Assembly (NCBI GenBank): GCA_965231055.1
Contig: OZ246411.1
Coordinates: forward strand, 180,711-244,710
Direction of reading: 5' to 3'
DNA: 64,000 nt
From: an uncultured Candidatus Saccharibacteria bacterium
Lineage (GTDB): Bacteria > Patescibacteriota > CALEFQ01 > G965231055
Part shown: piece by piece, positions 1 through 64,000 of the stretch
Position numbering within the stretch: the first letter of the stretch is position 1
Layout of the letters: every line of letters starts with the position of its first letter
Translations under genes and position numbers: made by a program
Notes under the pieces: generated by a model
What the model saw: the letters and a program-made list of their open reading frames with translations, nothing else
The model's database searches: none
What the model was told of the DNA's origin: nothing

Positions 1-1472
1 CTATGGGAACTTTATCAAAAGTAATTTCATTTTTACCTTTTCCAATGAGCGAATCTATCGCGAGCATCTCATATCCAAATTCTCTAAAAGCCAGTTTATC
101 CAATCCATGAGATCTATTACCCGGATCCAATACATAGGATGCCAACATGGTATCAAAAATCTCTCCATCAAATGTGATTCCCTCGTTTTCCATAACAATC
201 ATGTCATACTTCAAATTGTGTCCTATCTTTTTTATTTTTTTGTCTTCAAAAATTGGTTTGAAATACTTGAAAACAATATCGCTACCTAGCTGGTTTTCAG
301 TTGCTATCAAATTTTCTTTTTGTAGTGCGGAACTAATATCTGGATTTTCGTAAAACACATGTCTTAGTGGTATATAAAAAGCTTTTTTTGGCTCCAGACA
401 AACAGAAAAGCCGACAAGCTTTGCATTCATAGGGTTTATAGAGGTAGTTTCTGTATCAAATACGAATTCACCTCTCTTTTTGATTTCCTCAGCTATATTC
501 TTTAGTTCGCTTTCTTTGAAAACAGTTTTATATGATGAGTTTGTTTGTTGCTGTTTGTTTTCAATTTTTTCTTCATTGTCGCTTTTAGGCACTCTATCCA
601 TCAGACTTCTAAATCCTAGCTCTTTGAAAATTTCTCTGACTTCCTCGGCAGAAAAATCTTTCATTTTGCATTTTTCCATATCAAATATGACTGGAACATC
701 TTTTTTTATAGTAACTAACTTCTTTGAAAACAAGGCACTCTCCTTTGCACCCTCTAGTTTTTTTGCGTATCTTTTTTCAAGCCGCAAATCTTCTTTCTCA
801 AAAGCTTCAAAAACCTTTTCAAGTGTTCCAAATTTTTTAATGAGTTCCTCTGCACCTTTTTTCCCGATCCCCTTAACCCCTGGGATATTGTCAGATTGAT
901 CTCCTGCGAAAGATTTCATATCTATCAGCTGAAGTGGAACTAATCCAAATTTTTCTTTTATCATCGCCTCATCGTAAAGCACTGTATCCGAAAAACCTTT
1001 TTTGAGTGTAAAAACTTTGACTCTATCGTTTATGAGCTGAAGGGTGTCAGAGTCACCGGTTACAATAATCACTTCAGCAGAACTACATTTTTTTGTAATT
1101 TCCAAAGACAGAGTTCCCAAAAGATCATCCGCCTCAAATCCATCTTTTTCAAAAATAGGAATATTGAATGCACGCACAACTTTTTTTACCAATGGTATTT
1201 GATCGTATAGTTCCTGTGGCGCTTTTACTCTTTGTGCCTTGTATTCTTTATATAGCTCGTGTCTAAATGTGGGCTTTGCCTTATCAAAGGTAACCGCTAT
1301 GTATTCGGGCTTAATCTTGGTAAAAACATTTAGGAGCATCGTGGTAAAACCATAAACTCCATTCGTAAGTATCCCATCCTTGGTTTTCATGGATGGAGGT
1401 ATTGCGTGAAATCCTCTGTGAACCAGAGCATTACCATCTATTAGCACAAATTTTTGCATTTTTGAGGCCATG
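1..1472 (-). CDS. polA: DNA polymerase I, N-terminal 5'-3' exonuclease (FEN) portion; the gene continues beyond the window start
   Basis: Minus-strand translation from ATG at 1470-1472 gives MASKMQKFVLIDGNALVHRGFHAIP...GFEADDLLGTL...SDNIPGVKGIGKKGAEELIKKFG (FEN/5'-3' exo and HhH motifs), then enters a 3'-5' exo-like region with no stop before position 1. The ORF track omits it because it is open at the window edge. Confidence 0.75.
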
Positions 1473-1530
1473 TTTTTGCATATTATGTATGAATAATAGC
1501 ATTTTTTGGGCTATGTTTACAATGAGAATA

Positions 1531-1560
1531 ACAAAAAACGCCCCGTTATGCAGGGCGTTA
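1531..1560 (-). terminator. Rho-independent terminator downstream of the FG-GAP gene
   Basis: Hairpin AACGCCCC-gttatgca-GGGCGTT with an A-run on the + strand (a T-run on the - strand). Confidence 0.6.
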
Positions 1561-1575
1561 GTTGTGTAAAATTAC

Positions 1576-2736
1576 TTATTCTACGCAAGCAGGAGTAGCC
1601 ATTGAAAAAGAGGATGAATTCCTGATATCGGGAACAACCATAATTTCTTTCCCAGCGGTATAATCAAGTTCCCCAGAAGCAATATTTAATCCACCCCTAT
1701 AATAATAGTTTTCAATCCTCATATACTTATTAAGATTTTTTCCATATCGAGTGAAAGCCATGAGGGAGGGTTTGTACCTTGGATTGTTATTGGAAATAAC
1801 AATTTCACCTACCGAATCTCCGTCTATATCAGCCACCGTTGTCTTCATGACTCCTTCATAACTCTTTCCTAGCGGATAAAATTCGTGAGCATTATAAAAT
1901 TTGTTTCCACTTTGATAAAAGACTTTTACTAAACCTGTACTAGAAGTCACTTTTCCAGAGCAATCCCTGACTTGATATCTTGAGGAGCTAGTTACGACAA
2001 TGTCGTCTTTGCCATCATTGTTTAGATCCCCCACAGAAAGATTAACTCCAGATCCCCAATTCTTTGTATCCATGGCTAAAAAACTACCTCTCATATATCC
2101 ACCCATTTTGAAAACACCAACCCTAGCTACACCCGAAGTACTAGGCGCCGCTATGATCTCATCAACACCATCTCCATTGATATCACCGGAAGCAACGCTG
2201 ATTCCTCTAAAATTTTTCCCATAAAAAGGATCAAATGAGGATTTTAAAACAAAATTCTCGCTGGTAATTCCCCAAACCTCTATAGTATTACCATTTCTAT
2301 TTCTTGAATTACCAAAAACCTTGCTAACAACGATCTCGTCTTTACCATCATTATTTAGATCCCCCACTGCTAGATTGACTCCACCCTCAGTGTAAAAAGT
2401 TGGGTAAAATTTTCCCAGTAAATTAGCGCCCATATCATAAACTTTGACTTGAGCTTTTTTGCCATATCCAGAACCAATTACTACTTCATCATCGCCATCA
2501 CCATTTATGTCTCCCAGGGCGACACTCTGTCCTCCCTTAAAACTTGTTTCAAACGGCTTAATACTCCCACCTATAATTTTATCATTAATATCAATAGCCC
2601 TTGCAAACGGAGAACTTTCGTAATAATACCCCGTAGCCGCATCCGAAATATTGACATCCAAACCAAACACAAAAACGAAACTCAAAACAAATGCTGTCAC
2701 ATAAACACTTTTCCGATAAAATTTGCTTTTTTTCAT
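1576..2736 (-). CDS. Secreted FG-GAP/VCBS repeat (integrin-alpha-like beta-propeller) protein
   Basis: N-terminal signal/TM segment. Repeated Ca-binding loops GDINGDGDDEVVIG, GDLNNDGKDEIVV, GDINGDGVDEIIA, GDLNNDGKDDIVV and ADIDGDSVGEIVI. Confidence 0.75.
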   Translation of the reverse strand: MKKSKFYRKSVYVTAFVLSFVFVFGLDVNISDAATGYYYESSPFARAIDINDKIIGGSIKPFETSFKGGQSVALGDINGDGDDEVVIGSGYGKKAQVKVYDMGANLLGKFYPTFYTEGGVNLAVGDLNNDGKDEIVVSKVFGNSRNRNGNTIEVWGITSENFVLKSSFDPFYGKNFRGISVASGDINGDGVDEIIAAPSTSGVARVGVFKMGGYMRGSFLAMDTKNWGSGVNLSVGDLNNDGKDDIVVTSSSRYQVRDCSGKVTSSTGLVKVFYQSGNKFYNAHEFYPLGKSYEGVMKTTVADIDGDSVGEIVISNNNPRYKPSLMAFTRYGKNLNKYMRIENYYYRGGLNIASGELDYTAGKEIMVVPDIRNSSSFSMATPACVE

Positions 2737-2839
2737 TTTTTATTTTTATTGAATAATACTCTTTAAATATTATGACAGGGGGCTTGTTAAAATACAAAAT
2801 AGATCAAAAAGAACTAATCATCGCTAATTTTTATTGATC

Positions 2840-5071
2840 TTATTTTTTCAAAAACTTTTTCAGGAATTCATTTGATTCTTTCTGGGTCTTTACTTGATCT
2901 TTGAAATCCTCTTTCGCATCCGAAGATGGATTCAAATTTACATCATTTGTATTTGAGCCTGGGTCAACTGGAATATTAAGTTTTACTAGATGGCCTTCCT
3001 TGTCCAGCACCTTGATATCATCTCCTTTATAATCTTTTAGCCCAAAAGCCTTGACTGACGGAAACTTAAATCCTGGTTTTTCAACTGTTACCTTGTAAGT
3101 ATCTGGTCCGACTATGAAACCAAATCTACCCCTGGTATCTGTAACCTGAGTTTCCAATAGTTCATTGTATTTTTTGCTAAATATCCTAACTACAGATAGT
3201 GAAATTGGATTTCTGGAAATACTATTATAGACAATTCCCCACCTGGCTCCTGGTTTATGGAAAGTAAAGACGGTGAACAAGAATAATACTACAGCGTGAA
3301 TACCCAGCAATATCCAGTTGAGTTTGGTCGGAGAAACCCACACACAAACAACTGCAATAGCAGGGCCTATGAGCGCCATAAAAAGATTAAATCTTCTCAG
3401 CAAATATCTTTTTACTATCTGTCTCGCATCGGCGGCATCAACTTTATCAACCATCGGATCGATAGGTATATTTACATTTATCACCAAATCATTTTTGGGA
3501 ACTTGTATATTCCCCCCTAGATAAACATTGTCATAAACTTCCTCGACTCTTTGCTTCATTTTCATCGAAGGAAACTTGTACCCCTCTTTCACAACTTCTA
3601 TATAATACTCTCCGGGATCAACTATAAAACCAAATCTTCCTTTTTTGTCTGTAATCCTAGTTTCAATAAGCTTGCGATTAAGAGATTCAAAAATTCTTAC
3701 GGTGACGAGATCTATGGGTTTTTTCGTAAGAGCATTATAAACAATTCCCCATGGCTTTCTCTTTTTTCCGATAAAGAAAATGAATGGCTCAGTGAAAAGT
3801 TGCCATAAATAAGAAATAAAAGGAATAATGGCGGTACCTATGGTGGTAAGCAAGTTGATTGCCGCCAAAGCTATCAATAGCGGAGCTATGATATTTGTAT
3901 TTACAAATTGGACGAGCGAATTGTTTCTAAAAGCATTGAGGGCATCTCTAAAAATCGCCATGATTTTTTCAAATCGCGTGGGCTCTCTATATCCTTCTTC
4001 TGTAATAGTAATAAAAGCAGGCTCAGAAAATTCTGTTTCTATTCCATCTCCATTGCGGGCCTTTGATCTTACGGTATATGTCTTACCTGCTTCAGCATTG
4101 TTATAGTTCCAATCAATACCTGTTTGCCAGTTTTCGGTTCCCGAAACTCCCCCTATTTTGTCAGAATAATCTCCGTTAACTGTCACGACATATTCTGTGT
4201 AATCTGGGTTTCTCAGTGGATTTACTTCCATAGTTATGCTCCAAGAATTGCCAGATCTATATGCAGACAATATGGGTTTGCCTGGGGTTTCAGCTAGCGT
4301 ATAAGCAGTAAAAGTATAAGTACCTACGATATCTCCTGATTGATTGCGGTAGTCAACTTTCCAAGGATAGCTAGTGTTTACATCCAAATCGTCATTGGTC
4401 CAAGTATTGTCTCCTGACTGCCATCCAGAAACATCAAATGTGTCGTTGTTGGTAAAAAAGTATCCGCTTTGCAAAACATCATCGTTGTTGAACTCACATG
4501 CAGTTAGATCCATATAAGTGAGTCCTGGGATTCCATTTAGACATCCTGTGTTTGATTCTATACTTGTGGTGATGCTTATTGGTCCAGCGGGAAGACTTTC
4601 ACCAAAATAATTAAATGCATAAACATATCTACTATAAGCTGTGTTTTCTTCTAGCCCAGACTCTGTGATCGAAGAAAGATCTATTCCGTACTCTCTTTGT
4701 TGTTCAACAAAGCCAAGATCCTTTACCAAAAAACCAGATTCATCATCTGCCTGATCTGTGAAATTCCACTTTACTGATGTAGGAGAGACCAATTCTCCAG
4801 ACACTGCAAGCGGAAGATTTGGTGGTTTGAAATAAAGATAGCCAGCTCTGATTTCATAATTTGCACTATCATATTCTCCTGTAACAAAATTATTGAGAGC
4901 ATCTCTTGCATCAAAATTAGCGGAAGCCCCCTCTTCTCCAGCAACATCCACATCAAAAACTGTTAGATTGTAGTTTTCGCTATCAGCAGCGTAAACTAAA
5001 TTATACAAAAAGAATAAAGAAGCAAATGCTACAATAATTGCAAAAGTAAATTTTGTATTTTTTATATTCAT
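2840..5071 (-). CDS. Large secreted/membrane protein: signal peptide, extracellular beta-rich region, then two tandem [TM pair + carboxypeptidase-regulatory-like (CarboxypepD_reg-type) beta-sandwich] modules
   Basis: 743 aa. Internal duplication GIVYNALTKKPIDLVTVRIFESLNRKLIETRITDKKGRFGFIVDPGEYYIEVVKEGYKFPSMK versus GIVYNSISRNPISLSVVRIFSKKYNELLETQVTDTRGRFGFIVGPDTYKVTVEKPGFKFPSVK, each preceded by hydrophobic helices. Confidence 0.55.
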   Translation of the reverse strand: MNIKNTKFTFAIIVAFASLFFLYNLVYAADSENYNLTVFDVDVAGEEGASANFDARDALNNFVTGEYDSANYEIRAGYLYFKPPNLPLAVSGELVSPTSVKWNFTDQADDESGFLVKDLGFVEQQREYGIDLSSITESGLEENTAYSRYVYAFNYFGESLPAGPISITTSIESNTGCLNGIPGLTYMDLTACEFNNDDVLQSGYFFTNNDTFDVSGWQSGDNTWTNDDLDVNTSYPWKVDYRNQSGDIVGTYTFTAYTLAETPGKPILSAYRSGNSWSITMEVNPLRNPDYTEYVVTVNGDYSDKIGGVSGTENWQTGIDWNYNNAEAGKTYTVRSKARNGDGIETEFSEPAFITITEEGYREPTRFEKIMAIFRDALNAFRNNSLVQFVNTNIIAPLLIALAAINLLTTIGTAIIPFISYLWQLFTEPFIFFIGKKRKPWGIVYNALTKKPIDLVTVRIFESLNRKLIETRITDKKGRFGFIVDPGEYYIEVVKEGYKFPSMKMKQRVEEVYDNVYLGGNIQVPKNDLVINVNIPIDPMVDKVDAADARQIVKRYLLRRFNLFMALIGPAIAVVCVWVSPTKLNWILLGIHAVVLFLFTVFTFHKPGARWGIVYNSISRNPISLSVVRIFSKKYNELLETQVTDTRGRFGFIVGPDTYKVTVEKPGFKFPSVKAFGLKDYKGDDIKVLDKEGHLVKLNIPVDPGSNTNDVNLNPSSDAKEDFKDQVKTQKESNEFLKKFLKK

Positions 5072-5094
5072 CTTACGATTAAGAAATTTTGTTT

Positions 5095-5520
5095 TTATTT
5101 GGAATTGATTTCAATACTCCTCTGATCTCCTTCTTCATACTTAAATTTTACAACAAAAGCTCCAGAAGGTACATTTTCTAGTTTTTCCGCCCATTCTATA
5201 AGAGTAACACCGTTTTTATCTAGCAGGGCATCCTCTATTCCGAGTGTCTCTATATCCATCTTCTTTTCTATTCTATATAGATCTATGTGATAGAAAAAAG
5301 AAAGGTTTTTTTGTGAAATTTTGTATTGCTTCATGAATGTAAAAGTAGTACTCGTGATTTGTTCACTAATTCCGAGCGCCAGGGCCACTCCCTTTGCGAA
5401 CTGAGTCTTGCCACTTCCAAGATCCCCGTAAAGCAACACAACTTCTCCTCCAGATAGCTTTTCGGCAAAGGTTTTTCCTATTGATATAGTATCTTTTTCT
5501 GAGCTGCTTTTATATAGCAT
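5095..5520 (-). CDS. tsaE: tRNA t6A37 biosynthesis ATPase TsaE (YjeE)
   Basis: P-loop LLYGDLGSGKTQFAKGVALALGI is characteristic of TsaE. Confidence 0.8.
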   Translation of the reverse strand: MLYKSSSEKDTISIGKTFAEKLSGGEVVLLYGDLGSGKTQFAKGVALALGISEQITSTTFTFMKQYKISQKNLSFFYHIDLYRIEKKMDIETLGIEDALLDKNGVTLIEWAEKLENVPSGAFVVKFKYEEGDQRSIEINSK

Positions 5521-5533
5521 TTGAATTTTTTAG

Positions 5534-6178
5534 TTAAAATATGCTCATTTGGCTCTTTTTGTCTTCAACAGACGAACTTGTTTTAGTTTGGATTTGGGCA
5601 AGTCTTTTGAGATCAAAAACTGAAGTGAGTTTGCCAGACTTTTCTCCTTTTTTTACGAGTGACATAAAAACTTTGGCAGTCAATTCAACATCAGGAAGCG
5701 CTCTGTGTCTTCCGTTTGGAATTTCCAAATCAAGATAGCTAGCCAGATCACTTAGTCCAAAACTAGCAAGCCTTATCCCTATCCCCTTCGCAAGAGAGAT
5801 GGTATCAACAAAGGAAAAGGAAGCAAGCTTTGGGCAATTTGAAGAAAATCTCTGAACTATCGCGGATTCATATGTAGCATTTTGGGCTATTACTATGTAT
5901 TTGTCTTCTCCCAAGAGCCCATCAAATTCTTTGAAAATCACCTCGGGCAATGGTTTTCCTTTTATATCCTCTGTTTTGATTCCGTTTTGAGCGGTATCGT
6001 ATTTCGTCACTTCTAAATCCCCTGGCAATCCTATCAATTTACTGTACTGAAAAGAATAATCAATCTCAAATCCTTTTTTTATTTTCATAGCTCCTATTTC
6101 TATCGGTTCAGGAGAATGCCCCTTGGGAGTAGTAGTTTCAAAATCTAGAATTAGATATTTTTGTTCTCTTATATCCAT
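5534..6178 (-). CDS. DEDD-family 3'-5' exonuclease (DnaQ/Pol III epsilon-like)
   Basis: Exo I motif LILDFETTT and Exo III motif HRALPDVELTAKVF. Confidence 0.7.
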   Translation of the reverse strand: MDIREQKYLILDFETTTPKGHSPEPIEIGAMKIKKGFEIDYSFQYSKLIGLPGDLEVTKYDTAQNGIKTEDIKGKPLPEVIFKEFDGLLGEDKYIVIAQNATYESAIVQRFSSNCPKLASFSFVDTISLAKGIGIRLASFGLSDLASYLDLEIPNGRHRALPDVELTAKVFMSLVKKGEKSGKLTSVFDLKRLAQIQTKTSSSVEDKKSQMSIF

Positions 6179-6200
6179 TTATATTTTGTAAATCGGAAAA

Positions 6201-7019
6201 TTAGATCAATAAAAATCCTAACGCACCCACAATTATAAGATAAATTGCAAATACATATAAATTTTTTGTTTTAAGATATTTGAGTAACCACGAAGCACAA
6301 ACAAATCCTACAATTGCAGCACAAACAAATCCTACAATAAGCACCCACACGCTAGATCCGTTGGCACCTGTTTCAATAAGATCTTTGACACCCAGAATTC
6401 CCGCAGCCAATATCGCAGGAGTTGCGAGCATAAACGAAAATTTGGCTGATTTTTCTCGGCTAAGACCAGAGTGCATTCCTCCAGATATAGTCATACCCGA
6501 TCGAGAAATACCTGAGATGAGAGATATAGCCTGAAAAATTCCCACAACAATAGCGTTTAATAAACCTGCCTCTTTTGTATCCAAAGTCTTTTTTCGTTTA
6601 AACAAAATTTCAGTTATCACAAACCAAATACCTACAGAAAACATAAAAACAGAAACGACTTTTCCTGATCTAAAAAAACTTCCCTCAAGATCATCCATAA
6701 AAAGAAGCCCAGCAATAACTGTAGGTATCGTACCTATTAGCACATACAAACCAAGCTTGAAACTTTTTTGTTCTTCGCTATCTAGTTTCTTAAATGGTTT
6801 AGCTATCCAAGCTTTTATGATCCCCAACCATTGTTTGTAAAAAATCACTACTATGGATACTAGCGTGCCCAGATGAAGCACTATATCAACAGCTAGGCCT
6901 GGATCTTTGACACCAAAAAGTTCTCTAGCCAAAACGAGGTGACCCGAGCTTGAGATCGGTAAAAATTCCGTAATTCCCTGCAAAATTGCTAAAATAACTG
7001 TGCTCAAAATCTCTGACAT
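6201..7019 (-). CDS. uppP: Undecaprenyl-diphosphatase UppP/BacA
   Basis: Motifs EFLPISSSGHL and GISRSGMTISGG in a multi-TM protein. The track ORF extends to 7085 (MLQVNG...); the start at MSEILSTV (7019) fits family N-termini better. Confidence 0.8.
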   Translation of the reverse strand: MSEILSTVILAILQGITEFLPISSSGHLVLARELFGVKDPGLAVDIVLHLGTLVSIVVIFYKQWLGIIKAWIAKPFKKLDSEEQKSFKLGLYVLIGTIPTVIAGLLFMDDLEGSFFRSGKVVSVFMFSVGIWFVITEILFKRKKTLDTKEAGLLNAIVVGIFQAISLISGISRSGMTISGGMHSGLSREKSAKFSFMLATPAILAAGILGVKDLIETGANGSSVWVLIVGFVCAAIVGFVCASWLLKYLKTKNLYVFAIYLIIVGALGFLLI

Positions 7020-7120
7020 GCCTTTATTATTAGTTAGGTGAATGAATACTTTTACGGCGTATATTATACCATTGACTTGTAACAAAAGTAAGGATAGAAT
7101 GAAAAGTCTTTTAAAAAACT

Positions 7121-8242
7121 ATGTTACCTGAAAAAGATTTAAAAATAACACTGGAACTACTGAAAAAGAGTAAGTATCCTCTTATCATCTCCAAACAAGA
7201 TCCCACAGGAGATTCTATAGGAAGTATGCTTGCGCTTTATTTAGCGTTAAAAAAACTCGGAAAAAATCCTATGGTGGCATGCCATGGAAACGTGAACATT
7301 ATTTATAGATTTTTACCAAATTTTTATAGAATCGTTTCACAAATAGAATCCTCCAAAGAATTCATCATTTCGGTCAATGTCAAAAACATAAAAACAAGAG
7401 GACTAAGTTACACACTAGAAAACGACAAGCTTCATATTTTTATAGACCAGGAAAAACCCATTCTCAAGGAGGATGATGTGGAGTTTTCAGGAGTTGATAC
7501 AACCAAATTTGATCTAATAATAGCCCTAAATTGCCCTGACCTAGACGATATAGGCGAGCCTTTTGAAAAAAATTCAAAACTATTTTACGAGCTTCCTATA
7601 ATAAACATTGATCATAGAATAGAAAACTCCAATTTCGGTAAAATAAATTTAGTATCGGCTTCTGCGAGCTCTACTTCGGAAATACTTTACGAAATATTTG
7701 AATCTTTGGATGTAAATTTAGTTGATAAAGATGTGGCGACTTGCTTGCTCACCGGAATCATCGCAGACACAAATAGCTTTCAGAGTCACTCCACTACCCC
7801 ATCCACACTAGCTACTGCAGCAAAGTTAATAAGAAAAGGGGCTGATAGAAAAAAAATAGTTCAGTATCTTTTCAAAACCAAAGAGCTAGAACAAATAAAG
7901 CTTTGGGGCAAAGTTTTGCTTCACATAAACTATGACGAGAACAAAAAAATAGCATATAGCGCGATTTCTCAAAAAGAATTTGAAAGCACGGGGGCATATC
8001 CAAATCAGTTAAACGGTATAGCTGATGAAATACTCCAAAGTCTTCCCGAAATTGAAGCTGCGGTTATACTTATTCAGGAAAAAGAAGATTTGATACATGG
8101 AGCAGTTTATTCTTTTGGTAAATTTGATGCAAAAAAGTATTCCGAAACCTTCGGAGGAAAAGGAAATCAAAAACAAGCAATCTTCAAAGTCAGAAACTAT
8201 AGTCTAGATAAACTCGAAAAAGAAATACTAGATCTTAAATAA
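7121..8242 (+). CDS. DHH-family phosphoesterase (NrnA-like oligoribonuclease/pAp phosphatase)
   Basis: DHH-type motifs DPTGDSIGS and INIDHR, with a C-terminal DHHA1-like region (GGKGNQ). Confidence 0.6.
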   Translation: MLPEKDLKITLELLKKSKYPLIISKQDPTGDSIGSMLALYLALKKLGKNPMVACHGNVNIIYRFLPNFYRIVSQIESSKEFIISVNVKNIKTRGLSYTLENDKLHIFIDQEKPILKEDDVEFSGVDTTKFDLIIALNCPDLDDIGEPFEKNSKLFYELPIINIDHRIENSNFGKINLVSASASSTSEILYEIFESLDVNLVDKDVATCLLTGIIADTNSFQSHSTTPSTLATAAKLIRKGADRKKIVQYLFKTKELEQIKLWGKVLLHINYDENKKIAYSAISQKEFESTGAYPNQLNGIADEILQSLPEIEAAVILIQEKEDLIHGAVYSFGKFDAKKYSETFGGKGNQKQAIFKVRNYSLDKLEKEILDLK

Positions 8243-8276
8243 AAACAGACTAACTCGCGAAGGTCTGTTTTTATTT
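8243..8276 (+). terminator. Rho-independent terminator after the DHH gene
   Basis: AACAGAC-taactcgcgaag-GTCTGTT followed by TTTTATTT. Confidence 0.55.
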
Positions 8277-8287
8277 GGGAATTAGTT

Positions 8288-8310
8288 TATTTGGTTTGTT
8301 GTGGTATAAT
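8288..8310 (+). promoter_or_regulatory. Putative extended -10 promoter for pilB
   Basis: TGgTATAAT at 8302-8310, 19 nt upstream of the pilB ATG. Confidence 0.4.
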
Positions 8311-8328
8311 TGATTTCTAATATAAATT

Positions 8329-10014
8329 ATGGACAATCTTAATCCAGCAAACAAAAACCTAAAAAAAATAAATCTAAAAGCCTCCAGAATCCAGCTCAAA
8401 AACAGATCTATAGATGATGTAAACAGGGGTTTTGAAGAAGAAAAAACAGAAACAAGGGCAAAAAACCTAGGATTTGAGTACACCAATCTCTATGGCTTCC
8501 CGATTGATCCTGAAGTTTTGGCGCTAGTAAATAAAAGTGCGTGTATTGATGCTGAAACAGTATCCTTTTTTGAAGCAGCGAAAGAAGTCAGACTCGCATC
8601 CACAGATCCTAGAAACCCAAAAGCACAAAAAATCGCCAAAGAGCTTGAAGAAAAAAACTACAAAGTTATTCCGTACATGGTTTCCAAAAGTAGTATCTCT
8701 GATGCGATGAAAATTTATAACACTATAAGGGAGGTAAAAGAGAGACGCGAATTGAATAAAGTTGAAGTAAAAACTTCTGATATCACGGATTTTCAAAGCA
8801 AAATAAAAAGCATCCAGGAGCTCGGAGAAAAAATCATGACACTACCCGCAACAGAAGTGATAGATATATTGGTTGCAGGAGCCCTATCAACAAACGCAAG
8901 CGATATTCACGTGGAACCAGAAGAAAATCAGCTAAGACTTAGATACAGAATAGACGGCGTGCTTCAGGATGTAGCAGATCTTCCCAAAAAAATCCAAGAA
9001 ACACTTATCTCAAGAATTAAAATACTCTCTAAACTTAAATTAAACGTAACTACAATCCCCCAAGACGGAAGATTTAGCATTTCCACGGAAGACAGAAAAA
9101 TAGATGTTCGTGTATCTATCCTCCCATCAGCTTATGGAGAAATAATCGTTATGCGACTTCTTGGAATAGGCGCAGTTGAACTAAAAGTTGCTGAGCTCGG
9201 ACTCAAAGGCAAGTCGGCGGAAATAGTAAGAAAGGCTATAAACAAACCACATGGAATGGTTTTGACAACAGGACCTACTGGATCAGGAAAAACCACTACA
9301 CTTTATGCTTTTTTGAATGAAATAAATAATCCAGAAGTAAAAATCATAACCATAGAAAATCCTGTGGAATATAGACTCCCTGGAATATCACAAACTCAGA
9401 TAGATAAAAGCAAAAACTATGATTTCGCAACTGCACTAAGAGCAATTTTACGACAAGATCCAGATGTGATAATGGTTGGAGAAATCAGAGACCTAGAAAC
9501 AGCGGATACAGCGATGAACGCAGCGCTCACTGGACACTTAGTTTTTTCAACACTTCACACAAACGATGCTTCGGGAGTGATTCCTAGACTGATAGATATG
9601 GGAGTAAGACCATTTGTAATTGCGCCAGCCATAAATTGCGTAATTGCCCAAAGACTTGTCAGAACTCTATGCAAGGATTGCATGGAAGAATATGTTCCAG
9701 ATGAAACTGAAAAGAAAGCGATAGAAGAAAAATTCAATGTTCCTGGAACAGTGTTAACACTTCCTCCTTTTGAAAAATTATTCAAAGCCAAAGGATGCAC
9801 AAAATGCAATAATACAGGATACAAAGGAAGAATGGGTATATACGAAGTATTTGAAATCACACCTGAAATAGAAAGACTCACGATGAGCGCAGCTACCACA
9901 AATGAAATTTTTGAAACAGCTGTGAAAAGTGGTATGTCAACACTCGCTCAAGATGGAATTTCAAAAATGATTGAAGGACTTACTACTTGGAATGAAATAA
10001 ACAGAGTCGCTTAA
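8329..10014 (+). CDS. pilB: Type IV pilus / type II secretion assembly ATPase (GspE/PilB family)
   Basis: GspE N-domain. Walker A GPTGSGKTTT, Asp box ILRQDPDVIMVGEIRD, His box TGHLVFSTLHTND, and a tetracysteine CKDC...CTKC zinc site. Confidence 0.85.
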   Translation: MDNLNPANKNLKKINLKASRIQLKNRSIDDVNRGFEEEKTETRAKNLGFEYTNLYGFPIDPEVLALVNKSACIDAETVSFFEAAKEVRLASTDPRNPKAQKIAKELEEKNYKVIPYMVSKSSISDAMKIYNTIREVKERRELNKVEVKTSDITDFQSKIKSIQELGEKIMTLPATEVIDILVAGALSTNASDIHVEPEENQLRLRYRIDGVLQDVADLPKKIQETLISRIKILSKLKLNVTTIPQDGRFSISTEDRKIDVRVSILPSAYGEIIVMRLLGIGAVELKVAELGLKGKSAEIVRKAINKPHGMVLTTGPTGSGKTTTLYAFLNEINNPEVKIITIENPVEYRLPGISQTQIDKSKNYDFATALRAILRQDPDVIMVGEIRDLETADTAMNAALTGHLVFSTLHTNDASGVIPRLIDMGVRPFVIAPAINCVIAQRLVRTLCKDCMEEYVPDETEKKAIEEKFNVPGTVLTLPPFEKLFKAKGCTKCNNTGYKGRMGIYEVFEITPEIERLTMSAATTNEIFETAVKSGMSTLAQDGISKMIEGLTTWNEINRVA

Positions 10015-10026
10015 AACTTGATTACA

Positions 10027-10077
10027 AAAAAACTCTCTATCTTTTACTTGTCTCGCCAAAAATTGGAGATAAGCAAG
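10027..10077. terminator. Possible bidirectional terminator between the convergent pilB and TPR genes
   Basis: AAAAACTCTC...GAGAGTTTTTT with internal sub-hairpins. The loop is long, so this is weak. Confidence 0.35.
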
Positions 10078-10088
10078 ATGAGAGTTTT

Positions 10089-11606
10089 TTATTTAGAAAT
10101 CTTTTCCTGAAGAATTCCAGTTGTGTCATATTCGACAGCTAAATCAAATTCATTTTTAGCTTTATTCGTGTCCCCATTTATTTTGTAAACACTTCCCAAA
10201 ACATAATGCGCCAAAGCTTCCGAGTTATTTAATCCAATTGACTCGGTGGCGTTTGCTTCTGCTTCTTCATATTTAGCCGAAACAAGATTTGCTAGCGCCC
10301 TTATGGCCAAAACATATGCGCTTTTGGGATTGGACTCATAAACATAATTTGCAACTTTCTGAATGCGATCAAAATCCTCTATCTCGCCAAGTATCCAAAT
10401 GAGTTTTTCAGCAATAGCGGGATCATATTTTGAGAGTTTCAATCCTACTTCTAGGTTATCAGCTATTTCCAGTTCTTTATCATCAAGTTCCTGCATCACC
10501 TCTGCCATTTCCAATCTCAAATCAGCAGAATCATAATAAAAAGCTATTGCTTTTGATAAACTATTTTTGGCACCCTGGTAATCTCCTTTTTTGTGCAGGT
10601 TTTTTGCTTCTAGATAAAAAGTAAATCCATAAACTGTATCCAGCTCCTTAGCTTTTGAAACAAGCTCGAGGGATTTATCAAAATTGTTCTGAATGTATTC
10701 GGCATATGCAGTAACCAAATATGCATCTCTATAATTCTCTACGGACTCCATCGCGGAATACGCTTCTGCTTTCGCAAGCGCCCATTCTTCTAGTTCAATA
10801 TAAAGCCAAGCTATTTGAACGGATCTATGTGCCCTAACCTCCTTTGAATCATCGGAATTTGGTTTTGCCATTTTATCAATTAATTCATAGGCACTTTTAG
10901 CTTGTTCTTTTTTTGGTCCGTTCAATAAAGATGCTTCTTTTAGCCTCTCCTTTGCAGATTCCAGATTTTCACCGAGCCTGAGATGTATTAGTCCCAAATA
11001 GTATTTTGGTAACTGTAAATTGTTATCACTACCTTGAGCCGCAGAAAGTTTTGATTTTATTTCTTGGGTGGAGAAATCAAGCCCCATCATGCTCCTAGCT
11101 TCTCCAACCAGCGCAGTGGGATTGTTTTCTTCAGCTTTGAGTGCTTTTTCAAAAACCTTTTTAGCTTCTGTGTAGTTTTTTTCCGAAAGCAAAATTTCTC
11201 CTAGTTTTAGGTATGCCTCAACTTTTTTTGATTTGAATTTTGTCGCATCAGTTAATATTTGCCTCGCTTCTTCGGTTTTATTTTTGGATAAATAGATTTC
11301 TGACTTCATAAGCATCGCTTCGTAAGCCGAAATACCATCGAGCTCCTTCAACGCTATTGCATAATCATAATTATATATCGCTTTTGAATACATTTTTTTC
11401 TCGTAAAACTCATTGCCCTTCTCAGTATAAGATAGCGCTATAGAATCAAACCACCCTGAATATTTCAAAACCAAAAAACCTGCAATTATAACAATAATTA
11501 TTATTGCAATGAAAATTACTGCCTTGAGAAGTTTTTTTTCTTTGGATATCTTCTCTACTGGCAAGCTCTTTGGTTTTGATTTTAGTTTTTGTTTTATATC
11601 TAGCAT
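10089..11606 (-). CDS. Membrane-anchored tetratricopeptide-repeat protein
   Basis: N-terminal TM (IFIAIIIIVIIAGFLVL) followed by many TPR-like A/Y/L-rich repeats. Confidence 0.65.
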   Translation of the reverse strand: MLDIKQKLKSKPKSLPVEKISKEKKLLKAVIFIAIIIIVIIAGFLVLKYSGWFDSIALSYTEKGNEFYEKKMYSKAIYNYDYAIALKELDGISAYEAMLMKSEIYLSKNKTEEARQILTDATKFKSKKVEAYLKLGEILLSEKNYTEAKKVFEKALKAEENNPTALVGEARSMMGLDFSTQEIKSKLSAAQGSDNNLQLPKYYLGLIHLRLGENLESAKERLKEASLLNGPKKEQAKSAYELIDKMAKPNSDDSKEVRAHRSVQIAWLYIELEEWALAKAEAYSAMESVENYRDAYLVTAYAEYIQNNFDKSLELVSKAKELDTVYGFTFYLEAKNLHKKGDYQGAKNSLSKAIAFYYDSADLRLEMAEVMQELDDKELEIADNLEVGLKLSKYDPAIAEKLIWILGEIEDFDRIQKVANYVYESNPKSAYVLAIRALANLVSAKYEEAEANATESIGLNNSEALAHYVLGSVYKINGDTNKAKNEFDLAVEYDTTGILQEKISK

Positions 11607-11621
11607 GGATTTGTTAAAATT

Positions 11622-13799
11622 TTATTTCGGCCACTTCGCTATCATGACAAATTCCTCAAGCTCATAAATCTTACGAAGTTCTTGCCAAACTGCTTCGGTT
11701 ACAAACGGAACGAATGGATGAAGCATTTGCATGCTTTCTTTCAATATTTTTATCAAGATTTTTTTGGTGTTTTCTTTGATTTTTTCATTTTCCAGTTGTG
11801 ATTTGGAAGTTTCTATATATTTATCACAAAAATCATGCCAGAAATAATCATACATAGCCTCCCCCGCCAAAGAAAATCTCATTTTTTCTATTTTTTCCGT
11901 AACTTCTTTTTTGATATTCTCGTGTTTATTTAGAATGTATTTATCTTCTGTAGTCAAAAGCTCCTCGTCTATATCCAAATTCATTATTTTTTCATTTCCT
12001 ATTTCTCCCGACTTGAGGTCTCCATTGGTAACTCTAAGCAAAACAAATCTAGAAGCATTCCAGATCTTGTTTGCAAAATTTCTATAGCCTTTTACTTTAT
12101 TTTCTCCTAGACAAATATCTTGACCGGGACCATTTCCCACTACCAAAGACATACGAAGCGCATCTGTTCCGTATTTAGGAATCAGGTCTAGTGGATCTAG
12201 AGCATTGCCAAGTGATTTACTTAGCTTGCGATTCTTTTCATCTCTCACGAGTCCGTGCAAATACACAGTCTCGAACGGAGCTTTGCCGGTAAACTCTAGC
12301 CCAAACATAATCATCCTAGCCACCCAGAAAAATAGAATATCATACCCTGTTTCAAGCACAGTTGCTGGATAGAAATAATTGAAATCCTTGGTTTTCTCTG
12401 GCCATCCGAGTGTGGAAAAAGGCCACAGCGCAGATGAAAACCAGGTATCCAAAACATCTTCATCTTGGACCCAGCCCTCTTCACTAGGCGCTTCTTCTCC
12501 AACATGGATCTCATCATTTTTATACCAGACCGGAATTCGATGACCCCACCAAAGCTGACGCGAGATACACCAATCCCTAATATTATCCATCCACTGGTAA
12601 TAAGTTTTTTCAAATCTCACAGGTAAAATCTTTACATCACCAGATTCAACTGCCTTTTTGGCTTTTTCAGCTAAAGGTTTCATTTTCACAAACCATTGCA
12701 AAGAAGGTAGTGGCTCTATAGCTCTGTGACATCTATAGCAAGTGCTGAGATTGTTATCATAGTCTTCTTCCTTTTCCATCAATCCTTGCGCCTTCAGGGC
12801 TTCAACCAATTTCTTTCTAGCTTCCTCTGCTTTGAGTCCCGCGTACTTCCCTGTTTCTTTTGTCATCTTTCCACTTTCATCTATAACTTTTATAATATCA
12901 AGTTTATTTTGCTCCCCCATTTTCCAGTCCACCACAGAATGAGCTGGGGTGACCCCGAGAGCCCCAGTTCCAAATTCTTTATCAATAGATCTATCAGCAA
13001 AAACTTTGATTTTTCTTTTTACACCATCAATTTCTACATCAAATTCCTTGCCCACATATTTGGCATAGCGTTTGTCATCTGGATTTACCGCTACTCCACT
13101 ATCTCCAAGCTTGGTCTCTGGTCTAGTGGTTGCTATAGTAATAGGAAAATTTTTATCATAGCGAAAATAATAAAGCTTCGCTTTTTGCTGTTCATATTCT
13201 ACTTCATCATCAGAAATAGCTGTGTAGCATTTGGGACACCAGTTGACTATGTATTCTCCTCTATATATCAGTCCTTTATTATAAAGCTCTACAAATGCTT
13301 TTCTAACTGCTTTGCTCATTCCATCATCAAGAGTAAATCTAGATCTAGTCCAATCGCATGAAGCTCCCATTCTCTTGGTTTGATCCAAAATAATTCCTCC
13401 GAATTTTTCTTTCCATTTCAAAACCTCTTCGATAAATTTCTCTCTCCCTAGTTCTCTTCTACTACTTCCTCTTTTGCGTAGGTCCTTTTCTACCACAGCC
13501 TGAGTGGCGATACCCGCATGATCCATACCAGGAATCCAGAGCGTAGGTGCACCTTTCATTCTATGATATCTAATCATAATATCTTCAACGGTCAGAAAAA
13601 GAGAATGTCCTATGTGAAGTTTGCCGGTGATATTTGGCGGAGGAATAGGTATTACAAACGGTTTTCCTTCTGTTTTTCTGTCATAAGCAGGATTCTTTGG
13701 CATATTTTTTTCAGGACCAAAATATCCTGATTTTTCCCAATCAGAGTAGATCTTCTTTTCAAAGTTTTCATGGTTATATGATTTGTCTATGGAGCTCAT
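11622..13799 (-). CDS. valS: Valine--tRNA ligase (short form)
   Basis: PPPNITGKLHIGHSLFLTVEDIMIRYHRMKG (ValRS-type HIGH region) and KLSKSLGN (KMSKS). The likely start is MSSIDKSYN at 13799 rather than the track's 13877. Confidence 0.8.
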   Translation of the reverse strand: MSSIDKSYNHENFEKKIYSDWEKSGYFGPEKNMPKNPAYDRKTEGKPFVIPIPPPNITGKLHIGHSLFLTVEDIMIRYHRMKGAPTLWIPGMDHAGIATQAVVEKDLRKRGSSRRELGREKFIEEVLKWKEKFGGIILDQTKRMGASCDWTRSRFTLDDGMSKAVRKAFVELYNKGLIYRGEYIVNWCPKCYTAISDDEVEYEQQKAKLYYFRYDKNFPITIATTRPETKLGDSGVAVNPDDKRYAKYVGKEFDVEIDGVKRKIKVFADRSIDKEFGTGALGVTPAHSVVDWKMGEQNKLDIIKVIDESGKMTKETGKYAGLKAEEARKKLVEALKAQGLMEKEEDYDNNLSTCYRCHRAIEPLPSLQWFVKMKPLAEKAKKAVESGDVKILPVRFEKTYYQWMDNIRDWCISRQLWWGHRIPVWYKNDEIHVGEEAPSEEGWVQDEDVLDTWFSSALWPFSTLGWPEKTKDFNYFYPATVLETGYDILFFWVARMIMFGLEFTGKAPFETVYLHGLVRDEKNRKLSKSLGNALDPLDLIPKYGTDALRMSLVVGNGPGQDICLGENKVKGYRNFANKIWNASRFVLLRVTNGDLKSGEIGNEKIMNLDIDEELLTTEDKYILNKHENIKKEVTEKIEKMRFSLAGEAMYDYFWHDFCDKYIETSKSQLENEKIKENTKKILIKILKESMQMLHPFVPFVTEAVWQELRKIYELEEFVMIAKWPK

Positions 13800-13974
13800 A
13801 TTGTAAAAAATAAATTGATTGGCTTCGAACAGAACCGGATATAAACAAAATTCAACTCGTTTATTAATATACCACAACTCAACATAAAATCCACTTTATT
13901 TTAAATAACTAGCGTGCTAGACTAAAACCATAGATTATGCTCTTTCACAACTCACAAGCAGGGAGGATAAACCA

Positions 13975-14571
13975 ATGAAAAGGGAAATAAGATTCGAGAC
14001 TAGATACGATAAAAAAACGGATGCTCTGTGTGGTTGCTTCGTAGACGAGAATGAACAAATACTGATAAAATCGCTCTCAAAAGAAGGATCTATTCTGATG
14101 GCAAACTCATTGTTTCCACAAAACTTTTCGTTTTTCCCAATTATCAGAAAATCAACACTCGGAAAGGGAATAAAATATGAGGACCTACTTTCTTGGATCA
14201 AATTCTTGGCAAGCGATACGAGCAAGTACAATGACCTGGATATGCTAACCGAAAGAGTTATGGAAACACTAAAACCAATGCCATCTAAAAATGAGTTTGA
14301 ACACGCGGTATTCATACGCACAGAAGAAGACGACTATATAGTACATTCAAGCTTTATGTGTAAAATCATTCTGGATTTTTTGCAAAGAACGGCTGAGAAA
14401 TATTACAAAAAAATCATCGAACACGACACACTTAACGAAATACTCCTGCTTCCAGAAAAACTTCGAGAAAACGACGTACACACGCTAATCGCACGCGCCA
14501 TAGATGAAATTATAGACGAAAGATGCCAGCCAAAGAACACACTACTACAAGTCCAGATATCAAAAAACTAA
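13975..14571 (+). CDS. Hypothetical protein
   Basis: 198-aa ORF with no recognisable motifs. A hairpin at about 14592-14625 follows it. Confidence 0.45.
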   Translation: MKREIRFETRYDKKTDALCGCFVDENEQILIKSLSKEGSILMANSLFPQNFSFFPIIRKSTLGKGIKYEDLLSWIKFLASDTSKYNDLDMLTERVMETLKPMPSKNEFEHAVFIRTEEDDYIVHSSFMCKIILDFLQRTAEKYYKKIIEHDTLNEILLLPEKLRENDVHTLIARAIDEIIDERCQPKNTLLQVQISKN

Positions 14572-14684
14572 AAATCAAATTACGCTCTTTTAAATGCCAC
14601 CAATATTGGGGGCATTTTCATTTGACTTAAAAACAGAAACATAATAGCTTACAATCAAACGTTCGTTTCAAAAAGGAGGCATAC

Positions 14685-15098
14685 ATGGCAAAAAAGATGG
14701 CAAAAGAGATTACTGGCTTTGTGAGTTGCACATGTGGAACCGGCTATTTCACAAACCGGCAAAATCGAAGAATGTCACCGAATTTTCGATGCAAAAAAGT
14801 GGCCGCGAAAATGATTGAGTTTATGGGAAAAAATGGTTCTATTTTTTACCAAACAATTTTTCCAAAAATTGACTCATCCACACTCTCAAACAAAGCTTCG
14901 ATTTACGACATCTTGTCAATTTGGAAACTCGCCACCGATTTGAAAATCTATGATCCGTGGCCAATAATCTTTGAAGCAATTGGCGAAGAAACAGTTAAAG
15001 AAATTTGCTTCAAATTTTTCACAAACCACAGGGAATTATTTGATTTTCCGAATCTTCTGAGTTCGATAATTGAAAAGCTTGATTCTAATTGCCATTAA
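14685..15098 (+). CDS. Hypothetical protein with an N-terminal Cys-rich segment (possible zinc ribbon)
   Basis: 137 aa with CTCGTG...RCKK. An RBS AAAAAGGAGG precedes the ATG. Confidence 0.45.
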   Translation: MAKKMAKEITGFVSCTCGTGYFTNRQNRRMSPNFRCKKVAAKMIEFMGKNGSIFYQTIFPKIDSSTLSNKASIYDILSIWKLATDLKIYDPWPIIFEAIGEETVKEICFKFFTNHRELFDFPNLLSSIIEKLDSNCH

Positions 15099-15104
15099 TA
15101 AATA

Positions 15105-15141
15105 ATCCCGCCAAGACTAAGTCAGGGCGGGATTTAATTTT
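15105..15141. terminator. Bidirectional rho-independent terminator (14685 gene on +, tsaD on -)
   Basis: ATCCCGCC-aagactaagtca-GGGCGGGAT flanked by A/T runs. Confidence 0.65.
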
Positions 15142-15178
15142 GCAACGATATTTTATTCTAGAAAGAAAAAATCAAAAC

Positions 15179-16171
15179 TTACTCATGTAAAAGTGCTGAC
15201 GAAGCAATCATCGCAGCATTGTCGGTGCAGTATTCAAATTTAGGAGTAAAAAATTGCATGTTATTTTTTATTACTTCTTTTTGCATCGTTTCCCTGAGTT
15301 TTTTATTTGCAGAAACTCCCCCAGCAATAATTACGGATTTAGCACTGTATTTTTTGGCAGCTTTTACGGTTTTAAAAACCAAAGTATCTACGATTGATTG
15401 TTCTACAGAAGCGGCAAAATCATTTTTGTGTTTTTCTACAAACTCTTTTCCCCTAAGCTCAATTTCTCTCACAATAGAAGTTTTGAGTCCAGAAAAACTA
15501 AAATCAAAATCATCTGAATCTATTTTGGGCCTTGGAAATGAGACTAACCTTGGATTTCCTTTTTCACTAGCTTTTGAAATAGCTGGTCCTCCCGGATATC
15601 CGAGATCCAAAAGTCTTGCCGCCTTATCAAAAGCTTCTCCAGCCGCATCATCAAGTGTATTCCCCAGCTGCTCTTCCTTACCAAAATCATTGATAAGCCA
15701 AATCCCCGTATGTCCACCGGAAACTACCAATGCAATAACTGGAAATTTGGGAGTTTTAAAATTCTCATCATCTTTATCAAAAATCCAGTTGGCGTATATG
15801 TGCCCCATTATATGATTGACCTTTATAAGGGGCTTTTTTAATGCTTGTGCCAAGGCCTGTGAAGATGATCTTCCAACTAGTAAAGAAGGCATGAGCCCAG
15901 GTTCCCACGTTACAGCTATCCCATCAATTTGTTCTAGTGTGATATCGGCCTTGCTTAGCGCCTCGTCTATTACAGGAATCATACTTTCAACATGAGCTCT
16001 TGCTGCAACTTCGGGAACCACTCCCCCATATTTTTTATGAATATCTATTTGAGAAGCTACAACTGAAGAAATTATTTCCACGCATTTTTGTCCATCAAAA
16101 ATATATGGCTTTGCAATAGCCACCGCTGTTTCATCACAAGATGTTTCTATAGAAATAATCATTATTGTCAT
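15179..16171 (-). CDS. tsaD: tRNA N6-adenosine threonylcarbamoyltransferase TsaD (Kae1/YgjD)
   Basis: MIISIETSCDETAVAI, VSGGHT and GGVSANKKLR motifs. Confidence 0.85.
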   Translation of the reverse strand: MTIMIISIETSCDETAVAIAKPYIFDGQKCVEIISSVVASQIDIHKKYGGVVPEVAARAHVESMIPVIDEALSKADITLEQIDGIAVTWEPGLMPSLLVGRSSSQALAQALKKPLIKVNHIMGHIYANWIFDKDDENFKTPKFPVIALVVSGGHTGIWLINDFGKEEQLGNTLDDAAGEAFDKAARLLDLGYPGGPAISKASEKGNPRLVSFPRPKIDSDDFDFSFSGLKTSIVREIELRGKEFVEKHKNDFAASVEQSIVDTLVFKTVKAAKKYSAKSVIIAGGVSANKKLRETMQKEVIKNNMQFFTPKFEYCTDNAAMIASSALLHE

Positions 16172-16192
16172 TGCAATTAAAACCTAATCCTT

Positions 16193-16891
16193 CTAAAACC
16201 TGTCCCCTCGTATCGTATTTGCTTGTTTCAATACCACTGCCATGTGTCTTTCTGCATCAAGAAATGGAACTGTGATTTTTTCCACTTGTTCTATTATTCC
16301 ACCGAGTCTTGAAATATTATTTTTTGCCTCCTCAATTTCCTCAAAACTCAACCTACCTTTATATGCATAAAACTTTCCTTCAATTTTTACAAAAGGCAAG
16401 GCAAGCTCGCATAGTTTTTCCAAAGAAGCCACCGCGCGCGCAACTACAACATCAAATTTTTCAAAATATTTATCATCTTTTACAGCGTCCTCTGCTCTTA
16501 TCCAAACTGTTTCAAAATTTATTAGTCCAAGTTTTTTACATACATCCTCTACAAACCTCACTGCCTTTGATTTTGAATCAAGGAGAGTGATTTGTATTTC
16601 AGGAAAAGCTATTTTGATAGGAATCAATGGCAAACCAGCGCCAGTTCCTATATCTATCCACTTACCAGAAGGCAATCCTGAGACTTTTACGATGCTTAGC
16701 GAGTCCAAAAAGTGCTTTACTACTATCTCTTCATCGCTAACTAGATTTGTAAGGTTTATACGCTCAGATATTTCTTGAATCAATTCTTTGTATTTCAAAA
16801 AAAGCCCCAACTGTTCATCGGATAGTTCTATGCCGAGCTCCTTGGCTCCTTCTTTTAGTGTTTTTTTGAAATTAAATTTAGGCATTTTCAA
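16193..16891 (-). CDS. rsmG: 16S rRNA m7G527 methyltransferase RsmG (GidB)
   Basis: KHFLDSLS and the SAM motif IDIGTGAGLP. Confidence 0.8.
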   Translation of the reverse strand: MKMPKFNFKKTLKEGAKELGIELSDEQLGLFLKYKELIQEISERINLTNLVSDEEIVVKHFLDSLSIVKVSGLPSGKWIDIGTGAGLPLIPIKIAFPEIQITLLDSKSKAVRFVEDVCKKLGLINFETVWIRAEDAVKDDKYFEKFDVVVARAVASLEKLCELALPFVKIEGKFYAYKGRLSFEEIEEAKNNISRLGGIIEQVEKITVPFLDAERHMAVVLKQANTIRGDRF

Positions 16892-17870
16892 ATACTTGTT
16901 TAAATTCTTCGGGTGTAGGAGATTTTATATGAACCACTTTGTCTTTCTTGTCCTCTCTAAAGTGCTGAAATTTTATTTCTTGGGAATGAAGTAGCATTCG
17001 CTTCACACCAAATTTGGTTTCAAACTCTCTATTCAAACCAAAATCACCATATTTTTTATCACCTACTATGTACATTTTCCTATTTGCAAGTTGCTTTCTG
17101 ATCTGATGCATTCTTCCAGTCAAAAGATTGATTTCAGCAAGACCATAAACTATGCTTCCAGTTCTTCGCATAGTTCTCACCTTGAAAAGACTTTCAGCGT
17201 GAAGCATTTTTCCAGTTTCCTTGTCCTCCATTTCATCCAAAAGCGTAGTCCACTTTTTGTATTCAGGAGTAATATTTCCCGCGACTACTGCAATGTATTT
17301 TTTGTCTATCTCTCTGTTTTCAAAAATCTTGCCCATAGCCACTGCGGTTTTTTCATTTTTCGCTATCACCACCAAACCAGATGTTTCAAAATCAATTCTA
17401 TTTACAAGTGCCGGTACCCTAGACTCATGAGCTATTCCCATATTTGCTTTTACTCTTCCTATCAAATTATCGCTTTGGTGTTTTGATCCACCATGCGAAG
17501 CGAGTCCTGCTGGCTTGTTTACAATCATCAAGTCTTCATCCTCAAATATCATTTCTACTTCACCTTTTTTGAGTTTGAAATTTTTGGGAGCCACTTTTCT
17601 TGATTGAAAATCTTTTGGAAGAAAAACCAAAACCACATCTAGCTTCTTCAGCATTTCCTCTCCCTTGGCTTTTTGCTTTTTTCCATCTCTTTCTATTTTA
17701 ACTTCTCCCTTGCGAAGCAATTTAAAAACCATGGCCTTGCTCACACCCTCCAGATTTTTGAGCAAGAATTTGGTTATTCTCTGCCCCTCATTTGTATAAT
17801 CTATTGTAAATCTTGTCATTTGAGTATTATTTTTATTATAAAACGTGTAAACAGACACAAAATCAGACAT
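16878..17870 (-). CDS. RluA-family 23S rRNA pseudouridine synthase (RluD/RluC-like) with an N-terminal S4 domain
   Basis: HRIDFETSGLVVIAKNE (HRLD...TSG) and GRMHQIRKQLA motifs. Overlaps rsmG by 14 nt. Confidence 0.75.
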   Translation of the reverse strand: MSDFVSVYTFYNKNNTQMTRFTIDYTNEGQRITKFLLKNLEGVSKAMVFKLLRKGEVKIERDGKKQKAKGEEMLKKLDVVLVFLPKDFQSRKVAPKNFKLKKGEVEMIFEDEDLMIVNKPAGLASHGGSKHQSDNLIGRVKANMGIAHESRVPALVNRIDFETSGLVVIAKNEKTAVAMGKIFENREIDKKYIAVVAGNITPEYKKWTTLLDEMEDKETGKMLHAESLFKVRTMRRTGSIVYGLAEINLLTGRMHQIRKQLANRKMYIVGDKKYGDFGLNREFETKFGVKRMLLHSQEIKFQHFREDKKDKVVHIKSPTPEEFKQVFENA

Positions 17871-17953
17871 TGGACAATAACCTACCTAATACTTCTAATG
17901 CCTCTAGACCTTCTCGTCAAGTATAGCAGAGATAGAATAAAACAGATATAATA

Positions 17954-17982
17954 TTGACTAATAAGCCCTATCCTGATAATCT
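17954..17982 (+). promoter_or_regulatory. Putative sigma70-like promoter for tRNA-Glu
   Basis: TTGACT-17 nt-TAATCT, about 45 nt upstream of the tRNA 5' end. Confidence 0.4.
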
Positions 17983-18026
17983 TTGTCACTGTATCGAGAA
18001 GTATTCATTTTCGATCACACAAATAC

Positions 18027-18104
18027 GGCGCCATCGTCTAGCCTGGCCTAGGACGCTAGGTTTTCATCCTAGTAACTCGGGTTCGAATCCCGATGGCGCT
18101 GCCA
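18027..18104 (+). tRNA. tRNA-Glu (anticodon TTC), with encoded CCA
   Basis: Hand-folded cloverleaf. Acceptor GGCGCCA/TGGCGCT, D-stem GTCT/GGAC, anticodon stem CTAGG/CCTAG with loop TTTTCAT (U33, TTC, A37), T-arm TCGGG-TTCGAAT-CCCGA, discriminator G, CCA. Confidence 0.8.
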
Positions 18105-18245
18105 AATTTTTTTGTGGATAAAATAAGCTGAAAACTAAGGTAAAACCCCCGAGAGGGGGATTTTTTGTGCTTGTTTGAGAGAAAAAACCGGTCAAGGAAA
18201 ATTGTTTCTCATGGGAAGCAGTTTTTCTACGTTATGACATGTCTT
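18105..18245 (+). repeat. Repeat R1 immediately 3' of the tRNA; contains an intrinsic terminator (18142-18167)
   Basis: AAATTTTTTTGTGGATAAAATAAGCTGAAAACTAAGGTAAAACCCCCGAGAGGGGGATTTTTTGTGCTTGTTTGAG...GGTCAAGG... is repeated at 20543-20690 with about 85% identity. Confidence 0.7.
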
Positions 18246-18371
18246 GGTGAATCAAGCAATATTCATGTGGGACGTTTGAACCCTTTGCGTATGTAATGAT
18301 CGCTTTATGGTTTGCATTGCTTGCCCGAAAGCCATTTCGTGCTATGATTTATCTATATTAAGAAAAGAACG

Positions 18372-19151
18372 ATGAACAATTACGAATTTCTAAAAGCATA
18401 TCAAAAACTCCAGGAAGGAATAATGTTTGAAAAAATAGTCGATCTCAAGTTTGCATCTTTAGTATTTTGCAAAGGCGACAAAACCATGTATTGGAATTGG
18501 GCTCTGGTCAATAGTGTTATTCAGCGAGAAGAAATTAATACGATTGAAAAGGAAATGGAGAAAATACAAAGAAATCCCGTGATCTATTTTGAGAGCAGGC
18601 CCGATATGAATATGTTGATGAATGAGCTTGTGGATCGTGGATATAAGAAAGCCTACGCTGACTCGTGGATGTTTTATTCGAATGATAAACCAGTCGAGAC
18701 TAAGCCATATAGGGCAAAGAAGGTTGAAAATAAAAACTCTCTGCAAGAGTTTCTCCACACATTTAATATGTGCTATCAAAAGGACGACCCGCAAAATCCA
18801 TACGGAGAGCTGGGTGATTATATAAAGCAGTCGGAGATAGCTTGGCACGAACATGACGGCAAAGGAAGAATGGAATATTATATAGCTTACGATAATAAGG
18901 ATTTTCCAGTAGCAGTTGCGACCCTGATTTGCCATGGTGGAATCGGATACATAGCTAATGTTGGATCTTTGAAAAGCGTTAGAGGTAAGGGTTTCGGGAA
19001 ATTCATTACATTGCATTGCGTTAAAGAATCAAAAAAGGCAGGAAATATAATTCACTGTCTTGCCACGGAGGACGGAACCTATCCTAACGAGTTTTATAAA
19101 CGAATAGGTTTCCAGACAAAATTTATTGGAATCGCATACAAAAAATCATGA
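18372..19151 (+). CDS. GNAT-family N-acetyltransferase
   Basis: C-terminal acetyl-CoA motif VRGKGFGKFITLHCVKESKKAG...YKRIGFQ. Confidence 0.6.
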   Translation: MNNYEFLKAYQKLQEGIMFEKIVDLKFASLVFCKGDKTMYWNWALVNSVIQREEINTIEKEMEKIQRNPVIYFESRPDMNMLMNELVDRGYKKAYADSWMFYSNDKPVETKPYRAKKVENKNSLQEFLHTFNMCYQKDDPQNPYGELGDYIKQSEIAWHEHDGKGRMEYYIAYDNKDFPVAVATLICHGGIGYIANVGSLKSVRGKGFGKFITLHCVKESKKAGNIIHCLATEDGTYPNEFYKRIGFQTKFIGIAYKKS

Positions 19152-19173
19152 GGCCACGCCTCAGTATATAAAT

Positions 19174-19226
19174 CTCTTCCTGAAAACAACTCAGATCGTA
19201 CAGACCAACTAGTATACCATTATGAT
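19174..19226 (+). repeat. Partial copy of the island repeat X core (CAGATyGTAmAG...CTAG...TATTATA)
   Basis: Similar to 20390-20430 and 22484-22530; each copy lies just 3' of a stop codon. Confidence 0.45.
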
Positions 19227-19244
19227 TTTTATAATTAGTGATAT

Positions 19245-19739
19245 ATGAAATACTCGAGAAGAAAACTAAATGAAAAAGAATATATAAAAATCGCTAAGAA
19301 AGAATGTTTTATTTGCAACATTGTTAATAATGGAAATTTAAGAAAAGAGCACGCCATCGTTTACGAAGATGCTGACAATATTGTTTTTCTAAATAAATAT
19401 CCAACACAAATAGGTTATGTCCTAGTGTGTCCCAAGCAACACAAAGTTGATATTTTCAGAGATTTGAAAAAACAAGAATACGCAAAACTAATGGAGCTTG
19501 CAAGAAAAACCGGAAAGGCAATTCAACAAATAACAGACGCGGAAAGGATGTATATAGCATCGTGGGGTTCGCGACAACTAAATGAGCACATCCATTTGCA
19601 CATTTGCCCTTGCCCAAAAGGATTGCCATTTAAAAAACAGCAAATAAATGCAATGGAAATGAAGCAAGCTGGGATAATAATCATTAGCGCAAATGAAAAA
19701 GAAAAGCTCAAAGAAAAAATTCAGAAACACATAATCTAA
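19245..19739 (+). CDS. HIT-family (histidine triad) nucleotide hydrolase/transferase
   Basis: Histidine triad EHIHLHICP and N-terminal CFIC zinc-binding residues. Confidence 0.6.
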   Translation: MKYSRRKLNEKEYIKIAKKECFICNIVNNGNLRKEHAIVYEDADNIVFLNKYPTQIGYVLVCPKQHKVDIFRDLKKQEYAKLMELARKTGKAIQQITDAERMYIASWGSRQLNEHIHLHICPCPKGLPFKKQQINAMEMKQAGIIIISANEKEKLKEKIQKHII

Positions 19740-19756
19740 AAATTAATTTCCAGAAG

Positions 19757-20359
19757 ATGAAGATTATAAGTAAAAGTAGTGAGAATGAAATGATTTCTGT
19801 TTTTTTAAAAGCAGAGATTAATTCTCCGCGCTTTGGAAAAAATGTAGAATCGGCTATGAGACAAAATGGTGTTGATAGGGGTATTATTGATGAACCGAAC
19901 ATAAATGATCCTGTCGAAAACAGGAAACGGGTGGCTGTGTTGGGTTTTAGAGGATATCCGAATAGGGCATTATTCACCGGTTTTCCCCCTGATGTTGAAT
20001 GGGAATTGGTAACTGTCGATAGAAAAGATCTAGAGAAAACTCTATATATCAAAGATGATTATTGGATTAAGCTCTCAAATGAGACTAGGCTCCCAACTGA
20101 GGCTGCTAAAAATATACGGGCTGGTGTTCAGGTATATGGTCAGAGTAACCAGCAGTTTATTGATACGGCAGAAAAAATAAAATTGGGTGCCGAATTACCT
20201 GAGATGATAATAGTCGGCGATAAAAAAGGCGGGAAGCTCGTGGTCATTGAAGGACACCTACGGCTTACTTCATATATGCTTGCGCCAGATTATATTCCCA
20301 AAGGACTAAAAGCAATTGTTGGCTATTCAGAGAACATGAACAATTGGGAGCTGTTCTGA
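19757..20359 (+). CDS. Hypothetical protein (island cargo)
   Basis: 200 aa with no motif I can assign. Confidence 0.45.
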   Translation: MKIISKSSENEMISVFLKAEINSPRFGKNVESAMRQNGVDRGIIDEPNINDPVENRKRVAVLGFRGYPNRALFTGFPPDVEWELVTVDRKDLEKTLYIKDDYWIKLSNETRLPTEAAKNIRAGVQVYGQSNQQFIDTAEKIKLGAELPEMIIVGDKKGGKLVVIEGHLRLTSYMLAPDYIPKGLKAIVGYSENMNNWELF

Positions 20360-20374
20360 CTTACTCACTCCATT

Positions 20375-20546
20375 TCTTCCCACCAGAAGTAACTCAGATT
20401 GTAAAGCTCAACTAGGATGCTATTATATACACAGAAACTAAAGAGTTACTTCGGACTCATTTTCAGAAGCCCATGTTGGAACATGGAAATCACCATCCAA
20501 TTCGCGAAAAAAGGTTCCGATTGTGTCTACTGTGGCCTGCCAAATT
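20375..20546 (+). repeat. Island repeat X (copy B), ending in a degenerate copy of the tRNA 3' end (GGTTCCGATTGTGTCTACTGTGGCCTGCCA)
   Basis: About 170 nt, roughly 80% identical to 22464-22630. Its last ~30 nt resemble the tRNA-Glu T-arm/acceptor 3' half and end in CTGCCAAA. Confidence 0.65.
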
Positions 20547-20690
20547 TTTCTTGTGGATAAAATAAGCCGAAAATTAAGGTAAAACCCCCGAGAGGGGGAT
20601 TTTTTGTGCTTATTTGAGGGGAAAAGTCGGTCAAGGCAAATTGTGTCTCGTGGGAAGTAATTTCCTTGCGCTAAGGTATATTGTGGCTGA
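20543..20690 (+). repeat. Repeat R2 (copy of R1), with an intrinsic terminator at 20581-20606
   Basis: AAAACCCCCGAGAGGGGGATTTTTT hairpin. The flanks match 18105-18245. Confidence 0.7.
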
Positions 20691-20703
20691 GGCCGTTTTT
20701 TAT

Positions 20704-20732
20704 TTGACACAATTCCATAGTCTTGCTAATAT
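20704..20732 (+). promoter_or_regulatory. Putative sigma70 promoter of the three-gene island operon
   Basis: TTGACA-17 nt-TAATAT. Confidence 0.5.
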
Positions 20733-20848
20733 TCATATGCCGTTGAAATGAATTGCATTAGATAATTACAAATATCAGTATATCGGCTAATCTAAAGGGT
20801 GTATATAGAGTCTAATTTGTAACTTATAAATATTTAACATTTTCCAAG

Positions 20849-21247
20849 ATGACAAAAAAAATAACAATCGATGACTTATATTCAGATGCAGGCTCTTTTG
20901 ATGAAGAAGCTGTGCTGAAAATACTCAAGGGAAGTGTCATTTTTACGCGGAAACATGAGGTGCAATTCACGATCGACCCCTCAAAGTTGAAGACTCGCGA
21001 CGCCGTTCTCTTATACGTGCTTGCAAAAAAGGTTTTGAAGGCTAATCAGAAAATCGATGATGAGATAATTACAAGAGCTGAAATTGTAGCAAAGACGAAG
21101 CTCAATAATAATACAATTGGCGTAACGCTTATGCGTCTTGGCTCTAATAAAGGGAAGCAACTTCTTATGCCCTCCGCCTCTGGGTATGAAATGCCTACAT
21201 TCAAGGTCGCAGAGGCGTTAAAATTATTAACTAACAAAGATGAATAA
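20849..21247 (+). CDS. Small hypothetical protein, probably wHTH-like (gene 1 of the island operon)
   Basis: 132 aa, e.g. TRDAVLLYVLAKKVLK. Its stop overlaps the next gene's start (ATGAATAA). Confidence 0.5.
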   Translation: MTKKITIDDLYSDAGSFDEEAVLKILKGSVIFTRKHEVQFTIDPSKLKTRDAVLLYVLAKKVLKANQKIDDEIITRAEIVAKTKLNNNTIGVTLMRLGSNKGKQLLMPSASGYEMPTFKVAEALKLLTNKDE

Positions 21248-21674
21248 ACCTATGTTAAACGACATTGAAACAAGGGTTACCGATTTGGAAAATCGCATTA
21301 CAGCACTAGAAAAAGAACTTCACTCCGTAGGAGATTCTCCCCAGAAGGATGGTAAGACGCGAGGCCTCAGCATTAATGAATTTCTAAAAGAAAAAGAGGC
21401 AATAAAAACTATTGATATTGTTTTGGCAATTGCTGCTTACCACGAACGTTTTAATGATGCCAATTCTTTTGGTGCGAATGATTTATTTAACCTAATCAGA
21501 AAAGCTAAACGAAAGCAGCCAGCAAACATCAACGACCTTATTAATAAGAATCTAAGTAAGGGGTATTTTGAAGAGGATAATGTTGGTGATGACGGAAAAA
21601 AACGTTGGTATGTTACAAACTCCGGGATGGCAGTTGTTGACAATAATTTCAATCGCAATGAACAGAATACCTAA
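21240..21674 (+). CDS. Small protein with an N-terminal coiled coil and a C-terminal wHTH-like domain (gene 2)
   Basis: Heptad-rich N-terminus (IETRVTDLENRITALEKEL); C-terminal ...DGKKRWYVTNSGMAVV is wing-like. Confidence 0.5.
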   Translation: MNKPMLNDIETRVTDLENRITALEKELHSVGDSPQKDGKTRGLSINEFLKEKEAIKTIDIVLAIAAYHERFNDANSFGANDLFNLIRKAKRKQPANINDLINKNLSKGYFEEDNVGDDGKKRWYVTNSGMAVVDNNFNRNEQNT

Positions 21675-22386
21675 AAAAGAACTCGAATCTGTTGATGTGC
21701 ATGTTTTACCCGATGTACTGAGTATTTCACTGTGGGTGATAGAATATTTAAGCAACGAAGAAAAAGATCGTTTTGGTTCTACGGAAATTTCAAAACATAT
21801 CGTTGATAACTTAGGAGTAAGTACATCAAAACAGGCCGTTCAGGCAGCTCTAACGAAAGCCGCAAAAGAGAAGCTCTGCCACAAGGAATCTGGTAGATTC
21901 AAGTTAATGAAGAGTGGGCAAGATGAACTCTTAAAACAAATGAATAAGGGTCGCGTAACCCTTCTTGAGCCAGGCAAGCCATTTTCGGCTGGTATTGAAC
22001 TCGGTAATATTTTTTCACAAATGGAAGGTGTTGTTCGTATCAGCGATCCGTATGTTGATGAAAAAACCCTTGATGTAATTCACAAGCATTTTTCCGATTC
22101 TAGGCTAACAGTAAGAATATTAACTGCTCAGATTTCAGATGAAGCAAGATTTAAGCGTGAATTAGGGAAACTGCAAGCCGAGGGAATTTCAATCGAGGTA
22201 CACAGGATTAACCAAAGGATTTTGCACGACAGGTATTTTATAGACGACAAACATCTTTGGCTTTCTGGGAATAGTTTGAATAATCTAGGAAAGAAAGAAA
22301 GTTTTATCGTTATGTTAAGCGACGGAATACGTCAGAGCATATTGCAGGCTTTTAACTCAAGATGGCAATCTGCTATGACGATATAA
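21658..22386 (+). CDS. wHTH + phospholipase-D-superfamily (HKD-like) nuclease (gene 3)
   Basis: The C-terminal ILHDRYFIDDKHLWLSGNSLNN matches the HxK(x4)D(x6)GSxN spacing with H-x-R-x4-D-x6-G-N-S. The probable start is MNRIPKK at 21658, 17 nt inside gene 2; the track's 21568 start is a spurious upstream extension. Confidence 0.55.
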   Translation: MNRIPKKELESVDVHVLPDVLSISLWVIEYLSNEEKDRFGSTEISKHIVDNLGVSTSKQAVQAALTKAAKEKLCHKESGRFKLMKSGQDELLKQMNKGRVTLLEPGKPFSAGIELGNIFSQMEGVVRISDPYVDEKTLDVIHKHFSDSRLTVRILTAQISDEARFKRELGKLQAEGISIEVHRINQRILHDRYFIDDKHLWLSGNSLNNLGKKESFIVMLSDGIRQSILQAFNSRWQSAMTI

Positions 22387-22463
22387 AAACGTCGAGAATG
22401 ATTGCTATGGATGAAGTTGTGAACTTATTGTGTCTGACCATAGTTAATTTTTTCCACAGAAAT

Positions 22464-22630
22464 ACTTCTCACCAGAAGCAATCCAGATTGTACAGATCAG
22501 CTAGCGTTGCTATTATACCTACAAGACCTAGTGGCTTACTGCAGATTCATTTCAGAAGTCCAGTTTGGGATTTTGAACTCTCTGTCTAATTCCCTGAAAA
22601 AGGTTCCGATTATGTCTACTGTGGCCTGCC
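22464..22630 (+). repeat. Island repeat X (copy C), ending in GGTTCCGATTATGTCTACTGTGGCCTGCCAA
   Basis: Aligns to 20375-20546. Confidence 0.65.
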
Positions 22631-22653
22631 AATATTCAACATAAACTTAAATC

Positions 22654-22696
22654 TGGTTCGAACTTGCTTGCGCAAGCAAGTCCCATGGCGCTGCCA
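22654..22696 (+). repeat. Partial direct repeat of the tRNA-Glu 3' end (putative attR), interrupted by an 18-bp perfect palindrome
   Basis: GGTTCGAA-[CTTGCTTGCGCAAGCAAG]-TCCCATGGCGCTGCCAA versus the tRNA's GGTTCGAATCCCGATGGCGCTGCCA. Confidence 0.65.
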
Positions 22697-22742
22697 ATTA
22701 AATTTCAAACTTCATCATAAGCAATAATGAGTAGATAAAAAA

Positions 22743-22767
22743 CACCCGCAAATACGGGTTTTTTTGT
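22743..22767 (+). terminator. Rho-independent terminator at the island's distal edge
   Basis: ACCCG-caaata-CGGGT followed by TTTTTTTG. Confidence 0.6.
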
Positions 22768-23037
22768 TTGTAATCTCTTATCCACACCCCCACCCCCTAC
22801 CACAAGAATAGATTCGTGGTATAATCACCTTCACCCACTATCCGGTTTACGGAAGCGGGTTTTAAAACGCTCTATTTCAGGTTTAAATACTGGTTTTTCC
22901 AGCAAAAATCAAAACAAACATAGAGCTCGTAACAAAAAGGTCTCTTCTCACCCTTGAGACCTTTTTGTTTTGTCCAAATTCTGGTATTATTCATAGAACC
23001 CGAGCGACTCCCGCTCATTTTTCATAAGGAGGATGTT

Positions 23038-23427
23038 GTGACAGACATAAAAGTGTATCAAGAATTGTTGGAAGCCTGCGAGAGAAAAGATATCGATACT
23101 GTAAAGCGATGCATGGGAGAAGGAGCACGCGAATTTTTTGAAGCATGCAAGAAAGGCGACACGAAAAAAGTAAAAGAATTGCTTGGTGCCGGAGTAAATC
23201 CAAATATCAGAACTGATATTGGAGCCACGGGATTACACCTAGCTTCATCCAATGGACATATCAAGATTGTCCTCATGCTGATAAAAACAGGTGCAGATGT
23301 AAATGACCAGGGCGCTCCTCCGAAACCAAGATCTATGAATTTCGTCAAAGTAACTCCGCTCATGATGGCAAAACAATTCAAACAACCAGCTATATCGAAA
23401 GCTCTTACCGCAAATGGCGCTCGTTAA
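23038..23427 (+). CDS. Ankyrin-repeat protein
   Basis: GATGLHLASSNGHIKIVLMLIKTGADVN repeats. The probable GTG start at 23038 follows an AAGGAGG RBS; the track ORF starts earlier at 22954. A terminator follows at 23452-23480. Confidence 0.65.
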   Translation: MTDIKVYQELLEACERKDIDTVKRCMGEGAREFFEACKKGDTKKVKELLGAGVNPNIRTDIGATGLHLASSNGHIKIVLMLIKTGADVNDQGAPPKPRSMNFVKVTPLMMAKQFKQPAISKALTANGAR

Positions 23428-23552
23428 ACTCACTCAGAATTATAAAACAAAAAGACCAAGTTCGCTTGGTCTTTTCCTTTGACTAAATCAATCCGAAATG
23501 ATAGAAAGTTATCAAGATCTTTTTTAACCTCGAAAAGAAATGGAGGATATAT

Positions 23553-23942
23553 ATGTGTGGAACTCTAATGGAAGCAGTTCAAGAAAGACAGTACGACAGA
23601 ATTGAGGAACTACTGAAATTATTTGCCAGAGTGGGAGCGGGGGCAGAAATCAATACGTCCAATCTTATCGGAATGACCGCACTGCACATAGCTGCAGAAA
23701 ATAATGATAAACGGAGTATTGAATTGCTGCTTCAGTATGGAGCAAATCCGAGAACGGCAGATCGCTACAAAAAAACTCCCCTACACATCGCTGCAAGAAA
23801 CGGCAATATGGAAATTTGCGAAATGCTGGTTGCCAAAGGAGCAATCATAAATACCAAAGATACGATGAACAACACTCCTGCCTGCATTGCGATCTCCGAA
23901 GGCCATGAAGCGCTTGCCGAATGGTTCCTATCCAAGGTTTAA
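23553..23942 (+). CDS. Ankyrin-repeat protein
   Basis: GMTALHIAAENNDKRSIELLLQYGANP and KKTPLHIAARNGNMEICEMLVAKGA. RBS GGAGGA. A hairpin terminator follows at 23968-23998. Confidence 0.7.
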   Translation: MCGTLMEAVQERQYDRIEELLKLFARVGAGAEINTSNLIGMTALHIAAENNDKRSIELLLQYGANPRTADRYKKTPLHIAARNGNMEICEMLVAKGAIINTKDTMNNTPACIAISEGHEALAEWFLSKV

Positions 23943-24012
23943 TCATCTCGATCATTACGTAAAAAATAACCAGACCCCACAAAGGCCTGGTTTTCTAATT
24001 CAAAAAATATCA

Positions 24013-25608
24013 CTAATTGAATTTTTTATGAGAGATACGAAATATGGGAGTTTCGTCTTCAATTAATGATGCCTCTGCTCCAAAACTAGAATAAAAATTT
24101 TCAAAAAACTCAAGTCTTTCTTTTTCTCCAAGCGTCTTTGGATGTCCGTTTTCAATTTTCACAGGCACAGGATAAACAAAATATGAACTCTCACCCACAA
24201 AAACACCTAACGCCATACCAAAATCAGAAACACCCTCTCCAGCAAAGCTTCCAAGTGAATGAAAAATCAAACTCCCATTATAAAGCTCTGGATTTTCAAT
24301 TTTTTTACTTCTTCCAACGAAAATATCAGCTCCAGCATCAGCAAATTTTCGCCCGATAGACTTATTAAAGTTATTAGCAAAATCAAACAGCACATAAACG
24401 ATATCTGAATCCTGACTTGCTACAAGATCTAGCCCTCTCTCATCTGCTAAAGTAGGTTTGCAAAAAGAAATCGCAATACCGTTTTGCGTTTGTTTTATGC
24501 ATTCGTTTTCGGGAATATCAAAAACTACGGCATCAGCACCAGAAATCATCCTATCCTCTCCCCTTTTGAATTGATCAAGATATCTAAAAACTGAATTATC
24601 TGATTGCAAATCATATTCCTGATCCCATTTCCAATTGGTTTTCACTCCAAACTCACTAGCACCAGGAAAAAGCCCAAACGAAAAAATCCCAAAACCCTTT
24701 CGTGGTTCAATTTCACCTTTTGAAAATGTGAAAAACTGATGACTCGTAGTTTCATCCACATACTGATTTCTATAGTAGAAAATATTTGTGTGGGCATATT
24801 TATCTACTTTTTTATATCCTCTTTTTTCGGAAAGACTCATTAGCGCAAAAATAGATTCAGGAGAATCTATTTCCAAATCAAAAATATTGTCTAGGTCAAA
24901 GTTTTGTATTGTCGTGTAAGAGGATTGATCATGAAACGTAGCCATCTCCACTGGCAAAAAATGAGAAAAATCCACACTCGCAACTACCACCTCATCTGAT
25001 TTCAGATTTTTATCCAGCCACTCCACGAGTTCGTTTATTTTCTCCTTCTTTGTACCCTGCATTATTAATATAGGCAAAATCTTGGAGTCAGGAAAAAAAG
25101 ATTCAATGAATGGGGTATGAGAATATATCGCATGCTCTTTTGCAAAAGTCTGATCCACGGCAGAAGCCACACCACCTTCACTGATCTTTTTTGATAGATC
25201 ACTGTCAATCTCCACATCACCTCTGGTAGTCTTGTAAACGCAATCTATACAAGTCTGTATATCATCTCCCCCTTCTTTAAAATGATTAGGCCCTATGATC
25301 ACAATAGTTTTGGGAGTGGATACTTTTGCGAGACCTTTGTACATTTTTACCATCTCATCAGTAGGCACCAAATGATGCGGAATAACCATTCCAAGCGGAG
25401 CACTGCTAAAATCAAACTCACCCTCTATGTCTAAAATATTGTCCCAAATTTTTGAGTCTCCTGGATAGGCCGAATCAATCACAAGAGGCTCCACACTGGG
25501 AGCCTCTTTGCACGCAGATACTGCAATCACCAAAACACCGAGCAGTATTGCGAAAAATAATTTAGTTAGCAAACTTTTTTGCATTATCTGTACATTCTTC
25601 CTCCCCAC
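24013..25608 (-). CDS. Lipoprotein: MEMO1/AmmeMemoRadiSam-B-like N-domain fused to a degenerate CapA (PGA_cap)-like C-domain
   Basis: Lipobox ...AVSAC. The N-half has VIPHH...IIGPNHF...VVVASVDFSHFL (MEMO-like). The C-half has AGADIFVGRSKK...LIFHSLGSFAG, which parallels CapA's AGADLVIGHHPH...YSLGNF with the His cluster lost. Confidence 0.45.
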   Translation of the reverse strand: MGRKNVQIMQKSLLTKLFFAILLGVLVIAVSACKEAPSVEPLVIDSAYPGDSKIWDNILDIEGEFDFSSAPLGMVIPHHLVPTDEMVKMYKGLAKVSTPKTIVIIGPNHFKEGGDDIQTCIDCVYKTTRGDVEIDSDLSKKISEGGVASAVDQTFAKEHAIYSHTPFIESFFPDSKILPILIMQGTKKEKINELVEWLDKNLKSDEVVVASVDFSHFLPVEMATFHDQSSYTTIQNFDLDNIFDLEIDSPESIFALMSLSEKRGYKKVDKYAHTNIFYYRNQYVDETTSHQFFTFSKGEIEPRKGFGIFSFGLFPGASEFGVKTNWKWDQEYDLQSDNSVFRYLDQFKRGEDRMISGADAVVFDIPENECIKQTQNGIAISFCKPTLADERGLDLVASQDSDIVYVLFDFANNFNKSIGRKFADAGADIFVGRSKKIENPELYNGSLIFHSLGSFAGEGVSDFGMALGVFVGESSYFVYPVPVKIENGHPKTLGEKERLEFFENFYSSFGAEASLIEDETPIFRISHKKFN

Positions 25609-26771
25609 TCAGAAACTACGAAACCTTGTCTTTCTGGAGTAGTTAGTTTTTGAGGAGTTACGTCGATAGATTGATCAAGCCCCTTGTAGTCAAAGAAGAC
25701 TCTGATAATAGTGTCTGGAGTTGGACTTACTGTAAGTGGAGCATAGCGATCAAAATCTGATTGAGGCACAAAGGTTATAAAGTAGTATGGTTTTTCTGTT
25801 AATTTTGGAACCCAAAATTCTTTGAAATCAGCTATTTCTTTCTCATTTAATCCCAAGACTTTCAATTTATCGTCAAAGAATCCACTCACATCCTTATTTG
25901 AAACTACAAATCCTTCATCCGGAGTTTTGAAGTCTCCGGAAAATCCTTCCCAGAAAAGATATTTGTAAAAAGTCTTGTCGGCTATGTTGTATATTTTCCC
26001 ATCTGGCTTTGCGATAACATTCCATCCGTTTCCGATTTGTGGATCCGAGATAGAAACCCCATCAGTAGGTTTTACATTTACAAATACTTTTGATGTTTTT
26101 TCTGGATATAGGTAAATAACAGGTTTTGCGAATTCTACATTTCCATCCATGAAGAAAATTGTTCTTTTTTCGCTCTTACTATTACCATCTTCGAAATATG
26201 CCTTGAATTCATATTCGTTTGTACCCATTACTAGGTTGTTCCAGTCTTTCTTGGCACGATAAGTGAAACTAGTATCACCTTTTTTGAAATCACTGAGTTC
26301 GTAAGTATCTGTTTTTGGAGTCTGACCCGTGGCATGCTCTGAATCCAAATCCATTGTAATTCCTTTTTTCGTAGCTACAACAACTATCCTAGTTGTGTTT
26401 GGAGAAACTGTTCCTGTAAATGTTACTGGTTCCTCCATAACTCTTTCTTCATTTGCAGGTGAAGAGATTGTTATAAAACTAGAACCGGTATACGCAGTTT
26501 CTTCTTGTTCTTCTACCTCTGCAGCTTCTTCTGCCTCTACTTCGGAGACTTGTTTTAGATTATTAATTTCTTTTTCAAGAAGACTAATTCTATCTTCTTG
26601 TTCTTGCTTGTCTTTTACAAGCTTGTCTTTTTCTACATTTCCGGTGTATCGGAGCACTCCCCAAGTAACTCCCGCCGAGATAGCTATAGCCAAAACAATC
26701 CATAGCCAAGTTAAACTAGGCCTAGATGCCTTTGGATTAGCCAATGGCTCCCCTAAGTTTTGCTCTTCCAT
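25584..26771 (-). CDS. Membrane-anchored hypothetical protein (TM, coiled-coil/acidic linker, ~250-aa extracytoplasmic domain)
   Basis: TM segment WLWIVLAIAISAGVTWGVL, then an acidic EEAAEVEEQEE stretch. Confidence 0.5.
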   Translation of the reverse strand: MEEQNLGEPLANPKASRPSLTWLWIVLAIAISAGVTWGVLRYTGNVEKDKLVKDKQEQEDRISLLEKEINNLKQVSEVEAEEAAEVEEQEETAYTGSSFITISSPANEERVMEEPVTFTGTVSPNTTRIVVVATKKGITMDLDSEHATGQTPKTDTYELSDFKKGDTSFTYRAKKDWNNLVMGTNEYEFKAYFEDGNSKSEKRTIFFMDGNVEFAKPVIYLYPEKTSKVFVNVKPTDGVSISDPQIGNGWNVIAKPDGKIYNIADKTFYKYLFWEGFSGDFKTPDEGFVVSNKDVSGFFDDKLKVLGLNEKEIADFKEFWVPKLTEKPYYFITFVPQSDFDRYAPLTVSPTPDTIIRVFFDYKGLDQSIDVTPQKLTTPERQGFVVSEWGGRMYR

Positions 26772-27137
26772 TTGTTTTTTTGTTTATTTTTTTAAGTATT
26801 TAACTAATTATACCATTTTTGGGACCGATTTTCAATCAATTTACAAAAAAATCCCCTTTAACCCCCCGAATAGCCAAGCCAAGGTTTTATGCCATCTTAC
26901 CCCTCCAAAGAAAGACAGCAAACTATTCGGGAGATTAAAAAGGATTTTAGTTTGATTGTGGTTTCAAAGATATCCACAACATTCACAAGTTTTTAAAGAA
27001 TTTTTGTTAGCCGTCTCTTGTGAGTTTAAGTTCCTCATTTCATCTCTATTTTTCTTCATCAGGCGACGGCGCAAATTCACAATATATCTCCATTTCTTCC
27101 CTTATACTAGCAAAAATATGGACAAAGTCAATATGTA

Positions 27138-27872
27138 TTAGCCCTCATTTTTATCCCAGTAATTAAAAATATTTTGGAACTCGTCATCTTCCTCCATAAT
27201 CTTCTCTATCTCTCCCCTCAGATAATCTGCCTTAGTCTTTTCGGTGTTCTTTATTTTCCAAGAAAGATACTTTTCAATTCTAGGAGTAATTCTGAGCGTG
27301 AATTTTATTGATGGCTGATCAAACTTGGTTTTTCTCTTAGCCATCATCTGCACCTTCTTCATAATCTTCTCGTGCGCTATGGCGTTAGCCATTGCTATCC
27401 CTATCTGCCGACAAAATCCTTTCAGCACCTCTCTTTCTTCTTCTGGTAGAAAATCCTTTGTAGTACCTAAAAGTAAAACACCAGCTACACCAATATTGCC
27501 TTTTATTGGCATGCTAATATATCTATGAGCTCTGGGCGGCATATTATTAACGATTACGCACGCTGATTTTGAAACCGTAGGAAATAAAAAATCAGCAAGA
27601 TTAGAGCTTTCACATATACTATTTTCCACAACAGATTTACCCAAAAGGTTTTCATATTTAGGATAAAGCGAGGTTGTGTGTTTATTAAAACTCAAACCGG
27701 TAAGCCTCTCAATATCAATCGGGCCTAATTTTGCATTGTACGCATATGCTCTTAAAACCTTTCCGTTTTGCTCAACAATAAAAAAAGCCGCTGTTACATA
27801 GTAATCAGTTTCTTTTACAATAAGATCCATGATTTTTCTTGAAGCCTCTTTGAAATCCAGATGGCCTGCCAA
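27138..27872 (-). CDS. GAF-domain protein
   Basis: Central GAF-like fold pattern; the C-terminal tail is charged. Confidence 0.45.
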   Translation of the reverse strand: MAGHLDFKEASRKIMDLIVKETDYYVTAAFFIVEQNGKVLRAYAYNAKLGPIDIERLTGLSFNKHTTSLYPKYENLLGKSVVENSICESSNLADFLFPTVSKSACVIVNNMPPRAHRYISMPIKGNIGVAGVLLLGTTKDFLPEEEREVLKGFCRQIGIAMANAIAHEKIMKKVQMMAKRKTKFDQPSIKFTLRITPRIEKYLSWKIKNTEKTKADYLRGEIEKIMEEDDEFQNIFNYWDKNEG

Positions 27873-28086
27873 AATAGCAGCTGCTTTGTCTTCTAAAAAA
27901 TCTCTTACTATATGGAAATAATTATATACCCAAACATCCTTAGTAATGATACAATATTATTAATAAAAAACAAACCGTGAATCTATAAAAAACTAAAACA
28001 AACTGAACAGATACAAAGAGACAAATAAAGAAGATTAAAACATTTTAACTAAAAAATTTAAGTTTTATTTTATCAGTGAATAAAAA

Positions 28087-37179: not shown

Positions 37180-37503
37180 AGAGAAGAACAGTCAAAACAT
37201 TGAAGAGTTTTTTTACAAAAAAACAGGAAGAACTCTACCTATAACAAATATTAATTTGACATGCACACTACAATACGAGGCTCAATATGTCAAGTTATCG
37301 TGACTTAATTGGAGAAAAGTTGTAGTCCTGGTATTGCCCTAAATACAATCTACTACCAAAAAATCCTCCGACTCTTATATAAAAAACAGTGCCTTCGGAA
37401 TGAACCGCAAGACACTGATCTTTGATACTTATGTTTTTATGTTGATAGAAATTTTACTTTGAGCTCAATCCTATAATACAAACCTATCACCTAATTCTTC
37501 TAG

Positions 37504-38982
37504 CTACTGAACTATATCTATAGTAGTCCCTATTGGCGCCCATGCCCAGAGCCAAGCCGCGTTTGCATAAGAAATATTTACACACCCATGACTCATCCTG
37601 TGACCAAAATTATTGTGCCAATAAGCACCGTGTAATAAGAATGAGGTGCCACCTATTCTCATATTATAAAGCGTATTTGGTAAATCAAAATTAAGAGGAT
37701 TTCCAGGACCGTAATTGCCCACATAGTGTTTGTTGTATATTTTTTGGCTCATATGATAATGCCCTGTAGGAGTCGGCATCATTGGAATTCCTGAAGAAAT
37801 CAGAAAAGTATTCGCCTCTCTTTGCCCTTCATATGCATAAAGTCTTTGCTCTGAAAGATCTACAACAATTCTTTTACTTCCGCCTCTCCACGAAGGATCA
37901 ACTGCGAGTACCAATTTTTCATAAGTTGAAGGAACCACCACAAGCTTATCTCTTCCATTATCTATATCTCCTATTGCGATATTTATTCCTCCTCTGTAAT
38001 TATAACTATAACCATTCATATCTTTTTCCAAACTCTTGCCATACTTGGTAAATGCTTTTATAAGAGGTGGTGAATCTGAATTAAAAACTGAGGTCACTAT
38101 ATCCTGCGCACCATCTCCATTTATATCTCCTACCGCAACCCTTATTCCTCCTCTATATTTTTTACCATATGGCGTGAACTCTTGATTCATGTTGAATTTC
38201 CCCGAACTGTATTCAAATGTTCTAACCACTCCCAAATTTTCTCTTTTTCCATGAGTTGCTTCTGCCAAGACTATTTCATCTCTTCCGTTATTGTTAAGGT
38301 CACCTGTAGCCAAACTAATTCCTCCATATCTATCATCTCCAAAAGCGCTAAACTTTCTCAAAAGTTTGCTGTCCATGCTATACATTCTGATTTTGGCAGA
38401 ACCTCTTAGTCCACTTGCTGCAATAATTTCATTTGTGCCATCGCCATTGGTGTCACCTATCGCGAGACTTACTCCATATTTGAAGTCATGTTTAAATGGC
38501 AAAAATTTTCCGTATTTTTCAAATACACTTCCTTTTTTTTGATAAATTTCTATCTTACAATCTGTCCCATACATTCTACCTATAACTATTTCGGCTTTTC
38601 CATCATTGTCCAAATCCCCTACAGCCACATTGATTCCGTTTTTTTGTGTTTTTTCGTATGGAAAAAAGGATCCTACTTTATTACCGTGATTATCATAGAT
38701 TCTAACCTGCGAAACTGGACCGGGGCCAGTTCCTACGACTATTTCATCGGTACCGTCTCCGTCTACGTCTCCTATTGCGATGCTTTCTCCCCCTTTGAAA
38801 CTTGAATCAAAGGCATTAAAATCACCCAAAAGTTTTCTAACCTTTTGATCATAAATTCTCACAAAAGGCCTTTCAGAATCATATTTAGCAGCAACATCAT
38901 TCGTAGCTGCGAAAAACAATCCGCAAACAACAAACATTGCTATTGCGCTAGCAATAATCACTCTTTGATTGTGTTTTTTCAC
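37504..38982 (-). CDS. Secreted FG-GAP repeat beta-propeller fused to a C-terminal L,D-transpeptidase (YkuD) domain
   Basis: N-terminal signal/TM; five or more GDxxGDGxxEIV loops; C-terminal ...FLLHGAYWHNNFGHRMSHGCVNIS (the HxnSHGC catalytic motif of YkuD). Confidence 0.7.
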   Translation of the reverse strand: MKKHNQRVIIASAIAMFVVCGLFFAATNDVAAKYDSERPFVRIYDQKVRKLLGDFNAFDSSFKGGESIAIGDVDGDGTDEIVVGTGPGPVSQVRIYDNHGNKVGSFFPYEKTQKNGINVAVGDLDNDGKAEIVIGRMYGTDCKIEIYQKKGSVFEKYGKFLPFKHDFKYGVSLAIGDTNGDGTNEIIAASGLRGSAKIRMYSMDSKLLRKFSAFGDDRYGGISLATGDLNNNGRDEIVLAEATHGKRENLGVVRTFEYSSGKFNMNQEFTPYGKKYRGGIRVAVGDINGDGAQDIVTSVFNSDSPPLIKAFTKYGKSLEKDMNGYSYNYRGGINIAIGDIDNGRDKLVVVPSTYEKLVLAVDPSWRGGSKRIVVDLSEQRLYAYEGQREANTFLISSGIPMMPTPTGHYHMSQKIYNKHYVGNYGPGNPLNFDLPNTLYNMRIGGTSFLLHGAYWHNNFGHRMSHGCVNISYANAAWLWAWAPIGTTIDIVQ

Positions 38983-39057
38983 GTTTTTATTTTAAATTTC
39001 GAGATTCAAAACAAGTTACTCCACTATCATAACTACTCCTCTAAGTGTACTTTGTTC

Positions 39058-39228
39058 TTATTGATTTTCCATCTCCCATTGTTCTTCGTCTTCAGGACCA
39101 TCTATTCCCCTGAGCTCTTTTGCGGGTCCTTTATCAAGATAAGTTTCTTCGTTCTCGCCCTGCTCTTCTCCCTCGGGTGTTAATCCCATTTCTTCTGGAG
39201 AAGGACCGCCTGATTCAACTGAACACAT
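39058..39228 (-). CDS. Possible small acidic protein (56 aa)
   Basis: MCSVESGGPSPEEMGLTPEGEEQGENEE... with unusually high GC for this window. Below the ORF-track size cut-off. Confidence 0.25.
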   Translation of the reverse strand: MCSVESGGPSPEEMGLTPEGEEQGENEETYLDKGPAKELRGIDGPEDEEQWEMENQ

Positions 39229-39399
39229 TTTGTTTTTATTAATTGGTTATTTATTGCTTATATTATAGCAAAAAATTTGATTTCGGTCAATAAAAAAGTG
39301 CTAAGTTTTTAGCATTCAGCGACGCTTGAATACTGAACACTGAATGCTACTTGCTATTTATACTTCACCACTCTATTATAAAACCAATAACTAAACACC

Positions 39400-40551
39400 A
39401 TGAACACAAAAGAGCTTATCAAAATTCTTTCCTCCCTTATCGAGACCAAAAGCGTCAATCCCCCAGGAAATGAATACAAGACAGCAAAAATAGTAGAGAA
39501 AATTTTTAGATCTCAAAAAATTAAATATACTATTCACGAAAAACAAAAAGGACGAACCAATGTAATCGGAAGAATTGGTGATCCCAAAAAAGGTCCATCC
39601 ATAATGATAAACTGCCACATGGACACTGTTCCAGCGGGAAATGGATGGAAAACAGATCCTTTTAAACTCATACAAAAAGGAGATACTCTTTTTGGAAGAG
39701 GTGTTTGTGACAACAAAGGACAACTCGCTTCGATGCTTTTGGCTTGTAAGGAACTAAAACAGCTTGAACCCAAATTAAAAGGTGAAATTATTTTGGTTGC
39801 TGCAGCGGATGAAGAAACAGGGTCAGAAAATGGAATACACTGGTTGGTTGAAAAAGGATTGATCAAGCCAGATATGGGAATAATTCCAGACGTCCCAGAT
39901 GGAACCAAAATCATAATGGCACAAAAAAGATTACTTCACCTAAAAATTGTAACCAGAGGCAAGTCCACCCATGGATCCACTCCGCATTTAGGAAAAAATG
40001 CCATTACTCAAATGATAAAATTCGTAAATATATTGGACGAATATAAGTTTGAAGCAATTCCAAGTGAGTATTTCAATCTGCACACTATGAACATAGGAAC
40101 AATCAGCGGAGGTAACGCCATAAACATGGTTCCCGACTATTGCGAATGCAAAGTTGATTTTAGGTTACTAAAAAATCAATCAAAAAAATATATTTTAAGC
40201 GAACTCAAAAAAATCTCCAAAAGAATAAAAGGAGCCAAGTTTGAATTTGTAGAAGAAGGCTATTCTGACTACGCTGAGGTGGATAGAAACAGCGAAATCA
40301 TTCGCTCTTGCGAAAAAGCCATCACCAAGACATTTGGGAAAAAACCCAAACTAGTGGGCATAGGCGGGTGCACGGACTCAAAAGCACTAACGCTCAAGGG
40401 GATTCCAGTAGCCGATGTTTCAATAGCAGGAAAAGGCGCACATGAACCAAATGAAAGTGTAAAATTATCAGAGCTCATAAAGCTCAGTAGGTTTTTTGTG
40501 GAGGTAGTCACAGATATACTAGCTAAACAGCAAAAAATCTTGAAAAAATGA
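39400..40551 (+). CDS. M20-family metallopeptidase (ArgE/DapE-like deacylase)
   Basis: HMDTVPAGNGWKTDPF, GRGVCDNKG and AADEETGS metal-binding motifs. Confidence 0.75.
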   Translation: MNTKELIKILSSLIETKSVNPPGNEYKTAKIVEKIFRSQKIKYTIHEKQKGRTNVIGRIGDPKKGPSIMINCHMDTVPAGNGWKTDPFKLIQKGDTLFGRGVCDNKGQLASMLLACKELKQLEPKLKGEIILVAAADEETGSENGIHWLVEKGLIKPDMGIIPDVPDGTKIIMAQKRLLHLKIVTRGKSTHGSTPHLGKNAITQMIKFVNILDEYKFEAIPSEYFNLHTMNIGTISGGNAINMVPDYCECKVDFRLLKNQSKKYILSELKKISKRIKGAKFEFVEEGYSDYAEVDRNSEIIRSCEKAITKTFGKKPKLVGIGGCTDSKALTLKGIPVADVSIAGKGAHEPNESVKLSELIKLSRFFVEVVTDILAKQQKILKK

Positions 40552-40712
40552 CGATAAACACAGGGAACAAGCCATAAATTCATCATATTATCCTATTAAA
40601 CAAGGAAGGTTCAACACTTATCGCTTATTGACCGCCACCCAATTGACTTTGGGACCTATTTCTAGTACAATAAATCAAAGATTAAACCATTAGCTAGCCA
40701 AAATTCAATCCC

Positions 40713-41432
40713 ATGTCAGGACATTCAAAATGGGCACAGATCAAGAGACAAAAAGGAGTAAATGACGCTAAAAAAGGCGCTATTTTTACTAAACTAGTAA
40801 AACAAATAACATTAGCCGCTAGAGAGGGAGGTAAAGACGCAAACACCAATTTTAAGCTCAGATTAGCGCTAGAAAAAGCCAGAGAATCAGGAATGCCCAA
40901 GGACAATATAGATAGAGCCATCAAAAAAGGTACAGGGGAAATAGAAGGAGAGGCATTTGAAGAAAGAACTTTTGAGGCATATGGTCCAGCGGGAACAGCT
41001 TTTATTATTTCAACCGTAACTGACAATACCAATAGAACTACCAACGAAATAAGAGGAACACTAAGCAAGCACGGGGGAAAACTAGCTACCACGGGAGCCG
41101 TTTCTTACCAATTTTCAAAAGTAGGACTAATTTACATAAAAACCGCGGGAAACGACAAAGAACAACTCGAACTTGATGCTATAGATGCTAGCGCTGATGA
41201 TGTAAACGAAGTAGAAGAAGGAATAGTTGAAATTAAAACTTCCCCAAAAAACCTAGAAAGCGTAAAAAAGTCTCTAGAAGAAAAAGGATATATAATAGAA
41301 AGGGCTGATATGGCTCTCATCGCCCAAAACCCTATTTCAATAAGCGAAAAAGAAAAAGAACAAGTACAAAAACTAGAAGAAACATTGGAAGAAATTGATG
41401 ATGTGACAGAGATAGCTACAAACCTTATCTAA
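40713..41432 (+). CDS. yebC: YebC/PmpR-family transcriptional regulatory protein
   Basis: N-terminal MSGHSKWAQIKRQKGVNDAKKGAIFTKL. Confidence 0.85.
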   Translation: MSGHSKWAQIKRQKGVNDAKKGAIFTKLVKQITLAAREGGKDANTNFKLRLALEKARESGMPKDNIDRAIKKGTGEIEGEAFEERTFEAYGPAGTAFIISTVTDNTNRTTNEIRGTLSKHGGKLATTGAVSYQFSKVGLIYIKTAGNDKEQLELDAIDASADDVNEVEEGIVEIKTSPKNLESVKKSLEEKGYIIERADMALIAQNPISISEKEKEQVQKLEETLEEIDDVTEIATNLI

Positions 41433-41929
41433 TGAAAAGTAAAAACAAAAAGAGAACTATAATACTGGGAATAGATCCTGGCACCGCCACTACTGGGTTT
41501 GGAGTAATATATAAAGAAGGTGGTGAAATCGGTTTTATAGATTGCGGAATAATAAAAACGAGTCCCAAAACCTCTTTTCCCAAAAGACTTTTGGAAATAG
41601 AAAAGGATTTATCGAGTATAATCAAAAAACACAAACCAAATAGTGTAGCAATAGAAAAGATTTTTTTCGCCAAAAACACAAAAACAGCAATAGAGGTAGG
41701 ACACGCCAGAGGAGTTGCAATATTGGTAGCTGCAAAAAGTAAAAAGGATATTTTTGAATATACTCCCCTTGAAGTAAAGCAGGCTATTACGGGATATGGT
41801 GGTGCAGACAAAAAACAGATTCAGGAAATGGTTAAATGCACTCTATGCCTAGAGCAAATTCCCAAACCAGATGACGCAGCTGACGCTCTAGCTATTGCAA
41901 TTTGCCATTCACAAAACAGAAAATTATAA
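41432..41929 (+). CDS. ruvC: Holliday junction resolvase RuvC
   Basis: ILGIDPGTATTGFGV, KQAITGYGGADKKQI and DAADALAIAICH. The start overlaps the yebC stop. Confidence 0.85.
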   Translation: MKSKNKKRTIILGIDPGTATTGFGVIYKEGGEIGFIDCGIIKTSPKTSFPKRLLEIEKDLSSIIKKHKPNSVAIEKIFFAKNTKTAIEVGHARGVAILVAAKSKKDIFEYTPLEVKQAITGYGGADKKQIQEMVKCTLCLEQIPKPDDAADALAIAICHSQNRKL

Positions 41930-42004
41930 TTTTTTAAATTTGTTTTTAGATTCTCAACGATTGATATGAGCAATCATCAATCGCTGGTAATTTAAACTCT
42001 AAAA

Positions 42005-43525
42005 ATGAAAAAAATAAACAAAATCTTGGTTTGTGTTTTGGCTTTGATCTCACTAGCCTACTTTGGAATCGCCAATGCACAAAACGAGACAGAAATACCC
42101 CCAGAAAAAAAGCTAACAGCATCTATTCAGGTTGATAGATCTATTTTGGTGGGAGATAAAACTATATTCAACTCATCAAAGAGTATAATTCCAGAAAGCA
42201 AAAATCAGGCAATCTACACTTGGGACTTTGGCAATGGCGCATACAGCAACGAACCAAATCCTGTTTATACATACAACTCATCCGGAGACTACACGGTAAA
42301 ACTAACCGTAAAACAAGGAAAAGAAACTGCATCAGAAGAAATAAGCGTGAAGGTTTTTGAGCACCTTATAATTTTGATCAACGACGGGTCTGCAGATGAA
42401 AATATAATGAAAGAATTAGCTAGGTTTGCTAACACAAAAGGAGTGCTACTCGAAAATATTGAAGACAAGTCTGGTCAGCCTGACTATGTAGTATTGGAAA
42501 AACTTTCTCAGAATTTACAAAACTTTTCAGATGAAATTTCAAAAGCGGAAATAATTATTGACTATACCAGTGGTTCTTTGGGATTAAACGCTTTATCAAA
42601 ATTTGTTCAAACAATTGAAGATACTAGTAACCTTGGACTAGAACAAAAAGTAATAGTTACAGCAACTACAAACTCAGCCGTACTAGCTAGGAGCGCCCAA
42701 TCCACATTTGATATCGTGAGACCTCAATACATTCTTTTGGTCAATCCAAACTCACTACATGCGGTAATAGAAGCACAAAGTGCAGACAATGTTTTTGAAT
42801 CAGTTAAAGATAACTTCGGAGATTACAGGTTAATAGGAGTACATAGCGAAAGATCTATCAAGAAACTTGGAGTGACCAATTTCATGACCTATGTTGTGAA
42901 TTTTATGGCGAACAGAGGAGTTCCAATGAATACAATATATCTAATTCTGATTCTTCCAGTTATTGCTACTCTAGTTTCTGTGGCAAGACAGGTAGTGGGA
43001 ATAAAAGCATTTGGTATTTATATAGCCACCATTATAACTCTTGCCTTTATAGTAACTGGAATAAAATATGGATTAATAATTCTTGGAATAATTCTTGCTA
43101 CCAGTGTTCTCGCTAGACTTATTATGAAAAAATTCAAACTTCTCTATCTTCCTCGAATGGCTATAGTTATGACAATTATGGGACTTGTGATTTTCGCTAT
43201 GTTTGCAGTAGGAGCGTACACTCATCGAACTGGATTTCTATCTATTTCTATATTCCCTATCTTGATAATCACAATGCTTGCAGAAAAATTTGTGGAAGAA
43301 CAAATAAGAGAAGGTATGAAAAACGCGATCCTGCTTTCTATTTTTACACTCCTAATCTCCGTTGCTGCTTATTTTCTTGTAAGCTGGGATTCATTTAGAA
43401 CATTGGTCCTTAGCTATCCTGAAATAATACTTCTTACTGTAGTTATAAATATCGCACTTGGAAGATTTACAGGACTAAGGCTTACTGAGTACTTTAGATT
43501 TCGCATTGCGAGAAAATCTCATTAA
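42005..43525 (+). CDS. Membrane protein: signal peptide + PKD-domain ectodomain + C-terminal 7TM module (7TM of the 7TM-transglutaminase type)
   Basis: PKD signature WDFGNGAYSNEPNPVYTYNSSGDYTVKLTV. The C-terminal ~230 aa contain seven hydrophobic helices. Confidence 0.55.
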   Translation: MKKINKILVCVLALISLAYFGIANAQNETEIPPEKKLTASIQVDRSILVGDKTIFNSSKSIIPESKNQAIYTWDFGNGAYSNEPNPVYTYNSSGDYTVKLTVKQGKETASEEISVKVFEHLIILINDGSADENIMKELARFANTKGVLLENIEDKSGQPDYVVLEKLSQNLQNFSDEISKAEIIIDYTSGSLGLNALSKFVQTIEDTSNLGLEQKVIVTATTNSAVLARSAQSTFDIVRPQYILLVNPNSLHAVIEAQSADNVFESVKDNFGDYRLIGVHSERSIKKLGVTNFMTYVVNFMANRGVPMNTIYLILILPVIATLVSVARQVVGIKAFGIYIATIITLAFIVTGIKYGLIILGIILATSVLARLIMKKFKLLYLPRMAIVMTIMGLVIFAMFAVGAYTHRTGFLSISIFPILIITMLAEKFVEEQIREGMKNAILLSIFTLLISVAAYFLVSWDSFRTLVLSYPEIILLTVVINIALGRFTGLRLTEYFRFRIARKSH

Positions 43526-43542
43526 AAACATAAACTAAAACT

Positions 43543-45897
43543 ATGTCAGATGTATTGGGAATGAATGCTAGAAATTTTAACTTTATAAGCCGAGAAAATA
43601 AACGCGGCGCAGTTAGAATTGCTGACAGCAAATCAAAAACCAAATCCATACTTTCTCGCTTTGATATTCCCACCATGCCCCTACTCGCCAAAGTTACAAA
43701 CTACAGGGACATAAAAAAGTTGAACCTCGTTGAAATGCCAGGGCAATTTGTTATCAAACCAGACAGAGGACTTGCTGGAGGAGGAATTTTGGTAATAAAT
43801 GAAATTACTGAAGACGAAAAAGGAAAACCTGCCTTCAAAACTTCAAGCGGTAAAATCTGGAAAGAAAAAGAAATAAAAGATCACCTAAGAGATATTTTGG
43901 ATGGTAATTTTTCCATATCTGGCACTCCCGATATAGCAATAATAGAAGAGAAGGCTATTCTTGATCCAGAAATTAGAAAAATAGCTCCAAAAGGAGTTCC
44001 TGATATTAGAATTATTACTTACAACAAAGTTCCAGTAATAGCTATGATGCGCATACCTACTGAGGCATCTCATGGTAAAGCCAATCTCAAGCTTGGAGCT
44101 ATAGGAGTAGGAATCGACATCGCCACGGGAAAAACCACAACAGCTGAAATTCAAAAACCCAAGAGAATGAGAATTACCAAACACCCTGAGAATAAATTTA
44201 CTTTGAAAGGTTTTCAGATTCCTCGCTGGAACGATATACTTGAAATAGCGGTCAAATGCCAAGAAGCTTCAGGACTAGGATATATGGGAGCAGACATAGT
44301 TCCTGAAAAAAACAGAGGACCGGTGGTTTTTGAAATCAATGCTAGACCAGGACTTGAAATACAAAATGTAAACGAATCGGGGCTTTACAGAAGACTTGAA
44401 AGAGTAAAAGGATTGAAAATTGACAGCGTTGCGAAGGGAATCAGGGTTGCGAAGGAGCTTTTTGGTGATATTGAAAACAGAGTTGAAGATATTTCAGGAA
44501 AACAAATAATAGGACTAAGCGAAACGATAGAATTAAGAGGAAAGGATAATAAAAAAATCAAAACACTGGCCAAGATAGAAACAGGATCAGCACTCTCCTC
44601 TATCTCCAAATCCATAGCGGAAAAACTAGGATTCAATCCGGAAGAAAAAACCGCAGATATTTCAATCTTGCTCGAAGAGATTAGATTTTCAACAAAAGTT
44701 AAAATTGACGATTCTGTAGATAAAAAATTTAGTGTGGTAATAGGACAAAAAGATCTCAAAAGCTTTATCATAGATCCCTCCAAAAAAGACAAAGTCGGAT
44801 ATGAAACAAATAAAATTTCACTTTACCAAACAATAGATAGAAAACTTGCAGATTCTTTCAGGGGAATAAATATTATCAGATCTCTAACCCCTACAAATCT
44901 ACAAGAACAAAAACAACTCTTTTTCAAAAAAGAAATTGATAGTCCGATTTTCGAATACGGAAACACCAACACGGAACTACTAAAACTACAAAAAGAAAAA
45001 CTAAAATCTCTCAAATTAGACTCCTCAACGCTAGGAACAATCTTTGGAGAATCAAGAGATGAACAGCTTAAAAAAATAGATCTCGTTATGAGCATAGGAA
45101 ATGAAAATTTTAATGAAAAATCAGAAGCGCTCTATGGAAGCCCCGCTGGATACCTCGTTGAATATGCTACAAAAAATTATAAAAGAAAATCTCCATCTTC
45201 TTCCAGCAAACAGTTCATAAGAGGAGAGGAAGTTTACAATGAAATCAAAAAGTTTCTTGTTAGAAATCAAATACCTCATAGAATTACAATGATGAAAGAA
45301 CTGTCCTCTAGGGTTTCCGTAATAGTGTCAGAAAACAGAGCGCTTGTCTCAGTAAGAAACGATGCAAAATTCACCAAAGAAGAGCTCAGGGGAACAATAG
45401 CTCATGAAATTGAAACTCATCTCTATAGAGCACTAAATGCTCAAAAACAAAAGTACAAAATATTTTCAATGGGACTATCAGGATACAAGGATGCAGAGGA
45501 AGGATTGGCAATAAAAAACAAGGAAGTTATATATAAAAATCCACGAAGATACGATACGAAGTGTATATATGTTTTGGCTATCAAGCACGCACAGAGCCAT
45601 TCTTTTTCAGAAACCTTTGGTTATCTAAAAACACTAGGCGTTGATGATAATGCTTCCTGGAACATCACTTACAAAGTAAAAAGAGGACTAAAAGATACTT
45701 CAAAGCCTGGAGCATTTACAAAAGACCTTGTATATCTAAGAGGGTTTTTGGAAATAGATAAACTCTGGAACAAGCCAGAAACCATAAAAAGATTGTACAT
45801 AGGAAGAATAGGGATTTCTTCACTGAAACTAATAGACAATTTGAATTTTATTAATCCACCAAAATATTTACCAGAATTTTTTAATCAAACCAAATGA
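43543..45897 (+). CDS. Three-domain fusion: RimK-like ATP-grasp (alpha-L-glutamate-ligase-related) + retropepsin-like (Zn_protease-type) + DUF1704 (QEGLA-motif) domain
   Basis: ATP-grasp motifs FVIKPDRGLAGGGI, KANLKLGAIGVGIDIATG and VVFEINARPG. Middle region KIETGSALSSISKSIAEKLGF (retropepsin-like, D replaced by E). C-terminal AHEIETH...AEEGLAIKNKE (QEGLA-type). Confidence 0.55.
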   Translation: MSDVLGMNARNFNFISRENKRGAVRIADSKSKTKSILSRFDIPTMPLLAKVTNYRDIKKLNLVEMPGQFVIKPDRGLAGGGILVINEITEDEKGKPAFKTSSGKIWKEKEIKDHLRDILDGNFSISGTPDIAIIEEKAILDPEIRKIAPKGVPDIRIITYNKVPVIAMMRIPTEASHGKANLKLGAIGVGIDIATGKTTTAEIQKPKRMRITKHPENKFTLKGFQIPRWNDILEIAVKCQEASGLGYMGADIVPEKNRGPVVFEINARPGLEIQNVNESGLYRRLERVKGLKIDSVAKGIRVAKELFGDIENRVEDISGKQIIGLSETIELRGKDNKKIKTLAKIETGSALSSISKSIAEKLGFNPEEKTADISILLEEIRFSTKVKIDDSVDKKFSVVIGQKDLKSFIIDPSKKDKVGYETNKISLYQTIDRKLADSFRGINIIRSLTPTNLQEQKQLFFKKEIDSPIFEYGNTNTELLKLQKEKLKSLKLDSSTLGTIFGESRDEQLKKIDLVMSIGNENFNEKSEALYGSPAGYLVEYATKNYKRKSPSSSSKQFIRGEEVYNEIKKFLVRNQIPHRITMMKELSSRVSVIVSENRALVSVRNDAKFTKEELRGTIAHEIETHLYRALNAQKQKYKIFSMGLSGYKDAEEGLAIKNKEVIYKNPRRYDTKCIYVLAIKHAQSHSFSETFGYLKTLGVDDNASWNITYKVKRGLKDTSKPGAFTKDLVYLRGFLEIDKLWNKPETIKRLYIGRIGISSLKLIDNLNFINPPKYLPEFFNQTK

Positions 45898-46835
45898 AAA
45901 CAGTACTAAGTCTTTATGGAGGAGATTCTGATTTCAAAACTTCAACGCCACCAAAAGATAAAAAATACAGGGAGTGCTATGAATACATGTACGAACTCGC
46001 TAAAAAGCACGGGGTTAGATTGGTGAGAGCGTCCAATAGTTGGTACGATGAAAAAAAGAGAGTGTTTAAACACGCTTGGACATACGAAAAAGAAAAAGGA
46101 TGGTTTACTATAGGAGAAACGAAACCCGATCTTGTCTGGGATAAAATGAACGCAAGCACCGAAAACGATGAATTTAGATTCGTAATAGCAAAAGCTTTTA
46201 AAATTATTAATGATCCCTTGTTTGCTCAAACAATAAACAATAAATTTCTATCTTCTTTGTTTTTCAAAGAATTCATACCCCAAACTATTTATCTGGATAA
46301 AACTACGGATGTAAAAAATGTAGCAAAAAAAATAAAAAGCGATAAGATAGTTTTTAAACCATTAACAAAAAGTGGTGGTAGCGGAATAATAATCGTAAAA
46401 CACAACGAAATAGCAAAAATAAAAATAAATGATCCGTATTTAGCACAGGAGTTCATAGAAACAGATGGCGGAATAAAGAACATAACAAATGATCGCCACG
46501 ACCTTAGACTAACCTTTGTTAACGAAAAACTAATTTACGCATACATACGAACTCCAGCAAAGGGCAAGCTCTTGGCAAATGTGTCCCAAGGTGGCAGTAT
46601 GGCAATTGTACCCATAGACAAGCTCCCTGAAAGCATTAAACCAATTCTCAAGCTCAATGAAAAATTGTTTGCGGATTTTAACCCAAGAATCTATACCATA
46701 GACTTAATGTTTGGACCAAAACAGAAACCCTATGTTGTAGAAATGAATGCAAGACCAGGAGTATATTTCTATCCTGATCAAAAAAGATGGCAAGATAGAT
46801 TTTATATGGCGATGATTGATGTGTTTAAAGAATAA
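45894..46835 (+). CDS. ATP-grasp fold amidoligase (YheC/D-like)
   Basis: KSGGSGIIIV...QEFIE...VVEMNARPG. Overlaps its neighbours by 4 and 20 nt. Confidence 0.55.
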   Translation: MKTVLSLYGGDSDFKTSTPPKDKKYRECYEYMYELAKKHGVRLVRASNSWYDEKKRVFKHAWTYEKEKGWFTIGETKPDLVWDKMNASTENDEFRFVIAKAFKIINDPLFAQTINNKFLSSLFFKEFIPQTIYLDKTTDVKNVAKKIKSDKIVFKPLTKSGGSGIIIVKHNEIAKIKINDPYLAQEFIETDGGIKNITNDRHDLRLTFVNEKLIYAYIRTPAKGKLLANVSQGGSMAIVPIDKLPESIKPILKLNEKLFADFNPRIYTIDLMFGPKQKPYVVEMNARPGVYFYPDQKRWQDRFYMAMIDVFKE

Positions 46836-47985
46836 TTTTATGAAAAACCAATTTATAGAAATAGGTGCTGATCCAAAAAAAGAAAAAGGCAATATTTTGA
46901 AATTATACATTGAAGAGGTTGTAAAAAGAAATCTACCAATATTCAAAATTACGCGTGGTATGTACCAATTCGGGATAGGAAACAAACTAAAAACTCTAAT
47001 GGGGCTTGCGACCCTTAGGGCTGCAAGGTTGACCAAAAACAAAAATTTAACTCACAACATATTACGAGGGTGTAATATAAGCGTTCCCAAACAGATTCTT
47101 CTAGAGAAAGACGACAAAGATCTTAAAAAAATAGAAGGATTAAAATTTCCGCTTGTGGCTAAGCCTTTTGATAAATCTCTTAGTTTTGGCGTAACACTTG
47201 ATATAAGAGACAAAAACCAATTGAAAAAAGCAATTAGTTACGCTTTTAAATGCGGAAGCAAAGTGGTAATAGAAGAATTCATAGGTCATTCCTTTGACTA
47301 TCGTTTGAGCTTTTTTGATGGGCATTATCTTGGCACAATGGTATCAATACCTCAATACATAAAAGGGGATGGTAAAAAAACAACACAGCAACTCATAAAC
47401 GAACTTAACGTTTGGAGAAAAAAAGAATACAACCTAAAGCCTAGAGAAAATAAATGGATATATCACATGGCTCTTCTAAGCTACGGGCTAACATTCAACT
47501 CGATCCCCGCGAAAGGTAAAAAAATCAAAATTTATAGCGGTTCAGGTTTGTACGAAAATGTTTCTGAAAAAATTCACCCCGAAAATATTGAACTTTGCAG
47601 AATGGCATCTGATGTACTTGGTCTGACTCTTTCAGGTGTGGATTTCATGAGTCCAAACGCCTCTATTCCCTACTATAAAAATGGTGGAAAAATCAACGAA
47701 ATAAACGACTTTCCTGATCTTGGCATTTACACAAAAACACCCATTGGTAAAAAAATTAATGTCGCGGAGAAAGCCGTGCAAATAATGTTTCCCACCGACA
47801 AGTCAGCTTGGGTGCCGATTAAATACAAAGGCAGAATAATTACAGAATTCAACGAGCTAAAGAAACTACTAAACGTAAAGCCAAGAGAAGTATTCTTGAG
47901 TGACCCCGATAGAAAAATAAAAAACAAAAAACTTCCGTTGATCGCATTTCTTACTAACTTTAGGGTCACAAAAATTAATATTTAG
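46816..47985 (+). CDS. ATP-grasp ligase, cyanophycin-synthetase-N-domain-like (paralogue 1 of 3)
   Basis: PLVAKPFDKSLSFGV, IKGDGKKTTQQLINELN and GVDFMSPNASIPYYKNGGKINEINDFP. Confidence 0.55.
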   Translation: MMCLKNNFMKNQFIEIGADPKKEKGNILKLYIEEVVKRNLPIFKITRGMYQFGIGNKLKTLMGLATLRAARLTKNKNLTHNILRGCNISVPKQILLEKDDKDLKKIEGLKFPLVAKPFDKSLSFGVTLDIRDKNQLKKAISYAFKCGSKVVIEEFIGHSFDYRLSFFDGHYLGTMVSIPQYIKGDGKKTTQQLINELNVWRKKEYNLKPRENKWIYHMALLSYGLTFNSIPAKGKKIKIYSGSGLYENVSEKIHPENIELCRMASDVLGLTLSGVDFMSPNASIPYYKNGGKINEINDFPDLGIYTKTPIGKKINVAEKAVQIMFPTDKSAWVPIKYKGRIITEFNELKKLLNVKPREVFLSDPDRKIKNKKLPLIAFLTNFRVTKINI

Positions 47986-48004
47986 CATAATAATAAATAA
48001 GCAT

Positions 48005-49150
48005 ATGTACAAAATCACAACACTAAAGAATCATTTAGATGAAAAAAGTAATTTTCTTAGAGCTTACCTGAAACACCTTTTAAAAAAGGATATCCCTGTT
48101 TTTAAGATAAAGGATCAGCTATATCAATTCGGAATCGGTGAAAAACTAACAAACATGAAGGCGCTTGATTCTCTCAAGAGCGCAATGATCTCAAAAGATA
48201 AAAATCAAACAAGCTACTTGCTGTCTGCCTGCGGGATCAATGTGCCTAAACAGGTACTAATTAAAAAAGACGACAAGGATAATTGTGAAAAATTTATCAA
48301 AGAGCTTAAATACCCATTAGTGGTAAAACCAGCGGATCTTTCATTGAGCATAGGTGTGACTCTTGATATCAAGAATCAAAAACAACTCAAGAAGGCGCTT
48401 AATTATGCCTTCACAAAATCAACACTGGTTGTTATTGAAGAATACGTAAAAGATGCTCTTGATCATAGGCTAACCTTTTTTAAAGATAACTTTCTTGGAT
48501 GCCTCGTCTCTATACCCCAATACATAGAAGGCGACGGAAAGAAAACAGTAAAAAAATTAATTGCTGAACTAGACTCTTACAGAAAAAAAAGATTCAATCT
48601 AAAACCAAGAACAAGCGACTGGATATATCACACCGCACTCCTTAGACACAACCTATCTTACTCATCAATCCTAGCAGTCAATAAGAAAATAAAAATATAT
48701 AGTGGGTCAGGACTATATGAGAATATTTCAGAAAAAGTGCATCCAGAAAATATTGAGCTCTGCATGCTAGCTACTCAAATCCTTGGACTAAGCTTCTCGG
48801 GCGTTGATTTTATGAGCCCAGACGCTTCTGTTCCATATTACGAAAACGGCGGTACAATCAACGAAGTAAACTCATTCCCCGATATCGGAATTTATTTAAA
48901 AACACCTCTTGGAAAAAAGGTTGATTTGGGCGAAAAAATCTCAAACCTTATGTTTCCAAAAGATAAAGATGCTTGGATACCTATCACATACAAAGGAAAG
49001 CTAGTTACTAGTTTCACTGAACTAAAAAAACTGTTGAACACAAAGCCACGGGAAATTTTTATGAGTGCTTCAAATAAAAAAATTATTAACAATAAACTTC
49101 CTCTAATAGCCTTTCTTATTAACTCCAAAGTGAAAAGCATAAATATCTAG
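48005..49150 (+). CDS. ATP-grasp ligase, CphA-N-like (paralogue 2 of 3)
   Basis: PLVVKPADLSLSIGV, IEGDGKKTVKKLIAELD and GVDFMSPDASVPYYENGGTINEVNSFP. Confidence 0.55.
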   Translation: MYKITTLKNHLDEKSNFLRAYLKHLLKKDIPVFKIKDQLYQFGIGEKLTNMKALDSLKSAMISKDKNQTSYLLSACGINVPKQVLIKKDDKDNCEKFIKELKYPLVVKPADLSLSIGVTLDIKNQKQLKKALNYAFTKSTLVVIEEYVKDALDHRLTFFKDNFLGCLVSIPQYIEGDGKKTVKKLIAELDSYRKKRFNLKPRTSDWIYHTALLRHNLSYSSILAVNKKIKIYSGSGLYENISEKVHPENIELCMLATQILGLSFSGVDFMSPDASVPYYENGGTINEVNSFPDIGIYLKTPLGKKVDLGEKISNLMFPKDKDAWIPITYKGKLVTSFTELKKLLNTKPREIFMSASNKKIINNKLPLIAFLINSKVKSINI

Positions 49151-49156
49151 AAAAAA

Positions 49157-50302
49157 ATGGTAATAAAAACTTCCCTTGAAATTTCGAAAGAATCAAAAAA
49201 ACAACTATCTCTCTTGTTAAAAGAAGTTGCAATTAGAAATCTACCGGGATTCAAAATAAGAGAAAATGAGTATTTTGCGGGAATAGGGCAAAAAATCATA
49301 TGCTTATCCTACCTAAACAGCTCGTTGTCAGTTGCAAGATCTAGAAATAAATTTTACACTTCTGAAATATTAAAAAACTGTAAAATTCCTGTTCCCAAAT
49401 GCATTCTCTTACTTGAAAAAGATAAATCAAAATATAAAGAAAAAACTAAAAACTTAAAACTACCATTGGTGGTGAAACCAGCAAGCGGATCCTTGGCAAA
49501 AGGAATTACTTTGGGAGTAAAAACTGAAAAACAAATAAAAGAGGCGCTCAAATATGCCCTACAATATGACGATCAATTAATTATAGAGGAATTTATTCCG
49601 AACATGCTAGATTATCGCATTACGTTTTACAAGGGCAAGTATCTAGGGGCCCTATTGGCAGCACCTGAAGTGGTAATCGGGGATGGTACAAATACTGTCG
49701 AACACCTTATTGACGAGTATAACCACACAAGAAAAACAAAATACAATCTACCACCACTTACGCATGAATGGATTTTTAAAACCTACTTAGCGCAGTATGG
49801 GTATGATCTCAAATCAATACCACCCAAAGATAAAGTTATAAGAATTTATGGAAGAGGGGGGATATACGAAAACGCCACTGAAAAAGTGCATCCAGAAAAT
49901 ATTGAACTTTGTAGGAGTGCTTGCCAAGTTATGGGATTAAAATTCGCTGGAGTTGATTTTATGAGTCCAGACGCCTCCGTTCCTTACCATAAAAACGGAG
50001 CGCTCATCAACGAAATTAACTCATTTCCACACCTAGATATGTATGAACAAATCATTATCGGCAAAAAAATACCTCTAGCAAAAAACATTGTGAAATTAAT
50101 GTTTCCAAAAGATAAAGATGCTTGGATACCTATAATTGCTAACAACAAGGAAATAACTAATTTTGACGAATTAAAAAAACATCTCAAAGAAAAACCCAAG
50201 GAAGTGGAATTAAAAGATCCAAAAAGAATAATAAAAAATGCACCGCTTCCGCTGTTAAGTTATCTAATAAACTCAAAAACAACAAAAATAAAAATCAAAT
50301 AA
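49157..50302 (+). CDS. ATP-grasp ligase, CphA-N-like (paralogue 3 of 3)
   Basis: PLVVKPASGSLAKGI, VIGDGTNTVEHLIDEYN and GVDFMSPDASVPYHKNGALINEINSFP. Confidence 0.55.
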   Translation: MVIKTSLEISKESKKQLSLLLKEVAIRNLPGFKIRENEYFAGIGQKIICLSYLNSSLSVARSRNKFYTSEILKNCKIPVPKCILLLEKDKSKYKEKTKNLKLPLVVKPASGSLAKGITLGVKTEKQIKEALKYALQYDDQLIIEEFIPNMLDYRITFYKGKYLGALLAAPEVVIGDGTNTVEHLIDEYNHTRKTKYNLPPLTHEWIFKTYLAQYGYDLKSIPPKDKVIRIYGRGGIYENATEKVHPENIELCRSACQVMGLKFAGVDFMSPDASVPYHKNGALINEINSFPHLDMYEQIIIGKKIPLAKNIVKLMFPKDKDAWIPIIANNKEITNFDELKKHLKEKPKEVELKDPKRIIKNAPLPLLSYLINSKTTKIKIK

Positions 50303-50400
50303 ACCAAAAGAGTAATTCATTTAAGAATTGCTCTTTTTGATAATTTGAATAGTGAAATTTATAGTACTAATAATAAAACAATCAAACAAAACTAAGTTAT

Positions 50401-50437
50401 TTAAAAAAACGAACCTTCGGATAAGGTTCGTTGTTGT
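50401..50437. terminator. Bidirectional rho-independent terminator
   Basis: A7-CGAACCTT-cggataa-GGTTCG-TTGTTGT; a strong T-run on the - strand. Confidence 0.65.
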
Positions 50438-50452
50438 ATGAGCGAAAATTTA

Positions 50453-50812
50453 TTAGGAAGGTGTGCTTTTTGATAGTTCTCGCAGGCGAGAGTAAGCCGC
50501 GTAATAAAGAAACCTTGGCCATATTGCGATAAGACCAACCCAAATAATCGACAATAGGAACAGTAGAAGGTTTGCAACAATTACTTTCGGCGATTTGGCA
50601 TCCCACAAACTCATAGCCATGATAATGATGCCAAAAAAGTGAACCATCAAACCAGCTCCTAGAAATACTTTTTGGAGATACGGATCAGATCCTCTTCTTA
50701 AAGAAGAGATCTTGTTAAGGACTTTTCCAAGCCCCCAAAACCAGTAGAAAATCCCCGCCCCCAAGCAAAACGCGAACCCCATGATGAACATACCCATTTC
50801 TAATTTTTGCAC
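50453..50812 (-). CDS. Small integral membrane protein (4 TM), hypothetical
   Basis: 119 aa, hydrophobic throughout. Confidence 0.5.
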   Translation of the reverse strand: MQKLEMGMFIMGFAFCLGAGIFYWFWGLGKVLNKISSLRRGSDPYLQKVFLGAGLMVHFFGIIIMAMSLWDAKSPKVIVANLLLFLLSIIWVGLIAIWPRFLYYAAYSRLRELSKSTPS

Positions 50813-50846
50813 CGCTGCCTCCTTTTCAAATGAACGGTTTTCGAAC

Positions 50847-52049
50847 CTATTTGATTATTATTTTCGCAAACCCTTTCTTCCCTACTTTCAATATCTGATT
50901 ATCCTTGAAATCAGTATTTTCTTTCCAGTTTTTGATAGTTTCTCCTTGTAGTTTCACAGCTCCCTGATCCACTAGTCTCCTGGCTTCTCCTTTGCTATTT
51001 GCGAGCTTTGATTTAACTATAACATCTAGAATATTCTCACTATTTTTTTCCAAATTCAATAGTTGAGCATTGTCTGGATTTTCTTTATCTCTAAATACTT
51101 TATTGAATCCCTCCTCTGCTTTTTTAGCTTCATCTTCCCCGTAATAAACTTTTACTATTTCAAAAGCGAGTTTGGCTTTTAGATCTCTTGGATTCACTCC
51201 TGATTTTAGCTCATCTTTAATTACACCAAGCTCATCCATAGATACTCTAGTGCAAAGCTCAAAAGCCGGAATAATCATTCCGTCAGTCCAGCTCATTACT
51301 TTACCGTACATGTCCTTGGGACCATCCTCCATCGTCACCATATTGCCTTCTGTTTTTCCCATCTTTTTTCCGCTCGCATCCTCCAAAAGTTTAGTGGTTA
51401 TCACAAATTTATTTTTCTTTTTTACTTTTTCCATAAGTGTGCGCCCAGCAAGCATATTGAAAGTCTGATCGTTTCCACCTATTTCAATATCTGTATCAAG
51501 TGCAACAGAATCATATCCCTGCATAAGAGGATATAAGAATTCATTTAAACTAATCGGTTTATTTGATTCGATTCTTCGTTGAAACATATCCCTCTCTAGC
51601 ATCTGCTGAACTGTGAAATTACTTGAAAGACCTATAACATCATTAAACTTAAGTTTAGCTAGCCACTTGCTGTTATACTTCCACTCAGCTTTATTTTTTC
51701 CTTTGAATCTTAAAAAAATACTTGCTTGTTTTTTGTACTTTTTTTGATTTTCAAGTATTTGGTTTCTTGTTAGTGGAACTCTTGTCTTATCTTTTCCAGT
51801 AGGATCTCCAATTTGCGCAGTAAAATCACCTATAAGTAAAACAATCTTGTGTCCCATTTCCTGCATTAGTCGTAGTTTTTCAAGCTGAATAGCGTGGCCC
51901 AAGTGTAAAGTAGGACCAGTTGGATCGATACCTAAATATATTTTGAGTTTTCTTTCTGAACTCAAAACTTTTTCAAGCTCTTCTCTTGAGGGATAGACTG
52001 CTTCGATGGATCTAGTTAAAAGCTCTTTGATTTGCGATTCTTTGGACAT
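50847..52049 (-). CDS. tyrS: Tyrosine--tRNA ligase
   Basis: HIGH region GIDPTGPTLHLGH, KMSKS KKMGKTEGN, and a C-terminal S4 domain. Confidence 0.85.
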   Translation of the reverse strand: MSKESQIKELLTRSIEAVYPSREELEKVLSSERKLKIYLGIDPTGPTLHLGHAIQLEKLRLMQEMGHKIVLLIGDFTAQIGDPTGKDKTRVPLTRNQILENQKKYKKQASIFLRFKGKNKAEWKYNSKWLAKLKFNDVIGLSSNFTVQQMLERDMFQRRIESNKPISLNEFLYPLMQGYDSVALDTDIEIGGNDQTFNMLAGRTLMEKVKKKNKFVITTKLLEDASGKKMGKTEGNMVTMEDGPKDMYGKVMSWTDGMIIPAFELCTRVSMDELGVIKDELKSGVNPRDLKAKLAFEIVKVYYGEDEAKKAEEGFNKVFRDKENPDNAQLLNLEKNSENILDVIVKSKLANSKGEARRLVDQGAVKLQGETIKNWKENTDFKDNQILKVGKKGFAKIIIK

Positions 52050-52246
52050 TTTGAGTTGCTTTTAGTATTAAATACTTAATAATAGTATCAGATATATTCA
52101 TCTTTCTCAATGAGTTGAAATTTTGGCTATTTTTCAGTATAGTATGTATCTAGTTGTATTAGTGGAATAAGAAGTATCAGAGGCATCAGGACTTAACCGT
52201 TCTCCAATGCTTCTTATACTTCTAATCCCTCTAAAACCTCTAAACA

Positions 52247-55153
52247 ATGGCTAAACGATCAACAACTATAAAAACATTGGGCGTGTTTAAAAAACACACC
52301 AAACCAGGTGTGAAACCCGCATCCAACGAAAAACCCATTAAAAATAAAAAAGTGAAACATCTTTTCAAGGAGTTTTGGATGAAACTCTCTCCAAGAAAAA
52401 GAAAAATTCTGAAATGGGTAGGAATTGTTATTGGCGTGCTTTTTGGAATACTTATAGTTTCTATGATTGTTTTGGCATTTCAGCTTCCAAATCCAAACAG
52501 AATTATGGATAGAGATATGCAATTGGCAACACAAATACTAGATAGAAATGGCGAGCTCCTCTACTCTATTCATGGAGACGAAAACAGAACCATGGTGCAG
52601 ATCGAAGATATTCCAGAAAATGTAAAAAATGCCACAATAGCGATAGAAGATCCGAATTTTTACAAACACATGGGATTTAGTTTGAAAGGAATACTGAGAG
52701 CCGTGTTTAGAAATATTACCGGTGGAACAACTCAGGGAGGATCAACTATTACTCAGCAATTTGTAAAAAATTCCATACTAACTCCGGAAAAAACATTTAC
52801 AAGAAAATTCAAAGAGCTTGTACTTTCATTTGAAATTGAACTTGTTTTTACCAAAGAGCAAATACTTCAGATGTATTTCAATGAAATTCCATATGGATCA
52901 ACTGCCTATGGAATCAAAGCAGCATCTGAAACATTTTTCGGTAAAGAATTGAAAGATCTCACGCTAGCTGAGTCAGCGTATCTCGCAGGACTTCCTCAAG
53001 CACCTAGCAGATACTCACCTTTTATAAATCCCGAGTACGGAAAACAGCGCCAAGAGCATGTATTGAATGTTATGGCGGAACGAGGATACATAAATCAGGA
53101 ACAAGCAGACGAAGCCAAGACACAAGAACTAAACTTCAAGCAAAGAATAACCAACATCAAGGCACCTCATTTTGTTTTTTACGTACGACAAATACTTGAA
53201 GAACAATATGGAACAAAAAAGATAGAGCAAGGTGGACTAAAAGTTACTACGACTCTTGACGTCAATATGCAGAAAATTGCCGAAGAAGAAGTTTCAAAGC
53301 AAGCAGAAAAAAATAAGGCTTTTGGTTTTTATAACGCAGCGCTATCTGCAATGAATCCTAAGAATGGAGAGGTTTTGGCTATGGCTGGATCTGTAGATTA
53401 TTTTGCAGGAAAACAAGAAAACGGAAAACTTGATGGCCAGGTGAATGTTATGACTAGCTACAGACAACCGGGATCTTCTTTTAAACCCATCGCATATACC
53501 AAGGCATTTGAAAAAGGAATTCCTCCTTCAACAATATTATTTGACGTAAAAACAAACTTCGGAGGAGTTTCACAAGATTATATTCCCTCAAACTTTTCAA
53601 AAAGCTTTGCTGGACCAATTGATATTAGACACGCACTTCAGCAATCACTAAACATTCCTGCTATCAAAGCTTTTTACTTAGCTAAACCAGAAGACGTGGC
53701 TACTTTGGCGAACAAATTGGGCTACAGTAACTTTGAACAAGGCAAGGATTATGGACTAGCTACGGCTATAGGAGCGCGCGAAGTGAAAGGAATAGAACAC
53801 CTAGGAGCATTTGCTACATTTGCAAACAATGGTGTGAATATGGGAATCAAAACAATATTAAAAATAGAAGACTCATCTGGTAAAGTACTTTATGAAAAAG
53901 AAGACGAAGGAACAAGAGTGGTAGATGAAAACGCTGCAAAAACAATTACCAACGTGCTTTCGGATAACAACTCAAGAACATGGGGAAGAACTGAGCTCAC
54001 AATTTCTGATGGAAGACCGGTTGCTGCCAAAACAGGTACAAGCAATAAAAATATAGGCACTTCTAGTCTTACAAACAACACCTGGACAGTTGGATACACT
54101 CCAAGCCTAGCCGCAGTGGCTTGGGCGGGAAATAGCGATGGCTCTGTGGGTAATTATAGAGCTGAGTCTTTGTACAACGCTTCTCCTATTTGGAAGGGCT
54201 TCATGGAAAGAGCTACCGCAAGCACGGAAAAAGAACAATTTGATGCACCAAAACCGATAGAAAGCTCCAAATCAATGCTAAGAGGAAAAATGGACGAAGA
54301 AACAAAGATAACAATATGCAAACCATCAAAACTCATAGCCACAGAGAATTGTCCTGAAAGCATGAGGGAAGAAAAAACTTTCAGAGAAGTTCATACTATT
54401 CTTTACTACATAGATAGAGATAACCCAAGCGGAGATTCTCCCAAAAACCCAGAAAAGGATCCTCAATTTAGAAAGTGGGAAGACGCAGTTAAAGAATGGG
54501 CTAAAGAAAAAGGATACGAAGAAGAAGCTCCTACAGAAAATGACAAGGATCATGAAAAAGATCAGTGGCCAGAAATTGAAATCAAATCACCTTCTGATAA
54601 CGCAGAAGTAAGCAGTGATTCGTTCTCGGTGACTGTAAACATAGATGCGCCAAGAAAGATTAATAGGGTTGTTTATTATATAAATGGCATTGAGGTAGGA
54701 ACTTCCAAAAAATCGCCTTGGGGTGGCAATATAAAGCTTCCACAGGGTACTGGAATTGGTTTCCAGAAGCTAAAAGCACTCGTCTTTGATGATGTTGAAA
54801 ACTCAGCAAGCTCAGAAATATCTATTAATGTTAAAGCGAGCAACATACCCCCTTCTGTAAGCATCCTAAATCCACAAAATGGAGCTGAGGTTGCCGTTGG
54901 AGATTCGCCTTTTGAAATTTCAGCTTCGACATCTTCGGGATCAGGAATTCAGAAAGTAACTTTTTACTACAGAAAAGAAAGCGCCTCTAACTATACCCTG
55001 TTAAGCACAGTAACCACTGAAAGCAGTGAAGATATTTATAAGACCGACTTCACTCCCCCATCTGATGGCTCTTACTTTATCTACGCCATAGTAAAGGACA
55101 ACAACGGAAGAACAACAAACAGTAGCAAGGTGAAGCTAATAGTAAAACCATGA
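52247..55153 (+). CDS. Class A penicillin-binding protein (glycosyltransferase + transpeptidase) with C-terminal Ig-like extensions
   Basis: GT51 motifs IAIEDPNFYKHMGF and GGSTITQQFVKN. TP motifs SSFKP (SxxK) and KTGTSN (KTG). N-terminal TM. Confidence 0.85.
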   Translation: MAKRSTTIKTLGVFKKHTKPGVKPASNEKPIKNKKVKHLFKEFWMKLSPRKRKILKWVGIVIGVLFGILIVSMIVLAFQLPNPNRIMDRDMQLATQILDRNGELLYSIHGDENRTMVQIEDIPENVKNATIAIEDPNFYKHMGFSLKGILRAVFRNITGGTTQGGSTITQQFVKNSILTPEKTFTRKFKELVLSFEIELVFTKEQILQMYFNEIPYGSTAYGIKAASETFFGKELKDLTLAESAYLAGLPQAPSRYSPFINPEYGKQRQEHVLNVMAERGYINQEQADEAKTQELNFKQRITNIKAPHFVFYVRQILEEQYGTKKIEQGGLKVTTTLDVNMQKIAEEEVSKQAEKNKAFGFYNAALSAMNPKNGEVLAMAGSVDYFAGKQENGKLDGQVNVMTSYRQPGSSFKPIAYTKAFEKGIPPSTILFDVKTNFGGVSQDYIPSNFSKSFAGPIDIRHALQQSLNIPAIKAFYLAKPEDVATLANKLGYSNFEQGKDYGLATAIGAREVKGIEHLGAFATFANNGVNMGIKTILKIEDSSGKVLYEKEDEGTRVVDENAAKTITNVLSDNNSRTWGRTELTISDGRPVAAKTGTSNKNIGTSSLTNNTWTVGYTPSLAAVAWAGNSDGSVGNYRAESLYNASPIWKGFMERATASTEKEQFDAPKPIESSKSMLRGKMDEETKITICKPSKLIATENCPESMREEKTFREVHTILYYIDRDNPSGDSPKNPEKDPQFRKWEDAVKEWAKEKGYEEEAPTENDKDHEKDQWPEIEIKSPSDNAEVSSDSFSVTVNIDAPRKINRVVYYINGIEVGTSKKSPWGGNIKLPQGTGIGFQKLKALVFDDVENSASSEISINVKASNIPPSVSILNPQNGAEVAVGDSPFEISASTSSGSGIQKVTFYYRKESASNYTLLSTVTTESSEDIYKTDFTPPSDGSYFIYAIVKDNNGRTTNSSKVKLIVKP

Positions 55154-56097
55154 GCAAGGTAAAAGACCTCAGAAAAGAAAAAAAAGGAAAACCAGGAAAA
55201 AAATCCAAAATTTGGTTATTTCTTTTGGTTCTAGTTTTTATTGTTTCTTTGGTTTTGTTTTTGTGGGGAAATGGAATCCTGTTTGGACTAAAAGGACAAA
55301 GCACAGACAGAATAAATATACTTATTTTAGGAAAAGGCGGAGACACCCATGTCGCAGGAAATCTGACAGACACTATAATGCTTCTAAGTATCAAGCCTTC
55401 CAAAAATAAAGTGGCGATGATTTCTATACCCAGAGACCTGGAAGTTGAAGATAAAGAATATGGCACAAGAAAAATAAACTCAGTCTACAAACACTCTGCT
55501 GATAATGGTGAAAAAGAAAAAGGGATTGAACTCATAGAAGATGCTGTAAGCAAAATAACCGGTGAGAAAATACACTATTACGCAATGATTGATTTTGTGG
55601 GATTTAAAGAGATCGTGGAAATTATAGATGGTGTAGATGTTGAAATTGAAAAAGGATTTTATGATTATTTTCACAAAGCCACATTCAAAGCAGGCACAGA
55701 AAATATGAACGGAGAAAGAGCTCTGCTTTATTCGAGAGTGAGATTTGTAGAAGGTGTCGAGGGAACTGATTTTGCAAGAACGATAAGACAACAAAATCTG
55801 ATCTTTTCGATAAAAAGCAAAATACTCTCTTCGGAAACACTATCAAGTCCCCAAAAAATAGACGACCTGATAAAGTCTTTCAAAAAATTTACGGAAACCA
55901 ATTTAGCTCTTTCCGAAATCGCAAGAATTTGGAGCATTGTCAAAGATATTGAAAAAGAAAATATTGCTCATGAAGTTTATTCCACATCCAATGTATTGGA
56001 TTCTAGTAAAAACGATAACGGTTCGTATGTGCTAAAAACAAAAACAGGAAATTACAACGAAACCAAAGAAATAGCTGAAAACATATTTGATAAATAA
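55150..56097 (+). CDS. LytR-CpsA-Psr (LCP) family protein
   Basis: TM + ILILGKGGDTHVAGNLTDTIMLLSI...ISIPRDL. A terminator follows at 56116-56143. Confidence 0.75.
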   Translation: MSKVKDLRKEKKGKPGKKSKIWLFLLVLVFIVSLVLFLWGNGILFGLKGQSTDRINILILGKGGDTHVAGNLTDTIMLLSIKPSKNKVAMISIPRDLEVEDKEYGTRKINSVYKHSADNGEKEKGIELIEDAVSKITGEKIHYYAMIDFVGFKEIVEIIDGVDVEIEKGFYDYFHKATFKAGTENMNGERALLYSRVRFVEGVEGTDFARTIRQQNLIFSIKSKILSSETLSSPQKIDDLIKSFKKFTETNLALSEIARIWSIVKDIEKENIAHEVYSTSNVLDSSKNDNGSYVLKTKTGNYNETKEIAENIFDK

Positions 56098-56236
56098 AAG
56101 TAACTAAGCATTTTAAAAAGGACTCTGCGGAGTCCTTTTTTGTAATAGCAGCGTAGCTAGTTATATTAATAAACAAAACCTAGGATTAAACTAAAAACAA
56201 AAATTATTAAGGTTTTTTGAAGGCTATGTCACGCTA

Positions 56237-56524
56237 CTAGCTTCTGATCAATATCTTCTGAACCTCATCTGAACCTAGCTTTTTGTTTACTTTTTCGACA
56301 ATAAGGTGAGTTTTATAATGAATCTCTTGAGCATATACAGATCCATTTACCGCAATAGTAAGTATTCCTTTTTTGAAGTGAAGTGATTTCACTTTGTTTT
56401 TAAAATCCTCTCCAAAATCGTTTTCTATTATTTTATCAAACTCAACACAAGCCCTACCAGCTTGTATTTGGAGCCCTAGTCCTTTACCAAGTTTGCTTTT
56501 TAGGAAAAATTGTAGTTTTTTCAT
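56237..56524 (-). CDS. DUF721-family small protein (recF-linked)
   Basis: 95 aa immediately 3' of recF, with the usual synteny. Confidence 0.5.
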   Translation of the reverse strand: MKKLQFFLKSKLGKGLGLQIQAGRACVEFDKIIENDFGEDFKNKVKSLHFKKGILTIAVNGSVYAQEIHYKTHLIVEKVNKKLGSDEVQKILIRS

Positions 56525-57645
56525 TGTTTAGACAGAGTCCCATCTTTTGCTATGTAAATTTGGGATTGTTTTTTTAGTTTGGCTGGAAGAAAAGCTAAGT
56601 CAGTTGTTGTTAGAATGCTTTGGTGGGTAAATATAGCTGGCTCTATAGACTTTCTTCGCTTTTCATCGAGTTCAGAAAACACATCATCAAGTAAAAGTAT
56701 AGGTTTTTCTCCGGTAGTTTTTTCTACATAGACCATTTCACCTAATTTCAGCGCGAGAAGCGCCGATCTCATTTCCCCTCTAGAAGCAAATGAATCTAGA
56801 GATTTATTTTCTTTATTTACAAAATCAAAATCGTCTTTGTGTGGTCCATACTTAGTTGACCTAAATCTTATATCCTCAGGGATTTGGGCTATTATTCTTT
56901 TTTGATAAGTATTAAATATTTCTTGCTGATCTGTGTTTGGAGTATTTATGTTTTCATAAACATTTGTTGCTAGTTTTATTTTTATTCCCTCTATGTTTTT
57001 TTCTTTGCCTATCGCTGAATACGATCTTTCTATACCTTGGTTGATAAAATCTATAAATTGCTTTCTAGCCCAAACGATATAGCTTCCATCTATTACAAGT
57101 TTTTCGTTCCAGAAATCGAGCTCCCACTTCTGAGCCCTATTATCAGCAATATCTCCGAGTAGAGCATTTCTTTGTCTTAAAACTTCTGTGAAATTTAGAA
57201 GAGCTTCTTTGTATTTGGGGTCAGTCTGGGTGAGAAGTAGGTTTAGATATTTTCTTCTCGAAACGGGTGGAAAATATAACAAATTCATTTCCTCAGGTGA
57301 AAACCAAACGCATTTTATAATTCCTTTGGCTTTTTTTGTAACTGTTTTTTTATGATTAAGTTTTATTTCTAAATTACTTTTTTTGATCCCTTTTTTTATA
57401 GCTAGTCTTATTTCGTTTTTTTCATTTTCAGCTCCTAAAAAAGCTTCATTTTCTGAGTCCAAAACGCAGTTTGATAAATTTGAAGTTCTGAAGGACCTTA
57501 GATGAGCCAATAAAAAAATACTCTCTAAAATATTGGTTTTACCTTGGGCGTTTGACCCCGAAATAACAGTAAAATCAGTTATTTTTTTTAGATCGAGAGC
57601 TTTAACATTTCTAAAGTTTTTTAACCAAAGTGATTTAAGAAACAC
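56521..57645 (-). CDS. recF: DNA replication and repair protein RecF
   Basis: Walker A ISGSNAQGKTNILESI and Walker B LLLDDVFSELD. Confidence 0.85.
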   Translation of the reverse strand: MFLKSLWLKNFRNVKALDLKKITDFTVISGSNAQGKTNILESIFLLAHLRSFRTSNLSNCVLDSENEAFLGAENEKNEIRLAIKKGIKKSNLEIKLNHKKTVTKKAKGIIKCVWFSPEEMNLLYFPPVSRRKYLNLLLTQTDPKYKEALLNFTEVLRQRNALLGDIADNRAQKWELDFWNEKLVIDGSYIVWARKQFIDFINQGIERSYSAIGKEKNIEGIKIKLATNVYENINTPNTDQQEIFNTYQKRIIAQIPEDIRFRSTKYGPHKDDFDFVNKENKSLDSFASRGEMRSALLALKLGEMVYVEKTTGEKPILLLDDVFSELDEKRRKSIEPAIFTHQSILTTTDLAFLPAKLKKQSQIYIAKDGTLSKQ

Positions 57646-57654
57646 TATTGAATA

Positions 57655-58002
57655 TTATTTTGTTTTGGCTTTTTTTAGCGGATCAAATCCTGCATCTATC
57701 TCTTTTTTATCTTCATATCCGTCATTGTCTGTGTCTTCGTTTTTTGGATTGGTTTTGTATTTATAAACCTCATCACCATCAGAAATACCGTCGCCGTCAG
57801 TGTCTGGATTGGTTTTGTCTGTTCCATACTCTCCTTCTTCGGAGTTTATCAATCCATCATCGTCATAATCAAGCTTTCCTTCTTTCAAGATTTCCGCGGG
57901 TGCTTCTTTGAAAAAAGTTTTGGTTCCAAAAATAATGCTAGATAGAAGCAAAAATACCCCTAAAATAGCTAGAACCAAACCATAAATTAAAACTTTTTTC
58001 AT
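57655..58002 (-). CDS. Small secreted protein with thrombospondin-type-3-like Ca-binding D-x-D-x-D-G repeats
   Basis: Signal peptide + DYDDDGLINSEE...NPDTDGDGISDGDE...DTDNDGYEDKKE. Confidence 0.55.
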   Translation of the reverse strand: MKKVLIYGLVLAILGVFLLLSSIIFGTKTFFKEAPAEILKEGKLDYDDDGLINSEEGEYGTDKTNPDTDGDGISDGDEVYKYKTNPKNEDTDNDGYEDKKEIDAGFDPLKKAKTK

Positions 58003-58014
58003 TTTTGTTTTTAT

Positions 58015-59118
58015 TTATTGCTTAATGGGCATAATAATATAAATATAACTTTTATCCCCCTCTCCCCTAATCATTCCTGGCATAGAATTTCCGCTAATCC
58101 CAAGCTCAACAATCTCTTCGTCTATAACAGATAGTCCTTCCAAAAGATATTTGTAATTAAAAGTTATTTCTGTGTTTTCGCCTTTGTTTTTACAAGGTAT
58201 TTTAGCTTCACTCTTTCCTATGCTTTCAGTAGCGGCGGATATTTTCAGGGTATTGCTTTCTAGGTCGGTTTCTATTTTTATATCACTCACGCCTGCTTTG
58301 GAAAAAAGACTGGTAGTTTTTATCGTATTTATCAAAACGCCTCTTTCCACAAACACAGACGTAGTTGAACTTGCTGGGATTATTTGAATATAATCTGGAA
58401 ATTTTCCATCAACCAATCTAGAAGTAATAATAACATCTTCGAATGAGAACATCACCTGATTTTCTGTGGCTCTTATTTTTACGCTTCCTTCTTTTTCGGA
58501 TAAAACCCTTTCTAGCGCCCTCATTGTTTTAGCTGGGATAATCATCGCTATCTTTGTTTTAGAGGCCACAGGAAGCTTATATCGGAACTCTGCTAGTCTA
58601 TAGCTATCAGTAGAAGCCAAGACCAATTGATCGCCCTCTAAAGCGAAATAAACGCCTGCTATTTCTGGTCTCGAAAAATCATTAGCTACGGCGAATACTG
58701 TTTTCTTTATCGCTTCAAGTAAAATTCTGCAATCAACCTCAAAAGATGTTCCGTCTTTAATTTCAGGTATAAGCGGAAACTCTTCTGGAGATATTCCGGA
58801 AAATGTAGTGGAGTTATTAGCGCTAGAAACAGACAAAACCAAGTCAGTGCAAGAAAGACCAAGTTTTTCATCGCGAATAGAGCTCACATATTGCATCAGA
58901 AGCTTGGCTGGAATAGTTATACTTCCTTCTTGTTCAATTTTACCTGAAACAAAACAATTAATTCCTACTTCGAGATCTGTAGCTGATAGTTTGAGTTGTC
59001 CGTTTTCTGTTTTAAGCAAAACATTTGCGAGTACGGGTAGTGCCGCATCTTGGGTAGGTGTATTTCCCAAAATCTGTAATCCTTTATTTAGGTTTTCCTT
59101 TATACACAGAAATTTCAT
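58015..59118 (-). CDS. dnaN: DNA polymerase III beta sliding clamp
   Basis: MKFLCIKENLNKGLQILGN...LKLSATDLEVGI. Confidence 0.85.
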   Translation of the reverse strand: MKFLCIKENLNKGLQILGNTPTQDAALPVLANVLLKTENGQLKLSATDLEVGINCFVSGKIEQEGSITIPAKLLMQYVSSIRDEKLGLSCTDLVLSVSSANNSTTFSGISPEEFPLIPEIKDGTSFEVDCRILLEAIKKTVFAVANDFSRPEIAGVYFALEGDQLVLASTDSYRLAEFRYKLPVASKTKIAMIIPAKTMRALERVLSEKEGSVKIRATENQVMFSFEDVIITSRLVDGKFPDYIQIIPASSTTSVFVERGVLINTIKTTSLFSKAGVSDIKIETDLESNTLKISAATESIGKSEAKIPCKNKGENTEITFNYKYLLEGLSVIDEEIVELGISGNSMPGMIRGEGDKSYIYIIMPIKQ

Positions 59119-59359
59119 AAGTTATCGTTAGTTATATTTATATATACTATTACTCTTGTTATAGAGAGAAATTTTGTTGATAAGTGTTTATAGTGTTTAT
59201 AGCTAGGCAAGGAAACGATTTGGTATTCTGTTGATAAGCCCTTACTTGGTTGTTGATTCTTTAGGATAACTTTTCTAAAGAAATTTTTATTGCTTATTTG
59301 TTAACTTTGTTTTCACTTGGTGTCGACATGTTTATACATGTCTTTTCCACAAGAAAGAA
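59119..59359. promoter_or_regulatory. Candidate oriC segment (dnaA-dnaN spacer) with DnaA-box-like 9-mers
   Basis: TGTTGATAA at 59175-59183 and 59229-59237 (reverse complement TTATCAACA, one mismatch to TTATCCACA). TTTTCCACA at 59343-59351. The spacer is AT-rich. Confidence 0.4.
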
Positions 59360-60763
59360 CTACATATAAAGTTTTTGTTTGATTAATTCTATTTCTTGTT
59401 TTAGAGGATCATTAACTTCAAATTCTTTTCTGATTTTTTCATAAGCATGCATCGCGGTGGTGTGATCTCTTCCCCCTATGCTTTCTCCTATTGCTGGGAA
59501 ACTTGATTTTATCTCTTCTCGCATAAGAAACATTGCTATTTGTCTTGGCTGTACTATTTCTTTTTTTCTGCTCGCTCCCTCTAGCTCAGCTCTTTTAACA
59601 TCGTAAAAACTAGAAACAGCATCCAATATTTGTTTTATTGTTATTGCTTTATTCCTTGATCCTTTGGCGGTTGATAATACTCCTGAAATAAGATCTGGGG
59701 TTGGTATACATTTTTTGAAGTCACAGTGAGCTATTATTCTCTTTAGCGCGCCTTCCAGTTCTCTTATGTTTTGCTGAACATTTTCGGCTATCAACTGAAT
59801 CATGTCGTCTTCGATACTGAACTCTCTTTCTTTACATTTTTGCTTTAGGATTGCCATTCTGGTTTCTAGATCTGGTAGACTGATATCAGCTATCATTCCC
59901 GCTTCAAAGCGTGATTTTAGCCTATCTTCGAGGGTTGGAATGGCTTTTGGTGGTCTATCTGAGCTTAATATGATTTGTTTATCGGCTTGGTATAGGTCGT
60001 TGAAAATATGGAAAAATTCTTCTTGTGTTCTTGTTTTTCCAGACAAAAACTGAATATCATCAATTATAAATACATCTATGTCCATGTATTTATTTTTGAA
60101 GCTATCCATTTGTCTGTTTTGCAAGGAATCTATAAATCCTTTTGTAAATCTATCGCTTGAAACGTAAACAGTTTTTTTGTTTGGATATTTTTTAAGTATG
60201 TGATTACCCACAGCTTGAACTAAGTGAGTTTTTCCAAGCCCTACCCCACCATAAATAAACAGCGGGTTGTAATCGCTCCCAGGATTTTCAGCAACTGCCA
60301 AGCACGCTGCCTTAGCTAGTTCATTGTTTGATCCAACAACGAAATTTTCAAATATATATCTTGGATTTAGTCCTGTTTTTGGATCGAGTGATCCATTTGA
60401 AGATATTCTTGCTGTAAAAGATATTTTTTCTTCGATTATCTCGTTCTCAGTTTCTATGATTTCGTCTTTTTCTATTTCTATGATTTCCTGATTTTGAGTT
60501 TTGAGTATTTCTTCTAGGCTTCCTACTTTGTATTCAAGCGATTTTATTTTATTGTCTGTGATATTGTTAAGAGCTTTGTATATATCTTTCTGATATTTGT
60601 TTTTTAACCACTCCTCAGTAAAAATATTCGGCACCAATATAATAGCTGTGCCGTTTTTTATTTCTTTTATGGTTGTATTTTTGAACCAGGTTATAAAATT
60701 AGCTTTGCTAATGGAAAGTTCTAATTCTCCTAATACTGCTTGCCAAATTTGAGGGAGGTTCAT
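59360..60763 (-). CDS. dnaA: Chromosomal replication initiator DnaA
   Basis: Walker A GGVGLGKTHL, FIIDDIQFLSGK, and a C-terminal DNA-binding HTH ...GGRDHTTAMHA. Confidence 0.9.
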   Translation of the reverse strand: MNLPQIWQAVLGELELSISKANFITWFKNTTIKEIKNGTAIILVPNIFTEEWLKNKYQKDIYKALNNITDNKIKSLEYKVGSLEEILKTQNQEIIEIEKDEIIETENEIIEEKISFTARISSNGSLDPKTGLNPRYIFENFVVGSNNELAKAACLAVAENPGSDYNPLFIYGGVGLGKTHLVQAVGNHILKKYPNKKTVYVSSDRFTKGFIDSLQNRQMDSFKNKYMDIDVFIIDDIQFLSGKTRTQEEFFHIFNDLYQADKQIILSSDRPPKAIPTLEDRLKSRFEAGMIADISLPDLETRMAILKQKCKEREFSIEDDMIQLIAENVQQNIRELEGALKRIIAHCDFKKCIPTPDLISGVLSTAKGSRNKAITIKQILDAVSSFYDVKRAELEGASRKKEIVQPRQIAMFLMREEIKSSFPAIGESIGGRDHTTAMHAYEKIRKEFEVNDPLKQEIELIKQKLYM

Positions 60764-61076
60764 TTTTTATTTTTTATATTCGCTAAATAAAAATACAAAT
60801 GCAGAAAGTTTTTACTTATTACATTTGTATTTTTACTTTTTAACCCCTCTTGCTAGGGGTTTGCAATAATACAATGGCTTTAGTCGGGTGTTTTTTGTTT
60901 TAGAAACAAATTATATCACGATACGGCTTTCTTGTGGCTTAAACTAACTGTTTACAACATGTTTATAACCTGTGGATTGTTATACTACCACTTCTTTCGA
61001 TTGACGCAAGTGCTTTGAAATGTTAAACTAACCGCATTAATAAATAGTATATTTTATAATTTTTTAATTCAATCCC

Positions 61077-61223
61077 GTGGGAAAAAGACTAAAGCGCACA
61101 TATCAACCAAAAAAGAAAAAAAGAGCTAAAACACATGGATTTAGATCAAGAATGAGAACTCCTGGCGGAAAAAGAGTTTTGGCCAGAAGAAGGGCAAAAG
61201 GTAGAAAGAAATTAACTGCCTAG
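61077..61223 (+). CDS. rpmH: 50S ribosomal protein L34
   Basis: Translation from GTG gives [48 protein letters not shown]. Below the ORF-track size cut-off. Confidence 0.8.
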
Positions 61224-61229
61224 TTCCAA

Positions 61230-61628
61230 ATGAAACGAAAGCTTCAAAGACTAAAAGACTTTGAGATAAGACGATTTTTTAGGACCCGTATGGTTTATAA
61301 ACGTGCGGGTCTTAAATTCTTTGTTAAATACGCCAAAGAGGCCAAATCAAGATTTGTAATTGTCGTGCCCAAGACTTTTGATAAAAGGGCTTCTGAGAGA
61401 CACAAAATCGAACGCAAGATAAGAGAGTCAATAAACTCCATATACAAGAAATTGCCCAATATTGATTTTATTGTTATGGTTAATAAAGGAGCTCTCAAGT
61501 ATGATTACAAAGGACTTAAAAGTGAAATAAGCGATGTTTTACTTAAAAAATATAAAAAAGAGTCTGGTTTACATAATAAGGCTCTACCAAAAAACCATTT
61601 CTCCAGATCACGGATTTCTAAAACATAG
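61230..61628 (+). CDS. rnpA: RNase P protein component
   Basis: RNR-like motif KRASERHKIERKIRES. Confidence 0.7.
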   Translation: MKRKLQRLKDFEIRRFFRTRMVYKRAGLKFFVKYAKEAKSRFVIVVPKTFDKRASERHKIERKIRESINSIYKKLPNIDFIVMVNKGALKYDYKGLKSEISDVLLKKYKKESGLHNKALPKNHFSRSRISKT

Positions 61629-61782
61629 GCATCCTAACGGATTTTGCAGATACTACCCAAGCTGTTCCGAATACATGGTTAGGTCTCTACAGAAATTTGG
61701 CTTATTTAAAGGTTTTTTAAGGGGTTTGTATCGTATTTTGAGATGCAATCCTCTATCAAAGGGTGGAATTGATGAACCATAA
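61534..61782 (+). CDS. yidD: Membrane protein insertion efficiency factor YidD
   Basis: LYQKTISP...CRYYPSCSEY motif. Confidence 0.75.
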   Translation: MFYLKNIKKSLVYIIRLYQKTISPDHGFLKHRHPNGFCRYYPSCSEYMVRSLQKFGLFKGFLRGLYRILRCNPLSKGGIDEP

Positions 61783-61795
61783 CTAAATCAAACAA

Positions 61796-62566
61796 ATGGG
61801 AATTTCAGTAGTTTATATAGAGTTACTTTACAGGCCACTATTAAACCTAATGGTGTTTTTTTATAATTCTATCCCTGGTATGGATATCGGTTTGGCCGTA
61901 ATCGCCGTTACCTTGGCTGTAAAGTTTGTTTTATTACCTATGTCTAGAAAATCCATCAAATCGCAAAGAGCTTTACAGAAACTTCAACCAAAACTCAACG
62001 AAATAAAGAATAAGTTTAAAAATGATCCTGAAAAGCAGAGCAAGGAAATGATGAAGTTTTATCAAGAGAACAAGGTTAATCCTTTTTCCTCTTGTCTTCC
62101 CCTGCTAATTCAGTTGCCTATACTTTGGGCTCTTTATAGGGTTTTTAGAGACGGTATAAACAACGCAGAAGAGTTGAAATATCTATATAATTTTATATCA
62201 AATCCGGGATCGATAGATCACATGGCCTTCGGGATAATAGATTTCTCTCAGAGAAGCATAGTTTTGGCGATACTCGCTGGAGCTTTTCAGTTTATTCAGG
62301 GGTGGATGATGATAAAGAAAAATAAAAAGGAAAAAGCCAAAAACAATCAGCCAAACAAGATGGATGATATGGCTTCAGCTATGAATACCCAAATGACTTA
62401 TATGATGCCCTTGCTAACTATTTTCATTGCATGGACATTGCCTGCTGGATTGTCGTTCTATTGGATCATTACAACTGTTTTTGCAATAGTACAACAATGG
62501 TATATAATGAAAAAAGAACAAGAAAGCAATGGAACAAATATTGAACCCAGTAAAAAGCCTACTTAA
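61796..62566 (+). CDS. yidC: YidC/Oxa1-family membrane insertase (short form)
   Basis: ...LLPMSRKSIKSQRALQKLQPKLNEIKNKFKND...MMKFYQENKVNPFSSCLP. Confidence 0.85.
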   Translation: MGISVVYIELLYRPLLNLMVFFYNSIPGMDIGLAVIAVTLAVKFVLLPMSRKSIKSQRALQKLQPKLNEIKNKFKNDPEKQSKEMMKFYQENKVNPFSSCLPLLIQLPILWALYRVFRDGINNAEELKYLYNFISNPGSIDHMAFGIIDFSQRSIVLAILAGAFQFIQGWMMIKKNKKEKAKNNQPNKMDDMASAMNTQMTYMMPLLTIFIAWTLPAGLSFYWIITTVFAIVQQWYIMKKEQESNGTNIEPSKKPT

Positions 62567-63005
62567 ACAAACTACGGAAGAGTTACTTCGCTTGCTTTGC
62601 GTGAATGAATTTGAATTGGAAATCCTCGAAGAAGACGAGGGTTTTTTATTGACTATAAACACAAGCCCCACGGAGTCCAAGTTTCTAATAGGCCAATATG
62701 GAATAAATCTATCCTCGTTTCAGCATCTTCTCAGGGTTATTGTGAGAAAAAAGTCTCCTGAGAAAATAACTTTTTCCGTTGATATAGATGGTTATAAAAA
62801 GAATAGGTTGGAATACCTAAGAAACCTAGCTAGAAACGCCGTAGAGAGAGCTGTGAGGGAAAATAGCTACGTTGTGTTGGAACCTATGTCCCCTAGCGAT
62901 AGAAGAATAATACATATAGAACTTTCAAAAAATAATAGCGTAGTTACGGAAAGCATAGGAGAAGGAGAAACAAGGAGAGTATCAATCAAGCCCAATAAAC
63001 AATGA
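62529..63005 (+). CDS. khpB: Jag/KhpB RNA-binding protein (KH + R3H)
   Basis: C-terminal R3H ...EPMSPSDRRIIHIEL. Confidence 0.7.
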   Translation: MEQILNPVKSLLKQTTEELLRLLCVNEFELEILEEDEGFLLTINTSPTESKFLIGQYGINLSSFQHLLRVIVRKKSPEKITFSVDIDGYKKNRLEYLRNLARNAVERAVRENSYVVLEPMSPSDRRIIHIELSKNNSVVTESIGEGETRRVSIKPNKQ

Positions 63006-63511
63006 AACTAGGAATACAAGCCAGTAAATTACTAAAAACCCCCATTTATTTGGGGGATACTAGTTTTAAAAGGAAAATATTTCGTCTAGTTTTTAATCCT
63101 AGCGAGCTCAAGTTATTTGCAATGGGATACAAAGAAAACAGCATTGAATATTATGTAAAAACTTCTTCATTATACCTTTCCTCTTACGGCGTGAGTGCTA
63201 AAATTAGCGAAGTAGTAAAAAAAGAAGAGGACATAGCGCTTGAAGAGTTTTTGTCTCAAGATTGTCCCATCATAGGACAGAAAGTAAAAAATGAAGACGG
63301 TATTTTTCTTGGCAAAGTCAATGATCTTGTTTTGGATCTAGATACATTTTATATTCTGAACTTGGGTATAAAGGGAAAGAATGATCTTTTTATACATCGT
63401 AGCATGGTAAAGTCAGTAAGTTCCGAATACATAGTGGTAAAATCCACCAAACAAAAACGCAAAGCAAAAAATATTGATTTCAGTTTTGGTGTATCAAGCC
63501 AAGCCACGTAA
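63002..63511 (+). CDS. PRC-barrel domain protein
   Basis: GQKVKNEDGIFLGKVNDLVLDLDT (PRC-barrel signature). A terminator follows at 63511-63538. Confidence 0.5.
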   Translation: MKLGIQASKLLKTPIYLGDTSFKRKIFRLVFNPSELKLFAMGYKENSIEYYVKTSSLYLSSYGVSAKISEVVKKEEDIALEEFLSQDCPIIGQKVKNEDGIFLGKVNDLVLDLDTFYILNLGIKGKNDLFIHRSMVKSVSSEYIVVKSTKQKRKAKNIDFSFGVSSQAT

Positions 63512-63536
63512 AAACCGACTACTTAGTCGGTTTTTG

Positions 63537-64000
63537 TTATATCCCCTTTTCTATTTCTGCTCTTATGTACAATCTTTTTAGCGCAGTCCCAAGCGGATAA
63601 CAAGTAACTAGTGTAATAGATTCTTTATCCGTTTCTTCAAATATTTTTTCATCAGAGGGTGTTGTTACCTCTTTTTTTGTTACTTTGTATTTATATCGTC
63701 TAGTTATGTTTTCTATTGTTATTTCATCTCCAATTTCTATACCCTCAAGCGAAGCGAAAACAGTATCGTAATTACCTTTTCTAGAACCCCACCAGTATCC
63801 AGAGCTATGTCCAAAATACACCCCATTTCCCGATCCAGAGCCCGGAAAAGAGGTTTTGTAGGCGTGAGAGATACCATTTTTAAGATCTTCAAGTATTGCG
63901 CTATCCTCTGCTGTTTGAGTCCAAATAACAGGCGCTTCTATGCTCAAGCTAGATATTTTTATTGTAAAAGGATCCTCATTTATTATTGAGCTATTTTCCG
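63537..64000 (-). CDS. Sortase-family transpeptidase (C-terminal part; gene continues past the window end)
   Basis: ...VYFGHSSG... and ...LVTCYP (TLxTC-like), with a terminal R-containing strand. Confidence 0.55.
   Translation of the reverse strand, partial: ENSSIINEDPFTIKISSLSIEAPVIWTQTAEDSAILEDLKNGISHAYKTSFPGSGSGNGVYFGHSSGYWWGSRKGNYDTVFASLEGIEIGDEITIENITRRYKYKVTKKEVTTPSDEKIFEETDKESITLVTCYPLGTALKRLYIRAEIEKGI

What the first reader, a model, noticed from the sequence alone, without database searches (positions are those of the whole stretch)
20849..22386. Candidate novel three-gene system: two small wHTH-like proteins plus a wHTH-PLD(HKD-like) nuclease
Three ORFs with overlapping stop/start junctions (an 8-nt overlap, then a 17-nt overlap) sit under their own TTGACA-17-TAATAT promoter inside the tRNA island. 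Gene 3 ends in a domain with phospholipase-D-superfamily spacing. The track translation reads ILHDRYFIDDKHLWLSGNSLNN: His, Arg where Lys is expected, Asp at +7, Gly-Asn-Ser at +14, compared with the canonical HxKxxxxDxxxxxxGSxN. Small PLD nucleases on mobile islands are typical of anti-phage/anti-plasmid defence or addiction modules. The two small partners have coiled-coil/wHTH character and match nothing I recognise.
Basis: partly seen in the sequence, partly recalled or inferred. Interest (0 to 1): 0.75.

Follow-up and report, generated by a model that had tools for sequence, protein, structure and literature searches.

The report
Conserved wHTH / PLD-fold three-gene cassette
Three real, co-inherited genes (two small DNA-binding-type proteins plus a DNA-binding protein fused to an unusual phospholipase-D-like domain) form a self-regulated mobile cassette found in very different bacteria, mostly beside restriction and phage-defence genes, and it is most likely an unnamed anti-phage/anti-plasmid module whose enzyme activity has never been tested.

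The parts
20543..20686 (+). Duplicated copy (83%) of the segment that follows tRNA-Glu (18104-18247), including the terminator hairpin CCCCCGAGAGGGGG at 20585-20598. It forms the left junction of the triad cassette.
20704..20732 (+). It is part of the duplicated junction and is homologous to ATGACA-18-AATATT at 18234-18263. It is not conserved with the operon in other genomes.
20761..20770 (+). Box 1, GATAATTACA, a putative operator. It sits at -88 from the g1 ATG, and at the same position (-79 to -89) in 9 of the 14 canonical loci examined, the window included.
20783..20811 (+). The window's counterpart of the promoter that travels with the operon (orthologues: TTGACT-17-TAGACT/TAnAAT). Here it reads -35 TCGGCT (degenerate), a 17-nt spacer, and -10 TAGAGT.
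   Evidence: alignment A9; inference for function
20818..20828 (+). Box 2, TGTAACTTATA (consensus TGTAAnTTATC). This is the reverse complement of Box 1 with one extra central base. It sits at -31 from the g1 ATG, just downstream of the -10, in a position to occlude the transcription start.
20849..21247 (+). g1, 132 aa. It has a conserved acidic N-terminal motif (TIDDLYSDAGxFDE) and a probable winged helix at about residues 66-126. This 'g1-type' partner domain is the most widespread one and also occurs next to distant g3 relatives.
21252..21674 (+). g2, 140 aa from ATG 21252 (the alternative ATG 21240 gives 144 aa). It has an N-terminal helix at residues 2-28 (coiled coil), a disordered linker, and a winged helix at residues 41-135 with an invariant P-x-N-x-N-D-x-x-N recognition helix.
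21658..22386 (+). g3, 242 aa. Residues about 15-95 form a PadR/MarR-type winged helix (nt about 21700-21942). Residues about 99-242 form a PLD-fold domain of the HDR/MIT_C-like clade (nt about 21952-22383).
22045..22047 (+). Codon of Asp130 in the SDPYVD motif directly after a beta strand. It is invariant in the close family and at least 90% conserved in the wide family. It is the candidate acidic residue of the HDR-type site.
22225..22233 (+). Codons of His190-Asp191-Arg192 (CAC GAC AGG). These residues are invariant in 34 close and 107 distant family members and are the signature of the clade.
20376..20543 (+). Left copy of a 168-nt direct repeat R. It ends in a tRNA-3'-like sequence, GGTTCCGATTGTGTCTACTGTGGCCTGCCAA.
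22465..22632 (+). Right copy of repeat R (about 81% identical), 2089 nt from the left copy. Together with the left copy it delimits the triad cassette.
22655..22696 (+). Remnant of the tRNA-Glu 3' end (GGTTCGAA ... TCCCATGGCGCTGCCA). It marks the right end of the island that begins at tRNA-Glu 18027-18104.

Best explanation
The triad is an autoregulated, horizontally mobile cassette that most likely defends its host against incoming DNA (phage or plasmid). Shown: g1-g2-g3 are inherited together across phyla. g3 is a winged-helix DNA-binding domain fused to a PLD-fold domain whose only family-wide invariant residues are His-Asp-Arg plus a glycine, with a nearby acidic residue almost invariant. 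g2 is a coiled coil plus a winged helix. The operon carries its own promoter, bracketed by two inverted 10-11-nt boxes. It sits in variable islands next to restriction-modification and other defence genes and next to tRNA genes. Inferred: g3 dimerises through the PLD domain, as single-motif PLD nucleases (Nuc, BfiI, Zucchini) do, and so builds one composite His/Arg/Asp site. That site attacks the phosphodiester backbone of DNA held by the winged helices, via a phospho-histidine intermediate and without metal. g1 and g2 act as DNA-binding sensor, adaptor or regulator subunits, and g2 oligomerises through its coiled coil. At least one of the three proteins binds Box 1 and Box 2 and represses the operon until it is needed. 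Because the window has no methylase in the island, self/non-self discrimination would have to rely on something other than a cognate methylase. Candidates are a feature of foreign DNA, or tight repression with abortive-infection-like release.
Against: No experiment exists for any member. No HDR-type (MIT_C-like) PLD domain has been shown to be catalytic; MITD1's PLD-like domain is known as a membrane binder (title of reference 87 in PMC12065111). The canonical Lys is absent, and Pfam PLDc_2 scores below its gathering threshold (19.0 versus 27 bits). The best full-length Foldseek hits are the non-enzymatic DNA-binding proteins TrmBL2 and TrmB. The PDC-S05 hit is partial (profile positions 126-301 of 306). 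The PDC-S05 representative validated against T7, T5 and T4 was reported to carry a Virulence_RhuM domain, which g3 lacks, so that phenotype cannot be transferred. No copy was found on sequenced plasmids or phages. The neighbourhood evidence is a count without a genome-wide background control. The g1 fold was not modelled.
Confidence: 0.5

Rival explanations
1. It is a non-catalytic DNA-binding or regulatory complex. On this reading g3 is a TrmB/TrmBL2-like protein whose PLD-like domain binds a ligand, a phosphate group or a partner rather than cutting DNA. The three winged-helix proteins would coat, silence or regulate DNA, for example the island itself or foreign DNA (xenogeneic silencing).
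Against: Across 107 distant members only the His-Asp-Arg triplet and one Gly are invariant. That pattern is typical of an enzyme or a strict phosphate-binding site, not of a ligand-tuned regulator. No Pfam TrmB or Regulator_TrmB hit for g3 at E<=1. The per-domain structural matches are stronger to true nucleases (SauUSI, Nuc, NucT) than to TrmB. A pure regulator would not be expected to move between phyla together with its own promoter and without any target genes.
Confidence: 0.2
2. It is a toxin-antitoxin or addiction module that stabilises the small island. g3 would be a DNA-damaging toxin, and g1 and/or g2 would be antitoxins and transcriptional autorepressors.
For: The operon is compact, translationally coupled and autoregulated-looking, with small DNA-binding proteins upstream of a putative nuclease. 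It sits in integrase-less islands that nevertheless persist.
Against: Three components with shuffled multi-domain partners are atypical for classical type II TA pairs. There are no PADLOC or Pfam antitoxin-family hits. No copies were found on plasmids. This reading also overlaps with abortive-infection defence, so it is not cleanly separable from the best explanation.
Confidence: 0.12
3. It is the nuclease arm of a restriction-modification-type system. g3 would be a BfiI/NgoAVII-like PLD restriction endonuclease (or a SauUSI-like modification-dependent one), and g1 and g2 would be controller or specificity proteins. The methylase would be encoded next door or elsewhere.
For: A DNA methylase lies on the same strand within about 3 kb in 7 of 19 loci. 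It follows g3 directly in L010 (52-nt gap) and L021 (55-nt gap). The architecture of a PLD domain plus a DNA-binding domain resembles BfiI and NgoAVII.
Against: There is no methylase in the window island or in most loci. The methylases that do occur belong to different families and sit in different positions (EcoRI-type, N6_N4, type III). That pattern fits co-location in defence islands better than a fixed partnership.
Confidence: 0.1
4. It is a mobility module. The PLD-type phosphotransferase, which works through a covalent His-DNA intermediate, together with the winged-helix proteins, would itself insert or excise the cassette next to tRNA genes.
For: The window cassette is bounded by 168-nt direct repeats that end in tRNA-3'-like sequence, with no integrase in the island. 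L011 has the triad between tRNA-Glu(UUC) and a 15-nt repeat of that tRNA's 3' end, again without an integrase. tRNA genes lie near the triad in about 9 of 20 loci.
Against: The two neighbouring cassettes in the window share the same end motif but carry no triad, which fits mobilisation in trans by a conventional integrase (CIME-like accretion; my own knowledge). Most other loci show no flanking repeats. The Box 1 / Box 2 sequences are at the promoter, not at the cassette ends.
Confidence: 0.05

Closest known systems
MIT_C-like 'HDR' PLD domains: PB-PLD1 of Menshen NsnC, the MITD1 C-terminal domain, BrxL C-termini (PMC12065111)
   Different: Here the domain is fused to an N-terminal winged helix instead of an inactive-PIN domain (NsnC), an MIT domain (MITD1) or an AAA+/Lon module (BrxL). 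The partners are small winged-helix proteins, not a ParB-DUF262 protein plus an ATPase.
PADLOC candidate system PDC-S05
   Same: g3 and 104 of 107 wider-family representatives match two PDC-S05 HMMs (g3: E 1.8e-14 and 4e-13). One PDC-S05 representative was reported to protect E. coli B against T7, T5 and T4 (PMC12881386).
   Different: The matches are weak (best 8e-19) and cover only the C-terminal about 175 of 306 profile positions. PDC-S05 is defined as a single-gene system, whereas g3 always has partner genes. The validated representative was described as carrying a Virulence_RhuM domain, which g3 does not hit.
Single-HKD PLD nucleases used in restriction and defence (Nuc, NucT, BfiI, NgoAVII R, SauUSI PLD domain, DISARM DrmC)
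   Different: The HKD Lys is replaced by an invariant Arg, the Asp spacing differs, and the GSxN motif reads GNSxN and is not conserved in the wider family. There is no ATPase motor and no fixed methylase. The DrmC HMM hit is only E 0.014.
TrmB / TrmBL2 archaeal winged-helix regulators and chromatin proteins
   Same: Same order of domains: a winged helix, a connecting helix, then a PLD-like domain. They are the best full-length Foldseek hits (E 1.6e-6).
   Different: No sequence-profile similarity (no Pfam TrmB or Regulator_TrmB hit for g3). g3 lacks the C-terminal sugar-binding barrel of TrmB. g3 has a strictly conserved HDR site. TM-scores are only 0.33-0.39.
NCBIfam NF040700, VPA1262 family N-terminal domain
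   Same: g3 residues 49-237 align to positions 281-477 of 478 (E 1.8e-11). VPA1262 lies in VPaI-6, a GMT island that the GMT paper's title describes as a class of element rich in defensive and offensive tools (10.1101/2023.03.28.534373).
   Different: The score is below the curated cutoff (43.5 versus 80 bits). VPA1262-family proteins are much larger, and their function is unknown.

Membership tests
PLD superfamily (fold level) | The alpha/beta PLD fold, as in Nuc, Zucchini and BfiI | tested here: met
PLD superfamily (canonical HKD enzymes) | The HxK(x)4D(x)6GSxN motif | tested here: not met
   The His is present and invariant. The Lys position is an invariant Arg. The conserved Asp is at +6 rather than +7. 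The last element reads GNSxN in close relatives, and only the Gly is invariant in the wide family.
PLD superfamily (Pfam PLDc_2) | Score at or above the Pfam gathering threshold | tested here: not met
   19.0 bits against a 27-bit cutoff, E 1.4e-3. 12 of 107 relatives hit at E<0.01.
MIT_C-like 'HDR' PLD clade (PB-PLD1 / MITD1 / BrxL C-terminus) | A conserved Asp/Glu right after an early beta strand, plus an HDR motif immediately before a later strand | tested here: met
   D130 follows strand 125-129, and H190-D191-R192 precede strand 193-195 in the model. HDR is invariant and D130 at least 90% conserved in 107 sequences. The definition comes from PMC12065111. The strand numbering (beta2/beta5) was not checked by superposition.
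MIT_C-like 'HDR' PLD clade | Profile or structural similarity to MIT_C / MITD1 | tested here: inconclusive
PADLOC PDC-S05 | Full-length match to a PDC-S05 HMM in a single-gene system | tested here: inconclusive
   E 1.8e-14 and 4e-13, but only over profile positions 126-301 of 306 and 139-281 of 285. g3 always has partner genes. PADLOC's own coverage thresholds were not available.
Menshen (NsnA-NsnB-NsnC) | A ParB-DUF262 NsnA, an ATPase NsnB, and an NsnC with an N-terminal inactive PIN domain | tested here: not met
   g1 and g2 have no PADLOC or Pfam hits to these families. The g3 N-terminus is a winged helix, not PIN-like.
TrmB family regulators | Pfam TrmB winged helix plus the Regulator_TrmB effector domain | tested here: not met
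   No such Pfam hit for g3 at E<=1. There is only fold-level resemblance.
PLD-type restriction-modification systems (BfiI / NgoAVII-like) | A cognate DNA methyltransferase in the same operon | tested here: not met
   None in the window island. A methylase is present within about 3 kb in 7 of 19 loci, of differing families and positions.
DISARM (DrmC) | A DrmC PLD protein together with the DrmA/DrmB helicase-DUF1998 pair | tested here: not met
   The DrmC HMM hit is E 0.014 only, and there are no helicase or DUF1998 genes in the cassette.
Anti-phage defence system (functional class) | Protection against phage or plasmid when expressed | not testable with these tools
   Only contextual evidence is available.
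Type II toxin-antitoxin module | Toxicity of one component that is neutralised by another | not testable with these tools
   No computational proxy was available.

The most novel reading that the evidence does not exclude
The HDR-type PLD protein, helped by its winged-helix partners, is not only an effector. It would also be the enzyme that moves the cassette: a phospho-histidine DNA transferase that inserts small integrase-less gene cassettes next to tRNA genes. That would explain the repeat-bounded cassette array behind tRNA-Glu in the window and the tRNA-Glu 3'-end duplication around the triad in L011. A less radical version is that the triad founds a large new defence family (at least 2,682 representative clusters) and gives the first catalytic role for MIT_C-like HDR domains, with implications for BrxL and eukaryotic MITD1. 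I give that version about 0.4.
Probability: 0.05. Interest if true: 0.85.

Novelty: new variant of a known kind. Interest (0 to 1): 0.55.

Why it matters
If the triad defends against phage or plasmids, it would add a compact system of about 1.6 kb with its own promoter. Such a system is common in uncultured, small-genome lineages (Patescibacteria) where few defence systems are known. It would also be a tractable test of whether the HDR (MIT_C-like) branch of the PLD superfamily is enzymatic. That question was raised for Menshen NsnC, for BrxL of BREX and for human MITD1, and it is still open. The conserved promoter with its two operator boxes, and three small soluble proteins, make the system easy to reconstitute. 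The modular shuffling of three winged-helix partner types around one effector is a clear example of sensor/effector polymorphism.

Tried and rejected
1. Profile-profile comparison of g1, g2 and g3 with each other (hhalign) found no similarity. The three winged helices are therefore not detectably paralogous in the canonical triad. A g3-N-type winged helix does, however, recur in partner proteins of L018 and L021.
2. Sequence-profile searches of the PDB with g1, g2 and g3 gave nothing significant. g1 gave only weak winged-helix hits and g2 only coiled-coil peptides.
3. NCBIfam and PHROGs gave no family for g1 or g2.
4. tblastn of g3 against 72,556 plasmids and 50,697 phage genomes found no match. 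IMG/VR gave one partial hit covering 46 residues. Carriage on known plasmids or phages is therefore not supported.
5. Rfam (gathering and E-value modes) and RNA folding of the 168-nt repeat R gave no RNA family and no structure signal (z = -0.31). I rejected the idea that R is an ncRNA or a pseudo-tRNA gene.
6. I looked for flanking direct repeats around the triad in eight other loci. Only L002 has one (33 nt), and L011 has the tRNA-Glu 3' repeat.
7. I tried to identify the source organism via exact-protein look-ups. These returned only Logan/SRA contigs (SRR10912415 and SRR10912416) and an unnamed 843,892-bp NCBI contig. The genome was not among the GTDB representatives returned.
8. I tried to learn what the PDC-S05 HMMs model from the cold-seep paper. 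Its supplementary data are not held.
9. Literature searches for a named winged-helix/PLD three-gene system, for 'HDR motif' and for VPA1262 found no description of this triad.
10. I considered the intragenic GATAATTACA at 21064-21073 as a third operator. It is kept only in the closest relatives and is lost through synonymous changes in L013, so it remains unproven.
Full report
**1. What is in the sequence**

Three co-directional ORFs occupy 20849-22386.
- g1 is 20849-21247 (132 aa).
- g2 can start at ATG 21240 (144 aa, 8-nt overlap with g1) or at ATG 21252 (140 aa, 4-nt gap).
- g3 starts at ATG 21658 (242 aa) and overlaps g2 by 17 nt.

All 19 aligned g2 orthologues begin at the position of 21252. 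So does the gene call on an identical metagenomic contig, L005. The 8-nt overlap is therefore doubtful. The 17-nt overlap recurs in L002 and L005-L007.

H190-D191-R192 are encoded at 22225-22233, Asp is at +6 and +7, and G-N-S starts at +14.

**2. These are real genes and a unit**

Database searches found 90 homologues of g3 (40-91% identity, almost all 238-250 aa), 35 of g2 and 43 of g1. Sources name them only 'hypothetical protein', apart from one g3 homologue that JGI labels 'DNA mismatch repair ATPase MutS'.

I examined loci fetched through exact-protein look-ups and through a scan of one genome per GTDB species. g1, g2 and g3 lie adjacent and in the same order in 13 of 19 evaluable loci. 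Their identities to the window proteins fall together, for example 79/62/81% in L001 and 35/39/45% in L014. That is what co-inheritance predicts.

The hosts named in the records are Patescibacteria (Saccharibacteria, Parcubacteria, Taylorbacteria), Gammaproteobacteria, Poribacteria, Bacteriovorax, Planctomycetales and Omnitrophota. The cassette has therefore moved horizontally.

A profile search of 1.84 billion representative proteins found 2,682 relatives of g3 at E<1e-3. Of these, 686 were below 1e-10 and 114 below 1e-30.

**3. Partner genes are modular**

In the non-canonical loci g3 is still preceded by co-directional genes. HMMs of g1, g2 and the g3 N-terminus against those partners gave the following:
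- Three tandem g1-type genes in L022.
- A g1-type::g3-N-type fusion plus a g2 gene in L018.
- A g2-type fusion in L017.
- A g3-N-type winged helix in L021.
- g1-type domains next to distant g3 relatives in L025 and L027, and a g2-type domain in L028.

The E-values in that test refer to a 14-sequence database. The core of the wider family is thus a winged-helix/HDR-PLD protein plus one to three winged-helix partners, with the g1-type domain the most widespread.

**4. Folds**

The g3 AlphaFold model, built from a 34-sequence alignment, has mean pLDDT 91.4.

Foldseek ranks TrmBL2 and TrmB first over the full length, because they share the winged-helix plus PLD-like domain order.

An enlarged g1-type profile gives only sub-threshold hits, but they are concordant. 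They point to ArsR, MarR and DtxR winged helices and the cullin WH-B domain at residues about 66-126. Single members also hit Pfam HTH_24, TrmB, Phage_rep_O and RepL.

**5. The 'Arg for Lys' is a clade signature**

In the close family H190, D191, R192, Y193, W201, G204, N205, S206, N208, G211, K213, E214, S215 and D130 are invariant. In 107 representatives at 22-43% identity only H190, D191, R192 and G204 stay invariant, and D130 is at least 90% conserved.

Li et al. (NAR 2025, PMC12065111) describe exactly this signature for the PB-PLD1 effector domain of Menshen NsnC. It consists of an acidic residue after an early strand plus an 'HDR motif' before a later strand. They also report it for the MIT_C domain of MITD1 and for many BrxL C-termini, and they state that enzymatic activity is a hypothesis needing study.

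The database matches are consistent with this. 9 of 107 relatives hit Pfam MIT_C, 12 hit PLDc_2 and 3 hit PADLOC NsnC. g3 itself scores below the PLDc_2 threshold.

The fold claim is therefore confirmed. The 'HKD-like nuclease' label should be replaced by 'HDR/MIT_C-like PLD domain, catalysis unproven'.

**6. Known systems**

PADLOC-DB v2.0.0 has no hit for g1 or g2. g3 matches two HMMs of the single-gene candidate PDC-S05, at E 1.8e-14 and 4e-13, over the C-terminal about 175 profile positions only. It matches DrmC at 0.014. Nearly all wider-family members give similarly weak PDC-S05 matches (best 8e-19). This makes the family a relative of PDC-S05, not a member.

One PDC-S05 representative protected E. 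coli B against T7, T5 and T4 (PMC12881386). It was described as carrying a Virulence_RhuM domain, which g3 does not hit. NCBIfam gives a sub-threshold match to the VPA1262 N-terminal domain. I found no paper describing this triad.

**7. Genomic context**

I took 148 neighbour ORFs within about 6 kb in 20 loci and scanned them.
- Pfam families found: N6_N4_Mtase in 7, AAA_21 in 5, SMC_N in 4, ResIII in 3, and HNH, UvrD and Recombinase in 2 each.
- PADLOC families found: MTase_II/III, REase_II, MADS mad2/3/8 and AriA.

Individual loci show GmrSD-N plus HNH (L001), a methylase plus UvrD (L002), and a methylase plus ResIII with a serine recombinase (L003). A methylase directly follows g3 in L010 and L021, but most loci, the window included, have none. 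This looks like co-location in defence and RM islands rather than a fixed methylase partnership. No genome-wide background was computed.

**8. A conserved promoter with two operator-like boxes**

I aligned the 100 nt upstream of g1 from ten loci of different phyla. The alignment shows invariant blocks in otherwise diverged sequence:
- Box 1, GATAATTACA, at -88 to -79.
- A -35 element, TTGACx.
- A 17-nt spacer.
- A -10 element, TAnAnT.
- Box 2, TGTAAnTTATC, at about -31. This is the reverse complement of Box 1 with one extra central base.

In the window these elements are 20761-20770, 20783-20788 (TCGGCT, degenerate), 20806-20811 (TAGAGT) and 20818-20828. GATAATTACA occurs twice in the 64-kb window against 0.20 expected. 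The second copy is inside g1 at 21064-21073.

Box 2 lies where transcription should start. Together with the strongly conserved recognition helices of g2 and g3, this supports autorepression by one of the encoded proteins. That step is an inference.

It is homologous to 18234-18263 behind the tRNA, so it belongs to the duplicated junction.

**9. The island**

The tRNA-Glu gene (18027-18104) is followed by three cassettes:
- a GNAT gene (18372-19151);
- a HIT gene (19245-19739) plus an unknown 200-aa ORF (19757-20359);
- the triad.

Each cassette is followed by CAGATTGTACAGxTCAxCTAG, at 19192, 20395 and 22484. The triad is bounded by a 168-nt repeat (20376-20543 and 22465-22632) that ends in a tRNA-3'-like sequence. 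The tRNA-downstream terminator segment is duplicated at 20543-20686. A remnant of the tRNA-Glu 3' end lies at 22655-22696.

No integrase was found in the island or among the other ORFs I scanned. From my own knowledge of cis-mobilisable elements, this pattern fits accretion of integrase-less elements at a tRNA site.

In L011 the triad also lies between a tRNA-Glu(UUC) gene and a 15-nt copy of its 3' end. tRNA genes lie within about 2 kb of the triad in about 9 of 20 loci.

**10. Interpretation**

The most economical reading is an autoregulated, mobile, DNA-targeting defence cassette. g3 would be the effector and g1 and g2 would be DNA-binding sensor, adaptor or regulator subunits (confidence 0.5).
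- Shown: co-inheritance, the folds, invariance of the site, the context and the conserved promoter with its boxes.
- Inferred: dimerisation, catalysis, the roles of the partners and the phenotype.

The main rival is a non-catalytic TrmB-like DNA-binding complex (0.2). An addiction module (0.12), a restriction arm with an external methylase (0.1) and a self-mobilising function (0.05) remain possible.

**11. Verdict**

The cassette is a genuine, widespread and unnamed operon. It is best classed as a new variant of PLD-based defence candidates. Its specific value is as a test case for the HDR branch of the PLD superfamily. Interest 0.55.

Noticed in passing
window 18027-22696: An array of three small cassettes lies behind tRNA-Glu: GNAT, then HIT plus a 200-aa ORF, then the triad. 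Each cassette ends with CAGATTGTACAGxTCAxCTAG (19192, 20395, 22484). There is a 168-nt repeat with a tRNA-3'-like end (20376-20543 and 22465-22632), a duplicated tRNA-downstream terminator/promoter segment (18104-18247 and 20543-20686), and a tRNA-Glu 3' remnant at 22655-22696. No integrase was found. The pattern looks like accretion of integrase-less cis-mobilisable elements.
   Followed up: partly
window 21064-21073 (inside g1): A third exact copy of the operator-like box GATAATTACA lies in the codons for the conserved E-I-I-T of g1. It is at the same position (+215) in L001, L006 and L007 but is lost through synonymous changes in L013. Whether it is a functional internal operator or just shared ancestry is unresolved.
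   Followed up: partly
window 19757-20359: A 200-aa ORF next to the HIT-family gene has no Pfam, NCBIfam or PADLOC-type family. Its only hit is a faint ParB-like PHROG match (E 0.27). It forms its own two-gene cassette in the same island, and its function is unknown.
   Followed up: partly
L002 5558-5629 (g2 orthologue): Three exact tandem 21-nt repeats add heptads (ARFTDLE x3) to the N-terminal coiled coil of the g2 orthologue. The coiled-coil length therefore varies in whole heptads.
   Followed up: no
L022 6576-7907: Three tandem g1-type paralogues (149, 128 and 137 aa) precede the g3 homologue and there is no g2. L018 has a g1-type::g3-N-type fusion. These are examples of domain shuffling among the partner genes.
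   Followed up: partly
L002 4560-4606 and 7593-7639: A 33-nt direct repeat (94% identical) brackets a tRNA-Ser gene plus the triad, a 3.0-kb segment. This suggests the segment was inserted as a block.
   Followed up: no
upstream of g1 in L003, L008, L010-L013 (last 12 nt before the ATG); window 20838-20848: There is no Shine-Dalgarno sequence before g1. Instead, TTTACAC is conserved directly before the start codon in several phyla, and it contains the TTACA half of the operator box. The window has TTTTCCAAG there.
   Followed up: no
window 35654-36844: An IS110-family transposase gene (Pfam Transposase_20) sits in the only GC-rich patch of the window (46% versus about 36%).
   Followed up: no
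window 22954-23942: Two ankyrin-repeat genes lie immediately to the right of the island. This hints at a host-associated lifestyle for the source organism, which I could not identify.
   Followed up: no
window 56521-59118: dnaN (58015-59118) and a recF-like SMC_N/AAA_15 gene (56521-57645) lie together. The window is probably close to the replication origin region.
   Followed up: no
L031 / L005 (Logan contigs SRR10912415_452 and SRR10912416_38901): Independent assemblies of the same organism break at about the tRNA-Glu 3' end and at both ends of the triad cassette. This is consistent with the repeats described above.
   Followed up: partly

What the first reader, a model, noticed from the sequence alone, without database searches (positions are those of the whole stretch)
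42005..50302. Six-gene membrane-linked ATP-grasp peptide-ligase operon (7TM protein + RimK-like/retropepsin-like/QEGLA fusion + four further ATP-grasp ligases)
A tight operon, with gaps or overlaps of 20 nt or less, runs in this order. First, a secreted PKD-domain protein whose C-terminus is a seven-helix membrane module. Second, a 784-aa protein that fuses a RimK-like ATP-grasp, a retropepsin-like domain (KIETGS, probably inactive) and a DUF1704/QEGLA domain. Third, a YheC/D-like ATP-grasp. Then three tandem paralogous ATP-grasp enzymes resembling the N-terminal domain of cyanophycin synthetase. The known syntenic triad is 7TM-transglutaminase + RimK-related alpha-L-glutamate ligase + retropepsin-like protease, proposed in comparative-genomics work to be a membrane-associated peptide-tagging system, and it remains experimentally uncharacterised. 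Here the ligase and protease are fused to a QEGLA domain, the transglutaminase ectodomain is replaced by PKD, and four extra amidoligases are added. This points to a multi-step, non-ribosomal, ATP-grasp-dependent synthesis of a poly-amino-acid or peptide tag, possibly exported or surface-attached. I am not aware of this exact architecture being described.
Basis: partly seen in the sequence, partly recalled or inferred. Interest (0 to 1): 0.85.

Follow-up and report, generated by a model that had tools for sequence, protein, structure and literature searches.

The report
Membrane-linked multi-ligase peptide maker with built-in trimmer
A tiny-genome (CPR/Patescibacteria) bacterium has a real six-gene operon: a membrane protein, five peptide-bond-forming ATP-grasp ligase domains and a built-in carboxypeptidase related to the human tubulin-trimming enzyme MATCAP. 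It is an expanded, rewired version of the only partly understood Rlo stress-tolerance system of Pseudomonas.

Summary
Six co-directional ORFs lie at 42005-50302 with gaps or overlaps of 20 nt or less. A promoter-like site precedes them and a hairpin follows.

The gene products are:
- P1: signal peptide, PKD, a flavodoxin-like alpha/beta ectodomain and a 7TM_transglut (RloB-type) module.
- P2: RloC-type ATP-grasp, a retropepsin-like domain (catalytic Asp replaced by Glu) and MATCAP/QEGLA with its HExxxH and EEGLA motifs intact.
- P3: a generic RimK/GshB-like ATP-grasp.
- P4-P6: three paralogues (47-59% identical) of the cyanophycin synthetase G domain only, plus a conserved C-terminal extension.

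The triad now has genetics and biochemistry as RloABC (mBio 2025). DUF1704 is now a proven C-terminal Tyr/Glu carboxypeptidase. The building blocks are common in Patescibacteria.

New findings here:
- The retropepsin D[TS]G motif survives in 90/90 two-domain relatives but only 10/30 MATCAP-fused ones.
- Accessory ligase number ranges from 0 to 4 across the loci examined; this window alone has 4.

Best reading: a membrane-tethered system in which ligases add and a peptidase removes residues on short, probably acidic, amino-acid chains. It is probably linked to envelope or osmotic homeostasis. The chemistry is inferred, not shown. It is a new variant of a known kind.

The parts
41902..41930 (+). 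Promoter-like site (TTGCCA-17-TATAAT) inside the 3' end of ruvC, 75 nt upstream of the P1 ATG
   Evidence: best match in the region, 11 of 12 positions. It is a consensus match only. In relatives L002 and L003 the 7TM gene follows ruvC by 4-38 nt, so read-through from yebC-ruvC is also possible.
42005..43525 (+). P1, a 506-aa membrane protein (RloB-like). Signal peptide aa 1-25 (42005-42079); PKD aa 39-117 (42119-42355); flavodoxin-like alpha/beta ectodomain aa 120-277 (42362-42835); 7TM module aa 290-505 (42872-43519), ending in the conserved GLRLxEYxRFR motif and a basic tail.
43543..45897 (+). P2, a 784-aa three-domain fusion with no signal peptide, so cytoplasmic
   Evidence: AF2 model, pLDDT 90.
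43549..44427 (+). P2 domain 1: RloC-type ATP-grasp ligase (aa 3-295)
   Evidence: PF14397 8e-65. TIGR02291 2.6e-80 (269.8 bits, below the 314.2 equivalog cut-off). K72, D251, E264 and N266 are invariant in 20 fusions. Foldseek: RimK 5zct, E 3e-9.
44500..44775 (+). P2 domain 2: retropepsin-like (RimB/RloA family) beta-rich domain, aa ~320-411. Its catalytic motif reads ETG (E346; 44578-44586) instead of DTG.
   Evidence: Asp_protease_2 E=0.003. PF05618 at 32-38 bits (cut-off 27) in homologues P0005, P0006, P0014 and P0031. D[TS]G in 90/90 two-domain relatives versus 10/30 three-domain relatives.
44836..45891 (+). P2 domain 3: MATCAP/TMCP-type metallocarboxypeptidase (aa 432-783). HEIETH lies at 45403-45420 and EEGLA at 45496-45510.
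   Evidence: PF08014 3e-43; TIGR02421 7.5e-49. H621, E622, H626, E653, G654 and L655 are invariant. Profile hit to human MATCAP 7z5g, 2.3e-29. Foldseek hit to 7z5g, 3e-13, TM 0.64.
45894..46835 (+). P3, a 313-aa stand-alone ATP-grasp ligase (RimK/GshB/MptN/YheCD-like). Its start overlaps the P2 stop by 4 nt.
   Evidence: Orthologue-like genes sit next to the 7TM/ligase pair in about 13 of 80 species loci and in L085. No PDB relative was found by sequence.
46840..47985 (+). P4, a 381-aa CphA-G-domain-like ATP-grasp with a C-terminal extension. An alternative TTG start lies at 46816.
   Evidence: NF010623 1e-46, positions 166-482 of 871. Called as 381 aa in L001. 59% identical to P5.
48005..49150 (+). 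P5, a 381-aa paralogue of P4
   Evidence: NF010623 9.4e-51.
49157..50302 (+). P6, a 381-aa paralogue, closest to the single-copy gene in relative L085 (57%)
   Evidence: TIGR02068 1.6e-52. PDB CphA1 7wac residues 169-492, 5.5e-28..
50306..50337 (+). 13-bp hairpin followed by a U-rich stretch, 4 nt after the P6 stop codon; probable intrinsic terminator marking the operon end
   Evidence: -14.3 kcal/mol, z = -4.8, 0 of 200 shuffles fold as well. Sequence.

Best explanation
This is a Patescibacteria version of the Rlo-type (7TM + RimK-related ligase + retropepsin) system, expanded into a membrane-tethered multi-ligase machine with its own trimming enzyme.

Shown: P1 has an exported PKD plus flavodoxin-like ectodomain and an RloB-type seven-helix module ending in a conserved basic tail (cytoplasmic by inferred topology: N-terminus outside, seven helices). 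P2 is cytoplasmic. It carries a catalytically intact RloC-type ATP-grasp ligase, a retropepsin-like domain that has lost its catalytic Asp, and an intact MATCAP-type zinc carboxypeptidase. P3 and P4-P6 are four further ATP-grasp ligases with intact catalytic residues. P4-P6 correspond to the cyanophycin synthetase G domain, the module that extends a peptide at its C-terminal carboxylate.

Inferred: the ligases activate the C-terminal carboxylate of a growing chain as an acyl-phosphate and add amino acids one at a time. P2 would start or extend the chain, and P3-P6 would add further or different residues. The product would be a short, probably acidic (Glu/Asp-rich), alpha-linked chain on an acceptor not yet identified.

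The fused MATCAP domain would remove residues from the same C-terminus. It would set chain length or recycle the product, taking over the hydrolase role held by the retropepsin protease in RimB/RloA systems. The dead retropepsin domain would be kept as a binding or dimerisation module.

The 7TM protein would tether the machine to the membrane and either regulate it or export its product, coupling it to the envelope. The physiological role would be envelope or osmotic homeostasis, by analogy with Rlo.
For: Domain identities and intact catalytic motifs.

Functional linkage by conserved neighbourhood: the 7TM gene sits directly upstream of the RloC-type ligase in nearly all of 80 species-level loci. 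MATCAP occurs fused, or as an adjacent gene upstream or convergent downstream, in different lineages (L009, L025, L041, L051-L060, L059/L061). Extra ATP-grasp genes (0-4) follow on the same strand.

Hydrolase replacement: D[TS]G is kept in 90/90 ligase+retropepsin proteins but in only 10/30 MATCAP fusions, while HExxxH/EGLA is invariant.

Chemistry of relatives, from the literature:
- RimK makes poly-alpha-Glu, and RimB removes Glu and stimulates RimK (PMC11957791).
- RloA cleaves poly-Glu, and loss of rloB or rloC suppresses loss of the proteases (PMC12239564).
- MATCAP/TMCP enzymes remove C-terminal Tyr/Glu and shorten alpha-linked poly-Glu (PMC10499314).

From my own knowledge, not checked here: the CphA G domain adds Asp to a C-terminal carboxylate.

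A bona fide RimK gene lies next to the fusion in L007 and L083.

Osmotic link: Rlo phenotypes, and low-salinity induction of a QEGLA gene (27x) and the adjacent ATP-grasp gene (38x) in Photobacterium (PMC10308900).

The P1 tail is basic and its juxtamembrane motif is conserved, which fits docking of an acidic partner or product.
Against: No substrate, product or acceptor is known for any member, including RloC. Amino-acid specificity cannot be read from these sequences. P2's ligase scores below the TIGR02291 equivalog cut-off, and the MATCAP domain scores below the TIGR02421 cut-off.

In Pseudomonas the protease is periplasmic, whereas here all hydrolase domains are cytoplasmic, so the topology of the pathway may differ. 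The role of the 7TM protein (tether, sensor or exporter) is undetermined. The closest syntenic relative, L002, works with no accessory ligases at all, so P3-P6 may serve a side function. The ETG motif might retain some activity.
Confidence: 0.5

Rival explanations
1. Protein C-terminal tagging cycle. The ligases add a tail, Glu-rich or a defined mixed sequence, to the C-terminus of a specific protein, and the MATCAP domain removes it. This would be a bacterial counterpart of RimK/RimB acting on ribosomal protein S6, or of TTL/TTLL with MATCAP acting on tubulin.
For: RimK and RimB act on the RpsF C-terminus (PMC11957791). MATCAP/TMCP enzymes are protein C-terminal carboxypeptidases (PMC10499314). 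The fusion of ligase and peptidase suggests both act on one shared C-terminus. P3 and its relatives give weak TTL-family hits.
Against: No candidate acceptor was found. The tail of the 7TM protein is basic and variable, not a conserved acidic C-terminus. No small ORF fits inside the operon, since gaps are 19 nt or less. RimK also makes free poly-Glu, and Lormand et al. found no genome-encoded poly-Glu substrates for RloA (PMC12239564).
Confidence: 0.2
2. Assembly line for a defined small peptide metabolite, such as an osmolyte, a thiol or another di- to pentapeptide. It would be built by successive L-amino-acid-ligase steps. The MATCAP domain would act in maturation or degradation, and the 7TM protein would act as exporter or sensor.
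For: P4-P6 also hit the ATP-grasp parts of GshAB (e-21 to e-29) and of N-acetylglutaminylglutamine synthetase (e-20 to e-25), which make small peptides. Variable numbers of different ligase clades resemble a modular pathway. Multi-ATP-grasp giant proteins exist among the relatives.
Against: The core ligase is RimK-related, and its partner proteases (retropepsin, MATCAP) act on polymer or protein tails. Three recent paralogues (47-59% identical) fit repeated extension better than three chemically distinct steps. The relative L002 has no accessory ligases.
Confidence: 0.15
3. Modification of the peptidoglycan stem peptide or cross-bridge. The ligases would add residues to cell-wall precursors at the membrane, and the MATCAP domain would trim stem peptides.
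For: The operon is flanked by envelope genes: VanW, an L,D-transpeptidase, PBP1A and LytR-CpsA-Psr. P4-P6 share the Ddl-like ATP-grasp core. rlo mutants have cell-shape and beta-lactam phenotypes (PMC12239564). MreB neighbours the L053-type cluster.
Against: Ddl matches are partial (profile positions 1-82 of 204) and far below family cut-offs. PBP1A lies beyond a convergent TyrRS gene, and that synteny is kept in L002, which has no extra ligases. There are no Mur-ligase or Fem-type genes in the operon.
Confidence: 0.1
4. An ordinary cyanophycin or poly-gamma-glutamate storage or capsule locus.
For: The best named hits of P4-P6 are cyanophycin synthetases.
Against: Only the G domain is present. 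There is no N domain and no Mur-ligase-like M domain. Scores are 154-179 bits against cut-offs of 850-877. No CapB/PgsB-type genes and no cyanophycinase are present.
Confidence: 0.03

Closest known systems
RloABC system of Pseudomonas aeruginosa (Lormand et al., mBio 2025, PMC12239564). I recall that work as Iyer et al. 2009, which is reference 35 of the Rlo paper, but it was not held in the library, so I could not check what it predicts.
   Same: It has an RloB-type 7TM module (PF14402), an RloC-type cytoplasmic ATP-grasp (PF14397/TIGR02291-like) and a RimB/RloA-family retropepsin-like domain. All are encoded together, with the 7TM gene next to the ligase gene.
   Different: The ectodomain is PKD plus a flavodoxin-like domain instead of an inactive transglutaminase. 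The retropepsin domain is fused to the C-terminus of the cytoplasmic ligase, has no signal peptide and has lost its catalytic Asp. A MATCAP carboxypeptidase is fused on, and four extra ligases are added. The host is a Patescibacteria organism, whereas 96% of RloB hits in that paper were Proteobacteria.
RimK/RimB and the RimBK hybrid enzyme (Little et al., JBC 2025, PMC11957791)
   Same: An alpha-L-glutamate-ligase-type ATP-grasp is physically coupled to a retropepsin-like peptidase that removes the added residues. Ligase-protease fusion has precedent, and RimBK is proteolytically active.
   Different: In RimBK the protease domain is N-terminal and the ligase is true RimK. Here the order is reversed, the ligase is RloC-type, the protease motif is degenerate, and a membrane partner is present. 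This is therefore an independent fusion.
MATCAP/TMCP1-2 (KIAA0895L/KIAA0895) tubulin carboxypeptidases, and bacterial QEGLA proteins (TIGR02421)
   Same: PF08014 domain with HExxxH and E-E/Q-G-L-A motifs. The fold matches human MATCAP (Foldseek 3e-13). The eukaryotic enzymes oppose ATP-grasp ligases (TTL/TTLL) acting on the same C-terminal tails.
   Different: Here the peptidase is in the same polypeptide as the ligase. No tubulin or microtubule-binding context exists. The score is below the TIGR02421 equivalog cut-off, and the substrate is unknown.
Cyanophycin synthetase CphA1/CphA2 (PDB 7wac, 7lg5, 7ta5, 8fxh)
   Same: P4-P6 align with the ATP-grasp G domain (CphA1 residues ~165-492) and have intact catalytic residues.
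   Different: The N domain and the Mur-ligase-like M domain are absent. P4-P6 are stand-alone 381-aa proteins with a distinct conserved ~55-aa C-terminal extension, and they occur in three tandem copies.

Membership tests
Rlo system (RloA/RloB/RloC) | RloB-type seven-helix membrane module (PF14402 / NF052267 C-terminal half) | tested here: met
   PF14402 at 100.1 bits against a cut-off of 25. NF052267 aligned at 307-504 of 508, 8e-24.
Rlo system (RloA/RloB/RloC) | Periplasmic inactive transglutaminase domain on the 7TM protein | tested here: not met
Rlo system (RloA/RloB/RloC) | Cytoplasmic RloC-type ATP-grasp (TIGR02291 / PF14397) | tested here: inconclusive
   PF14397 at 219 bits passes its 31.4 cut-off. 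TIGR02291 at 269.8 bits is below its 314.2 equivalog cut-off. The protein belongs to the same family but orthology is not established.
Rlo system (RloA/RloB/RloC) | Secreted, catalytically active retropepsin-like protease (signal peptide plus DTG) | tested here: not met
   The domain is internal to a cytoplasmic fusion and has no signal peptide. The motif is ETG. PF05618 is detectable only in homologues.
RimK/RimB (RimBK) | Full-length RimK ATP-grasp with the RimK pre-ATP-grasp domain | tested here: not met
   PF08443 matches only profile positions 132-171 in P2. TIGR00768 scores 32 bits against a cut-off of 143.
MATCAP/TMCP (PF08014; TIGR02421 QEGLA) | HExxxH zinc site plus the E-[EQ]-G-L-A motif, and the MATCAP fold | tested here: met
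   HEIETH and EEGLA are present and invariant in 20 fusions. PF08014 at 148.6 bits against a cut-off of 27. Human MATCAP 7z5g matched by profile at 2.3e-29 and by Foldseek at 3e-13. TIGR02421 at 166.9 bits is below its 338.65 cut-off.
MATCAP/TMCP (PF08014; TIGR02421 QEGLA) | Carboxypeptidase activity on C-terminal Tyr/Glu | not testable with these tools
   This needs an enzyme assay.
Cyanophycin synthetase (CphA1) | N domain, G (ATP-grasp) domain and M (Mur-ligase-like) domain in one ~870-aa protein | tested here: not met
   Only positions ~165-483 are matched. Scores of 154-179 bits fall far below cut-offs of 850-877. The proteins are 381 aa with no Mur-ligase hit.
D-Ala-D-Ala ligase | Full Ddl N- and C-domains scoring above family cut-offs | tested here: not met
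   PF07478 matches only profile positions 1-82 of 204. NCBIfam Ddl scores of 40-54 bits fall below cut-offs of 243-310.
ATP-grasp carboxylate-amine ligases (superfamily) | ATP-binding Lys and Mg-binding D/E/N triad intact in all five ligase domains | tested here: met
   P2: K72, D251, E264, N266. P4-P6 family: K107, E144, R154, D267, E286, N288 invariant. P3: the KP, DLR and D...EMN motifs are visible in its sequence.

The most novel reading that the evidence does not exclude
The operon encodes a bacterial 'C-terminal code' machine. Five ATP-grasp ligases with different specificities would write a defined, non-ribosomal hetero-oligopeptide tail onto a protein or peptide acceptor at the membrane. 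The fused MATCAP domain would erase it. This would be a prokaryotic counterpart, and possibly an evolutionary source, of the eukaryotic TTL/TTLL-MATCAP tubulin tyrosination and glutamylation cycle. The 7TM-PKD protein would couple the cycle to signals from outside the cell.
Probability: 0.12. Interest if true: 0.85.

Novelty: new variant of a known kind. Interest (0 to 1): 0.6.

Why it matters
[quoted passage not shown] The Patescibacteria versions place the ligase, the former protease and a carboxypeptidase of known specificity class in a single polypeptide. They also provide natural series with 0-4 accessory ligases. That gives a compact, soluble entry point for finding out what RloC-type ligases make.

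Loss of the retropepsin catalytic motif wherever MATCAP is fused is a clear natural experiment. It suggests both hydrolases act on the same product.

The operon also supplies a bacterial setting for the MATCAP family, so far characterised only on tubulin, next to its natural ATP-grasp partners. Finally, it points to a conserved envelope-linked peptide pathway in Patescibacteria, organisms with very little biosynthetic capacity.

Tried and rejected
1. Transglutaminase ectodomain. There is no HMM hit, and the predicted fold is flavodoxin-like. Rejected.

2. Cyanophycin synthetase, Ddl or glutathione synthetase membership for P4-P6. Matches are partial and far below cut-offs, and the N and M domains are absent. 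Rejected.

3. The C-terminus of the 7TM protein as the ligation acceptor. The tails are basic and variable. Unlikely.

4. A precursor-peptide ORF inside the operon. Gaps are 19 nt or less, so there is no room.

5. A riboswitch or other RNA element. Rfam finds only a tRNA, at 18027-18101.

6. Horizontal-transfer island. GC is 0.34-0.36, like the flanks. The chromosomal slot YebC-RuvC ... TyrRS-PBP1A is conserved in relatives L002 and L003. The core pair is native; only the accessory ligases vary.

7. Direct fold confirmation of the retropepsin domain. The Foldseek top 50 was filled by MATCAP and ATP-grasp hits, so this was inconclusive. I relied on PF05618 hits in homologues and on the beta-rich secondary structure of the model.

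8. Word-indexed homologue search with P6 returned only 5 proteins. The exhaustive search was needed.

9. Iyer et al. 2009, which I recall as the original prediction of the triad, is not held in the library.

10. No paper in the library contains both 'ATP-grasp' and 'MATCAP'. No follow-up on Rlo chemistry was found.

11. No name or taxon was attached to the exact proteins. The organism is identified only as Patescibacteria-like, from its relatives.


Full report
**Observation.** The fourth gene was called from the ATG at 46840 (381 aa) on an independent assembly of the same organism, which matches the length of its paralogues. Junctions are a 17 nt gap, a 4 nt overlap, a 4 nt gap, a 19 nt gap and a 6 nt gap. 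The best promoter-like match in the region (TTGCCA-17-TATAAT, 11/12) lies at 41902-41930, just before the first ATG. A 13-bp hairpin followed by a U-rich stretch starts 4 nt after the last stop codon (-14.3 kcal/mol, z = -4.8). GC content (0.34-0.36) is the same as in the flanks. The operon is real.

**Domain content.** Pfam and NCBIfam reproduce every call.
- P1: PKD (6e-13) plus 7TM_transglut (1.8e-28). The NCBIfam model for RloB aligns only over its C-terminal seven-helix half (8e-24).
- P2: ATPgrasp_ST (8e-65) / TIGR02291 'alpha-L-glutamate ligase-like' (2.6e-80) at aa 3-295, and MATCAP (the former DUF1704) (3e-43) / TIGR02421 QEGLA (7.5e-49) at aa 432-783.
- P3: weak, non-specific hits to GSH-S, RimK, MptN and YheC/D ATP-grasp models.
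- P4-P6: cyanophycin synthetase positions ~165-483 (1e-46 to 1.6e-52), with weaker hits to GshAB and N-acetylglutaminylglutamine synthetase ATP-grasp parts. Ddl hits are only partial.

The P4-P6 matches align with residues 169-492 of solved CphA1 structures. To my knowledge these residues are the ATP-grasp G domain, not the N domain. The N domain and the Mur-ligase-like M domain are absent. P4/P5, P4/P6 and P5/P6 are 59%, 49% and 47% identical. None shows pairwise similarity to P2's ligase or to P3.

**The middle of P2.** By itself, aa 295-439 gives only Asp_protease_2 at E=0.003. Homologues about 44% identical, and a two-domain relative, pass Pfam PF05618 above its gathering score (32-38 bits against 27). 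PF05618 is the 'Zn_protease' family, which is really the RimB/RloA retropepsin-like peptidases. The AF2 model of P2 (pLDDT 90) shows a compact beta-rich domain at aa 321-410. The retropepsin-like assignment therefore holds by homology through these relatives.

**Active sites.** In 20 aligned full-length fusions, the ATP-grasp residues K72, D251, E264 and N266 are invariant. So are the MATCAP residues H621, E622, H626 (HExxxH) and E653-G654-L655. The profile of these fusions finds human MATCAP (7z5g) at 2.3e-29. The P2 model matches it by Foldseek at 3e-13, followed by RimK at 3e-9.

The retropepsin motif behaves differently. Among the 120 best homologues, all 90 two-domain proteins (ligase + retropepsin, ~430-520 aa) keep D[TS]G. 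Only 10 of 30 three-domain (MATCAP-fused) proteins do, and the window protein has ETG. I read this as functional replacement of the aspartic peptidase by the metallocarboxypeptidase. It also implies that both hydrolases act on the same product. The counts are not corrected for phylogeny.

**The membrane protein.** The AF2 model (pLDDT 82.7) shows four parts:
- a signal-peptide helix;
- a five-unit beta-alpha domain at aa 120-277, with pLDDT mostly above 90;
- a helical membrane bundle.

**Comparative genomics.** The exact proteins exist in NCBI on an 843,892-bp contig, without names.
- About 30 clusters of three-domain fusions (33-45% identical) occur in Patescibacteria: Peregrini-/Peribacteria, Gracilibacteria and others. 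Far more two-domain fusions occur in Moran-, Andersen-, Kerfeld-, Dojka- and Paceibacteria.
- PKD-7TM proteins of 500-550 aa form at least 120 clusters.
- In 80 species-representative loci, the 7TM gene lies directly upstream of the ligase gene in nearly every case.
- MATCAP is fused in some lineages. In others it is a separate gene directly upstream of the 7TM gene (L059, L061) or just downstream (L009). In eight Dojkabacteria-type loci it is a convergent gene at the end of the cluster 7TM / ligase-retropepsin / three ATP-grasp genes / MATCAP.
- Accessory ATP-grasp genes of several clades follow the core pair in 0, 1, 2 or 3 copies. These include P3-like, CphA-G-like, true RimK, and RimK fused to DUF3541.
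- Only this window has four.

**History of the accessory ligases.** Relatives share the same chromosomal slot (YebC-RuvC ... TyrRS-PBP1A):
- L002 has no accessory ligases.
- L003 has three, plus a second MATCAP-like protein.
- L085, a short contig from a closer relative whose flanks are not visible, has P3 plus a single CphA-G-like gene, 57% identical to P6.
- L083, a more distant locus, combines a three-domain fusion with RimK-like genes, DUF3541 and a 395-aa member of the P4-P6 family.

The core pair is therefore ancient and native, the accessory set is fluid, and the triplication is specific to this lineage. The P4-P6 subfamily is small. An exhaustive search of 1.84 billion representatives gives 79 hits at E of 1e-30 or better. 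About 15 of these are stand-alone 377-397-aa proteins sharing the conserved C-terminal extension (AWIPI...KPKxV...LLxYLLD). Others are giant proteins with two or three ATP-grasp modules.

**What is known.** It is now RloABC of P. aeruginosa. The secreted RloA proteases cleave poly-glutamate. [quoted passage not shown] Deleting rloB or rloC suppresses these defects. The product of RloC is still unknown (PMC12239564).
- RimB removes Glu from RimK-glutamylated RpsF and stimulates poly-alpha-Glu synthesis. A RimB-RimK hybrid, with the protease domain N-terminal, is proteolytically active (PMC11957791).
- MATCAP/TMCP enzymes are HExxxH/EEG metallocarboxypeptidases. They remove C-terminal Tyr and Glu from tubulin tails and shorten poly-Glu chains (PMC10499314).
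- In Photobacterium, low salinity induces a QEGLA gene 27-fold, the adjacent 'GshB' ATP-grasp gene 38-fold and rimK 52-fold (PMC10308900).
- No paper in the library mentions both ATP-grasp and MATCAP.

**Mechanism.** My committed reading (confidence about 0.5) is a membrane-tethered cycle of ligation and trimming.
- The cytoplasmic ligase domain of P2 and the four accessory ligases add amino acids to the C-terminal carboxylate of a growing chain. The chain is probably acidic and alpha-linked.
- The fused MATCAP domain removes residues from that same end.
- The degenerate retropepsin domain is kept for binding or dimerisation.
- P1 anchors the machine and either regulates it or exports its product.
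- The pathway serves envelope or osmotic homeostasis.

Shown here: domain identities, intact or degraded catalytic motifs, and conserved gene linkage. Inferred: the substrates, the nature of the acceptor (free chain or protein), the direction of any export, and the physiology.

Rival readings differ mainly in the acceptor:
- a protein C-terminal tag (0.2);
- a defined small peptide metabolite (0.15);
- peptidoglycan precursors (0.1), suggested by the flanking VanW, L,D-transpeptidase, PBP1A and LCP genes;
- an ordinary cyanophycin or PGA locus, which domain content excludes.

**Verdict.** The finding is real and correctly described. It is a new variant of a known but mechanistically unsolved system. 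Its parts are widespread in Patescibacteria and already carry automatic domain labels. As far as I could search, three things are undescribed: the ligase-retropepsin-MATCAP fusion, the decay of the aspartic motif that accompanies it, and the 0-4 accessory-ligase series. Together they make the chemistry of Rlo-type systems experimentally approachable.

Noticed in passing
window 32731-34506, 37504-38982 (-), 52247-55153, 55150-56097: The operon sits among cell-envelope genes: VanW with a PG-binding domain, an FG-GAP + YkuD L,D-transpeptidase, a class A PBP with Big_7 domains, and a LytR-CpsA-Psr protein. PBP1A synteny is kept in relatives L002 and L003.
   Followed up: partly
window 35654-36844 (-): An IS110/IS116-family transposase (PF02371, 1.3e-8) lies about 5 kb upstream of the operon. 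It is also present on the independent assembly L001.
   Followed up: no
window 59360-60763 (-): A DnaA gene, so the window probably lies close to the replication origin. The cumulative GC skew shows no clear turn.
   Followed up: no
window 50408-50432: A perfect 10-bp palindromic hairpin (AACGAACCTT-cggat-AAGGTTCGTT) with a T-run on the minus strand. It is probably the terminator of the convergent minus-strand genes (ORF 50453-50812 and TyrRS). It is separate from the hairpin at the operon's own end.
   Followed up: partly
window 47830-47985, 48995-49150, 50147-50302 (last ~50 aa of P4-P6): A conserved ~55-aa C-terminal extension lies beyond the CphA G-domain boundary (invariant W323, I326, P347, L370; consensus AWIPI...KPKxV...LLxYLLD). 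It is shared by about 15 stand-alone relatives. Its fold and role are unknown.
   Followed up: partly
window 42362-42835 (P1 aa 120-277): The flavodoxin-like extracellular domain has invariant D127, T188, G193, K215 and Q232 across 37 homologues. This suggests a conserved ligand-binding or catalytic site outside the cell. No family match was found.
   Followed up: partly
L053 15076-17367 (-), 17354-18889 (-), 20099-21133 (-): In L053, between the ATP-grasp genes and the convergent MATCAP gene, lie a HisKA_7TM histidine kinase and a 511-aa protein with no Pfam hit. MreB follows the MATCAP gene. In the other seven Dojkabacteria-type loci the MATCAP gene abuts the last ATP-grasp gene.
   Followed up: no
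L003 7947-9674: A 575-aa protein whose C-terminal part is a second, divergent MATCAP-like region (PF08014, 1e-9, profile positions 259-332 only). It is embedded among the accessory ligases of the closest species-level relative.
   Followed up: no
L028 11387-13165; L083 4564-5532: DUF3541 recurs in these clusters. It is fused to a RimK-like ligase in L028 and stands alone in L083. It may be another component of the system.
   Followed up: no
proteins P0249, P0251, P0252, P0254: Giant proteins of 1,100-1,965 aa carry two or three CphA-G-like ATP-grasp modules in tandem. They look like fused counterparts of the tandem paralogues here, and their contexts were not examined.
   Followed up: no
window 39400-40551: An M20/M28-family metallopeptidase gene lies upstream of yebC-ruvC. 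It is not conserved at this position in relative L002, so it is probably unrelated to the operon.
   Followed up: partly
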